A stretch of 36,524 nucleotides of DNA from a virus (Duplodnaviria > Caudoviricetes). The notes beneath the pieces were generated by a model that was given only the letters and a program-made list of their open reading frames with translations, was not told the origin of the DNA and searched no databases. A program made the position numbers and the translations under genes. Positions 1-36,524 of the stretch are shown in pieces (within the stretch, counting starts at the first letter, position 1; the number at the start of each line of letters is the position of its first letter). The stretch lies in the IMG/VR virus record IMGVR_UViG_3300012667_000174, positions 1 through 36,524 of that record; one strand, written 5' to 3'.

Positions 1-55
1 CATTAAGTAAGGCTCTGCTTCTGCTAGTGTTGCGTACAATAACGCATCAGGATAG
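1..55. repeat. 55-bp terminal direct repeat (copy 1); circular assembly overlap
   Basis: Bases 1-55 (cattaagtaa...tcaggatag) are identical to 36470-36524, and an ORF reads through the junction. Confidence 0.97.
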
Positions 56-492
56 TTAGCTAGATATAAGTTACTTGATGTTGTTGATGAGATGAATGTT
101 GGTTCTGCGTAGTACAACAACTGTAGGACTTTAGAACTATCAGGCGTTGGTGCAAACTGAAACTCATAACCGATAATAGTGTAGTAGTAAGGTAAGCCTG
201 ATGTTGTTGTTAGTAAGTCACGGAAGAACTTGTCAGGACTCTCATACTCTAACGTGATAGGTGGGTTGCCTTGAAAGTGCATCTCACGCATCTCTAAGAA
301 GTCAGTAGGAATCTCTACTGTGCCATCTGTAGCAGTTGTAGTCACGACTTTTAGCATCTCACGAGTACGTAAATCACGACTTAATCGTTGTTGAGCTAAC
401 ATGACGAATGTCGGTATTACACTTGTCAAGTCACTACGAGCAAGATAACTCTCAACCGTAGAAACTAGGTCATTGTAAGTTGCTAAAGCCAT
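1..492 (-). CDS. Head-tail adaptor-like virion protein, 5' part (continues across the circular junction; 202 aa total)
   Basis: ATG at 492, manual translation MALATYNDLVSTVESYLARSDLTSVIPTFV...YPDALLYATLAEAEPYLM; open through the junction to TAA at 36353. Lies between head and tail genes. Confidence 0.75.
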   Translation of the reverse strand, partial: MALATYNDLVSTVESYLARSDLTSVIPTFVMLAQQRLSRDLRTREMLKVVTTTATDGTVEIPTDFLEMREMHFQGNPPITLEYESPDKFFRDLLTTTSGLPYYYTIIGYEFQFAPTPDSSKVLQLLYYAEPTFISSTTSSNLYLANYPDALLYATLAEAEPYLM

Positions 493-494
493 AT

Positions 495-1007
495 TTAATC
501 CTTATATTTAACTAATACCACTATCCCATTGTTCATTGCTAGATGTCTTACAATGTCAAATCTATTTGACAATTTACGTTCCCACCATTCCCAAGGTTCT
601 TGAGTTAAGTGAGCATTACGACCATCAGGTAAAATCTTTTGTGCTGCACCTGTATGTATAGTAAAGAACCCAAGTCTTTTAACTAAACGCTTTAAATCGT
701 CTAGCACATCATCTAAACATTCAGGTTCTATATGCTCTAACACATCAATACAAGTAACAAACTCACAAGGACTAGGAGTATCTGACCACAAAGGATTGCT
801 AGGTTCGTAAGGCGTATAGTCTACTTTACTTTTTATACTATCTCTTAAACGGCATTTCCCTGCGCCATAATCCAATAACTCTGCGAGTTGGTTATCTTGT
901 ATCACCTTGTCTACTAAAGGTGCGTAAAACGTGCTAGCGATGCCGTAATTGGCATCCTTATGCAAATCTGATTGCATCTGACGGTACTCATCAGTAATTA
1001 AGCTCAT
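495..1007 (-). CDS. Class I SAM-dependent methyltransferase
   Basis: Motif I LLDYGAGKC and VTCIDVLEHIEP; coupled to the upstream TPR-glycosyltransferase by a 4-nt overlap. Confidence 0.85.
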   Translation of the reverse strand: MSLITDEYRQMQSDLHKDANYGIASTFYAPLVDKVIQDNQLAELLDYGAGKCRLRDSIKSKVDYTPYEPSNPLWSDTPSPCEFVTCIDVLEHIEPECLDDVLDDLKRLVKRLGFFTIHTGAAQKILPDGRNAHLTQEPWEWWERKLSNRFDIVRHLAMNNGIVVLVKYKD

Positions 1008-2332
1008 AATTGCTTCTCTACTCTACGAATAACATCAATCCACTCTGCGTTATCTTGGTAAATCAATCTCATGTGACGATACCAAGGCATACTAGGTTGT
1101 GCATATCGCCATTGATGACGTTTTGGCACTAAACACCATGTATTTACACCTAAAGCAGCAGCACAATGTTGAGCAGTAGTAGGAACACCAACAACCATGT
1201 CTAATTCAGCAATTAAAGCAGCTAAATCATCGTAGTTTTCTGTGTTTTCTGCACATTCAGGATAGTAAATACCCTCAATCTTGTCCTCAACTGTATAGTC
1301 AAGCGATACAAGTTGTATATCTTTGCGTTTTAACAAAGGTTTTAAGTCATCTTCAGTCAGTTTACGACCTTTAGCATTGGTCATCTTACGACCACCATGA
1401 GTAGTAATGCCTATTGCACGTTTACCCCATGACTTAAACAGTTCGTTCCACTCTTTACGCTTCTCTGGGTCAGCTAAAAGGTAACTGCTACCAGGAAAAT
1501 CCTTATTTGTGTGTCTATAAAACTCAGGTAATCCACCAATTGCACATCTAGCATCTATTTCAGCCCCTTCTACCCATTCAGGCATTGTATCTCTACGTGT
1601 GCCGTGAACTTCTGCATTAGGGAAGCTACGTTTAAACAGACTTTCTAAACGAGGGTCACAGTCAATGTAGACTTTGTTACTGTCTTTGATGGCATCGTTA
1701 ATACAAGAGGCATAGAAGATTTCATCTCCAAGTCCTTGCTCACCATAGATAACAAGGTTTCTGCCTTTGCTACCATTCCATCTAGTTTCGTCACCGTAAG
1801 TGTATTCTTTTCTGAATTTACCACCGAGAGATTTATTCCACTCATGCCAGCCCTCTTTCCATTCGCCCCTTGCTAAGTAACAATGAGCTAAATTTAATTG
1901 TGCATTTAAGTCAGTAGGTGAACAGTCTAAGGCACTTCTTGAAGCCTTCTCTGCATCATCCCATTGTGATAACTGTACTAGGGTTGCTGACATATTAGAG
2001 TAAGCCATAGCGTACTCAGGGTCTAATTCAGCAGATTTCATAAAGAACTTGATTGCATCATCGTACATCTCAAGTTCATGGCAAGCTCTACCTAATGAAG
2101 TCCATAAGGCTTTGTTACCAGGTTGTTCTTGTAAAGCTCTACGAAACATTTGGTATGCGAATACTGTACGTTCAGACATTAACCAGATGTAACCAAGGAA
2201 GTGCAGAGTTGCTGCATCATCAGGGTAGTATTCAAGTACCGTGTATATCAACGGCATTGCGTTTTCGTAGTCATCTGCTTCTATAAGCTGATGAATAGCT
2301 ATTTGACATTCTCTTAATTCGTTCTTATCCAT
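1004..2332 (-). CDS. TPR-repeat protein with C-terminal GT-B glycosyltransferase-like (GT9-like) domain
   Basis: Several N-terminal TPR repeats; EQGLGDEI motif; C-terminal DDLAALIAELDMVVGVPTTAQHCAAALG..W motif. Confidence 0.85.
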   Translation of the reverse strand: MDKNELRECQIAIHQLIEADDYENAMPLIYTVLEYYPDDAATLHFLGYIWLMSERTVFAYQMFRRALQEQPGNKALWTSLGRACHELEMYDDAIKFFMKSAELDPEYAMAYSNMSATLVQLSQWDDAEKASRSALDCSPTDLNAQLNLAHCYLARGEWKEGWHEWNKSLGGKFRKEYTYGDETRWNGSKGRNLVIYGEQGLGDEIFYASCINDAIKDSNKVYIDCDPRLESLFKRSFPNAEVHGTRRDTMPEWVEGAEIDARCAIGGLPEFYRHTNKDFPGSSYLLADPEKRKEWNELFKSWGKRAIGITTHGGRKMTNAKGRKLTEDDLKPLLKRKDIQLVSLDYTVEDKIEGIYYPECAENTENYDDLAALIAELDMVVGVPTTAQHCAAALGVNTWCLVPKRHQWRYAQPSMPWYRHMRLIYQDNAEWIDVIRRVEKQL

Positions 2333-2658
2333 TATTTCACCATCGCAGTCGTTACTTTGAGGTATGGATAACGTGTATTGATTGCGTTAATCAATTCTTT
2401 TGTTTGATTAGGATTATGTATATCAATCCCTTGCTTTAGTAATTCCATCTGAATCACAGGTGGGATAGTTGCGTAGTGTGCAAACTCATCTTTAACACCC
2501 TTCTTCCATGCTTCAGGGTCATTACGTTTTTGCTGTAATGCTTCAAAGAAAGCATCTAAATTCTGTGTACTTGTTAATCGTACATCTTCAGTTACAGGGT
2601 CATAATCAAACGTCTGTGTTACACCTGTTACTGGGTCATAATCAAAAAATACTGACAT
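2332..2658 (-). CDS. Hypothetical head-module protein
   Basis: 108-aa ORF with AAGGA RBS, in the late operon downstream of the capsid gene; duplicated FDYDPVT at the N-terminus. Confidence 0.7.
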   Translation of the reverse strand: MSVFFDYDPVTGVTQTFDYDPVTEDVRLTSTQNLDAFFEALQQKRNDPEAWKKGVKDEFAHYATIPPVIQMELLKQGIDIHNPNQTKELINAINTRYPYLKVTTAMVK

Positions 2659-2683
2659 GGTTATCCTTTAGAAAGAGGGGCAG

Positions 2684-2983
2684 TTATAATTTAACGTGGT
2701 CTTTAGATAGAAATGTTTTTAATCTGTGGCAATTAGCACATAGAGTTCTTAAATTATCTTGAGCGTTGTTTTGATGATTACCATCAATGTGGTCAACATC
2801 TAATTGGCATCTATGCAATGCAACAAATCCACAATTCTCACAATAATTTTTTTTATGTCTAGTGTACTTAGATTGATGGCATTGAGCGCAGATTGTTCTG
2901 TATTTACCAGAACCTTTATTCTGCACTTTATACACACCACATATCTTACACAGTCTATCTTTTAACACGTTAAGTTTTTCCAC
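2684..2983 (-). CDS. HNH endonuclease (putative free-standing homing endonuclease)
   Basis: CENCG...LDVDHIDGNHQNNAQDNLRTLCANCH motif; GTG start; more AT-rich than flanks by eye. Confidence 0.88.
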   Translation of the reverse strand: MEKLNVLKDRLCKICGVYKVQNKGSGKYRTICAQCHQSKYTRHKKNYCENCGFVALHRCQLDVDHIDGNHQNNAQDNLRTLCANCHRLKTFLSKDHVKL

Positions 2984-2997
2984 CCCTCTATTCTACA

Positions 2998-3951
2998 CTA
3001 TAGACCTACGTTTTGTACTTTAGCGTGAGCATCTGGGTTTTGTACAACCAAAGCGTATTCTGCTTGGATGAGCCATTTGCTTGAGTCACCAGTTTTAGCT
3101 AACTCTACTTTTTCCATTGGACGTAGTGATGCAAGACCAACATAACCTGGGTCTACGCACAATACAGCTTGGTCACGCATGAAGCGGTCAAGTTTAACTG
3201 TGTGGTTACCGAAGTCAGATACGTACACGTCAGCAGCACCAGTAATAGTAGCTTGTGTTGTACCTTGTACGTTGTTGAACTTAGTAGCGATACCAGCAAA
3301 GCTAGAGAAACGTGCTTTGTTAGTAGCTGACATCAAGATTAATGATGGCTCGCCACCGTCTGTCCATGCTAATTGCAATGCAGATTTCAAATCAGCTTCA
3401 ACGAATGTTACTTGTGTGCCGTCTGTAGGAGCAGCAACAGTACCGTTAGAGAAGCCAGGTGTTGTACCTGCTGTAGAACCTGTACCTAACACACGGTTAG
3501 TAATCCATGATTCAATACCAGCAGTTGAACGTGCAGTAGCAGCACCACCAGCAGAAGAAGCTTGGTTACGTACGATTGCATATTCCATGTCACGTTTAAG
3601 TTCTTTACCACCCTTCATCAATTGGTAAGCAACCTCAGATTTACGACCATATTTCTTAACGATGTCGTATGTACCAGAGATTTGAACTGTTTTACGTGAG
3701 ATTTGAGTGTAGTTACCCAAAACTGTTGTAGCAGATAAAGTAGCGAATGATGAATCGTCACCCTCGATACCTGTGTTAGTAGCAGCAGCAGCTAAAGCAT
3801 CTGTTTGCCATTGGTGGTAAGTTTGACCAGCAGTCATACGTTTTGCTAATGAAAGCAAAGGTGTATCTTCTGGTGAAATATCAAAAATTACATCTTCAAA
3901 AGACTCTGCAATACCCTTACCGGTATAGGTGTTGGTTGATGAAACAGCCAT
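2998..3951 (-). CDS. Major capsid protein (DUF5309/SU10-like family)
   Basis: ESFEDVIFDISPEDTP, HQWQTDAL, NYTQISRKTVQISGT, ELKRDME and LAKTGDS motifs; follows the scaffold gene. Confidence 0.92.
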   Translation of the reverse strand: MAVSSTNTYTGKGIAESFEDVIFDISPEDTPLLSLAKRMTAGQTYHQWQTDALAAAATNTGIEGDDSSFATLSATTVLGNYTQISRKTVQISGTYDIVKKYGRKSEVAYQLMKGGKELKRDMEYAIVRNQASSAGGAATARSTAGIESWITNRVLGTGSTAGTTPGFSNGTVAAPTDGTQVTFVEADLKSALQLAWTDGGEPSLILMSATNKARFSSFAGIATKFNNVQGTTQATITGAADVYVSDFGNHTVKLDRFMRDQAVLCVDPGYVGLASLRPMEKVELAKTGDSSKWLIQAEYALVVQNPDAHAKVQNVGL

Positions 3952-3962
3952 GTTTATTCCCC

Positions 3963-4964
3963 TTAAATCATATCTTCAATTAGTTTTTGTGCTAAATCAG
4001 ATTTGCCAGTTTTGCGTAATTGGTCACGCACTTGACGTTTAGCTGATGTAGCTTCCTGTTTTGTATCTTTAGCACCTGGCTTAACGACAGGTTTAGCTTG
4101 TGATACTTTGTTCTTTACAACCGAATTAGATTGCAACTTGCGCCATTGCATCGCATCATGTAAGACCTTTACGTGACGAGGGTCAACAATCATACCGAGT
4201 TCGTCATCAGTAAATCCGTATTCTTTGCCTGTTGAGATAATTGCTTGGCTGGTATCTCTACTCCAATTGGGTATCTCTTTAGCTAGAATCTCTTTACCTT
4301 TGGCAATTCGCTCTTGTACTGATTGCGCTTGCTGTGCTTGCAACTGCTGTTGTTTCTGACTTAAATCGTCAGCTACTTTGCTACGTTGCTGTTGTAGTTG
4401 GTTATATGTAAAGAATAGTTTTTGCGCTTCTACAAAGTCCGTATCAGACAACTCTTGCCAATTGACGTCATTAAACTGTGCAAGTTGATTGTCGATATTC
4501 GTTAGTTGCGCTACTTCACTAATTAGAGCTTGATTGAGCTGTAACGCTTCATTGAATTTCTGCTCTTGGACTTGGATAGTCTGAGCATATTCTTCTAATG
4601 CTTTACGTTGTTCTGCTACTTCTTGCGTCTTTTTCGTGTAGTCTAATCCTTGCTGTGCAAGGGCGATGACTTCATCTAGTGGCTTCTCAAGTTCCTCACC
4701 ATTTACTTTAAGTCTGACAGATTTAGGCTGCTCGTTTTCAGAGTCCTCTGATTCATCATCCTTCTCAGCTTCAGGCTCCTCATCTTCTGTATCATCATCA
4801 GTTTCCTGTGATTCTTCAGTTTCAGATTCTTCCAGTTCTTCAGTATCTTCCACATCGTCTAGTTGCTCCTCAATCGCTTGTAATGCTTCTTGCTCTTCAG
4901 GAACTTCATCTAGCATAGCCATCAATTTCTCTTGTGGCGACTGCTCTAAGGCTTGGTCACTCAT
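3963..4964 (-). CDS. Capsid scaffolding protein
   Basis: Acidic N-terminus, KVNGEE...DYTKKTQEVAEQRK motif, coiled coil; directly upstream of the capsid gene. Confidence 0.85.
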   Translation of the reverse strand: MSDQALEQSPQEKLMAMLDEVPEEQEALQAIEEQLDDVEDTEELEESETEESQETDDDTEDEEPEAEKDDESEDSENEQPKSVRLKVNGEELEKPLDEVIALAQQGLDYTKKTQEVAEQRKALEEYAQTIQVQEQKFNEALQLNQALISEVAQLTNIDNQLAQFNDVNWQELSDTDFVEAQKLFFTYNQLQQQRSKVADDLSQKQQQLQAQQAQSVQERIAKGKEILAKEIPNWSRDTSQAIISTGKEYGFTDDELGMIVDPRHVKVLHDAMQWRKLQSNSVVKNKVSQAKPVVKPGAKDTKQEATSAKRQVRDQLRKTGKSDLAQKLIEDMI

Positions 4965-4989
4965 TGTATTACTCCATAATTATGGACAT

Positions 4990-5013
4990 AAAAAAAGCCC
5001 ACCTAAGTGAGCT
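4990..5013 (-). terminator. Intrinsic terminator upstream of the scaffold gene
   Basis: Minus strand AGCTCAC-TTAG-GTGGGCT followed by a T-run. Confidence 0.75.
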
Positions 5014-5033
5014 TCTTTCTTTGGGTTTGTCCG

Positions 5034-5297
5034 TTACCCAAATAATTTACGCTTATCTGATGTTTGTATCGCTGCCATCTTGCCAGTTACTACAACGTCT
5101 TTTAAGCTCTTTTCTATTTGATTTAATAGTTGCATAGCAATCACTAGACGATTGTGCGTTTCTGCATCGCCTAATGCGCTTATAGACATACTATTGATGA
5201 TTCCTTCACGTACTTTTGTAATAGCTTCCTTAAATAAAGGATTTTCTAATACTTCGTTAGCACGTTCACCACGTTTAATCTCAGAAAGTTGTTCCAT
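5034..5297 (-). CDS. Small helical protein between portal and scaffold (Bbp19-like position)
   Basis: 87 aa, RGERANEVLENPLFKEA; typical position in this type of head module. Confidence 0.65.
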   Translation of the reverse strand: MEQLSEIKRGERANEVLENPLFKEAITKVREGIINSMSISALGDAETHNRLVIAMQLLNQIEKSLKDVVVTGKMAAIQTSDKRKLFG

Positions 5298-7275
5298 ATC
5301 CTGCTTGTGCCTTTATTTGAGCGATTGCCAAATCAGTTTCAGCTTTGAGTTGAGCTTTAAATCTTTCTAGCTCTGCTTGCGCTGCAATCTTTTCACGCTC
5401 AATAAGTATATCATTTTGTGAACGAACTTGCTCTTGTTTCAACTGAGCATCAGCTTTCTGTTGTTCAATAGCCAATTGACCTTGAATCATCACCTCAGCT
5501 TCAGATGGTTGGTCTTGTTGCTCACCTTGTGGGTTTTCCATAGGGTTAGTCCAGAACTCCTCAGGATTCTTGAACCCTGCGTTCTGTGTCAACTTAGCCA
5601 AAGCATTGTAAATCTTCTCAGTCGATGTAATGCCAGCAGGTAACGCTTCTTTCTGCATAGCAATGATGTTATTCAAGTGAATCATCTGTTGGTCTTTATT
5701 ACCAGCACCTAAGCCTACAGAGATAGACAAGTCATTACGATTCTTCCACTCACGAGGGTCAACATCTACCCACTTGTTACGTAAGCGTACGATGTCAGGT
5801 TTAGTGTATTGTGTACGAACTAAACGATGTACTAACTTGAATAAGTCTTTAACACCTGTTTCAGCAAAGGTACGTGCAACTAATTCTAAGCGTTGCTGTG
5901 ATGCGTTCATCACTTGGGTAATACCAGTAGCTGTCTTGTTAAGAGAATTGCTGTCTAAGCCTTGATTGTAAGCTGTAACACCTGTGCGTTTCTCTTTCAT
6001 AGAGTCCATGTACTCAACCATGCCAAATGATGAGGCAGGTAAAGGTGGATGACTCAATGGCATAATAGCTGTGCCAGGTTCACCTTCTACACGAACAATA
6101 CCACCAGGACGGCTTGTAAGCATATCGTCTAGGTTTACTCGTGAGCTAATAGCATAACGACCATTGTTAGCTAGGTACATATTGTCTAGCTGACCACGTA
6201 GCAATGTAGACTTAATCAACTGGATGTCCATAGTCAAGTCTGAGTATGAACGACCAATGTGGCGATGTGGCATAATCATTGGAGTAATGCAAGCAAACGG
6301 AATAATGTCTGCCTTCTCTTTTAGTACGATTGTGTTACCAATCACTACATAACGCATTAACTCACCATCAGCACGTAAGTATGTATCACGTACTAAGATG
6401 TTAGAACCTTCTACTACACGGTCATATTCTTCATCGTAGATGTCACGAGCAATAGCTTCTAATTGATACGCTTCGTTAGTTTCAGCAAAGATAGAGTCCA
6501 TCTTAGTCTTGCTAATACCAAACGCTTCAGCAGCAGCATCACGGCTCATAATCTCACGGTGTTGTACAAAGCGAGAATCAAACAATGATGGGCTAGATGT
6601 ATCAACTGAAATCATCATGTTCTCAGGTGCTACGTTATCAATACAAATCTTATCTTTGTATTCTGTTACTTTAATCTTAACGTCATGCAACTGTGGTGTA
6701 GGAGGCAAAGGTTGACCAGTCATCATAGACTGTGCAATTGCTTCTTCAGGATTAAATGATGGGTCTGTGTAAGCTGTGTGGTTTAACACTTCTACGTTGT
6801 CACCTTGTACAAGCATAGATAGCTGACCATCAGTCAAGCCTGTGTATTCTTCTTCGTCTACTTCTTTGTAGTTCTCGTAGTAAACCTTAACGTAACCATT
6901 CTTAGACATCAAAGCATCTTTAAACCATACGTAGAATACTTTATAGCCTTCGTTCTTTTCCATCACTACATGATTGACGTAGTCTGTTTCTTGTTCAGCA
7001 CCTTCTACATCTTCTGCGTTCTTAGGTGTGAACTCTACAACCTTATCACCAGATACAAAGACTTTAAGCAATTGAGGCAAAGCAGACTCAATCGTGTCTT
7101 GTACATCCATAGATATAACTTGTGAGCGACCTTCTACCTCGTTGCCAAAGTTCTCGCCTAAGTAGTAGTCAATAGCCAATGCTCTATCATCAGACAAAGC
7201 AGAGTCATTGATGCCGTAAGCAATCTGCTCCTCTTGCACGATTCTGTAAAGTATTTCGCTGTCTGATAACTTCAT
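5281..7275 (-). CDS. Portal protein (P22-like, with C-terminal coiled-coil barrel)
   Basis: 664 aa after TerL; GRSQVISMDVQDTIE, WFKDALMSKNGYVKV and RTGVTAYNQGLD motifs. Confidence 0.93.
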   Translation of the reverse strand: MKLSDSEILYRIVQEEQIAYGINDSALSDDRALAIDYYLGENFGNEVEGRSQVISMDVQDTIESALPQLLKVFVSGDKVVEFTPKNAEDVEGAEQETDYVNHVVMEKNEGYKVFYVWFKDALMSKNGYVKVYYENYKEVDEEEYTGLTDGQLSMLVQGDNVEVLNHTAYTDPSFNPEEAIAQSMMTGQPLPPTPQLHDVKIKVTEYKDKICIDNVAPENMMISVDTSSPSLFDSRFVQHREIMSRDAAAEAFGISKTKMDSIFAETNEAYQLEAIARDIYDEEYDRVVEGSNILVRDTYLRADGELMRYVVIGNTIVLKEKADIIPFACITPMIMPHRHIGRSYSDLTMDIQLIKSTLLRGQLDNMYLANNGRYAISSRVNLDDMLTSRPGGIVRVEGEPGTAIMPLSHPPLPASSFGMVEYMDSMKEKRTGVTAYNQGLDSNSLNKTATGITQVMNASQQRLELVARTFAETGVKDLFKLVHRLVRTQYTKPDIVRLRNKWVDVDPREWKNRNDLSISVGLGAGNKDQQMIHLNNIIAMQKEALPAGITSTEKIYNALAKLTQNAGFKNPEEFWTNPMENPQGEQQDQPSEAEVMIQGQLAIEQQKADAQLKQEQVRSQNDILIEREKIAAQAELERFKAQLKAETDLAIAQIKAQAGYGTTF

Positions 7276-8531
7276 TAGACTATCCCTTGTGTGCTATATT
7301 TAATTTTATCTATTCCGCCCCATGCTTCGTTCTTCATTTGGTCGATAGATGTTGCCATGTATCTGAAAGCATCTGCTCCATGAGAGTATTCATCATGTAA
7401 AGGTGCGCCAGGTTCTTGTGTGTTTCCGTTAATACTACGTCTATAGTGCTTTAAACAATCAACTAAACGATTAGCTGACTTATCAAAGTAACAACGATGG
7501 AAGTTCATACGTGTAATCTTAATGCCTGACTCAATGTCAGCAATAGGAACAATACGTGTGTCCCAACCTTGCTTACGCATAATATCTTCAGCAGAGATGC
7601 CATACTTGAAGTCTTTAGTTCTACCATCATGTGGTAAGAACATCTGACCCCAGTTATAGTTTAACGCTCTAAGCTCGCTAGAATAACTGTCAAGCGTTCT
7701 ATGATTGTCCTCAATATATCCAATAATCCGAACATCAGAAACCCCACGCTGACATAAGATAACAGACATAGAATCATTCCAGCCCAAATCCATAACGACA
7801 TGAACTTTAAGCATAGGGTCGTAAGGGACTGTAGTAATCCTGCCATGCTCTTGTGCTTCCCTAATTTCATTACTATAAATAGCCCCATCCACAGCAGCTT
7901 TGCATTCACCAAGCCAAATGTTCTTGTAGTCAGGGTTGTGCGCTAAACTGTGTAAGCGTTCATCTTCCAATACCTGTGGAAACCAAGGATTGTCATTGTA
8001 GTTTACTTTAACTACATGAGCGTTCTCTGGTGGATTGACTACGAATCGTTGGTAAGTGTCATCAGTATCTACATCAGGATTAAAGCTAATCCATATCTCT
8101 GAATCAGGCTTACGTACAGTAGGAATAAGAATATCCCATGAGCGTTTAGATACTGTCTGAGCTTCTTCTACCCATACAATGTCTACACCCTCAAAAGACT
8201 TAATAGACTCTACTGTGTTAGTTGCTAGACCTGCAAAGCTAATCTGTGTTCCGTTCTGTCCTCTAATCTCTGATTCTAATATCTCATAGAAAGCACCTAA
8301 GCCTAATGCTTGGATTTGGTCAGAGAGTAATTGGTGTACAGATTGCTTAATAGACTTTTGAACCTCACGAGCGCATAGGATACGTAATGTCCTATTAGCA
8401 CCTTGTAAGATTAATGCCCTAGCAAAAGACCATGACTTACCTGAGCCTCGACCACCATACGCTACTTTGTAACGATGAGGAGAGAATAGGAACTCTAGCT
8501 TACTCGGAAACTGTGCTTGTGGGAGTAACAA
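7275..8531 (-). CDS. terL: Terminase large subunit (PBSX family)
   Basis: Walker A YGGRGSGKS, Walker B VWVEEAQ, SFNP, nuclease motifs DLGWND and SHGADAFRY. Confidence 0.96.
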   Translation of the reverse strand: MLLPQAQFPSKLEFLFSPHRYKVAYGGRGSGKSWSFARALILQGANRTLRILCAREVQKSIKQSVHQLLSDQIQALGLGAFYEILESEIRGQNGTQISFAGLATNTVESIKSFEGVDIVWVEEAQTVSKRSWDILIPTVRKPDSEIWISFNPDVDTDDTYQRFVVNPPENAHVVKVNYNDNPWFPQVLEDERLHSLAHNPDYKNIWLGECKAAVDGAIYSNEIREAQEHGRITTVPYDPMLKVHVVMDLGWNDSMSVILCQRGVSDVRIIGYIEDNHRTLDSYSSELRALNYNWGQMFLPHDGRTKDFKYGISAEDIMRKQGWDTRIVPIADIESGIKITRMNFHRCYFDKSANRLVDCLKHYRRSINGNTQEPGAPLHDEYSHGADAFRYMATSIDQMKNEAWGGIDKIKYSTQGIV

Positions 8532-8811
8532 AGACTAATCCTATGTTTGTTGGGTTACCTTCACCGTCTACAGTACTAATCTCTTGTTTAGCTACTGCCT
8601 TGCCTTCAAAACGGTCAAATACAAATTCTACAGCCCATCTCTCGCCCTCTGCGAAAGCATCAGCTATCTTCTCTACACCTAAACGCATCTTTAATCTGTC
8701 GTCAGCGTGTAAAGCAGCGTGTAATAAGGCTGATAGTTGTGACCCCTTACCGGCATTGTTATTGCCTAGTGGTGCGCCTCTTTTGTTTATATTTGTATTT
8801 TCTGTATCCAT
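8500..8811 (-). CDS. terS: Terminase small subunit (putative)
   Basis: GAPLGNNNA motif and DRFEGKA; overlaps the start of terL. Confidence 0.75.
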   Translation of the reverse strand: MDTENTNINKRGAPLGNNNAGKGSQLSALLHAALHADDRLKMRLGVEKIADAFAEGERWAVEFVFDRFEGKAVAKQEISTVDGEGNPTNIGLVFVTPTSTVSE

Positions 8812-8851
8812 TTGATTTATATGACTCCGTGTAGGTTGGTCACTCTCTTTG

Positions 8852-9187
8852 TTATGCTTTGTTCATTGAAGGTGCGTTAAAGTTAAATCCTAATACTCCG
8901 CCTGTCTGTTGACCTTGAGATGGAGATAAGAATCGTCCTGCACCATAAGAGTTATTCATTGCTATAGGTGCTTGTGTTTGTGGTGCTGTGTATAGAGCTG
9001 ATAGGTATGGCATCAATTGATTGATAGAAGGTACATTAACATTCTTAGATGCTGCATCAGCACGTGCAATCATTTCTGCTACCATAGAAGGTTGTACAGG
9101 TTCAGGCTTAGGTTGCATTTGACTTAATAGTTGAGAAAATGGATTGTATCCATACATCCCATTATATTGATTAGCACCGATACCCAT
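8852..9187 (-). CDS. Hypothetical low-complexity (Q/N/P/M-rich) late protein
   Basis: 111-aa ORF co-directional within the late operon. Confidence 0.6.
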   Translation of the reverse strand: MGIGANQYNGMYGYNPFSQLLSQMQPKPEPVQPSMVAEMIARADAASKNVNVPSINQLMPYLSALYTAPQTQAPIAMNNSYGAGRFLSPSQGQQTGGVLGFNFNAPSMNKA

Positions 9188-9195
9188 AATAGCCC

Positions 9196-9897
9196 CTATA
9201 AATTGCTTATTTTGTTATCCCCTGTTAAAGGGTAAATCATTCGTTGATACGTATTCCACCATTCATGACTGTAAGGACTGTATTGATAGTCTTTAAAGCA
9301 TGGTGTTCCTAATGTGTGATGGATTAGTTTTGCATCTTTGTTATATACGTACTCAGTTTCTAACCAATTCCATTCAACAGGTAAATCACCTATGAATCTA
9401 TCTTCAAGCCAGCTAAACCTATGAAGGTATGAGCCAGTAGATTCCATCACCAATTCCGGTGTGAGCTTTTTGTTCTGCCAATGATGACAGTTCCATAAAA
9501 TAACTGATGACCAGTTCTTTCTAGGGTAATCTTCGTTCTTAGCTCCTAAATACTTTATAGGATGCTTTGTTTGGTAATCATGCTTTACGACCCATACAGC
9601 CTTCTCAGGTTCTTGTTCAGGGTATTTAAGTAACTCAGCTACATCGCCTGTGCATATCATGTCGCCATCACAGAACACAGCAGTACCCTTGTAATCACAT
9701 AAAGAAGGGACTAGAAATCGTGAGTAGATAAAAGCATTACTGCCATCTACGTGCTTCTCTTCATAGCCCTTGAGCGTACTTAACGCTAGTGGAGTGAATG
9801 AAACTGGAATACTGCTGTGTTCGATTACGGACTGACAGAAAGCGTGATAAGCGACTGGCTCTACCTTACTATCAAATCCGACAAATATATGTAACAT
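9196..9897 (-). CDS. GT-A fold glycosyltransferase (GT8-like)
   Basis: IFVGFD, FIYSRFLVP, DxD motif FCDGDM, RKNWSSVILWN, EWNWL and HHTLGTP motifs. Confidence 0.87.
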   Translation of the reverse strand: MLHIFVGFDSKVEPVAYHAFCQSVIEHSSIPVSFTPLALSTLKGYEEKHVDGSNAFIYSRFLVPSLCDYKGTAVFCDGDMICTGDVAELLKYPEQEPEKAVWVVKHDYQTKHPIKYLGAKNEDYPRKNWSSVILWNCHHWQNKKLTPELVMESTGSYLHRFSWLEDRFIGDLPVEWNWLETEYVYNKDAKLIHHTLGTPCFKDYQYSPYSHEWWNTYQRMIYPLTGDNKISNL

Positions 9898-10037
9898 TAT
9901 TTTTTCTTAGTGTTGAGTTCACTTCGTACAATATCACGAATCATTTTATCCATCGCAGCTTCTTTTAGCTTTTTCTTTTTCATCTCAATGGATTCTTCTT
10001 GCTTCTCTAGCTTTTCGTATGCTTTAGACTTCATCAT
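9897..10037 (-). CDS. Small basic protein, 46 aa (not in ORF track)
   Basis: Manual translation MMKSKAYEKLEKQEESIEMKKKKLKEAAMDKMIRDIVRSELNTKKK; stop overlaps the next ATG. Confidence 0.65.
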   Translation of the reverse strand: MMKSKAYEKLEKQEESIEMKKKKLKEAAMDKMIRDIVRSELNTKKK

Positions 10038-10039
10038 AG

Positions 10040-10204
10040 CTATTTGCCTTTCTTCTTAGACTTGCCAGCTTCGCTAAGAGCAATAGCAATTCCTTGTTTT
10101 GGATTGGTAACTACTTTACCGCCCTTGCCTGAGTGCAATGTGCCTTCTTTAAACTCAGTCATAACTTTGCTTATTTTCTTTTGTGCTTTAGTAGGCTTCT
10201 TCAT
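10040..10204 (-). CDS. Small basic protein, 54 aa, DUF6496-like (not in ORF track)
   Basis: MKKPTKAQKKISKVMTEFKEGTLHSGKGGKVVTNPKQGIAIALSEAGKSKKKGK; AAGGA RBS; first gene of the late operon. Confidence 0.8.
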   Translation of the reverse strand: MKKPTKAQKKISKVMTEFKEGTLHSGKGGKVVTNPKQGIAIALSEAGKSKKKGK

Positions 10205-10219
10205 TACAATCCTTTAAAC

Positions 10220-10246
10220 AAAAAAAAAGACCCACCTAAGTGAGTC
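10220..10246 (-). terminator. Intrinsic terminator in the late leader (tR'-like)
   Basis: Minus strand GACTCAC-TTAG-GTGGGTC followed by a long T-run, about 50-75 nt after the late promoter. Confidence 0.85.
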
Positions 10247-10301
10247 GAATGGAGATAGGTAAATACGTTTATTACAGACGCAACTTTCCTACTTGGTTCG
10301 T

Positions 10302-10330
10302 ATAATATCATAATTTAAGGAGTTTGTCAA
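10302..10330 (-). promoter_or_regulatory. sigma70 late promoter (pR'-like)
   Basis: TTGACA-17 nt-TATTAT on the minus strand immediately after the Q-like gene. Confidence 0.85.
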
Positions 10331-10343
10331 GTGTTATTTTATA

Positions 10344-10673
10344 TTAATGTAAATTTCGTTCGCTTAACCGTGTTTGTAGGTTATCTAACGCTAAATCATA
10401 GTTTAACTCTAACTGTGTATCTGTCATTTTAACTTTCTGTCCTAAATAGACAAAGTAAATAGCATCTCTTTGTAGTCTAGGTAGGTCATCTATCACCTGG
10501 TCTACTGTACGTGCAGATGTAATGTCAATTTCTTCACCCATCTCATCAAAAGAACTAATACCACTAGACATAAATCCTGCTGCTTTACTAGGATAGCCTA
10601 AACTCTTACCTGAGTTACCCTTCATGTAGTCTTTCCATAAGTCCAAGTAGTACAAGACTTTTCCGCTATCCAT
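10344..10673 (-). CDS. Q-like late antiterminator / sigma-region-4-like regulator
   Basis: YLDLWKDYM..SLGYPSKAAGF...TVDQVIDDLPRLQRDAIYFVYL pattern; lies after rusA and before a promoter plus terminator. Start revised to the ATG at 10673. Confidence 0.7.
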   Translation of the reverse strand: MDSGKVLYYLDLWKDYMKGNSGKSLGYPSKAAGFMSSGISSFDEMGEEIDITSARTVDQVIDDLPRLQRDAIYFVYLGQKVKMTDTQLELNYDLALDNLQTRLSERNLH

Positions 10674-10827
10674 TGCTACATCCTTTATTGCATCCAGCTT
10701 GATATGCCATCCATGCACCTTGAGTATAAACATTAGCGTAAATATCTAACTCATTGTCTTTGCTTAATATAAATTTATGTTCTTTTGCCCACTTCTCAAA
10801 AGATAGTTTTATATCTTTACTCTCCAT
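10666..10827 (-). CDS. Hypothetical protein, 53 aa (not in ORF track)
   Basis: MESKDIKLSFEKWAKEHKFILSKDNELDIYANVYTQGAWMAYQAG...; overlaps both neighbours by a few nt. Confidence 0.7.
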   Translation of the reverse strand: MESKDIKLSFEKWAKEHKFILSKDNELDIYANVYTQGAWMAYQAGCNKGCSNG

Positions 10828-11206
10828 CTATATCCCCCATAGCTTCATAGACCTGCAATATACTGTTATTTGCGCATAACACAACTTTACACATTCCACC
10901 CTTGATAACATTGCGCCTTACGCAAATAATGGTATCAATCTGTTCATCGTCAAGATATACACCAGCGTGTTCTAACGCATCTTGTAATGCTTTAATACGA
11001 TTGTCTAAATCAAACTTACGTTTGGTTGGTGGGTACAATGCAATAAAGATGGCGATTCTACCATGAATCTTAGCATTAGCTTCTATGCAAGCCTCTTGAA
11101 CTAGCCTACGAAACTCGTGTGCTTCTTTCTTTAAGTATTTGCGTTTACCTGCAAATCCCCACATATGATTGACTGTTGGTGGGAACGGAAGCGTTAGCTT
11201 AATCAT
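10817..11206 (-). CDS. rusA: RusA family Holliday junction resolvase
   Basis: LTLPFPPTVNH and PPTKRKFDLDNRIKALQDALEHAGVYLDDEQID motifs. Confidence 0.93.
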   Translation of the reverse strand: MIKLTLPFPPTVNHMWGFAGKRKYLKKEAHEFRRLVQEACIEANAKIHGRIAIFIALYPPTKRKFDLDNRIKALQDALEHAGVYLDDEQIDTIICVRRNVIKGGMCKVVLCANNSILQVYEAMGDIDGE

Positions 11207-11496
11207 TTAACCACCAGCATTTCATTCTCAATCATGTGCTTTATAGTTAGTCTATGAGCTAGTTCCCATATCTCTCTACGTTCTTCTTTAGTTAGGTCTT
11301 TACCATTATCTAGCTGTGTATGGCATGAGTGGCACATAGAAGCTACCATAGCATCACTAGCCTTGATTCCTGTACCTTTACCATCACGCTGCTGGTTAGA
11401 GTGAGCAGCACATACTGTACCATCCATACGACCACATACTTGACATGGTAACTCACGACACAGTTCTAATAACTTCTTGTTACGATAGATTGGCAT
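11203..11496 (-). CDS. Zn-binding nuclease-like protein (DUF1364/DUF968-like)
   Basis: CQVCG...AAHSNQQRDGKGTGIKASD....CHSCH motif; nin-region position. Confidence 0.75.
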   Translation of the reverse strand: MPIYRNKKLLELCRELPCQVCGRMDGTVCAAHSNQQRDGKGTGIKASDAMVASMCHSCHTQLDNGKDLTKEERREIWELAHRLTIKHMIENEMLVVK

Positions 11497-11497
11497 A

Positions 11498-11818
11498 TTA
11501 GTCCTGTAAATATACGCTACGTTCAGCGCAGAATTTCTCTACTTCATTCATAAACTCGTTAAGTTCTTCTACAGTTAGTTCAGCAGTAGATTTTAACGCA
11601 TAAATAGTACCATTAGCACCAACATATTCATTGTAGCCTAGCCATCTGTCTTTACACATCACTTTCCACCATTGGTGTGGGTGGTATAGTCCGTCTTTAC
11701 CTTTAAAGTTTTCAGACATCAGCATGAATAACTTATGTAGTCTAGCGTTTTGAGGTAAACTTCTTTTTGGTGTGTGTCCGCATAATTTACATTTTTTAGA
11801 TTCTTGCAAATTGTCCAT
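11498..11818 (-). CDS. NinB/Orf-like recombination protein
   Basis: KRSLPQNARLH and KSTAELTVEELNEFMNEVEKFCAE motifs. Confidence 0.78.
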   Translation of the reverse strand: MDNLQESKKCKLCGHTPKRSLPQNARLHKLFMLMSENFKGKDGLYHPHQWWKVMCKDRWLGYNEYVGANGTIYALKSTAELTVEELNEFMNEVEKFCAERSVYLQD

Positions 11819-12266
11819 AATACTTTTCCATTACTTCTTTTGCTACAAGTTCAGCAAATTCTAAATCATCAAAAAATCCAAAATCTGTTCTAACTTTATT
11901 AACAGTACATCTAACTCGCCATTTGCCAGTTTTTTTATTTAAATTAACATTTTTTATATTTGATATTGTTGAATCTAATGTTTTTCTATTTAAACTATTT
12001 TGACTTGCATTAGCTTCTCTTAGATTGCATATTCTATTATCAGACCTGTTTCCGTTTATATGGTCTACTTGTTCTTTTGGTAAATAACCATGAACATACA
12101 ACCAAGCTAAACGATGAGCTGGGTATCTAACATTTTTAACTTGTATTTTTATGTAGCCATTAGATATATCAATTCCACCCATAACTTTACCTGTTTTATT
12201 TTTTATAAAGATTCCATTTTCTTCATCATAAAATACTAATGATTTTAATTCTTCTTGAGTAATCAT
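11796..12266 (-). CDS. HNH homing endonuclease with C-terminal AP2-like domain
   Basis: AHRLAWLYVHG...VDHINGNRSDNRICNLREA; GKWRVRC...FGFFDDLEFA; very AT-rich. Confidence 0.92.
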   Translation of the reverse strand: MITQEELKSLVFYDEENGIFIKNKTGKVMGGIDISNGYIKIQVKNVRYPAHRLAWLYVHGYLPKEQVDHINGNRSDNRICNLREANASQNSLNRKTLDSTISNIKNVNLNKKTGKWRVRCTVNKVRTDFGFFDDLEFAELVAKEVMEKYYGQFARI

Positions 12267-12490
12267 TTGCGTTTTTTCTCCAAAGGTTTTGGCACATAAG
12301 GGTTTATCTCTTTTTTGTTTCCATCAAAATATTCAATCTTCCAACCTTTAGACTGATAAACAATGCTGTCTTTAGTTGTATGAAACTCAGCATCAGGATT
12401 CCATGACCTAATTGCTTTTACAAAGTCTTTAATAGAATCTTCACGTCTAAGTATGTTATGTGGAAATGGTTTATCTATATGGTCTTTCAT
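12263..12490 (-). CDS. Hypothetical protein
   Basis: 75-aa ORF with ATGA overlaps on both sides. Confidence 0.65.
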   Translation of the reverse strand: MKDHIDKPFPHNILRREDSIKDFVKAIRSWNPDAEFHTTKDSIVYQSKGWKIEYFDGNKKEINPYVPKPLEKKRK

Positions 12491-12657
12491 TGTAAAGTTT
12501 CACTCATAGTTTCGTAGTCCATTATCTGAAAGTACATATCTTGGTCAAACGTACAGTTACCAAAGAACGCATCAAACTTATATGAGTTCTCAAACGTCAT
12601 TAAGCATATAAACTGAGCATCGTCATCTTCACTATCGTACACTTCAACTAATATCAT
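12487..12657 (-). CDS. Small acidic protein, 56 aa (not in ORF track)
   Basis: MILVEVYDSEDDDAQFICLMTFENSYKFDAFFGNCTFDQDMYFQIMDYETMSETLQ; ATGA overlaps on both sides fill the gap exactly. Confidence 0.7.
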   Translation of the reverse strand: MILVEVYDSEDDDAQFICLMTFENSYKFDAFFGNCTFDQDMYFQIMDYETMSETLQ

Positions 12658-12857
12658 TTTGAACCACCATTAGGAACTGCAATTCCTGTGCTTGGCATTT
12701 GATATGGTACAAAAGCAGGTGGTGGAATATAAACAGGTGGTGGAGCAACAGGAACTGGAATATAAACAGGAGGCGATGGACAATTCCATCCATCTTGATA
12801 TGAACAAGCCTGTGCGTTAAAAGATAATGCTAGTAATGCTAATAATATTAATCTCAT
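12654..12857 (-). CDS. Small exported Pro-rich protein
   Basis: Signal peptide MRLILLALLALSFNAQA, two Cys, PPVYIP twice; AGGAGA RBS. Confidence 0.7.
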   Translation of the reverse strand: MRLILLALLALSFNAQACSYQDGWNCPSPPVYIPVPVAPPPVYIPPPAFVPYQMPSTGIAVPNGGSK

Positions 12858-12866
12858 GTCTATCTC

Positions 12867-13835
12867 CTAAAATTTAATTTGCCATACACGTTCATGCTGA
12901 CTTGCTTTGTATCTCATAGAAGGAGCATCAAACCACAATGCAATCTCACCCTCCCATTCACCATGACGTTGCTTATCACATATCAACAAGCAATCAGGTG
13001 CATTTAAATCTTCATCCTTAGCCTTACCACTACGTATTAACTTCTCTTTTCTTTTATTACGCCACACGGTCATTACATTGTCAACTTGATTCGTAATGTC
13101 TGCTGAACCTGCAACATCCATCTTGTTCGGTGGACTATACTCATCTTCACCCTTACGACTATGAGCAATCAAATGAACATGAACATTTAAATCTCTTGAA
13201 GCTGCACAAAGTTTATCTAAAAACTCTTTCTGTGCGTTCATATCATCAGAACGTACACCACACTTCATCAAGCTATCAATTACAAAATGCTGTATTCCTA
13301 AAGTTTCTGCTGCATAGTAAAGAACAGCAATTACTCTATCACCATTTACAGTTCCTTGTTGGTCATACATCCATAACTTTCCATCAAGAAAATTAAAGTA
13401 ATCTCCAATAAACTGCTCTGTAGGTTTTTCAGTTCCAGTAGCTTGTCTAGTCATACGCTGTAACGTGCTATATGGGTGCATCTCAAAAGAAGCTACACAT
13501 ACTTTTATATTCTGCTGCACAATTGAGTTTATAACCTGACCAACAAGCTGGCTTTTACCATGACCATTAATACCTGACCAAAGGCTTACCTCCCCTTGCC
13601 TCATCCTAAACTGTTCAAACGTCTTATCCCACGGCAACTTAGCACCTTGCAACTGTTCATCTTTATAAAAGTAATCTACAACTTCTTCTTGGTAATCAAG
13701 TGCTGACTTCACGTTAGCCTTATCTTCTTCTCTAGCCTTCATAAACGCTTCAAAGTCAACCTTTGGTAGCATCATTCCTTGACGCTTTTGCCTGGCTTCA
13801 TCTAGTGCTATTGCACCACGCTCTAAGTTACTCAT
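12867..13835 (-). CDS. SF4 (DnaB/T7 gp4-like) replicative helicase
   Basis: Walker A GINGHGKS, SFEM, VIDSL, LIAHSRK, GSADITNQVDNV and DKQRHG motifs. Confidence 0.93.
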   Translation of the reverse strand: MSNLERGAIALDEARQKRQGMMLPKVDFEAFMKAREEDKANVKSALDYQEEVVDYFYKDEQLQGAKLPWDKTFEQFRMRQGEVSLWSGINGHGKSQLVGQVINSIVQQNIKVCVASFEMHPYSTLQRMTRQATGTEKPTEQFIGDYFNFLDGKLWMYDQQGTVNGDRVIAVLYYAAETLGIQHFVIDSLMKCGVRSDDMNAQKEFLDKLCAASRDLNVHVHLIAHSRKGEDEYSPPNKMDVAGSADITNQVDNVMTVWRNKRKEKLIRSGKAKDEDLNAPDCLLICDKQRHGEWEGEIALWFDAPSMRYKASQHERVWQIKF

Positions 13836-14238
13836 AATCTATTGCCTCTCTAATACGTTCGTAAGCAACTTCTAGCCTTTCTAAGTCAGAAGGCTCTAAT
13901 TCTTTATTTTTCTTTAATTCAAAAGCCGCCATTAATACTACCTGACATTCAAACTTAACTGCACTTAGAATATCACTAGCATAAAACTTTTTTTGTACTG
14001 GAGCTTTGTATTGCTCTATTGGCTCTGGAAATAAATCAGATAACTGTAACCCTACAGATGCAACTACATCAGAAGCAGAGCATCCTTGAAAGCAATGCAA
14101 TAATATACGACCATCAGGTTCTTCTTTAATACGTAACGCTGTAGGATTAGTTCCGCTATGTGAAGGACAGCAAGCACGCCATGAATTACGACCATGTGAT
14201 TTTACTTTTGTAAGACGTTCTAAAAGTGTATTAATCAT
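13828..14238 (-). CDS. Primase-type Zn-finger domain protein (no TOPRIM domain)
   Basis: WRACCPSH...GRILLHCFQGC...VGLQLSDLF motif; upstream of the helicase. Confidence 0.8.
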   Translation of the reverse strand: MINTLLERLTKVKSHGRNSWRACCPSHSGTNPTALRIKEEPDGRILLHCFQGCSASDVVASVGLQLSDLFPEPIEQYKAPVQKKFYASDILSAVKFECQVVLMAAFELKKNKELEPSDLERLEVAYERIREAIDYE

Positions 14239-14894
14239 ATAGCACCTGCAAATATATCATTACTACCGTTAGGACTTTCATCTTCCCATCGTGCATTGTT
14301 TATGTATGTAGAAGCCATAGGACTAAAACCACGCTTCCATCCATCAGTTTCTTTTTGCCATGCAAGCGCATCTAATACTACATTCAAATCAGGTTTATGC
14401 TTATTCCATGCTTTTATTGCTTGAGCTTTACCTGCTCTATTAGGATAAACAGACCAAAATTCATCAAATCCATCATGTATGTTTTTATCTAAACTAGCCT
14501 TACCTATACTAACCTGTGGTTCCATATTGTATACATCTTGTATACATCTTGTATCCATTGTATATACATTGTTGTTTTTTAAAGATAATTGTTCTTTATG
14601 CTCAACATAAACAGTAGGTTTATATCTATCTTTTTGAATAAGATTATGTATCTTCCAATGCTTGATTACACATACGCCAGTTTCAAATGGGATAATAAAG
14701 TTTTTAGATAATAATATTTTAAGGTCATCATCAGCACATCCAAGCATACGCTGAATCTTTTTAGCATTATTAATGAAACCATCATCATCTGCACGCATAG
14801 ATAAATGAAAGTATAAGGCTTGTGTTGATAGTGGCATATCCAGGAAAGCATCGCTATCTATGATAGTCTTTGCAAACATTCTACGTTCAGCCAT
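14235..14894 (-). CDS. Replisome organiser / replication initiator (O-like)
   Basis: MAERRMFAKTIIDSDAFLDMPLSTQALYFHLSMRADDDGF N-terminus and FDEFWSVYP...ASTYINNARWEDE C-terminus. Start revised to the ATG at 14894 (GGAG RBS). Confidence 0.88.
   Translation of the reverse strand: MAERRMFAKTIIDSDAFLDMPLSTQALYFHLSMRADDDGFINNAKKIQRMLGCADDDLKILLSKNFIIPFETGVCVIKHWKIHNLIQKDRYKPTVYVEHKEQLSLKNNNVYTMDTRCIQDVYNMEPQVSIGKASLDKNIHDGFDEFWSVYPNRAGKAQAIKAWNKHKPDLNVVLDALAWQKETDGWKRGFSPMASTYINNARWEDESPNGSNDIFAGAI
14527..14569. repeat. Iteron-like tandem repeats; putative replication origin
   Basis: TTGTATACATC x2 followed by degenerate TTGTATCCAT and TGTATATACAT, in the linker of the initiator gene next to an AT-rich tract. 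Confidence 0.65.
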
Positions 14895-14905
14895 ATTTTT
14901 ACTCC

Positions 14906-14991
14906 AAAAAAAAGCCACTAAACAAAACCCTCCAGCTTTTTAGGCTGGTTGCAGGACATCCGAGTAGGATGCAGGGCTTTGATTAATGGCT
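14906..14991 (-). ncRNA. c4/CI-like antisense RNA (three-way junction plus U-tract)
   Basis: 19-bp closing stem (14991-14973 with 14931-14913; 2 GU pairs, 1 mismatch) enclosing two hairpins. Loop CTACTC and junction CCTGCAA are complementary to upstream GAGTAG and TTGCAGG. Confidence 0.72.
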
Positions 14992-15026
14992 ACTCTAAAT
15001 TAAATCACCTGCAAGTGACAGATAAC

Positions 15027-15054
15027 ATTATACAGATTTTACAGAAAAAGTCAA
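15027..15054 (-). promoter_or_regulatory. sigma70 leftward (replication operon) promoter
   Basis: TTGACT-16 nt-TATAAT on the minus strand. Confidence 0.8.
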
Positions 15055-15153
15055 GTGTTATTTTGTAACAGTTGGCAAAGTGTAAGACTTAAATGTAATT
15101 CGTGCTAATTAAAAAAACTTATTAATCTTTACTGTTTAATTTAAAAATAAATG

Positions 15154-15181
15154 TTGACACAAGTTTCAAAGTCGATACAAT
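15154..15181 (+). promoter_or_regulatory. sigma70 rightward early promoter
   Basis: TTGACA-16 nt-TACAAT with an AT-rich upstream tract. Confidence 0.78.
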
Positions 15182-15207
15182 GAACACATCAACAACAGGA
15201 GAGCAAC

Positions 15208-15303
15208 ATGGATAACTTAACAATCGTAGTATTAGGTCTTGCAGTATTCATTATAGTTTTATTAGTTGCTGAAGTATTAGCTAAATTTTTTGATTGGAAA
15301 TAA
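15208..15303 (+). CDS. 31-aa single-TM peptide, first early gene (not in ORF track)
   Basis: MDNLTIVVLGLAVFIIVLLVAEVLAKFFDWK; AGGAG RBS. Confidence 0.75.
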   Translation: MDNLTIVVLGLAVFIIVLLVAEVLAKFFDWK

Positions 15304-15305
15304 TC

Positions 15306-15527
15306 ATGGCATCTTTAGATACAACAATCAACGGTATTGAATTAACAGTTTACTACACTTGTGATTTTGAGCGTGACCAATATGGCACAGGTGATAGTCC
15401 TGATGTGTATAACATTGACATTACAGAAATAGAAGTAGCTGACAGTACAGTTAATATTATGAGCTTACTGCCTGATAGTGTTATTAGTGACATTGAAGAT
15501 GAAATTCTTGACTTGGAGGCTAACTAA
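15306..15527 (+). CDS. Small acidic early protein
   Basis: MASLDTTINGIELTVYY...; start revised to the ATG at 15306. Confidence 0.75.
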   Translation: MASLDTTINGIELTVYYTCDFERDQYGTGDSPDVYNIDITEIEVADSTVNIMSLLPDSVISDIEDEILDLEAN

Positions 15528-15529
15528 TC

Positions 15530-15709
15530 ATGCAAAGATTTCCTGACAATATTGACTGGGATGCAACAGAAGAAAAACACAATGATGCGTTTTGGGACTG
15601 GTGTATATCTAATGGCATTCATAACGAAGATTACATACTAGATAACTATGGTGATTTGTTTGAAGATTTTGCTGACGGAATAGACGATAAGGACTTTGTA
15701 TATGTGTGA
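15530..15709 (+). CDS. Small acidic/aromatic early protein, 59 aa (not in ORF track)
   Basis: MQRFPDNIDWDATEEKHNDAFWDWCISNGIHNEDYILDNYGDLFEDFADGIDDKDFVYV; GGAGG RBS. Confidence 0.75.
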   Translation: MQRFPDNIDWDATEEKHNDAFWDWCISNGIHNEDYILDNYGDLFEDFADGIDDKDFVYV

Positions 15710-15789
15710 GCAACAATACCAGGCAGAAGTATTAGACGAATTGAAACAAATAGAATATAATATCAAACTTGAAACAAAGAAAGGTGAGT

Positions 15790-15951
15790 ATGAAAGAGCA
15801 ATTAATGATAAGTGTAGACGAAGCAGCAGAGCTTTTGAACGTCACACCTGCTTGGGTCAGACGATTATGTGCCAACCAGCGAATCAATGCTGTACGAGTA
15901 GGCAATCAATGGGTAGTGTTAGACTTTAACGGATATGAAAGGACTAAATAA
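15790..15951 (+). CDS. Excisionase-like HTH DNA-binding protein
   Basis: ISVDEAAELLNVTPAWVRRLCANQRINAVRVGNQWVV motif; start revised to the ATG at 15790. Confidence 0.85.
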   Translation: MKEQLMISVDEAAELLNVTPAWVRRLCANQRINAVRVGNQWVVLDFNGYERTK

Positions 15952-16169
15952 TGATTACTAATATTTTAGTGAACCAGCAAAATTTAGAGGTCGAATACGA
16001 TTTAGATATTAGTGCTGTTTACTTTGGTGATTTAGAATCAGAGTACGTAGAGATTGATATTAAAAAAGTAGTATGGATGGGTCAAGATGTATTGCCTCTT
16101 ATTACTGCACTAGAGGATACAGAAGCACTTAAGTTAATTATTCGTGACAGATTTGAGGACATAGAATGA
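15951..16169 (+). CDS. Small acidic early protein
   Basis: 72 aa, coupled to both neighbours; pattern resembles 15306-15527. Confidence 0.7.
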   Translation: MITNILVNQQNLEVEYDLDISAVYFGDLESEYVEIDIKKVVWMGQDVLPLITALEDTEALKLIIRDRFEDIE

Positions 16170-16780
16170 GCAACGTATATACAAAACTAATGCAAGCCAG
16201 GCTAAAGCTACAAAGTACAGCTTTAAACAAATCAGGTCATAACAAGTTTGCTGGTTACAAATACTTTGAGCTTGGTGACTTCTTGCCTACAGTACAAAAC
16301 ATATTTAGTGAATTAGGATTGTGTGGTGTAGTGTCATACGATACAGAACTAGCTAAATTGACTATTACTGACGGCACAGATAGTATTGTTATCACTAGCC
16401 CTATGGGTTCAGCAGCGTTAAAAGGCTGCCATGAGGTACAAAACATTGGTGCAGTAGAAACATACCAACGTAGGTATTTATGGGTTACGGCAATGGAAAT
16501 TGTAGAGCATGATGTACTAGATGCGACTACAGGAACTGATAGTGGTACACCTGTAAAAAAGCCTGAGTCTGTAACTCCGTTAGCTGGTGCGCTTGATGGT
16601 TTTACAGCACAAGAGAAAGAACTATTACACGGATTAGCTGAAGAAGTTACGTTCTTTGTTAAAAACAATGATGTAGCTCAAGCATTAGAAGTAGCAGGTA
16701 GTTTAAGCAATGAGGAAAAGACTGCGTTATGGTCTTTATTAGATAGTAAAACACGTTCAGCAATGAAGAAAGGTATTTAA
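16166..16780 (+). CDS. erf: ERF family single-strand annealing protein
   Basis: [20 protein letters not shown] and [14 protein letters not shown] motifs. Confidence 0.9.
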
Positions 16781-16781
16781 A

Positions 16782-17039
16782 ATGGCACAATACGAACAAC
16801 GAGATAATAGCGGTACTCTTTTTAAGAACTTAAATAAAACAAAAGATACGCATCCTGATATGACAGGAACAGGCATGGTAAATGGAAAGGAAGTGCGTTT
16901 ATCAGCTTGGACTAAACAAGGTAAATCAAGTAAGTTTTTAAGTGTTTCATTTAGTGAGCCATACGTTAAAGAAGCAGGTGAGCCAGCTAAAGCTAATGGT
17001 TATGTAGCGGATGCGTTTGAGGACGATATTCCGTTCTAG
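16782..17039 (+). CDS. SSB-like OB-fold protein (DUF736-like)
   Basis: NSGTLFKN...HPDMTG...LSAW; acidic DDIPF tail; follows erf. Confidence 0.85.
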
Positions 17040-17045
17040 GGTCAA

Positions 17046-17123
17046 TGGGGAGTAACACTATTAGTTTGGATAGCTAAGACCTCAATATCTTGTGATTATT
17101 TTATTGAACCGTGTTATTCCCCA
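17046..17123 (+). ncRNA. Predicted structured intergenic RNA element (three-way junction)
   Basis: 13-bp stem TGGGGAGTAACAC/GTGTTATTCCCCA enclosing hairpins TTAGTT/AGCTAA and TCAATA/TATTGA. Confidence 0.45.
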
Positions 17124-17141
17124 CCAATTAAGGAGATAGTT

Positions 17142-17663
17142 ATGGAATTTAAAACATCAAAGAAATGTTATTTACAGTCGATTATTGCAGTACGTAGACG
17201 TATCAAAATACTTGAGTTGTTACAAGATAAAATATTAACAACAAAACAGATTACAACAGAACTAGACGAGAAAGCAGCACGTATTATTGAGGATATGCAA
17301 CGATTAAAGCATGAAGGATATGTGATTGCAGACCATAAAGGTAACTGTCCTCTAGGTAAGAAGCAGTCATTCTTCTATAAAAAGACTAAAAAGAAATACT
17401 ATGGTTACGAGTTTATTGCTTCTATTGAGATGAACGCTGACTTAGAAACTGCGTTAAAAGAATACAAATCTCAAATCAAGATTAACATTAACAATGATAA
17501 GCCAGGCAAAGATGTCTACATTAAAGTAGAAGGCAATCCTAACGCTACTATTGTAATGAACTCTAACAGACCTGCTGGGTTCTATGCTTATCAAAAACCG
17601 AAGCCACAAGTTAATAGAGGCATTGGCAGTACATTCTCTTTATATGATGGAGCTACGCTATGA
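17142..17663 (+). CDS. Winged-HTH DNA-binding protein (putative)
   Basis: RRIKILELLQDKILTTKQITTELD....IIEDMQRLKHEGYV pattern; AAGGAG RBS. Confidence 0.65.
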   Translation: MEFKTSKKCYLQSIIAVRRRIKILELLQDKILTTKQITTELDEKAARIIEDMQRLKHEGYVIADHKGNCPLGKKQSFFYKKTKKKYYGYEFIASIEMNADLETALKEYKSQIKININNDKPGKDVYIKVEGNPNATIVMNSNRPAGFYAYQKPKPQVNRGIGSTFSLYDGATL

Positions 17664-17923
17664 AACATAAATGGCATAAAGAAATAAAAGCATGGGCTGA
17701 TGGTGCAGAGATTGAAGCTAAATGGAATGTTACTCAATCTGGATGGTTTGTAGACCCAATTCCAAGATGGAATAATGATGAGTGGGAATATCGCATTAAA
17801 CCACAGCCTAAAGAGCCACAGTATTTGTATGTGTATCAAGACATAGGAGAATTAGTATTAGAAAGAAGCAATACGCTTGTTTTGGATATGAATTTGATAG
17901 GCAAAATTAAACTAGAGGATTAA
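17660..17923 (+). CDS. Hypothetical phage protein
   Basis: HKWHKEIKAWADGAEIE...P.W...EYRIKP pattern seen in phage early regions; ATGA overlap. Confidence 0.75.
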   Translation: MKHKWHKEIKAWADGAEIEAKWNVTQSGWFVDPIPRWNNDEWEYRIKPQPKEPQYLYVYQDIGELVLERSNTLVLDMNLIGKIKLED

Positions 17924-17925
17924 TC

Positions 17926-18213
17926 ATGGAAGTTATCAAACAGATTTTAGTTAAACAAACGTATGACGAAAGATTGAAATATAATGAATATCTACGCAAG
18001 GTTGAAGAAGTTAAGTTTGAGATGGCAGAGCGTTATAGATTGCATCCTAACAACTTTATTACAAAGGAAAACAGGAATGACGATTTTAGAGATTGTAACG
18101 TGCCTCTTTATCTGTGCAGGAATCGTGCGACATTGGTAGAAGATTGGGATGAGAAGCGTATAGATACTATTGGTTCAAACGGCAACGAGGGCTATCATTA
18201 TGGTGAACTATAG
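17926..18213 (+). CDS. Hypothetical protein
   Basis: GAGGA RBS; C-terminal WDEKRIDTIGSNGNEGYHY segment. Confidence 0.65.
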   Translation: MEVIKQILVKQTYDERLKYNEYLRKVEEVKFEMAERYRLHPNNFITKENRNDDFRDCNVPLYLCRNRATLVEDWDEKRIDTIGSNGNEGYHYGEL

Positions 18214-18373
18214 CGATAAACACTATGAGCTGCTTGCCACGACCATTAAACGCTACTTAAAAGGTGCTGGTGATAATATTACATTAGTCGAGCTAGGTAA
18301 AGCGATTAACATGATTGTAGAGATGGTTGAGCGTGAGTCTATGAGAGATATGCGTGAGGAACATAACAAGTGA
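18170..18373 (+). CDS. Hypothetical protein (true start probably the ATG at 18200)
   Basis: ORF fills the gap in the early operon; GAGGG lies upstream of the ATG at 18200. Confidence 0.6.
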   Translation: MVQTATRAIIMVNYSDKHYELLATTIKRYLKGAGDNITLVELGKAINMIVEMVERESMRDMREEHNK

Positions 18374-18477
18374 ATTTAATTATTGAGTACGTATTATGTT
18401 ATAGCACAGCGTTCTTTCTAGGCTTTGCCTGCGGAATTGCAATTTATCATTTTTACAGGGAAAAAGTAAATGGATAA
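18370..18477 (+). CDS. 35-aa single-TM peptide (not in ORF track)
   Basis: GTG start, MNLIIEYVLCYSTAFFLGFACGIAIYHFYREKVNG; GAGGA RBS; GTGA overlap. Confidence 0.6.
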   Translation: MNLIIEYVLCYSTAFFLGFACGIAIYHFYREKVNG

Positions 18478-18613
18478 TAAGTTACTAGCAGTATGTTTGG
18501 TGTTTTCTTTTATTACAGGTCTTTACACAGCAGTTATGGTAACTAAAGATAGAGGTTGTACTGTTACCTATTCTAAAGACAATGAAGTTCATGTGATGGT
18601 GGGAAGATTATGA
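18470..18613 (+). CDS. 47-aa membrane-anchored peptide (not in ORF track)
   Basis: MDNKLLAVCLVFSFITGLYTAVMVTKDRGCTVTYSKDNEVHVMVGRL; ATGA overlap with the next gene. Confidence 0.6.
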   Translation: MDNKLLAVCLVFSFITGLYTAVMVTKDRGCTVTYSKDNEVHVMVGRL

Positions 18614-18819
18614 GTGCATTAAATACGCAAGAAGGTGGAAGTCATTACAAAGATATGCTGATACAGCCAGTTGAGTTTATTGTAAAGAATAACTTGGCTT
18701 TCTTAGAGGCAAACGTGATTAAATATGTTTGCAGACATAGAAACAAAAACGGCATTGAGGACTTAAACAAGGCTATTCATTATTTAGAGCTAGCGAAGGA
18801 ATTGTATTATGGCGATTAA
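18610..18819 (+). CDS. DUF3310 / T7 gp1.7-like nucleotide kinase family protein
   Basis: QEGGSHYK...IQPVEFI...FLEANVIKYVCRHRNKNGIEDLNKAIHYLE motif. Confidence 0.88.
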   Translation: MSALNTQEGGSHYKDMLIQPVEFIVKNNLAFLEANVIKYVCRHRNKNGIEDLNKAIHYLELAKELYYGD

Positions 18820-18997
18820 CGATATTACAGGTGACAATTTAATCAGCAGAACGCTGAGTAAAGAAGGTGAAGAACAGTTTGATAAGATTTTTGGGAAAAG
18901 ACGGACAAATGGCGGATGGAAGCCACCTTCAATTGACGATGCTTATGAGCAAGAAGAAAAGTTAGAAAGAATTAATAAAAATTTAGAAGGTGATTGA
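18809..18997 (+). CDS. Hypothetical phage protein
   Basis: NDITGDNLISR...FDKIFGK pattern; AAGGA RBS. Confidence 0.7.
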   Translation: MAINDITGDNLISRTLSKEGEEQFDKIFGKRRTNGGWKPPSIDDAYEQEEKLERINKNLEGD

Positions 18998-19022
18998 ACT
19001 TTTTATGAAAATGATGTCTAAT
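18994..19022 (+). promoter_or_regulatory. Putative sigma70 promoter for the HNH gene
   Basis: TTGAAC-17 nt-TCTAAT directly upstream of the structured leader. Confidence 0.45.
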
Positions 19023-19027
19023 ATAAC

Positions 19028-19107
19028 TGTAGGTCGCTGGGGAGCGAGCAAATTGTTGATGCTAACTCATTAACAAGCCTACATTACCCAATCAATGTTA
19101 GTTAGGA
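19028..19107 (+). ncRNA. Structured leader (three-way junction with possible RBS-occluding pseudoknot)
   Basis: TGTAGG/CCTACA closes hairpins TCGCT-GGGG-AGCGA and TTGTTGATG-CTAACT-CATTAACAA. Loop CTAACT is complementary to AGTTAG (19100-19105), which overlaps the AGGA RBS. Confidence 0.55.
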
Positions 19108-19113
19108 CACATC

Positions 19114-19584
19114 ATGGCTTATAAAGTAAAACCAATAGATTACGAAGAAATTTCTGAAGCTGTATATTACAAAGATGGATTGTTGTTTTGGAAAAAGAAT
19201 GACAAACCTGCTGGTACTACAACAGTAGCAGGATATTCAAAAGTTCAAATAAATAAAATTGTTTATAGTACTCATAGATTAGTATGGGTATTGTTTAATA
19301 AAGAAATACCTTTAGATAAACAAATAGACCACATAGATAGAAATCCAAGTAACAATAAAATTGAAAACTTAAGATTGGTTGATGCAGTTTCTAACGCTTT
19401 AAATAAAAAATGCAGAATGAGCAATACAGGAATTAGAGGCGTAAGCAAAGACCGTGATTATTACAAAGTAAGTTTTACCGTAAAAGGCAAATCAATTCAC
19501 GTTGGAAATTTTAAAAAGTTTGAAGAAGCTAAGAAAGTAGCAGAAGAATATTATAGTAAAATAGTTGAAGATGCATTTGCATAA
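19114..19584 (+). CDS. HNH homing endonuclease with AP2-like domain
   Basis: THRLVWVLFN...IDHIDRNPSNNKIENLRLV; NTGIRGVS...HVGNFKKFEEA. Confidence 0.92.
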   Translation: MAYKVKPIDYEEISEAVYYKDGLLFWKKNDKPAGTTTVAGYSKVQINKIVYSTHRLVWVLFNKEIPLDKQIDHIDRNPSNNKIENLRLVDAVSNALNKKCRMSNTGIRGVSKDRDYYKVSFTVKGKSIHVGNFKKFEEAKKVAEEYYSKIVEDAFA

Positions 19585-19589
19585 ATAAG

Positions 19590-19613
19590 AAAGCCCCAGT
19601 TACGGGGCTTTTT
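19590..19613. terminator. Intrinsic terminator at the convergence of the two transcription directions (probably bidirectional)
   Basis: AAAGCCCC-AGTTAC-GGGGCTTT with a T-run on the + strand and an A-rich tract on the other side. Confidence 0.85.
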
Positions 19614-19614
19614 A

Positions 19615-19686
19615 CTATCGGTTCATCACGTATGCGGTGATTTCCATTCCAAAACGCATTTCAGTAGCTGCTGGTTTAGTCCACAT
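19615..19686 (-). CDS. pqqA: Pyrroloquinoline quinone precursor peptide PqqA (not in ORF track)
   Basis: Manual translation MWTKPAATEMRFGMEITAYVMNR: W-x-K-P leader, R-x-G-x-E-x-x-x-Y core, 23 aa. AAGGA RBS, tandem TAG TAA stops, then a terminator. Confidence 0.95.
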   Translation of the reverse strand: MWTKPAATEMRFGMEITAYVMNR

Positions 19687-19755
19687 AATAATTTCCTTTG
19701 TATGTAATATTTCGCAAAATATTCAACACAACGATTTTTGCATTGAATGTATTAC

Positions 19756-19764
19756 ATAGTATCA
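19756..19764 (-). promoter_or_regulatory. Putative extended -10 promoter for pqqA
   Basis: TG-A-TACTAT on the minus strand about 70 nt upstream of the pqqA ATG; poor -35. Confidence 0.5.
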
Positions 19765-19907
19765 GAAAAGTGGATTTTCAGCATCAGTAAAACCATTAAA
19801 ATAGGCTAGGATTATCATTAAACGCATTTTAAGTGGGCTATAGCGATACTTTGCATAAAACATAAGCTACGATACTAAACTTAAAAAATAATCGCTATAA
19901 ACACACG

Positions 19908-20354
19908 TTATTTTGACAAAAATAATGCAGCTTCATCTTTTCTACGATTATCCAACCCTTTTAGGATTTTACCACCTGCTTTATTGTATTTCAGGAGCGA
20001 TTCAATAGCACCTTCTTTATCTCCACGATTAAGTTTCTGACGAAGCGTGCTTTTCTGAAGTGTTCCCAAACCAAGATTAAAAGCAAAACTGACAAGAGCA
20101 TCAAACTCACCTTGTGTAAGTTGGATAGAAATATATTTCTCAATCCCTCGTTCAAATCGAGTGACATCTTTAGCGAGTATTGCATAAACTTCCTCTAAAC
20201 TGAAAGTACGATTCCAAGCATCAGGTAAAGACTTTCCATCGCCAATAAGATGACCAACACCAACAGTCCATAAACCAGCAGGACATTTATACGGTTTTTG
20301 TCGGACACCCTCATGGTGCGCTAACATCTTTAAACATTTTTCACTTGCTCTCAT
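19908..20354 (-). CDS. Endolysin, GH24 lysozyme
   Basis: HEGVRQKPYKCPAGLWTVGVGH catalytic region, FDALVSFAFNLG and GLDNRRKDE motifs. Confidence 0.95.
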   Translation of the reverse strand: MRASEKCLKMLAHHEGVRQKPYKCPAGLWTVGVGHLIGDGKSLPDAWNRTFSLEEVYAILAKDVTRFERGIEKYISIQLTQGEFDALVSFAFNLGLGTLQKSTLRQKLNRGDKEGAIESLLKYNKAGGKILKGLDNRRKDEAALFLSK

Positions 20355-20854
20355 TTTTTAAATGCCTGACCACCAAAGTAGAACGCAATGATAGAAGCAA
20401 AGATTTGTTGGCTTTCATCATCCCATAACAAGTTTAATGCAGTTTCAAATCCTACACCAGTATGAATAGCATAATAGAAACCAAATACATCAACGAAAGC
20501 TAATAAGAAAAACATACCATAAGTAATGCCTGGGCGAACCATAGCACGAGCATTGATAACCCATGTGCTTGCACCAATAGCAGAAGCCGTATCGTGAGCT
20601 AGTAAAGCCTCATGTTGTTTTAAGGCAAACTCTTGAGTACGTACTTCAGCATCTACTTTAAGTTCTTCTAAACGAATTTCCTCAACTTTTTGCTGTGCAA
20701 TAAGACCTTCCTTGTGCATAGCCATCTCACGCTCAATCTGCATATTAGCTAATGCGATTTCGTGCTTTTTATCTTTTGAATCTTGCCAAGCATCTAGTAG
20801 TTTTGGTAATCCACCCATCAAGAATGACAGGACTGTTGAAATCATGGTTAGCAT
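20351..20854 (-). CDS. Holin-like membrane protein (3TM-holin-like)
   Basis: Hydrophobic N-terminus, DKKHEIAL, RAMVRPGITY TM segment, C-terminal IIAFYFG; coupled to the endolysin. Confidence 0.7.
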   Translation of the reverse strand: MLTMISTVLSFLMGGLPKLLDAWQDSKDKKHEIALANMQIEREMAMHKEGLIAQQKVEEIRLEELKVDAEVRTQEFALKQHEALLAHDTASAIGASTWVINARAMVRPGITYGMFFLLAFVDVFGFYYAIHTGVGFETALNLLWDDESQQIFASIIAFYFGGQAFKK

Positions 20855-20855
20855 A

Positions 20856-21326
20856 TTAATTTCCTAATGGGTTTGTAGATGCACGTTGTAGTGCTTTCAT
20901 TTGTGCTTTGATACCTTCAATGCCTGATTTAACTTCTTCACGGACACCACCTAAAGCAGCTTGTGTTTCACGAGCGTTGCCATTAGCAATCGCTTTAGCT
21001 TCCATTGCCTCACCTTTAGCAGTAGAAGCCTTATCACTCACAGCTACTAACTGATTAGATGTAGCTACAGAAGCATCTTTAACTGTATTCACAGAAGTTT
21101 CTAAGCCTGATAATTTAATCTTTAACTCGTTAATCTGAGCCTTAACTTCAGTATCGTCATAAGGTTTAGCTTCTTCAATCGCTTCAGTCGCTGAAATAAC
21201 CCGATTGTAGGTAGTAATTCCTACGTAGATTGCCCCAGAGCCTGTCGTTACGACTCCTAAAAGAATCGCCCACATCGTTGTCGGTGAGAAGTTGAAGTAA
21301 GAAGTCTGTGTTTCCTCTGAACTCAT
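20856..21326 (-). CDS. Single-TM coiled-coil protein
   Basis: N-terminal TM (MWAILLGVVTTGSGAIYVGI), long heptad pattern, C-terminal NPLGN. Confidence 0.7.
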   Translation of the reverse strand: MSSEETQTSYFNFSPTTMWAILLGVVTTGSGAIYVGITTYNRVISATEAIEEAKPYDDTEVKAQINELKIKLSGLETSVNTVKDASVATSNQLVAVSDKASTAKGEAMEAKAIANGNARETQAALGGVREEVKSGIEGIKAQMKALQRASTNPLGN

Positions 21327-22239
21327 TAGATAGCTCCTGTGTGTAATCTAAGTTAGTTTGTAATTGTTGTTGTTGAAATTCCATAGGCTTGTTTAATATC
21401 TCTAAGGACATAACAAGACCAAAGCCAGGTACTAAGTCCTTGCCTTTAGGTACTTCAATCTTTGTATCAGTTTTTGTTTCTTTTGTTTGTGTAGGACTAG
21501 CAACAGTCGGTGATGATGACGTACTTACGCTTCCAGATGACTGTGTCTTTGGTGCTTCCGCTTTTGGTGCTTCCACTTTCGGTATTTCCGCTTTTGGCAT
21601 CTCCGGTGGTTGTGCTTCCATTGGTGGAGGTGCTGGTGGTGGAGGTGGTGCTTCCGGTGGAGGAGGCGGTGGTATTATCGGACTCGCTGGATTTACTGGA
21701 CTGCTGACATTCGTTGGGTTTGTTACTGACTTCACACAACTGTTTTGAATCTCTACCCATTGACCAAAAATAGGTTGACCGTAAGGGTCTGGACATGACG
21801 ATACCCTTTGCTCTGAAATTGAACCTGTGTAACCATCGCTACACGCTACTTGTCTTTCTTCAATGCTTGTTTGACAAGTTGGAGGGTCTGGCGAGCAATT
21901 GTTAGAAGTTGTAACCCAATCATCCCAAGTTTCGCTAGAACATTGGTAAGTACGGCTTTGATTGATAGCACCTGAGTAATGCACAGGACAACTAATGCTT
22001 TGAGTTTCAGTACGAGTGGTACAAGTTGGTTGAACTGGTTGTTGAGTTCCGCAAATTGGGTCTTGAGGGCGGTAAGGACACCACGCAATTGCAAGAGCTT
22101 CTGAGTTAGATATGCCGTTACAGACGAGATTAGTGACCCAACCTTCTGGACTAGGCGTGTAAGAACAGTACCAAGCATAAGCGTTTCCTTTAAATAATAT
22201 TATGAATAACAGACCAGCCGTTTTTATTAGATTTAGCAT
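21184..22239 (-). CDS. Exported Cys-rich repeat protein with Pro-rich linker
   Basis: Signal peptide ending AYA; two C-x-x-x-Y-[ST]-G-x-I...R...C...W...N-x-C repeats; poly-Pro and EAPK repeats. Confidence 0.75.
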   Translation of the reverse strand: MLNLIKTAGLLFIILFKGNAYAWYCSYTPSPEGWVTNLVCNGISNSEALAIAWCPYRPQDPICGTQQPVQPTCTTRTETQSISCPVHYSGAINQSRTYQCSSETWDDWVTTSNNCSPDPPTCQTSIEERQVACSDGYTGSISEQRVSSCPDPYGQPIFGQWVEIQNSCVKSVTNPTNVSSPVNPASPIIPPPPPPEAPPPPPAPPPMEAQPPEMPKAEIPKVEAPKAEAPKTQSSGSVSTSSSPTVASPTQTKETKTDTKIEVPKGKDLVPGFGLVMSLEILNKPMEFQQQQLQTNLDYTQELSNEFRGNTDFLLQLLTDNDVGDSFRSRNDRLWGNLRRNYYLQSGYFSD

Positions 22240-22801
22240 ATCTCATCAATGTTGTTCTAGGAGTGTTAGTTTTAATACTAGCTTCTTTTGAACCATTATA
22301 TTTAACTCCATCTTTTATATAAATTGTTGTGGTTTTAAATTGAGTTGCTATACATTTTGGATTTGTTAAAGATGCTATTCTTTGCTTTTGTTTTGCTTCT
22401 ATAGTGTGCTTATGACCAAGTGTATATTTATTTCCTTTTAAAGCATTGCTGATTTTTATTTTTGATTCAAATGAATGTTTGTAATCTTTAGAAAAGCCAT
22501 AATTTGTTTTAACTGAATTAAGCATAAAGCTACAATCTAATGCTTTTAACATTGCTGCTTCTAAATTTATTGCTAATTCATAATCATCAGTTGTATAAAT
22601 AACAGAATATTCTAATGAGTCAAATCCATATTTATTGCAACATCTTTGCAATTGAACACAATGATGTTTATTATTTTTTAAATGACTTTTATGCTCACGC
22701 CATCTTTCTTCTATATTTTTTGATACTCCAATATAGAATTTATCATTTGCTTTGCATTTTATTACATACACACCTATCATTTTATTCCTTAGCAGAATCA
22801 C
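22190..22801 (-). CDS. GIY-YIG homing endonuclease with NUMOD3-like DNA-binding motifs
   Basis: GVYVI...FYIGVSKNIEERWREH; HSFESKIKIS and HTIEAKQKQ; very AT-rich. True start may be the ATG at 22780. Confidence 0.92.
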   Translation of the reverse strand: MILLRNKMIGVYVIKCKANDKFYIGVSKNIEERWREHKSHLKNNKHHCVQLQRCCNKYGFDSLEYSVIYTTDDYELAINLEAAMLKALDCSFMLNSVKTNYGFSKDYKHSFESKIKISNALKGNKYTLGHKHTIEAKQKQRIASLTNPKCIATQFKTTTIYIKDGVKYNGSKEASIKTNTPRTTLMRYAKSNKNGWSVIHNII

Positions 22802-23273
22802 GCAATGGAGTAACTAAGACAAAATCTTTTCCATAAAGTTTTTCATACCAATCAGGATGAAGTTTGTACCATGCGTGACGTGCTGCATCTCCTATTGCTC
22901 CACCAATTGGACATGGACTGCCCGATTGCTCCATAGCCTCCCATACTGCATGGTCAGCAGCACAAGCAACGCTTACAGCAGCTACTTTAAGACCACCATC
23001 ATGTAAGAACTTTGCCCACTTTAATTTAACGCAGTTAGTATCTGTTAGCATTGTGCCACCAGCAAATGAGAATACTCCACCATTGACTGCACCACTTACA
23101 CCAATACCACATACATCTTGAGAGAAAGCTGACATACTCGGTGCCATAGCACTTGGTACAGGCTGACCTTTATAGTTGATTGTTGTTTCATCAGCAAATG
23201 CGTAATGACATACAAAAGAATACAAAATGACGTTTAAAGCTAACAGCCACCAAATTAATCTAATCCCTCGCAT
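22782..23273 (-). CDS. Exported Cys-containing protein
   Basis: Signal peptide ending AFA, PVPSAMAPS...QDVC...DTNC...SPCPIGG; start revised to the ATG at 23273 (GGAGG RBS). Confidence 0.75.
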   Translation of the reverse strand: MRGIRLIWWLLALNVILYSFVCHYAFADETTINYKGQPVPSAMAPSMSAFSQDVCGIGVSGAVNGGVFSFAGGTMLTDTNCVKLKWAKFLHDGGLKVAAVSVACAADHAVWEAMEQSGSPCPIGGAIGDAARHAWYKLHPDWYEKLYGKDFVLVTPLRDSAKE

Positions 23274-23409
23274 CAAAATCCTCCATATCAACAATACCAA
23301 TCATATCTTCATCAGCAGGGTTACATTCACCACATACACCTAAATCAGGTTCTGCATCATCGTAGTTATACGGAGTGCCACAGCACTCACAAACACCAAC
23401 TCTAATCAT
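23260..23409 (-). CDS. 49-aa Zn-ribbon-like acidic protein (not in ORF track)
   Basis: MIRVGVCECCGTPYNYDDAEPDLGVCGECNPADEDMIGIVDMEDFDARD; two CxxC pairs. Confidence 0.7.
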   Translation of the reverse strand: MIRVGVCECCGTPYNYDDAEPDLGVCGECNPADEDMIGIVDMEDFDARD

Positions 23410-23423
23410 AATTAACGCCCATT

Positions 23424-23443
23424 AAAAAAGCCCCGAAGGGCTT
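23424..23443 (-). terminator. Intrinsic terminator
   Basis: Minus strand AAGCCC-TTCG-GGGCTT followed by a T-run, right after the endonuclease-like ORF. Confidence 0.8.
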
Positions 23444-23448
23444 ATGTG

Positions 23449-23859
23449 TTACTCAAGTAATTTACGAAGTTTAGAGCGCAGTCCACGCCTACAATTTTCA
23501 TGAAAGGGTATCCATTCCATATTGCTAATTTCATATCCAAGTGATGAGTCAATTCTATCTACAGAAGGAGTTAATCGCCTTTCGTAGTTTGAATCTTCCC
23601 ATAATTTAAATAGTTCATGAAATGTTGCATTATTATTAGACCACTCATAAAAGTCATCACGACCAAGCAATGACTTTCCTTCATATAAATGTATTTTAAG
23701 TTTTTGAACGCCTGTAACTCTTGATTGCATATTTCTATACAATCTAACAAGAAAACCTTTTTTTGTTTTCTCGTATTTTTTAGTACAAGCGTTTCCGTTT
23801 AACTTTCTTTTTTCTCTTTGCCAAGCATTTTTTTCTTCTCGATTCATCACAAGCTCCAA
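23449..23859 (-). CDS. Divergent HNH-like endonuclease (putative)
   Basis: PSVDRIDSSLGYEISNMEWIPFHEN motif (DRID...GY...N..W.....N), basic N-terminus. Confidence 0.65.
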   Translation of the reverse strand: MELVMNREEKNAWQREKRKLNGNACTKKYEKTKKGFLVRLYRNMQSRVTGVQKLKIHLYEGKSLLGRDDFYEWSNNNATFHELFKLWEDSNYERRLTPSVDRIDSSLGYEISNMEWIPFHENCRRGLRSKLRKLLE

Positions 23860-23892
23860 TTAAAACATTGAAGTCATGATTATTGCACATAA

Positions 23893-24636
23893 TCACGAAG
23901 ATGTCAAGAACTTTTTAGGCTCATCAAATAGATTGTTGCGTGAACTTCTAAACCAACTACCACATTCATTGCATTGATAACGCTGATACTTGTTACCTAT
24001 AGTGTATGCCCAGCCTCTACGTTGATACTTAGTAGAGCCACAGTTAGTACAACATACACCACCTTCATACAATCCATGATTAGGATGGTTTTTAATCCAT
24101 GGCTTGAGTTTTTCGTAAACTGCTTCTAGCAATACAACGTCTTGCCTATTATATTCTTCCATCATTTGCCATGACTCAGCATTACCAGCCATACATTGAA
24201 CCCATAGGTCGTGACCAATATGCTTAACCTTTTTACCTAAGTCTAAAGATTGTGCAATGTAATCTAATTTATTTGATGGGAATCTAAATTGACTTCTAGC
24301 TGTTCTTAGCAAATCAATTTGTTTGTATGGTGCTGGAGGAGTCATGCCATGTAGCAAAAACTCTTTATTTAATGTAGGAATATCAAACTTAGTGCCATTA
24401 TAATGAACTACTGCATCGGCATTTTCTAGCATATCGTAAATACGTCTAAGCATCTTTTTAGGCTTTGAGTGATGAACGCTATCAAAATAAAGCTCATCTT
24501 CTCCGTACCACTTAGCTGCCCAACACATTACATAACCAGAAGCTACAATTTGATTAATAGCTACGTTTTGTTGCCACAAACCCCATACATGAGCAATGTT
24601 TGGGGCTGTTTCAATATCTAACAATAATATTTTCAT
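23893..24636 (-). CDS. RNase H-like (YprB/RNase_H_2, DEDD) exonuclease with C-terminal Zn ribbon
   Basis: LLDIETAP, HYNGTKFDIP, IDLL, SNKLDYIAQ, YNRQDV and CTNCGS...CNECG motifs. Confidence 0.9.
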   Translation of the reverse strand: MKILLLDIETAPNIAHVWGLWQQNVAINQIVASGYVMCWAAKWYGEDELYFDSVHHSKPKKMLRRIYDMLENADAVVHYNGTKFDIPTLNKEFLLHGMTPPAPYKQIDLLRTARSQFRFPSNKLDYIAQSLDLGKKVKHIGHDLWVQCMAGNAESWQMMEEYNRQDVVLLEAVYEKLKPWIKNHPNHGLYEGGVCCTNCGSTKYQRRGWAYTIGNKYQRYQCNECGSWFRSSRNNLFDEPKKFLTSS

Positions 24637-24675
24637 GTTAGTTCTTTTAGAAAGAAAGACTTACGCTAACACACT

Positions 24676-24912
24676 TTAGTCGTGTTTGTCAACTTTAGCT
24701 TCCAATCTATCAAAGATTTTATCTAAGATAGTTTCAATCTTATCTAACCGGTTGTCAAGTTCTGTTTTTTTAACATAGCTGGATGGTAAATCCACTTCAA
24801 TACGCTTTAAATCATCTTTAAGAGAGGCAACTGCATCCCAAAGTGTTTTACCGAACCAACCTAGTATAGTTAAACAGCCACCGATTAAATAATTAACAAG
24901 TGACTGTTCCAT
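24676..24912 (-). CDS. Small TM plus coiled-coil protein (holin-like/XhlA-like)
   Basis: N-terminal TM (YLIGGCLTILGWFG), YVKKTEL...LDKIFDRLEAKVDK. Confidence 0.65.
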   Translation of the reverse strand: MEQSLVNYLIGGCLTILGWFGKTLWDAVASLKDDLKRIEVDLPSSYVKKTELDNRLDKIETILDKIFDRLEAKVDKHD

Positions 24913-26591
24913 TATTTCTCCTCGTTTAAAAGACCTTGTGGTGGTTGAAATAACCGTCTTAAGAAGTAATCTTGACCTGCTTCTAAAGTTGGAATTTTAG
25001 CTCCACGCTCAATGCCTTCACCAATGACTTTACCAGTAGTAGTTCCTGCAAGTTTCTTAGGAACAAAACTTGTAATTGGAGATGTTAATGCACCTGCAAA
25101 CAAAGCATTAGGTATTGACAATGCAGTACCCATAAATGGTTGTTGAAGCAAATCACCATATAATCCACGACCAGCAGTTTGTGAACCTTCTTTTAATGGA
25201 GCAGTAGCTTCACTATATTTAGCTAGTTTAGGTAAATCACCAGTTAATTGACCACGCTTGTATGCAGATTCTTTACCTTGTTTAATAGCATTACGCAACT
25301 TAGGTAAATCTACATTGCCATTTGATACAACATTACCTTTTTCTAATGTTTTAAGATTTGCATATTGTTGACGAGCAGTTCTTAATTGATTAGATAAATC
25401 AGTTTGACCAGCATCTTTTAATGATTGTTCAGCAGCATCATCTAGTGCATTTAACAAATCACGATAAGCACGTTTTTCACTACCTTCAGCAGCCCACGCT
25501 AGATTTGATAAATTCTCACGAGTTAAATTGTAATCAGCACCACTAAAAGTTTCTCCTTTTAATGCTTTTTGTTTCCAAGCATTAGCAGTAGCAGTTAATT
25601 GTGGATTTTCAGCTTCTTTTAATTTCATTCGTTTGGCAGCAGCTTGTCTACTAAGAATTGAATCTGCAGCTTGTTCAATTGATTTTGTAAACTGAATTGG
25701 AACTTGAGTTTGCTCAATATTTTTATATGTTTGACCAATTCGTGCAGCAGCATTACTTAACACTTCATCAGTTAAAATAGGAGAATCTTCACCAATAGAT
25801 TTAGATGCAGTTCTATTAAATATTAATTGATTCTTTGTTTGTGGCTTTAACATATTTTCGCCAAATGGAGCTTGAGCTACGACATCTTCAAGTTTAGATA
25901 CTCCACGACTACCCATGTATTCTGATAATCTAGGTTGCACACCTAAAGGTTCAACACCTTTAATTGCTTTTAATGATTGCTCATCAATTGCAGGATTAAA
26001 GTATGGAGATACTCGTTGTCCAATCCAATTACCAACACCTGTCATTAAAGCACCAGTAGTACCACGAACTGCACGTTCACCTGGCTCACCATATTTAGTA
26101 GCTTCTGTTAAACCTACTAGCAATGGACTCTTAGTAGCCATATATGGTAAAACTTCACCTGTTCCAGCAGCAATAGGAGCTTGTTTACGAATTTTATCGT
26201 ATTCCATTCCTTTGACAGCTTGTTCTTGTGCAAGAGCATCTAATTTTGCTTGAGCTGAGGTATATCCTTCAGAGCCAATCTCACCAGGTATCTTTTGCAT
26301 ACCATAGCCAGTTTGTTTAAGACCTGCCCAAATATCACTACCAGCTTTTTTTAATCCAGCACCAATGGCTTGCATTGTTGTAGGAGGAGCTTCTTTTTTA
26401 GCAGATGGATATTGAGATTTAACAGTAGATTGCTCTAATATAAAATCATCATAAGCTCTATTTGCAATTTCTACTTGTTGTTCTTCTGGTAAATTCTTAG
26501 GAACATCAAAAACAACTTCCGTCTTTTTTAATTTTGTAGCTAAACTTTCAGGAAGGTCAAAAGCAATTTCCCTAGTTTGTATTTCAGCCAT
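24912..26591 (-). CDS. Internal virion / DNA ejection protein (putative)
   Basis: 559 aa, Ala/Gly/Gln-rich helical with no Cys; last gene of the ejection cluster. Confidence 0.65.
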   Translation of the reverse strand: MAEIQTREIAFDLPESLATKLKKTEVVFDVPKNLPEEQQVEIANRAYDDFILEQSTVKSQYPSAKKEAPPTTMQAIGAGLKKAGSDIWAGLKQTGYGMQKIPGEIGSEGYTSAQAKLDALAQEQAVKGMEYDKIRKQAPIAAGTGEVLPYMATKSPLLVGLTEATKYGEPGERAVRGTTGALMTGVGNWIGQRVSPYFNPAIDEQSLKAIKGVEPLGVQPRLSEYMGSRGVSKLEDVVAQAPFGENMLKPQTKNQLIFNRTASKSIGEDSPILTDEVLSNAAARIGQTYKNIEQTQVPIQFTKSIEQAADSILSRQAAAKRMKLKEAENPQLTATANAWKQKALKGETFSGADYNLTRENLSNLAWAAEGSEKRAYRDLLNALDDAAEQSLKDAGQTDLSNQLRTARQQYANLKTLEKGNVVSNGNVDLPKLRNAIKQGKESAYKRGQLTGDLPKLAKYSEATAPLKEGSQTAGRGLYGDLLQQPFMGTALSIPNALFAGALTSPITSFVPKKLAGTTTGKVIGEGIERGAKIPTLEAGQDYFLRRLFQPPQGLLNEEK

Positions 26592-26600
26592 GACTATTCC

Positions 26601-27770
26601 TTATCTTAATTTAGCTTTAGGACGATACTGACTTACATCAATTTCTTGCAAATTATAATATCCACGATTTTCAGGAGGTAAATTTCTAACTGTATCATTA
26701 TATTTCTCAATAGATTTTATACCTGCACGTTCATTCAAATCAGCAATTCTTTGAATTGTTGCTGCATTTAAAGTAATTTGACCAGCAGATGCTTTTTGTA
26801 AGAACTCACGGTCAGCATTAGAGAAGCCTTGACCTGCACCTAAGCCAGATGATTTAATATTTTGAAGTGTTGTTTTTGCCATATCAGCAGACAATACTTC
26901 TGTATTAATACCAGCAGTAGGGTCAATAACACCAGCAGCAGATAACGCATTATTAATTCCAAGTATTTGTTCAGCACCAGAGCCTGTAAATACCTTACCT
27001 TTTAATGTATCTTTAATTCTACGTGCTGAAGCAATTTGTTCAGGAGCAGCTTGACCAGAATCAATAATTCCTGCTGTTCTCTTAGCCATAAGTCCACCAA
27101 GTTCTTCTTGAAACTTAGTTTCACCTTTGGCAGGAGCTGGCATATTAATTTTTGTAGCACTAGCATTTTTATTTTGAAGCATCCAATCATTGAAACTTAA
27201 AGATGGCAATCCACGAGATGCTTGGTCTGATTTGTAGTTAGTCCAATCATCATAATTAGTGGTTTGTTTAGCTTCTGTACCAGCAATTAGTTGAACTCCA
27301 GAATCGGTCATTTGATACCTTTGACCTTTATCCATAGGAAGTCCATAAGCCTTAGCTTGTTGTTCATTTAAAATGTTAAATGTTTTTTGTGTTTTAGGTG
27401 TGTAAAGTTTTTCTAATACACCAGGAGCAGCATTTGGATATGCTTTTAACATAGCACCAAGTTCAGGATTGTCAGCAGATACCTTAGCAATAGCATCACG
27501 TTGAGCCATCATTTGGTCAGCTTTTTGTTTTTGTTCCCAATCTTGCAAACCACTTTTAATAGTTTCTTGACCTGCTTGATAACCACCAGCCAACGCTTTA
27601 CCTAAATAAGGTAATGCTGAACCATAACCTTGATTCTTTGGTTGAGCAAAATAACCTATAGCAGCATTAATTAAACCTGTAGTTAATGCCTTGTTTTGCA
27701 ACTTATTAGTTGCTTCCTCACCTAATAAACCACCATAGTATTCAGGTGCTTCAAATAAATTAAAAGCCAT
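26601..27770 (-). CDS. Internal virion / DNA ejection protein (putative)
   Basis: 389 aa, A/G/Q-rich, GFSNADREFL motif; position in the ejection cluster. Confidence 0.65.
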   Translation of the reverse strand: MAFNLFEAPEYYGGLLGEEATNKLQNKALTTGLINAAIGYFAQPKNQGYGSALPYLGKALAGGYQAGQETIKSGLQDWEQKQKADQMMAQRDAIAKVSADNPELGAMLKAYPNAAPGVLEKLYTPKTQKTFNILNEQQAKAYGLPMDKGQRYQMTDSGVQLIAGTEAKQTTNYDDWTNYKSDQASRGLPSLSFNDWMLQNKNASATKINMPAPAKGETKFQEELGGLMAKRTAGIIDSGQAAPEQIASARRIKDTLKGKVFTGSGAEQILGINNALSAAGVIDPTAGINTEVLSADMAKTTLQNIKSSGLGAGQGFSNADREFLQKASAGQITLNAATIQRIADLNERAGIKSIEKYNDTVRNLPPENRGYYNLQEIDVSQYRPKAKLR

Positions 27771-28462
27771 TATGCTTGTCCTCTACGTCTAATTAATTGT
27801 GCGCCACCCATAGGTACATTCAAACCTTGTGTTTGTCCTTGACGAACACCACCACCACTCATGCTAGGCATTTGTCTTTGAGGTTGTTGCATACTTGCTA
27901 AAATGCTTGTAGCTCCCAATACGTTTTGTGGTGTTACGTAATCAGGTAATGATTTTTTAAACGCTTCCCATCCACCAGGATTAGCAGCAGCTTCAGCAGC
28001 CATTCTTTCTAACTCACCAGTTCCTGATAAATTAGTTAATCCACCTGTAACAGCACCTTGTAGCATTGATGGTGATGTAGAGCCAAATGCAGCAACAGGA
28101 GCAGCGTTCATAGCATTTACCAAGCCCATGTTAGCACCAATCTCACCTGTAGAACCAAGATATGCAGCAGGTGTACCAGTTGCACCTAATAGACCGCCTT
28201 GAGCAGTATTAAATGTATTAGCCATCCCAATTTCAGGAACTGTTGCTTTTAAGAACTCTGGAGCAGCTTGAATAGTACCTGCTACACTTGAGCTTGTAGG
28301 AACAGCAGATGCGCCTTGTAAGAAGTTAGCACCTTTAAATGCGTTACCAGCAGCACCACCTAAACCACCTAAAGCAGCACCAGTTAATCCACCACGTAAG
28401 CCACCAGTAAGGAGTCCAACTCCACCACCAATAGCCATCATTTCAGGGATTCCTAAGCCCAT
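27770..28462 (-). CDS. Gly/Ala-rich internal virion protein (putative pilot)
   Basis: Glycine-zipper N-terminus GGGVGLLTGGLRGGLTGAALGGLGGAAG. Confidence 0.6.
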   Translation of the reverse strand: MGLGIPEMMAIGGGVGLLTGGLRGGLTGAALGGLGGAAGNAFKGANFLQGASAVPTSSSVAGTIQAAPEFLKATVPEIGMANTFNTAQGGLLGATGTPAAYLGSTGEIGANMGLVNAMNAAPVAAFGSTSPSMLQGAVTGGLTNLSGTGELERMAAEAAANPGGWEAFKKSLPDYVTPQNVLGATSILASMQQPQRQMPSMSGGGVRQGQTQGLNVPMGGAQLIRRRGQA

Positions 28463-28463
28463 A

Positions 28464-29603
28464 CTAAGCTCCTTTCACTTTGCCAACTACAAAGCAGATT
28501 GGCTCAATGATTGCACGATAGATGCGACCTAATGTGTCACGCTTACCATGTTTTTGTTTCCAAATGTCTGCTGTACGATGACGAGCAACGTGTTCCAAAG
28601 CATCACGTACCATTTTACGTACAGGATTAGTGTTCTTGTAAGCAAACATAATGATTGGCATAAACAATGTGTGATAGCCTTTTTCGTATGCAGGATGCAA
28701 GTCTTTAGATTGAGCAAGCCAAATCTTTTGACGGAATGAACCGAAGCCATATACGTGATTCATTGCAGTACATACAATCTTACCACCACCACTTGATTTA
28801 GAAGTTGAAGTAGATTGTGAACCTTGAGGCGCACCATATACTTGTGTAAGGAACTGATTAAGTTTGTTCTGTGGCAAGTTTTGTTCAAAGTTAAAGCGAT
28901 TAATTTGGTCTTCAAGTGCAGATTGTTGATAACCTTCTGCTGTTTGACCTGCTTGAGCTAACTGACCAATATCAGCATAATCAGCCATTGCTAATTGTGG
29001 CGCACCTGCAGCAGCAGCTTCTTGACGACCACGTTCAGCAGCATAGTTTTGATAACTAAGTTCACCTGCCTTATTAGCTAAAGTATTAGCCAAAGTTGTA
29101 CCAGCACGATTAAATAAGTTAGCTTGTGCGCCTGAGCCATAACGACCAGCTTGTGATGCGCCTGATTGAGCTTGGTTAATAGCATCAAAATATTGCTGTC
29201 CAGCAGCTTGACCTGCACCTGCCATTGCTTGATTAAAGAATGGATTGTTAGCCAAGTATTGACCACTAATTACATTTTGCTGTTGTTGTTGTGCAGCAGG
29301 TAATAATGGATTACCACCTAAAGCACGTTGTTGTTGTGCTTGTAATGCAGCTTGTGTTTGTTGTGAAGGGCTAACATAAGTTTGACCAGGATAGTAGCTA
29401 GGATTAGCTGACTGATATAACTTTTGAGCTTCACTTAAACCATAGCTCACATAAGGTTTGAGCATAGGGTCAATAGAGTTTGTTTGAGTTTGTGTTCCAC
29501 CGCCACCACCACCTTTACCACCGCCACCACCTTCTAATGTCATGCGTTTACCCATAGGTTTAAATGCCATCTCAGGTAACATATCCATGTGATTATATCT
29601 CAT
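28464..29603 (-). CDS. DNA ejection protein (P22 gp7-like position) with extra C-terminal domain
   Basis: Leader followed by EGGGGGKGGGG, Q/A/G-rich body, then SSGGGK-IVCTAM... domain; follows the gp14-like gene. Confidence 0.7.
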   Translation of the reverse strand: MRYNHMDMLPEMAFKPMGKRMTLEGGGGGKGGGGGGTQTQTNSIDPMLKPYVSYGLSEAQKLYQSANPSYYPGQTYVSPSQQTQAALQAQQQRALGGNPLLPAAQQQQQNVISGQYLANNPFFNQAMAGAGQAAGQQYFDAINQAQSGASQAGRYGSGAQANLFNRAGTTLANTLANKAGELSYQNYAAERGRQEAAAAGAPQLAMADYADIGQLAQAGQTAEGYQQSALEDQINRFNFEQNLPQNKLNQFLTQVYGAPQGSQSTSTSKSSGGGKIVCTAMNHVYGFGSFRQKIWLAQSKDLHPAYEKGYHTLFMPIIMFAYKNTNPVRKMVRDALEHVARHRTADIWKQKHGKRDTLGRIYRAIIEPICFVVGKVKGA

Positions 29604-30015
29604 TGCTTTTTCCTTCTATAGGTAATTCGTAGAACATAAATTTAGACTTGAATCCGTCTTTGTTAAATACTTTTTTCCAACCTGTACGACCAAAAGATTC
29701 GATTGTTTGACAACCTACATCCTTAGCAAAACTTCTTAATACAGATAACATTTCATTCTTCCATTTAGGAAGTTCTATGCCACCTGTAAAGTGCATCACC
29801 AAAGCTATCATTTGAGGGTATTGCATTACTTCAGTTATTACAAAACCATATACTTTGTCATCATAAGCAATCCATAACTGCTGACCACCTTTTTTAAATC
29901 GCTGTCGAATATCATCTGAAGTGTATCTGCCATGTGTGTACTTAGCAGCACCATCTACATATTTATCTATAAGATGCCATACTTCATCAATATCTAAGAT
30001 TGCTGATATATTCAT
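29593..30015 (-). CDS. GNAT-fold-like virion assembly protein (P22 gp14-like position)
   Basis: QQLWIAY...GFVITE...FAKDVGCQTIESFGRTGWKKV pattern. Confidence 0.65.
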   Translation of the reverse strand: MNISAILDIDEVWHLIDKYVDGAAKYTHGRYTSDDIRQRFKKGGQQLWIAYDDKVYGFVITEVMQYPQMIALVMHFTGGIELPKWKNEMLSVLRSFAKDVGCQTIESFGRTGWKKVFNKDGFKSKFMFYELPIEGKSNEI

Positions 30016-30824
30016 TAACCCACCACTATATATTTATAAGTCATACCTGAAACAGAATTGGCAGGATGAGAGATTGTTGCTTGACCTTTAGACGTTGCAC
30101 TTATGTAAGGCATTGTGTAAATGTCTGCTGTGTAACCGTTACTTGATAAATACTGCATTGTTGCAATTACAGAAGGTGTTGATGGTCTAGTAGGTGTTGT
30201 TCTTGTAGGTATATGTTGAATCGTTACACCTGTATTTGGTGTTGACCAAACTAACTCTACATAATCATTTTTAGCTAATGCAAGAAAAAAGTTAAGTGCA
30301 GCAATCACAGCACCAGGATTACCACCATGACTTGATGTTACGTCAAAGTCACTATTACTACCAGCAATGTCAGTTCCGTTCTTTCTAAACCATACGCTTG
30401 CAGTATGAATTGATGTATCTGTATTATTAAACTGAATACTAAACTGAATGTTATAAAGACCAGAATATAAAGCAGTCATTCTTGAACCACTTGCTAAGTC
30501 TGTTCCTAATTCATAATCAGCAGTATCAAAAGTAATGACAGTTGCTGTGTTAGCCGTTGCAGATTGGTCTGTTGTATCTTGCCATGCACCATACGGATAA
30601 AAGTTAGTAGCAGATACATCATCAATAGGACTTAATAAAACAACAGAGCTATAACCAATACGTTCGTTGTAGATTGTAGTGGTAGTAGCTCCGCCTGTTG
30701 ATAATGTTACTAGACCTGTATTATTAGATTTACCATCCATGAGGTTATTAACAACCTCTGAGATTTCACGAGGTTGCGCACCAGCAGGATTGAGTTTCCT
30801 ATATTGCTGATTAACAATTGTCAT
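30015..30824 (-). CDS. Tail-associated protein with C1q/TNF-like beta domain
   Basis: YGAWQDTTDQ...SGLYNIQFSIQF...VWFRKNGTDIAGS...LAKNDYVELVW; follows the tail hub gene. Confidence 0.6.
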   Translation of the reverse strand: MTIVNQQYRKLNPAGAQPREISEVVNNLMDGKSNNTGLVTLSTGGATTTTIYNERIGYSSVVLLSPIDDVSATNFYPYGAWQDTTDQSATANTATVITFDTADYELGTDLASGSRMTALYSGLYNIQFSIQFNNTDTSIHTASVWFRKNGTDIAGSNSDFDVTSSHGGNPGAVIAALNFFLALAKNDYVELVWSTPNTGVTIQHIPTRTTPTRPSTPSVIATMQYLSSNGYTADIYTMPYISATSKGQATISHPANSVSGMTYKYIVVG

Positions 30825-32431
30825 CTTGTACCTTGCTGTGTGATTTCAATATCAACTGCCATAATGTTTGACCATTGGTCGCCAGTAGGTACAATTGATA
30901 AACGATGATACTTACCGCTACTACGTAATGATACTCTATTTTCACTTGATGCTGGTACATAACTTCCGTACGTAGGAACTTGATTTAACAGCGTTCTTGA
31001 TGCGATAGCTACGTTAGCAGAACCATTGTCTACAATAGGTCTAGCAAGCGTAACTACAGAAGTAGCTTCTGAACCAATATCACCTGTGTTAATAGTTGCT
31101 GTAGCGTTAGCACCTGTGAAAGTTACAATCTTGTCATCACGTACACCAGCAGATAAGAACTTACCACCTGACCATAAGTTATCGTCAAGAGATGTAGTTA
31201 ATGTGTCTAATGTACGACCTGCTGCAGCAGCAGCTTCTAAGTCAATTGCTTCACCTGTACCTGAACCTACACCTGTCGCTGTAAACCTTGCACCTACTAC
31301 GTTGACTTCAGCACCAATCAAAGTAAAGTTTGTTGTACCTAAAGATGTAATTGTGTAAGACTTGCCTACTGTAAATGAACCTGCTGTTACGTTGTAGTTA
31401 TCGTCTAATCCTTCTAATGTAAGACCAGCAGCAGCAATGTTAGATACATGGTCAACATCTGTATCAGCGTAAGACCATTTTTGCACTTGCCAGTTATAGA
31501 TTAGTAATGAGCGACCACCAAATACGTTAATAAAGTCCCATACGACTAACTTACGAATAGGGTCAACTGTTGCTGACATTTGGTCAAACTCAGATGGGTT
31601 GGAATTACTAAAGAACCAATTATCTATTTTCTGTGTACCAATCGGAATTACTGTAGAGCCATCACATGAGTAGAAACCATCATCACTCAAGAAGTAAGTA
31701 ATATTTCCGTACTTAGCTACAGAGTTACCTTCTAAACAGCCTAAACCACGAGAGATTGTGTCGAACTGAAAGAAATAAGGTGAACCAATGTAAGTCATAC
31801 GAGCTACAGCACGTTCTAATAAGACTAGACCGAACTCACCACCTGTAAGACCTGTAATGTTGCCACCGTCTGCAATGATTTGATAATCAGATTGTGATGT
31901 AGCACCACTTGTCCAATCAGCTTCATCGTTAATGTCTGACCATTGTACTTTGTTACCGTTAGAGCCTGAGTCTAAGTTAGCAGCGACCACAAAGTCACGT
32001 ACTACTGTTACGTATTTAGCAACAGGAGCAGCAGCAGCTAAGTCTGCAAATAATGAGCTTGAGCCTAGTGTAAAGCCTTGTAGCTTGTTTACATTGTTAG
32101 CAGCAATAACTGTGTTACCAAATTGAATAAAGTTCCATTTAGATACGCCTGTGTAATTGCCTGACTTAGATACGTTGTCCATGCTTAAATCAGCAGAGTC
32201 AAACTTAAATAATTTAGTAGAGCCACCAGCAAATACTGTTGTAGTAGATGCAAAACGACCTGCAAATACATTATTAAGATTCTCACTAGCAGCAGCACTA
32301 TAATTTACAGCAGTAGGAAACGGTGAGTAACCAATTGCTGTAGGTACTACGTTTTTAGCTATAGATAAGTTCTCAGCTATGCCAGGAAGGTCAGGAGTCC
32401 ATTCTGTAAATGTTACTCTTTGAATAGCCAT
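30821..32431 (-). CDS. Tail tube/nozzle protein (P22 gp10-like beta-propeller)
   Basis: FTEWTPDLP N-terminus, VQWSDIND, GCLEGNSV..G...YFLSDDGFY, LLIYNW motifs. Confidence 0.75.
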   Translation of the reverse strand: MAIQRVTFTEWTPDLPGIAENLSIAKNVVPTAIGYSPFPTAVNYSAAASENLNNVFAGRFASTTTVFAGGSTKLFKFDSADLSMDNVSKSGNYTGVSKWNFIQFGNTVIAANNVNKLQGFTLGSSSLFADLAAAAPVAKYVTVVRDFVVAANLDSGSNGNKVQWSDINDEADWTSGATSQSDYQIIADGGNITGLTGGEFGLVLLERAVARMTYIGSPYFFQFDTISRGLGCLEGNSVAKYGNITYFLSDDGFYSCDGSTVIPIGTQKIDNWFFSNSNPSEFDQMSATVDPIRKLVVWDFINVFGGRSLLIYNWQVQKWSYADTDVDHVSNIAAAGLTLEGLDDNYNVTAGSFTVGKSYTITSLGTTNFTLIGAEVNVVGARFTATGVGSGTGEAIDLEAAAAAGRTLDTLTTSLDDNLWSGGKFLSAGVRDDKIVTFTGANATATINTGDIGSEATSVVTLARPIVDNGSANVAIASRTLLNQVPTYGSYVPASSENRVSLRSSGKYHRLSIVPTGDQWSNIMAVDIEITQQGTR

Positions 32432-32439
32432 AGCATCCC

Positions 32440-33441
32440 TTAATATTCAATAAATACTACGCCAGCAGAACCAGCAGCACCATTAGTTCCAGCAGTTCCA
32501 GCAGAACCAACAGTTACTGTATATGATGTTGATGGAGAAATATCTGAATAATATTTAATAGCACCACCGCCACCACCGCCACCACCTAATTGGTAAGTAT
32601 CACCACCAGAAGCACCGCCACCATAAGAACACCCTGCAACAGCTGTTGAGCCAGCGCCTTGAGTTCCGCTTAATATAGAATTTCCACCAATTGATGAAAA
32701 TGCAGAGTTACCAGCCCAAGAACCACCATTACCACCACGCATATTAAGGTCACCATTTGAGCCTGAACCGCCTGAGCCACCTGCAAATGATGATGAAGCT
32801 GAACCGCCTGTTGCAGATACAGTTGTTGAACCTGCAAAAGATGATGTTCCGCCATTTCCTTGACCACTTGTTCCTGTTCCGCCACCACCGCCAATAACAG
32901 TAACTTTTACTTTTGTTACTCCACTTGGAGCAGTCCATGTGCCACTTGATGTAAATACAGCTACACTTGGGATTGTTGCTAAAGCAGAACTTGTCCAAGT
33001 TGTTCCATTTGATTTTAAAACATTACCTGACGTTCCAGGGGCAACTAAATTTCCAGATAATGCAGATGTTCCATTTCCTAAAATTACACTATTTGCAGTA
33101 ATGCTAGATGAACCTGTACCTCCATCAGCTACAGCTAAATCTGTAATACCTGTAATAGAACCACCTGTAATTGTTGCGTTTGATGATGTGATAGCGCCAG
33201 TAACACCACCTGTTGCTGTAATTGCACCAGTAAGTGTTGATGTGCCTGTAACGCTTAAATTACCACCTACAACAAAGTTATCACCATCTGCCCCTGTCTG
33301 CATATCCTTAATCTGTGCCATTACGTCACGGATAGCATTGTTAATGCCTGAAGGAGCGCAACCTTCGTTAATGTCAATACCACCAACGTCAGTATTATCA
33401 GCAGGTGTAGCTGACCATTCTGAAACTTTATTCTTTGCCAT
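32440..33441 (-). CDS. Tail fibre with Gly-rich C-terminal domain
   Basis: WSATPADN...INEGCAPSGINNAIR anchor domain, LAVADGGTG, FTSSGTWTAPSGVTKVKVTVIGGGGG...GVVFIEY. Confidence 0.8.
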   Translation of the reverse strand: MAKNKVSEWSATPADNTDVGGIDINEGCAPSGINNAIRDVMAQIKDMQTGADGDNFVVGGNLSVTGTSTLTGAITATGGVTGAITSSNATITGGSITGITDLAVADGGTGSSSITANSVILGNGTSALSGNLVAPGTSGNVLKSNGTTWTSSALATIPSVAVFTSSGTWTAPSGVTKVKVTVIGGGGGTGTSGQGNGGTSSFAGSTTVSATGGSASSSFAGGSGGSGSNGDLNMRGGNGGSWAGNSAFSSIGGNSILSGTQGAGSTAVAGCSYGGGASGGDTYQLGGGGGGGGAIKYYSDISPSTSYTVTVGSAGTAGTNGAAGSAGVVFIEY

Positions 33442-33444
33442 GTT

Positions 33445-34221
33445 TTAGCCTTTTCTATACCAAGTGTTGTTGCTTACGGACACATCTGTCCAAGTATTAT
33501 TTCCTACTGTTGAATCTGTCCATGTATTAGAACCTGCTGGTACTACAGTCCATGTATTTGTACCTACACTAGCAGCAGTCCATGTGTTTGTATTATAAGT
33601 TGTATCTGTCCAGCCTTCACCAATGATACGACCATTAGCAATAATAGAAGCGTTACATGAAACAACTGCATAACCACCCCATATAGCGTTAGGTGCTGCT
33701 GTTACATAAGCATAAGCATTAACTTGTGCATCAGCAGAATATTCAACACCACCTAGAGCAGTAAAAGTTGCAAAACCATTTACAGAACCTGATGATGTTC
33801 TAATTCTAATAGCATCAGAGATTACTGTTGCGTTACCTGTAATTGAGCCTGAGTCAGTTCTAATACGAATAGAGTTAGAAGTAACTGTAGACGTACCATT
33901 TACACTAGCATTACCTGAATAGATAGCTGTAGAGCTTGCATAAACGCTTGCTAATGAATTTATTTGACCGCTTGATGTCCTAATCCTAGTTGCATCAGAA
34001 ACAACACTTGCTGTGCCTGTAATTGATGCTGAATCTAATCTTATGGCATAAGCATAGGCTTCTATTTGAGCATTAGCTGTTATTGTTGCGCTATTTGTTC
34101 TTATTGCATAAGCATTAGCAGCAACCGTTGCATCTGCTGTAATAGATGCTGAACCAAAAATTTCTGCTGCTGCCGCTAAAGTTGAAAAAGGTACTTGAGC
34201 AAAAGCAGCTAATCCAAACAT
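33445..34221 (-). CDS. Repetitive Ala/Ser/Thr-rich structural protein
   Basis: MFGLAAFAQVPFS start; about 22-aa RIRTxSGxIxG repeats; C-terminal 10-aa NTWT repeats. Confidence 0.7.
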   Translation of the reverse strand: MFGLAAFAQVPFSTLAAAAEIFGSASITADATVAANAYAIRTNSATITANAQIEAYAYAIRLDSASITGTASVVSDATRIRTSSGQINSLASVYASSTAIYSGNASVNGTSTVTSNSIRIRTDSGSITGNATVISDAIRIRTSSGSVNGFATFTALGGVEYSADAQVNAYAYVTAAPNAIWGGYAVVSCNASIIANGRIIGEGWTDTTYNTNTWTAASVGTNTWTVVPAGSNTWTDSTVGNNTWTDVSVSNNTWYRKG

Positions 34222-34224
34222 AAA

Positions 34225-34458
34225 TTACTCCAATACTGGTAATGATGCTGCTTTAAGCTCATCTAATGTTGTCATTGTATCTACTTGACTAGTAGCATCT
34301 CTTAATACTTGCTTTTTAGCTTCTATTTCATTAAGTAGTTCTTGATTGTTAAAGTTACGAAGCATTTGAACATCTAGTGATTCTAATAAAGGTTTACGTT
34401 CTGTACGAAGTCTATCTTTAGTAATATTTTTAGCTTTATCAAAGTTAATTGTAATCAT
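34225..34458 (-). CDS. Tail-fibre assembly chaperone-like protein (second small ORF)
   Basis: MITINFDKAK...RLRTERKPLLESLDV...KKQVLRD; start revised to the ATG at 34458 (ATGA overlap). Confidence 0.65.
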   Translation of the reverse strand: MITINFDKAKNITKDRLRTERKPLLESLDVQMLRNFNNQELLNEIEAKKQVLRDATSQVDTMTTLDELKAASLPVLE

Positions 34459-34652
34459 GCGGAATACTCCCATGCATTACGAAATTCCCTATCTTCAGGA
34501 ATATCTGATACATCTACAATTTTAAAATCAATTCCAGCAGGTACGTCTTTAGTTGCAATTTCTTCTATTGACATATATTCTAAAGCCTCTGGAGCAGGAA
34601 TAATTATTGATACTCCACCTTCATCATTTGGATAAATAATTCTTTTTTCCAT
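34455..34652 (-). CDS. Tail-fibre assembly chaperone-like protein (first small ORF)
   Basis: IIYPNDEGGVSIIIP...IATKDVP...DIPEDREFRNAW; directly after the fibre gene. Confidence 0.65.
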   Translation of the reverse strand: MEKRIIYPNDEGGVSIIIPAPEALEYMSIEEIATKDVPAGIDFKIVDVSDIPEDREFRNAWEYSA

Positions 34653-34660
34653 AATATTTT

Positions 34661-35947
34661 TTACCTATTAATAGCTACGCTAACAATTGCAGAATCTAAC
34701 CTATTCCCGCTTGTACTAGAAATTGCTACAACTTTAACTTGTGTAGTTGAAAATATTGCAGAATTTGAAGGAATTCCTAAAAACGTATCTCCAGAATCAT
34801 TATCTTGAGCAGTTCCCGACACAGCGTAGTTAGAACCAAGCATTGCAACAGAAAAGTTTACTGTGTAATCACCTGTGCCATTGTCAGTAATGCTAGATAC
34901 ATTTCCACTAGCGCGAATAGCTACTGTACCTGTGCCATTAAAGTTTACCCAAGCACGACATCCAACATCTAACTGCCAACTTCCAAAACTACCATTACTT
35001 ACATTTCGTACCCATCGTTGATACGCTCTATCTTCCCATCCATGAGCATATTGTACTCCCCAATAGTTACTGCTATTACTATGCCTAAAACTTTCTGCAA
35101 ACCACCATCCACCACCAGTAGGACAATTTGTTCCAGAGTTTAAATCAATTTGAGTTGCTGATTGAGCCAAAGTATCTTGAAATTGTGTATTCCAGTTTGA
35201 TGCACTTCCAGAACCTTTCCATTCATAAGCTAAATCCGCAGATGCAGCATTTCCTGTGGTGCTTTGATTCCAAGTTGGAACTGTTCCAGACAAGTTTGCA
35301 TAAGTATAGCCAGTGCAGTTTGTAAGCGTTCCACTTGAAGGAGTTCCTAATGCACCACCTACCGAATATTTACCGTTAAATGTGTTCCAATCGGTAGATG
35401 TTAAATAGCCATTTACTGATGTTGTTGCAGCAGGAATACTAATTGCTGGAGTTGCACCACCACTTGATACTATTGGAGATGTTCCAGTTACGCTTGTTAC
35501 CGTTCCAACATTAATTGACCCACCTAAAGATGTAGATGTTCCATTAATTGTAATTGATGAGTTTGTAAGGCTTGAATTACCAATGTTAGATAGCGTATTT
35601 GATGCACCACTAATAGTTTTATTAGTTAATGTTTGAGCTGTTTCACTATCAACAGATTTCTCAGCAGGATATGTACAGAATACAAACTTAGAACCTGCAC
35701 TAAAGTTTACCAATGAGCCACTATTAGATGATTCTAAAACTGTATCACGAGATAATGTTCCAGCGCCTACTGTACCAATACCAACTTCCCACTCAGAACC
35801 ATTCTGGATGGTGTAATAAGTGGTGTTAGTGTTACCAATAGCACTTGAAAATGTTTGGAATCCTGTTACAGCTCCAGCAAGTGTAAGCGTACCTGTGCCA
35901 GTAGTAGTTGAGGTTTCTTGTACTCTGTCTTTAACTACTAAAGCCAT
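34661..35947 (-). CDS. Tail fibre / receptor-binding protein
   Basis: MALVVKDRVQETSTTTGTG N-terminus, QTLTNKT, GALGTPSSGTLTNCT, knob-like Trp-rich segment, C-terminal RAWVNFNGTG...NVSSITDNGTGDYTVNF. Confidence 0.85.
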   Translation of the reverse strand: MALVVKDRVQETSTTTGTGTLTLAGAVTGFQTFSSAIGNTNTTYYTIQNGSEWEVGIGTVGAGTLSRDTVLESSNSGSLVNFSAGSKFVFCTYPAEKSVDSETAQTLTNKTISGASNTLSNIGNSSLTNSSITINGTSTSLGGSINVGTVTSVTGTSPIVSSGGATPAISIPAATTSVNGYLTSTDWNTFNGKYSVGGALGTPSSGTLTNCTGYTYANLSGTVPTWNQSTTGNAASADLAYEWKGSGSASNWNTQFQDTLAQSATQIDLNSGTNCPTGGGWWFAESFRHSNSSNYWGVQYAHGWEDRAYQRWVRNVSNGSFGSWQLDVGCRAWVNFNGTGTVAIRASGNVSSITDNGTGDYTVNFSVAMLGSNYAVSGTAQDNDSGDTFLGIPSNSAIFSTTQVKVVAISSTSGNRLDSAIVSVAINR

Positions 35948-35956
35948 GTTTTATCC

Positions 35957-36343
35957 TTACGCTAATGTTACTGAAAGTGAGCCTGAAGCAATCTTAAAAA
36001 TGTCGCCTGAATCAATAGTTTTGCTTGCATCTAAAGCAGTATGGTATAAAAGATTACCGCTAGTAGAAGCATCCATAAGACCAATCCAACCAACAGTACC
36101 CCAACTAGCAGTTGCTTGAGGGAAAGTACAATCAGCATTAGATAAAGATGCACCATTAGAAGGTGCGCCAAAAGTAACTGAGGTTCGAGCATAAGAGCCA
36201 CCTGAAACTTCTGTACCTGTGTTAGCGTCTGTAGGGTCGCTTGTGTATAACGCTACATAGATTGTGCTTGGTGATGTATATGATGTGTTACGTAGTGTTG
36301 CGTTAATTAGAGCGTTCTCTAAATAGTTGCTCATTTCAGCCAT
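35957..36343 (-). CDS. Virion structural protein (fibre-base/decoration-like)
   Basis: MSNYLENALIN...YVALYTSDP...EVSGGSYAR...TFPQATASWGTV pattern; AAGGA RBS. Confidence 0.75.
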   Translation of the reverse strand: MAEMSNYLENALINATLRNTSYTSPSTIYVALYTSDPTDANTGTEVSGGSYARTSVTFGAPSNGASLSNADCTFPQATASWGTVGWIGLMDASTSGNLLYHTALDASKTIDSGDIFKIASGSLSVTLA

Positions 36344-36352
36344 GATATGTCC

Positions 36353-36524
36353 TTATCGTAAAGTTACGTTTAATGCTGTGTTAGGGAATTTTTTACCAAT
36401 GTCGCTATTCATAATGTTTAAGATAGCTCTGTCATACATCGTAGCCCATACTTGAATACGTGCATCGTTCATTAAGTAAGGCTCTGCTTCTGCTAGTGTT
36501 GCGTACAATAACGCATCAGGATAG
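36353..36524 (-). CDS. 3' part of the junction-spanning adaptor-like gene
   Basis: ...YPDALLYATLAEAEPYLMNDARIQVWATMYDRAILNIMNSDIGKKFPNTALNVTLR-stop; in frame with 1-492. Confidence 0.75.
   Translation of the reverse strand, partial: YPDALLYATLAEAEPYLMNDARIQVWATMYDRAILNIMNSDIGKKFPNTALNVTLR
36470..36524. repeat. 55-bp terminal direct repeat (copy 2)
   Basis: Identical to 1-55. Confidence 0.97.

Follow-up and report, generated by a model that had tools for sequence, protein, structure and literature searches.

In a complete phage genome, the leader ahead of the DNA-replication genes (15019-14906, minus strand, ~115 bases) carries two target boxes followed directly by a branched antisense RNA whose closing stem ends in a U-run. 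The fold and both of its long-range pairings are demonstrated by covariation among related phages. The leader is real, conserved, and uncatalogued in Rfam, and it constitutes a new variant of the C4/CI-type RNA switch. With a probability of roughly 0.5, we read this rearranged leader as an antisense-controlled attenuator, in which pairing in cis would permit read-through and pairing with a short RNA in trans would cause termination.

Results

A structured leader at the head of the replication arm

The window, meaning the whole stretch of DNA analyzed (36,524 bases), is a complete genome with direct terminal repeats whose structural and lysis genes include those for an SU10-type capsid and portal, a terminase, and a lysozyme. 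Two strong promoters point apart within it. On the minus strand, a sigma-70-type promoter (TTGACT-16-TATAAT, 15054-15027) matches the consensus at 11 of 12 positions, is among the three best of 36 promoter sites in 10 kb, and has a predicted start near 15019. On the plus strand, a promoter scan identified TTGACA-16-TACAAT (15154-15181) ahead of a recombination arm consisting of small ORFs and genes for an HTH_17 protein, ERF, and SSB, as assigned by domain and PHROG matches. The HTH_17 protein (15790-15948, plus strand, 53 aa) is excisionase-like in a genome without an integrase, and could be a regulator. We found no ORF of at least 50 aa between the initiator start and 15294.

The minus arm begins with a replication initiator or DnaD-like loader, the first gene behind the leader (14235-14894; phrog_5708, E 5e-73; phrog_270, E 5e-16), and continues with a zinc-finger, primase-like protein (13828-14238; phrog_6088, E 2e-10; PF01807 weak and under cut-off), a DnaB-like helicase (12867-13835; PF03796, E 2.5e-9), NinB, and RusA. 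The last gene of the same run encodes a probable Q-type late antiterminator (10344-10733), with 37% identity to gp37 of phage Venkman, which is annotated 'antitermination-like'; a PF06530 search of this gene gave no match. A strong promoter (10330-10302) and a terminator (10246-10229), identified by promoter and terminator scans, follow on the same strand, an order that we take to resemble late control in lambda, just as the two-arm layout of the genome is presumably lambda-like. Late genes at 495-2332 and 9196-9897 (minus strand) encode a methyltransferase, a TPR-repeat protein, and a GT8 glycosyltransferase, possibly for virion or DNA modification.

Closely related DNA occurs in metagenomes labelled lake, drinking-water, sediment, aquatic, and soil. 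Two RNA-labelled runs contained only small shares, and none of their contigs spans 14897-15101, which is uninformative about expression. Two observations hint at the host: the capsid and Q-like proteins are 44% and 37% identical, respectively, to those of the Methylophilales phage Venkman, which itself lacks the leader motif, and one contig that carries the leader comes from a genome assigned to the same order as a Gallionella bin.

An earlier note on this DNA had read a promoter, two boxes, two hairpins, a junction, a U-run, and a ribosome-binding site from the sequence, and each of these elements is present on the minus strand at the positions it gave. The leader opens with a target hairpin that the earlier note had missed (15004-15019, 5-6 predicted pairs), which displays box 1, TTGCAGG (15014-15008), in its loop. 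Box 2, GAGTAG (14995-14990), comes next, and its last two bases overlap the base of the closing stem, P1. The two strands of this stem (5' strand, 14973-14991; 3' strand, 14913-14931) had been described as 19 base pairs; the stem is present, with 9 pairs, a U-U mismatch, and 9 pairs in the predicted fold. It encloses an antisense hairpin, P2 (14956-14972), whose loop is complementary to box 2, an unpaired 7-nt junction, CCTGCAA (14949-14955), that is complementary to box 1, and an accessory hairpin, P3 (14932-14948), that varies in length and loop. A run of eight U residues (14906-14913) forms the predicted intrinsic-terminator tail. The ribosome-binding site, GGAG (14902-14905), lies outside the folded RNA, ahead of the initiator ATG at 14894. 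The CTACTC of the antisense loop, which the earlier note had called exposed, begins with a C that is base-paired in the hairpin stem, and the final G of box 1 is likewise part of its own stem.

The predicted fold is far more stable than expected for its composition, with z-scores of -5.4 for 15019-14906 and -6.4 for 14995-14906 and 0 of 200 shuffles as good in either case. Both complements appeared in the right order in only 4 of 1,000,000 shuffles of the 37 upstream bases. The RNA has the features of an intrinsic terminator, namely a G+C-rich stem base and then a U-run, which mark it as a predicted terminator, and a simple terminator scan does not call the branched closing stem. The terminator fold has a calculated energy of -43.5 kcal/mol vs -21.4 kcal/mol for the nested anti-terminator, in which the second pairing is uncounted. 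In step-wise folding, the box 1/junction pair forms before the terminator strand exists.

Boxes and loops covary across a family of leaders

Homologues were gathered by initiator and helicase searches and by two DNA patterns in which the variable letters were left free, the second of which specified those letters of the box 1 hairpin that never vary. A structural descriptor that set no upstream condition was used to scan 387 loci and gave 172 matches, representing 93 distinct viral variants. The junction pairs with box 1 at 7 of 7 positions in 87 of these variants and at 6 of 7 in the other 6, and between the antisense loop and box 2, 5-8 bases pair in 90 variants and 4 in the remaining 3. All 93 variants have a target hairpin of 3-7 pairs and 5-9 T residues after the closing stem. 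In 84 of them, a -10-like hexamer precedes box 1 by 7-20 nt, compared to a shuffled mean of 29 and maximum of 38.

The variants contain 39 distinct combinations of box and loop, which we call codes. Nine junction types fit fully only to their own box, with 1 of 362,880 permutations as good, and 25 loop types pair over a mean of 6.0 bases with their own box 2 and 3.3 bases with foreign ones, with 0 of 100,000 permutations as good; because the variants are related, these permutation numbers do not count independent events. We also aligned 67 sequences, chosen to span the variants, with a model fitted to the nested structure and not to the box 1 pairing. Pairing is seen in 99.2% of the cells of this alignment, and two-sided changes affect 28 of its 37 pairs. 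The three variable box 1 pairs show 16, 22, and 11 two-sided changes (49 in total) and zero one-sided changes. Three of four pairs of the target hairpin have two-sided changes. In the closing stem, 100% of cells pair and 14 of 17 pairs change on both sides; the U-U mismatch column is unpaired in 55 of the 67 sequences.

A metagenome scan gave 66 matches in 120 loci, of which 52 were distinct. Of these, 31 were new and included sufficient upstream DNA, and every one of them shows full 7/7 pairing at box 1. The covariation of loops and target boxes in related phages, which the earlier note had proposed as a check, is thus strong, being seen in 39 codes and in 31 of 31 new variants. Identical scaffolds carry different codes, with a clear code change in 3 of 14 groups. 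On a tree, we counted 6.7 steps per pair for code pairs, 4.4 for the closing stem, and 7.3 and 11.3 for two hairpins. Faster change of code pairs than of scaffold pairs was therefore not seen, and the tree gives no rate signal for trans specificity.

Tandem copies of the leader were also suspected, and only a small extra hairpin was found, which stands between the promoter and the target hairpin in L082, L083, L168, L196, and L199 and recalls the tandem hairpins of c4-a1b1. In one variant (L011:289-383), the closing stem is missing the greater part of its 5' strand, either by natural deletion or by assembly error.

Searches of cultured phages gave no convincing DNA match to the leader of this genome; GenBank record MW202544.1 also carries the motif. 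When bacterial genomes were searched with one subfamily pattern (50 of 64 parts scanned), the true fold was present in 0 of 120 pattern matches. The leader fold occurs in 1 of 151 genomes of one bacterial order, which may be a binning accident. This case is a circular 37.1-kb phage contig in a bacterial bin (G117:C30, L694-L697) whose leader has its own code, and none of the 20 integrase matches of the bin is on that contig. The circular, integrase-less contig fits infection, carriage, or misbinning equally well.

A probable rearranged relative of P1 C4

C4/CI RNAs are familiar as accessory modules of temperate phages and of satellites, and C4 is a stable processed RNA of ~77 nt. Published accounts describe P4 CI as cut from its own leader and as pairing with seqA and seqC to cause termination (PMC4825925; PMC10111431; PMC3632133), and C4 as cut by RNase P, with a few changed letters separating P1 from P7 immunity (PMC5320573; PMC12197685) and with different codes on the same scaffold in the two phages (PMC5320573).

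At E 10, the Rfam C4 model (RF01695) matched neither the genome nor 501 nt of it, and it gave no match in 5 carriers; the c4-a1b1 (RF03163) and isrK (RF01394) models gave no match; the search of the C4 and c4-a1b1 models proposed in the earlier note thus came back empty, whereas the positive controls P1 and P4 scored 69 and 75 bits and matched the C4, isrK, and c4-a1b1 models. The c4-2 model (RF02944) gave no match in 5 carriers at E 1, with the control genomes silent too, and all-family Rfam scans, c4-2 included, gave no match to the leader. The c4-2 motif is a C4 relative by its authors' account, being described in PMC5737381 as probably a remote homolog of an RNA already known. In the reverse direction, a structure-aware model of the leader family did not match P1 C4, P4 CI, or int-alpA. 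Literature searches found no description of this leader; the supplements of PMC10690425 and PMC5737381, which fell outside their coverage, may list the motif without a function.

The antisense module is nevertheless similar to its counterpart in P1 C4. Both its hairpin and its junction align between the two RNAs, and the stem letters match in several variants; in L386, the stem letters are the same as those of P1 C4 on both sides and 6 of 7 junction letters are the same. In searches of five loci with a 29-column profile of the module, P1 C4 was the sole match, with a weak E of 0.062, and P4 CI was unmatched. From these sequence comparisons, a common origin of the leader and P1 C4, with a moved accessory hairpin, appears likely. 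Together with the strong covariation, this resemblance supports the earlier note's central claim of a conserved C4/CI-like RNA switch.

Our comparison used C4 (RF01695) and c4-a1b1 (RF03163) of clan CL00128 and the P1/P7 targets a1/b1 and a2/b2. As in P1/P7 C4, a long closing stem surrounds a three-way junction, the stem letters around the antisense loop are nearly identical in several variants, and that loop is followed by a 7-nt unpaired junction ending in CAA. The first target, box 1 (the equivalent of P1 a1), is likewise in a hairpin loop, and the second, box 2 (the equivalent of P1 b1), is unpaired just behind it, the two being complementary to the junction and the loop; the leader also has its own constitutive-type promoter. 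The order of elements differs, with the antisense hairpin, junction, and accessory hairpin in succession here and the accessory hairpin first in C4. Unlike C4, whose targets are ~65 nt upstream, the leader has targets that abut a closing stem that ends in a U-run and is itself a predicted terminator, and it lacks an a2/b2 target and icd/ant and precedes replication initiators. In contrast to P1/P7, no C1-like repressor or partition system was detected in the phages that carry the leader. The c4-a1b1 and isrK RNAs have two tandem hairpins before the second target, whereas the leader has one, with a second in a few variants. Like P4 CI, as described in PMC4825925 and PMC10111431, the leader is an RNA in the leader of a replication operon that is complementary to its own transcript. 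In P4, however, a seqA terminator-like hairpin lies between target and CI, downstream seqC is used, and the element integrates, whereas target, antisense, and terminator are fused here in ~115 nt in phages in which no integrase was found.

A second target in the genome is not apparent. The earlier note had pointed to TTGCAGGTG at 14251-14243, near the start of the zinc-finger gene, as a possible one. This sequence is present but is rejected as a target: it encodes the last residues of the initiator and is unchanged in L086 and L098, which have a different code; no box 2 stands beside it or beside the other distant genome copies of the 7-mer. Across the family, a downstream cognate box 1 occurs in 5 of 75 variants vs 8.2 expected from foreign codes, and never with box 2.

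Neighbouring genes vary while the leader stays

Different genes follow the leader in different phages, with the leader itself retained. Of 49 distinct first ORFs, 36 were scanned, and these comprised 19 initiator, primosome, or DnaD-like proteins of unrelated families, 4 HNH proteins, 2 ParB-like proteins, 4 members of other or unknown families, and 7 without a match. Upstream of the leader lies either a divergent arm, as in this genome, or a co-oriented gene, and Cro-like regulators accounted for 4 of 8 upstream ORFs tested. The neighbours vary on both sides, and no protein consistently accompanies the RNA. Six loci (L019, L166, L192, L205, L213, and L310) have an unknown ORF of 62-71 aa between leader and initiator, with no PHROG match for those tested, in what we take to be the place of lambda cII. 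A 56-58-kb subgroup (L175, L181, L220, and L241) has a ParB-like first gene and a Cro-like gene upstream.

Pfam searches found no match to CI, Cro, or integrase among the 56 ORFs of this genome, and six-frame searches of it found none to HTH_3, resolvase, or ParA. A tyrosine integrase or S24 domain was found in 0 of 50 carrier records, which were picked mostly for length and include 25 at >=90% completeness, and resolvase or ParA in 0 of 26 near-complete carriers. An HTH_3-like match was present somewhere in 14 of these 26, above cut-off in 4. The idea that the RNA stands in place of a repressor gene agrees with the lack of CI and Cro matches in this genome; because some carriers keep a Cro-like gene upstream, it does not strictly replace a repressor. 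Its position is presumably that at which lambda has a terminator after cro.

Other RNA designs occupy the same slot

Among the 31 closest relatives of the helicase, 5 have this leader, 18 have a two-hairpin leader, and 5 have a third, longer leader; the remaining 3 lack upstream DNA, so that 28 of 31 carry one of three self-matching designs. The second class consists of a long hairpin and a following terminator whose loops are complementary to each other, with five covarying loop pairs, and a pattern for it gave 36 distinct matches, of which 30 were this RNA, 5 were chance, and 1 was cut. Examples include L099:1248-1362, L005:2372-2493, L023:2369-2493, and L027:2367-2493, and searches of cultured phages gave no convincing DNA match to this class. 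In the third class, a pair of upstream boxes is matched by two loops of a branched RNA, with covariation at one of these loops; it also has an overlapping ORF of ~40 codons that ends at the next start, and no U-run. Examples of this class are L087:2335-2500, L109:2330-2500, and L560-L573, and the layout is P4 CI/kil-like. Neither class matched Rfam.

Rfam does identify an int-alpA RNA (RF02996), above cut-off, at L010:2403-2484 and L115:1455-1520. In L010, it directly precedes an initiator homologue, and its enlarged loop is complementary to a purine-rich stretch before the start codon. This RNA shares with the leader a three-way junction, a U-rich tail, and the slot before a related initiator, but the RF02996 model gives no match to the leader family. 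The occurrence of independent designs with the same target-then-antisense logic argues that the logic itself is selected.

Discussion

The geometry of the leader limits how its second pairing can be used. Box 2 touches the base of the closing stem and its partner loop is ~24 pairs away, and thus this pairing and the finished terminator cannot coexist in one molecule; its use must be confined to a transient anti-terminator or to contacts from one molecule to another. By the same clash, the loop of a terminated RNA is left free for another molecule. Because the anti-terminator is ~22 kcal/mol less stable, read-through must be kinetic, and because the terminator fold is so much more stable, some transcripts would stop, with a free loop.

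In the antisense-controlled attenuator that we favor, the first transcripts would engage their loop and junction with both boxes in cis, which would prevent the predicted terminator from forming, and the replication genes would then be read through. The mismatch in the closing stem may let its upper half fold while the terminator half stays open. Termination at the U-run would release short RNAs with a free loop, and by analogy with P4 CI and P1 C4, these RNAs, once accumulated, would pair in trans with the boxes of newly made transcripts and cause those transcripts to terminate. As the boxes emerge first, blocking them would remove the anti-terminator, creating positive feedback. Such a switch could provide a self-timed shut-off of replication and downstream genes and could exclude co-infecting phages of the same code, in phages that do not integrate.

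A switch that works only in cis, in which the outcome of a kinetic anti-terminator depends on how fast the polymerase moves or on a phage or host protein, without any RNA acting in trans, strikes us as unlikely. A cis mechanism would account for all of the covariation just as well, the two pairings are nested and arise in the course of step-wise folding, and we observed neither an excess rate of code change nor a second target. The module, however, resembles that of a proven trans-acting RNA family, the code pairs are strictly Watson-Crick with no wobble steps, unlike those of the closing stem, and the variable neighbours on both sides include no protein that accompanies the RNA.

The earlier note's reading, in which the trans antisense RNA by itself represses a phage that persists without integration and makes its carrier cells immune, we think quite improbable. 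P4 CI and P1 C4 are immunity factors, as stated in PMC4825925, PMC10111431, and PMC12197685; the leader heads a gene run with a likely Q-type late activator; one carrier is the circular, integrase-less 37.1-kb contig in a bacterial bin; and two of the first genes are ParB-like. Silencing the sole initiator would, however, dilute the genome, and no maintenance system is visible among the near-complete carriers (no tyrosine integrase or S24 domain in 25, no resolvase or ParA in 26). The scarcity of the fold in bacterial DNA, absent from all 120 pattern matches and present in a single, possibly misbinned genome of 151, also argues against carriage. With no maintenance genes in sight, timed shut-off and same-code exclusion by the attenuator are favored over a lasting carrier state.

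That trans pairing instead turns the genes on has a precedent in a related family, in which the short IsrK RNA does so for its own long transcript in Gifsy-1 (PMC4825925), but blocking the boxes in trans would free the closing stem, which is more stable and ends in a U-run, and the ribosome-binding site is outside the fold, making activation very unlikely here. A plain terminator or C4 relic with chance complementarity, for which the lack of an Rfam match speaks, can be dismissed given the compensatory changes in both long-range pairings across 39 codes (0 of 500 shuffles) and the odds of 4 in a million for this leader alone, unless the variants are assembly artefacts, and the motif is in a GenBank record as well.

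Beyond the antisense-controlled attenuator itself, we tentatively propose, as a possibility that is more likely wrong than right, that a large group of non-integrating aquatic phages has lost protein-based lysogeny control and runs the lytic cascade through swappable, coded RNA locks. Dozens of codes, on no fewer than three RNA architectures, share the one slot. It is possible, with the same reserve, that each code marks a group of kin, within which a resident phage shuts down the replication of later arrivals.

Rfam misses this family of leaders, and genome annotation consequently overlooks it. In this family, a rearranged, terminator-fused C4/CI form sits immediately ahead of the replication genes, in phages that yielded no integrase, CI, or partition gene. 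If the proposed mechanism is correct, the logic of antisense immunity would be used without lysogeny, to time replication or exclude kin, and if the locks are indeed coded, superinfection exclusion and timing that are based on codes and on RNA only would exist outside temperate phages. With at least 39 matched codes on one 115-base scaffold, cis vs trans action and code specificity are directly testable, and the matched set offers ready orthogonal RNA attenuators.

Follow-up and report, generated by a model that had tools for sequence, protein, structure and literature searches.

A pqqA gene among phage genes

The window, by which we mean the whole stretch of DNA analysed (36,524 nucleotides, IMG/VR record IMGVR_UViG_3300012667_000174), is a complete, circular 36.5-kb phage genome with a 55-nt terminal overlap, classed as having direct terminal repeats and as 100% complete. 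It encodes an SU10-type capsid and portal, a terminase, a helicase/initiator module and an endolysin; no tyrosine integrase was found in the window, and GenBank phages searched with its capsid and helicase gave nothing above 60% identity. Among these genes, in a bona fide phage genome, sits a pqqA gene. It lies on the minus strand at 19615-19686 and encodes the 23-aa peptide MWTKPAATEMRFGMEITAYVMNR; the frame closes with TAG, and a further in-frame stop, TAA, comes next. The locus comprises the following elements:

19908..20354, minus strand: endolysin, the upstream neighbour (PHROG 7, E 1.5e-53; PF00959)
19784..19798, minus strand: 15-bp imperfect palindrome TAATGG-TTT-TACTGA, predicted site of a host activator of pqqA (motif score 19.6 bits)
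19756..19764, minus strand: extended -10-like element TG-A-TACTAT, 22 nt past the palindrome (spacing analysis)
19721..19748, minus strand: predicted 11-bp hairpin at the 5' end of the putative transcript (RNA fold)
19694..19699, minus strand: Shine-Dalgarno-like AAAGGA, 7 nt 5' of the ATG (sequence)
19615..19686, minus strand: pqqA, 23 aa, core FGMEITAY with Glu15 and Tyr19 (translation, PF08042/TIGR02107 match, purifying selection)
19612..19614, minus strand: second in-frame stop codon TAA (sequence)
19590..19611, minus strand: intrinsic-terminator-like hairpin with T runs on both strands, common to pqqA and the convergent HNH gene (terminator scan, sequence)
19114..19584, plus strand: HNH endonuclease, the convergent downstream neighbour (PHROG 99; PF13392)

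An earlier sequence-only reading had proposed a PqqA precursor peptide here, with a ribosome-binding site and a double stop, and had suggested a profile search as a check. The proposal is confirmed. The peptide scores about twice the threshold of both family profiles (PF08042, 41.5 bits against a cut-off of 21.1, E 1.3e-10; TIGR02107, 39.1 bits against 20, E 4.5e-10), and its 23 residues and Glu15/Tyr19 pair agree with the length of about 23-29 aa and the Glu-x-x-x-Tyr spacing of the family (PMC2294125); PHROGs has no family for it. A per-genome E-value of 4.7e-11, with no match in any of 14 control genomes, shows that the match is not due to chance, and by profile and residue pattern the ORF is a real member of the PqqA family. 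An AGGA/GGAG site likewise precedes 107 of 114 canonical viral copies and all 18 viral copies with Met at minus one. A terminator scan called none between the endolysin and pqqA, so read-through from the endolysin is possible. Rfam gave no match at gathering threshold across the window, and near pqqA only sub-threshold chance matches.

The absence of any other pqq gene, also claimed at first reading, was borne out: domain searches across the whole window found no PqqD, no radical SAM and no PQQ-enzyme domain, and neither PqqB nor PqqC families appeared among 57 ORFs scanned against Pfam (92 are listed, the remainder mostly overlapping shadow frames). The phage thus lacks pqqB-E in its own genome, and the PQQ enzymes would have to be the host's.

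Several other genes of the window deserve mention. Genes for a methyltransferase, a TPR-containing protein and a GT8-like glycosyltransferase (495-2332 and 9196-9897) are found among the head genes and may form a module that modifies the virion or a surface. Homing-endonuclease-like genes of the HNH and GIY-YIG types occur at 2684-2983, 11796-12266, 19114-19584, 22190-22801 and 23449-23859; the one at 19114 accompanies pqqA of the window's type and the terminator in four other loci (L130, L183, L186 and L187; 79-95% aa identity). A 351-aa Cys- and Pro-rich, secreted-looking protein (21184-22239) has no Pfam or PHROG match and is conserved in another contig, L132 (49%).

Copies of pqqA in Methylophilaceae and their phages

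The Glu and Tyr of PqqA are consumed, one peptide for each PQQ, through cross-linking by PqqE/PqqD and PqqF-type cleavage (PMC2294125; PMC12997753), and mutating either residue abolishes PQQ synthesis (PMC2294125). Methylophilaceae chromosomes carry 3-12 pqqA copies, and stand-alone copies are normal there (Beck et al. 2014, PMC4109929). For comparison we used a family of 361 genomes, which we infer to be Methylophilaceae from its genome sizes (0.7-3.7 Mb), methanol-dehydrogenase-type genes, leaders identical to those of cultured methylophages, and pqqA copy number. All 201 genomes sampled contained 1-12 pqqA-type matches each to an FGFEVTMY-type motif, which fits the published 3-12 copies (PMC4109929). 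The window's gene resembles these chromosomal copies in length, in leader (for some copies), in ExxxY spacing, in its stand-alone cassette and in its upstream palindrome, but differs in the core: among the matches listed, 150 of 150 read FEVTMY (732 more matches exist), whereas the window reads FGMEITAY. The difference from the host FGFEVTMY form, pointed out in the sequence-only reading, is real among the copies listed.

The host is probably a freshwater member of the Methylophilaceae, to judge from the leader, the shared upstream motif, a relative in a family MAG and freshwater-labelled read runs. The Methylophilaceae-type leader, proposed at first reading, is identical in the phage gene and in some chromosomal copies of host-family genomes. 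When 1-18262 of the window was compared with the 361 family genomes, related phage contigs appeared in one genome (G984), helicase homologues in two more (G908 and G835, with no pqqA around either) and short matches of 25-37 nt; the same comparison found no prophage or CRISPR link. The proposal of a methylotroph host has indirect support from leader identity, the shared motif and a close relative phage contig within a family genome. The bin of a phage contig can mislead as a host link, since L137 (DATBNI010000307.1), an 8.5-kb phage contig bearing the same pqqA cassette with an upstream region 93% like the window's, sits in a Psychromonas MAG, where it is probably a mis-binned virus. The glycosyltransferase at 9196-9897 shares 65-72% DNA identity with chromosomal genes in many small host-family genomes and was rejected as a host marker: it also matches 5 outside-family genomes among 301 of the order, and so is weak host evidence. 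Part of the window is present in 20 of the 24 listed read runs and half of it in none; in runs labelled freshwater, aquatic or drinking water, 20-30% of the sampled words are found, and run X3 has short pieces that are nearly identical. In two RNA-labelled runs the contigs cover only fragments of relatives and cannot show transcription of the window's pqqA.

Viral pqqA has been noted before in freshwater, as the first reading had said. Coutinho et al. 2020 (10.1101/2020.04.02.019802; PMC7678222) reported PqqA in the Lake Baikal virus VP_266 and proposed a boost to methanol oxidation. That virus also has a phage-borne pqqA and a predicted Methylophilaceae host, but it is T4-like and carries a methanol dehydrogenase as well, whereas the window phage, of 36.5 kb and with an SU10-type capsid, has only pqqA; the part of the account available to us contains no peptide sequence, allele analysis or promoter (PMC7678222). 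A 2026 study of reservoir sediment lists viral pqqA, pqqD and pqqE as auxiliary metabolic genes, framed as phosphate solubilisation; it too has pqqA on viral contigs, and in the accessible part we found no sequence-level analysis (PMC13188868).

The gene is also present in cultured phages. A tblastn search of GenBank phages gave 12 records: nine are from cultured phages of Methylophilales/Methylophilaceae, one is a spring-water phage, and two are weak matches to Acinetobacter-phage records (E 0.5). Seven loci were inspected, all reading FGFEVTMY and none with a feature annotated on the pqqA strand. The methylophages Venkman, P19250A, MEP301, MEP401, MEP402 and Melnitz have the same small gene, missed by annotation in 6 of 6 loci, at unrelated genomic positions and with the canonical core, unlike the FGMEITAY of the window. 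The main texts on Melnitz and Venkman, as far as they were available, make no mention of a phage pqqA.

The upstream cassette

What lies upstream of these short genes? Motif discovery in 96 non-redundant upstream regions of canonical viral copies, with the window held out, yielded an imperfect palindrome of consensus TTAATGATTTTCCTTATG in 89 of the 96, mostly 70-120 nt 5' of the ATG, against 2/64 and 1/61 flanking regions and 0/47 intergenic regions before other phage genes. The window contains nine sites that score 9 bits or more, of which the one at 19784-19798 scores highest; the host form of the palindrome is TCATGA-AAA-TCATGA. The motif was scored in held-out sequences, where all 17 variant copies exceeded threshold, as did 3 of 6 phage loci from GenBank and, in host-family genomes, 10 of 12 copies (with the phage contig L284 counted among these). 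It was found before only 4 of 42 other gammaproteobacterial pqqA genes (the 42 include the loci of G313 and G146, neither of them among the 4) and before none of three full-length methanol-dehydrogenase-type genes; it is present before a related PQQ-type gene in one locus, L280, and Steroidobacteraceae-type operons whose precursor reads GMEITMY have the same upstream palindrome.

A strict-palindrome pattern, written after seeing the sites and required to match on both strands, was scanned across five host-family genomes, where 13 of its 15 matches lie about 110-160 nt before a pqqA. The other two precede a rhodopsin gene and a glycine-zipper protein gene. Matches on a single strand are more numerous, and two others that we inspected have no pqqA. 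The rhodopsin site (L312:2499-2513; G582:C1:862998) is a strict palindrome about 140 nt 5' of a PF01036 gene; the genome is a small one of the host family, and the site hints at a pqqA regulon that extends to the capture of light energy.

Across 94 non-redundant upstream regions, the distance from the palindrome to a -10 element downstream of it peaks at 22 nt, a spacing seen in 22 of them versus a shuffle maximum of 11. A generic sigma-70 scan called neither a promoter directly before pqqA nor the -10 element, and its calls were no more numerous than in shuffles (11 versus 11.7). In the window, transcription is predicted to start near 19749. Folding of 19580-19790 as RNA gave a z-score of -2.92 for the whole stretch, terminator included. 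We interpret the conserved site, at a fixed distance from a -10 box and common to host genes, as part of a predicted host-activator promoter. A candidate regulator is encoded at a bacterial GMEITMY locus (L136), where genes for a LuxR-type response regulator and a MoxY-like kinase lie divergently beside pqqA; homologues of this kinase occur in 5 of 5 host-family genomes. Literature searches on the palindrome together with methanol dehydrogenase and a response regulator, and on the core peptide strings, found nothing. Viral pqqA itself is published and common; the FGMEITAY core and the shared upstream site appear new.

A phage-restricted core and what the gene may do

The coding frame is conserved at the protein level. 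Between the window and L137 there are 10.5 synonymous versus 5.5 non-synonymous differences (pS 0.73, pN 0.11); across six alleles pS ranges over 0.07-0.84 and pN over 0-0.22, and within codons 11-23 pN is 0-0.03 among five of the six with pS up to 0.89. On this substitution pattern, phage pqqA is under purifying selection and is kept across phages. Copies with another residue in place of Tyr or Glu were sought in four IMG/VR scans, which between them allowed for most replacements (Tyr to Phe and Glu to Asp among them) in a frame that fits 95 of 120 sampled intact copies; the results were 0, 0, 0 and 0. Thus the ORF and its ExxxY are retained in related phages with mostly synonymous change, the conservation on which the sequence-only reading had staked its proposal. 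That reading had also raised an altered core or decoy; FGMEITAY did turn out to be truly distinct, conserved and seen only in phage-like contigs. Since the scans found no copy that had lost Glu or Tyr, they speak against a simple dead decoy.

How widespread is the variant among viruses? An IMG/VR scan for the intact PqqA motif gave an estimated ~2300 stretches, and the cores in 120 sampled from them read FEVTMY (112), FEVTLY (5) and FEITMY (3). A scan fixing only Met before Glu found four stretches, all continuing EITAY though Ile, Ala and Tyr were not imposed. Wider scans for an FGMEITAY-type core gave 9 viral and 10 metagenome stretches; once repeats of a contig or coding sequence (L178, L179, L182, L184, L188 and L190) are dropped, there are 18 distinct coding sequences and 13 peptides, the window included. 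Their leaders differ and their nine core codons vary only synonymously, every degenerate core position using 2-4 codons; the later scans selected on the core, so that its invariance is partly imposed, and the codon variety is not. The carriers are relatives of the window phage, members of another capsid family (L129 and L191) and large-phage-like contigs. All 10 metagenome stretches are phage-like contigs. L189 and L192, which have no structural hallmark gene, are classed as phage-like by inference.

The closest upstream regions to those of several variant copies are found in canonical-allele phages (L129 and L181, 0.89; L130 and L183, 0.81). L284, whose helicase is 89% identical in amino acids to the window's, carries the canonical allele in the equivalent place, after the same DUF3310 gene. 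The upstream likeness, together with L284, points to allele exchange between cassettes, and since so close a relative has the canonical allele at the same place, the two alleles appear interchangeable. A third core, FGMEICMY, was found in 3 of the 9 stretches of one scan, so far in phage contigs only; the upstream regions of these loci (L267, L268 and L269, one on a 329-kb contig) are nearly identical to that of the FGMEITAY-bearing L192. In one large-phage contig, L131 (4197-5466 and 10383-15621), the variant pqqA directly follows what we take to be peroxiredoxin- and AhpD-like ORFs, with presumed DnaK-, Hsp20-, ClpS- and S21-like genes nearby, a neighbourhood that suggests a redox or stress context for PQQ.

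In bacteria the picture differs in its combinations. A GTDB-wide scan, over one genome per species and many of them incomplete, gave seven matches to a Met-type core with a typical tail: six read GMEITMY, in Steroidobacteraceae or unclassified Gammaproteobacteria, the seventh was the phage contig L137, and no bacterial chromosome contained FGMEITAY. Five of the six GMEITMY loci adjoin ORFs that we take to be pqqB/C/E, Pfam confirming only a PqqB fold in L136. Within the 361 host-family genomes, a pattern with Ala, Ser, Thr or Gly (rather than Met, Leu, Ile, Val or Phe) before Tyr found nothing. A sample of 400 Gammaproteobacteria had PqqA in 63, and 5 of the copies read end in EVTAY; these sit in second pqqADE-like clusters, directly before PqqD/PqqE-like ORFs in each of the three loci inspected. 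Several Gammaproteobacteria (L248, L249 and L250) have such clusters with a precursor of the EVTAY type. In two of the three, genes for a small membrane protein, similar in both, and for an aminotransferase-like protein come next, and the product may not be ordinary PQQ; a second cluster of this type was nearly silent in Hyphomicrobium (PMC9851590). Each single core substitution thus occurs in chromosomal PqqA, but the combination is found only in phage-like DNA, which makes FGMEITAY phage-restricted. By its codon usage and distribution, FGMEITAY is a conserved allele, neither error nor decay, seen only in phage-like contigs.

Why would a phage carry a lone precursor gene? We think it probable, from the sequence comparisons above, that phage pqqA is a host-regulated auxiliary gene supplying PQQ precursor in its probable Methylophilaceae host. 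Host RNA polymerase and a host activator would transcribe the cassette, its promoter being switched on by the same predicted regulator as the host's own pqqA copies; the peptide would be processed by the host's PQQ enzymes, and the extra PQQ would keep XoxF/MxaF-type methanol oxidation running while the phage replicates. FGMEITAY would then be a still-processable allele spreading among phage cassettes by recombination. Hosts multiply pqqA and not the enzymes, and PqqA is expressed about 20-fold above PqqC/E (PMC2294125), which fits a limiting substrate; adding a 72-bp substrate gene under the host's control signal may be the cheapest gain for a phage. Against supply, the motif reaches threshold in no more than 3 of the 6 phage loci from GenBank and in none of the three full-length methanol-dehydrogenase-type upstream regions, and an allele missing from 361 host-family genomes and from bacterial chromosomes is not what a purely host-mimicking gene predicts.

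It is possible, if doubtful, that FGMEITAY is a phage-evolved allele with another job, a slow or dead-end (or faster) substrate that retunes cofactor supply. If so, the allele would be wired to the host pqqA regulon and made exactly when the PQQ machinery is active, a phage mimic of a ribosomal-peptide precursor balanced with the canonical allele across unrelated phage lineages. A rival reading seems unlikely to us: that the peptide is a trap, engaging PqqD/PqqE, slowing cross-linking or protease release and throttling host PQQ synthesis. The retained leader, Glu and Tyr, the restriction to phage-like contigs (0/361 host-family genomes), three core changes that travel together under purifying selection across unrelated phage types, and the existence of a second phage-only core, FGMEICMY, would all suit a trap; yet each change alone is present in chromosomal PqqA, nearly all viral copies are host-identical (112/120 FEVTMY), L284 carries the canonical allele at the same place, and the four IMG/VR scans gave no plainly dead copies.

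The variant could instead be an ordinary substrate, copied from or tuned to an unsampled host lineage with an FGMEITAY pqqA. Steroidobacteraceae-type operons, with GMEITMY and the same palindrome, and the one-genome-per-species, often incomplete sampling of GTDB lend this some colour, but all 10 metagenome matches are phage-like where a multi-copy host should have shown up, and the leaders are of Methylophilaceae type; we judge it quite improbable. That the cassette acts mainly as a DNA site soaking up a host regulator, the peptide being secondary, is very improbable: the palindrome is as widespread as the gene, but a single site at an activator-like distance from the -10 box and strong protein-level selection on the coding frame argue otherwise. 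A recently captured, non-functional host fragment or chance ORF is hardly credible: the synonymous excess largely refutes it, and family E-values near 1e-10, conserved Shine-Dalgarno and promoter elements and nine cultured-phage records also count against it.

Gene callers regularly overlook phage-borne pqqA, a gene that marks out the phages of methanol-oxidising methylotrophs in lakes and coastal seas. The palindrome, which in hosts lies almost only before pqqA, is a candidate operator for a regulon for which the literature we searched gave no site, and the cassette would let one observe a phage gene that is tuned to the metabolic state of its host. The phage-restricted core provides a natural means of probing how the residues flanking Glu and Tyr are read by PqqD, PqqE and proteases, and a peptide of 23 residues allows a direct test of supply versus sabotage.
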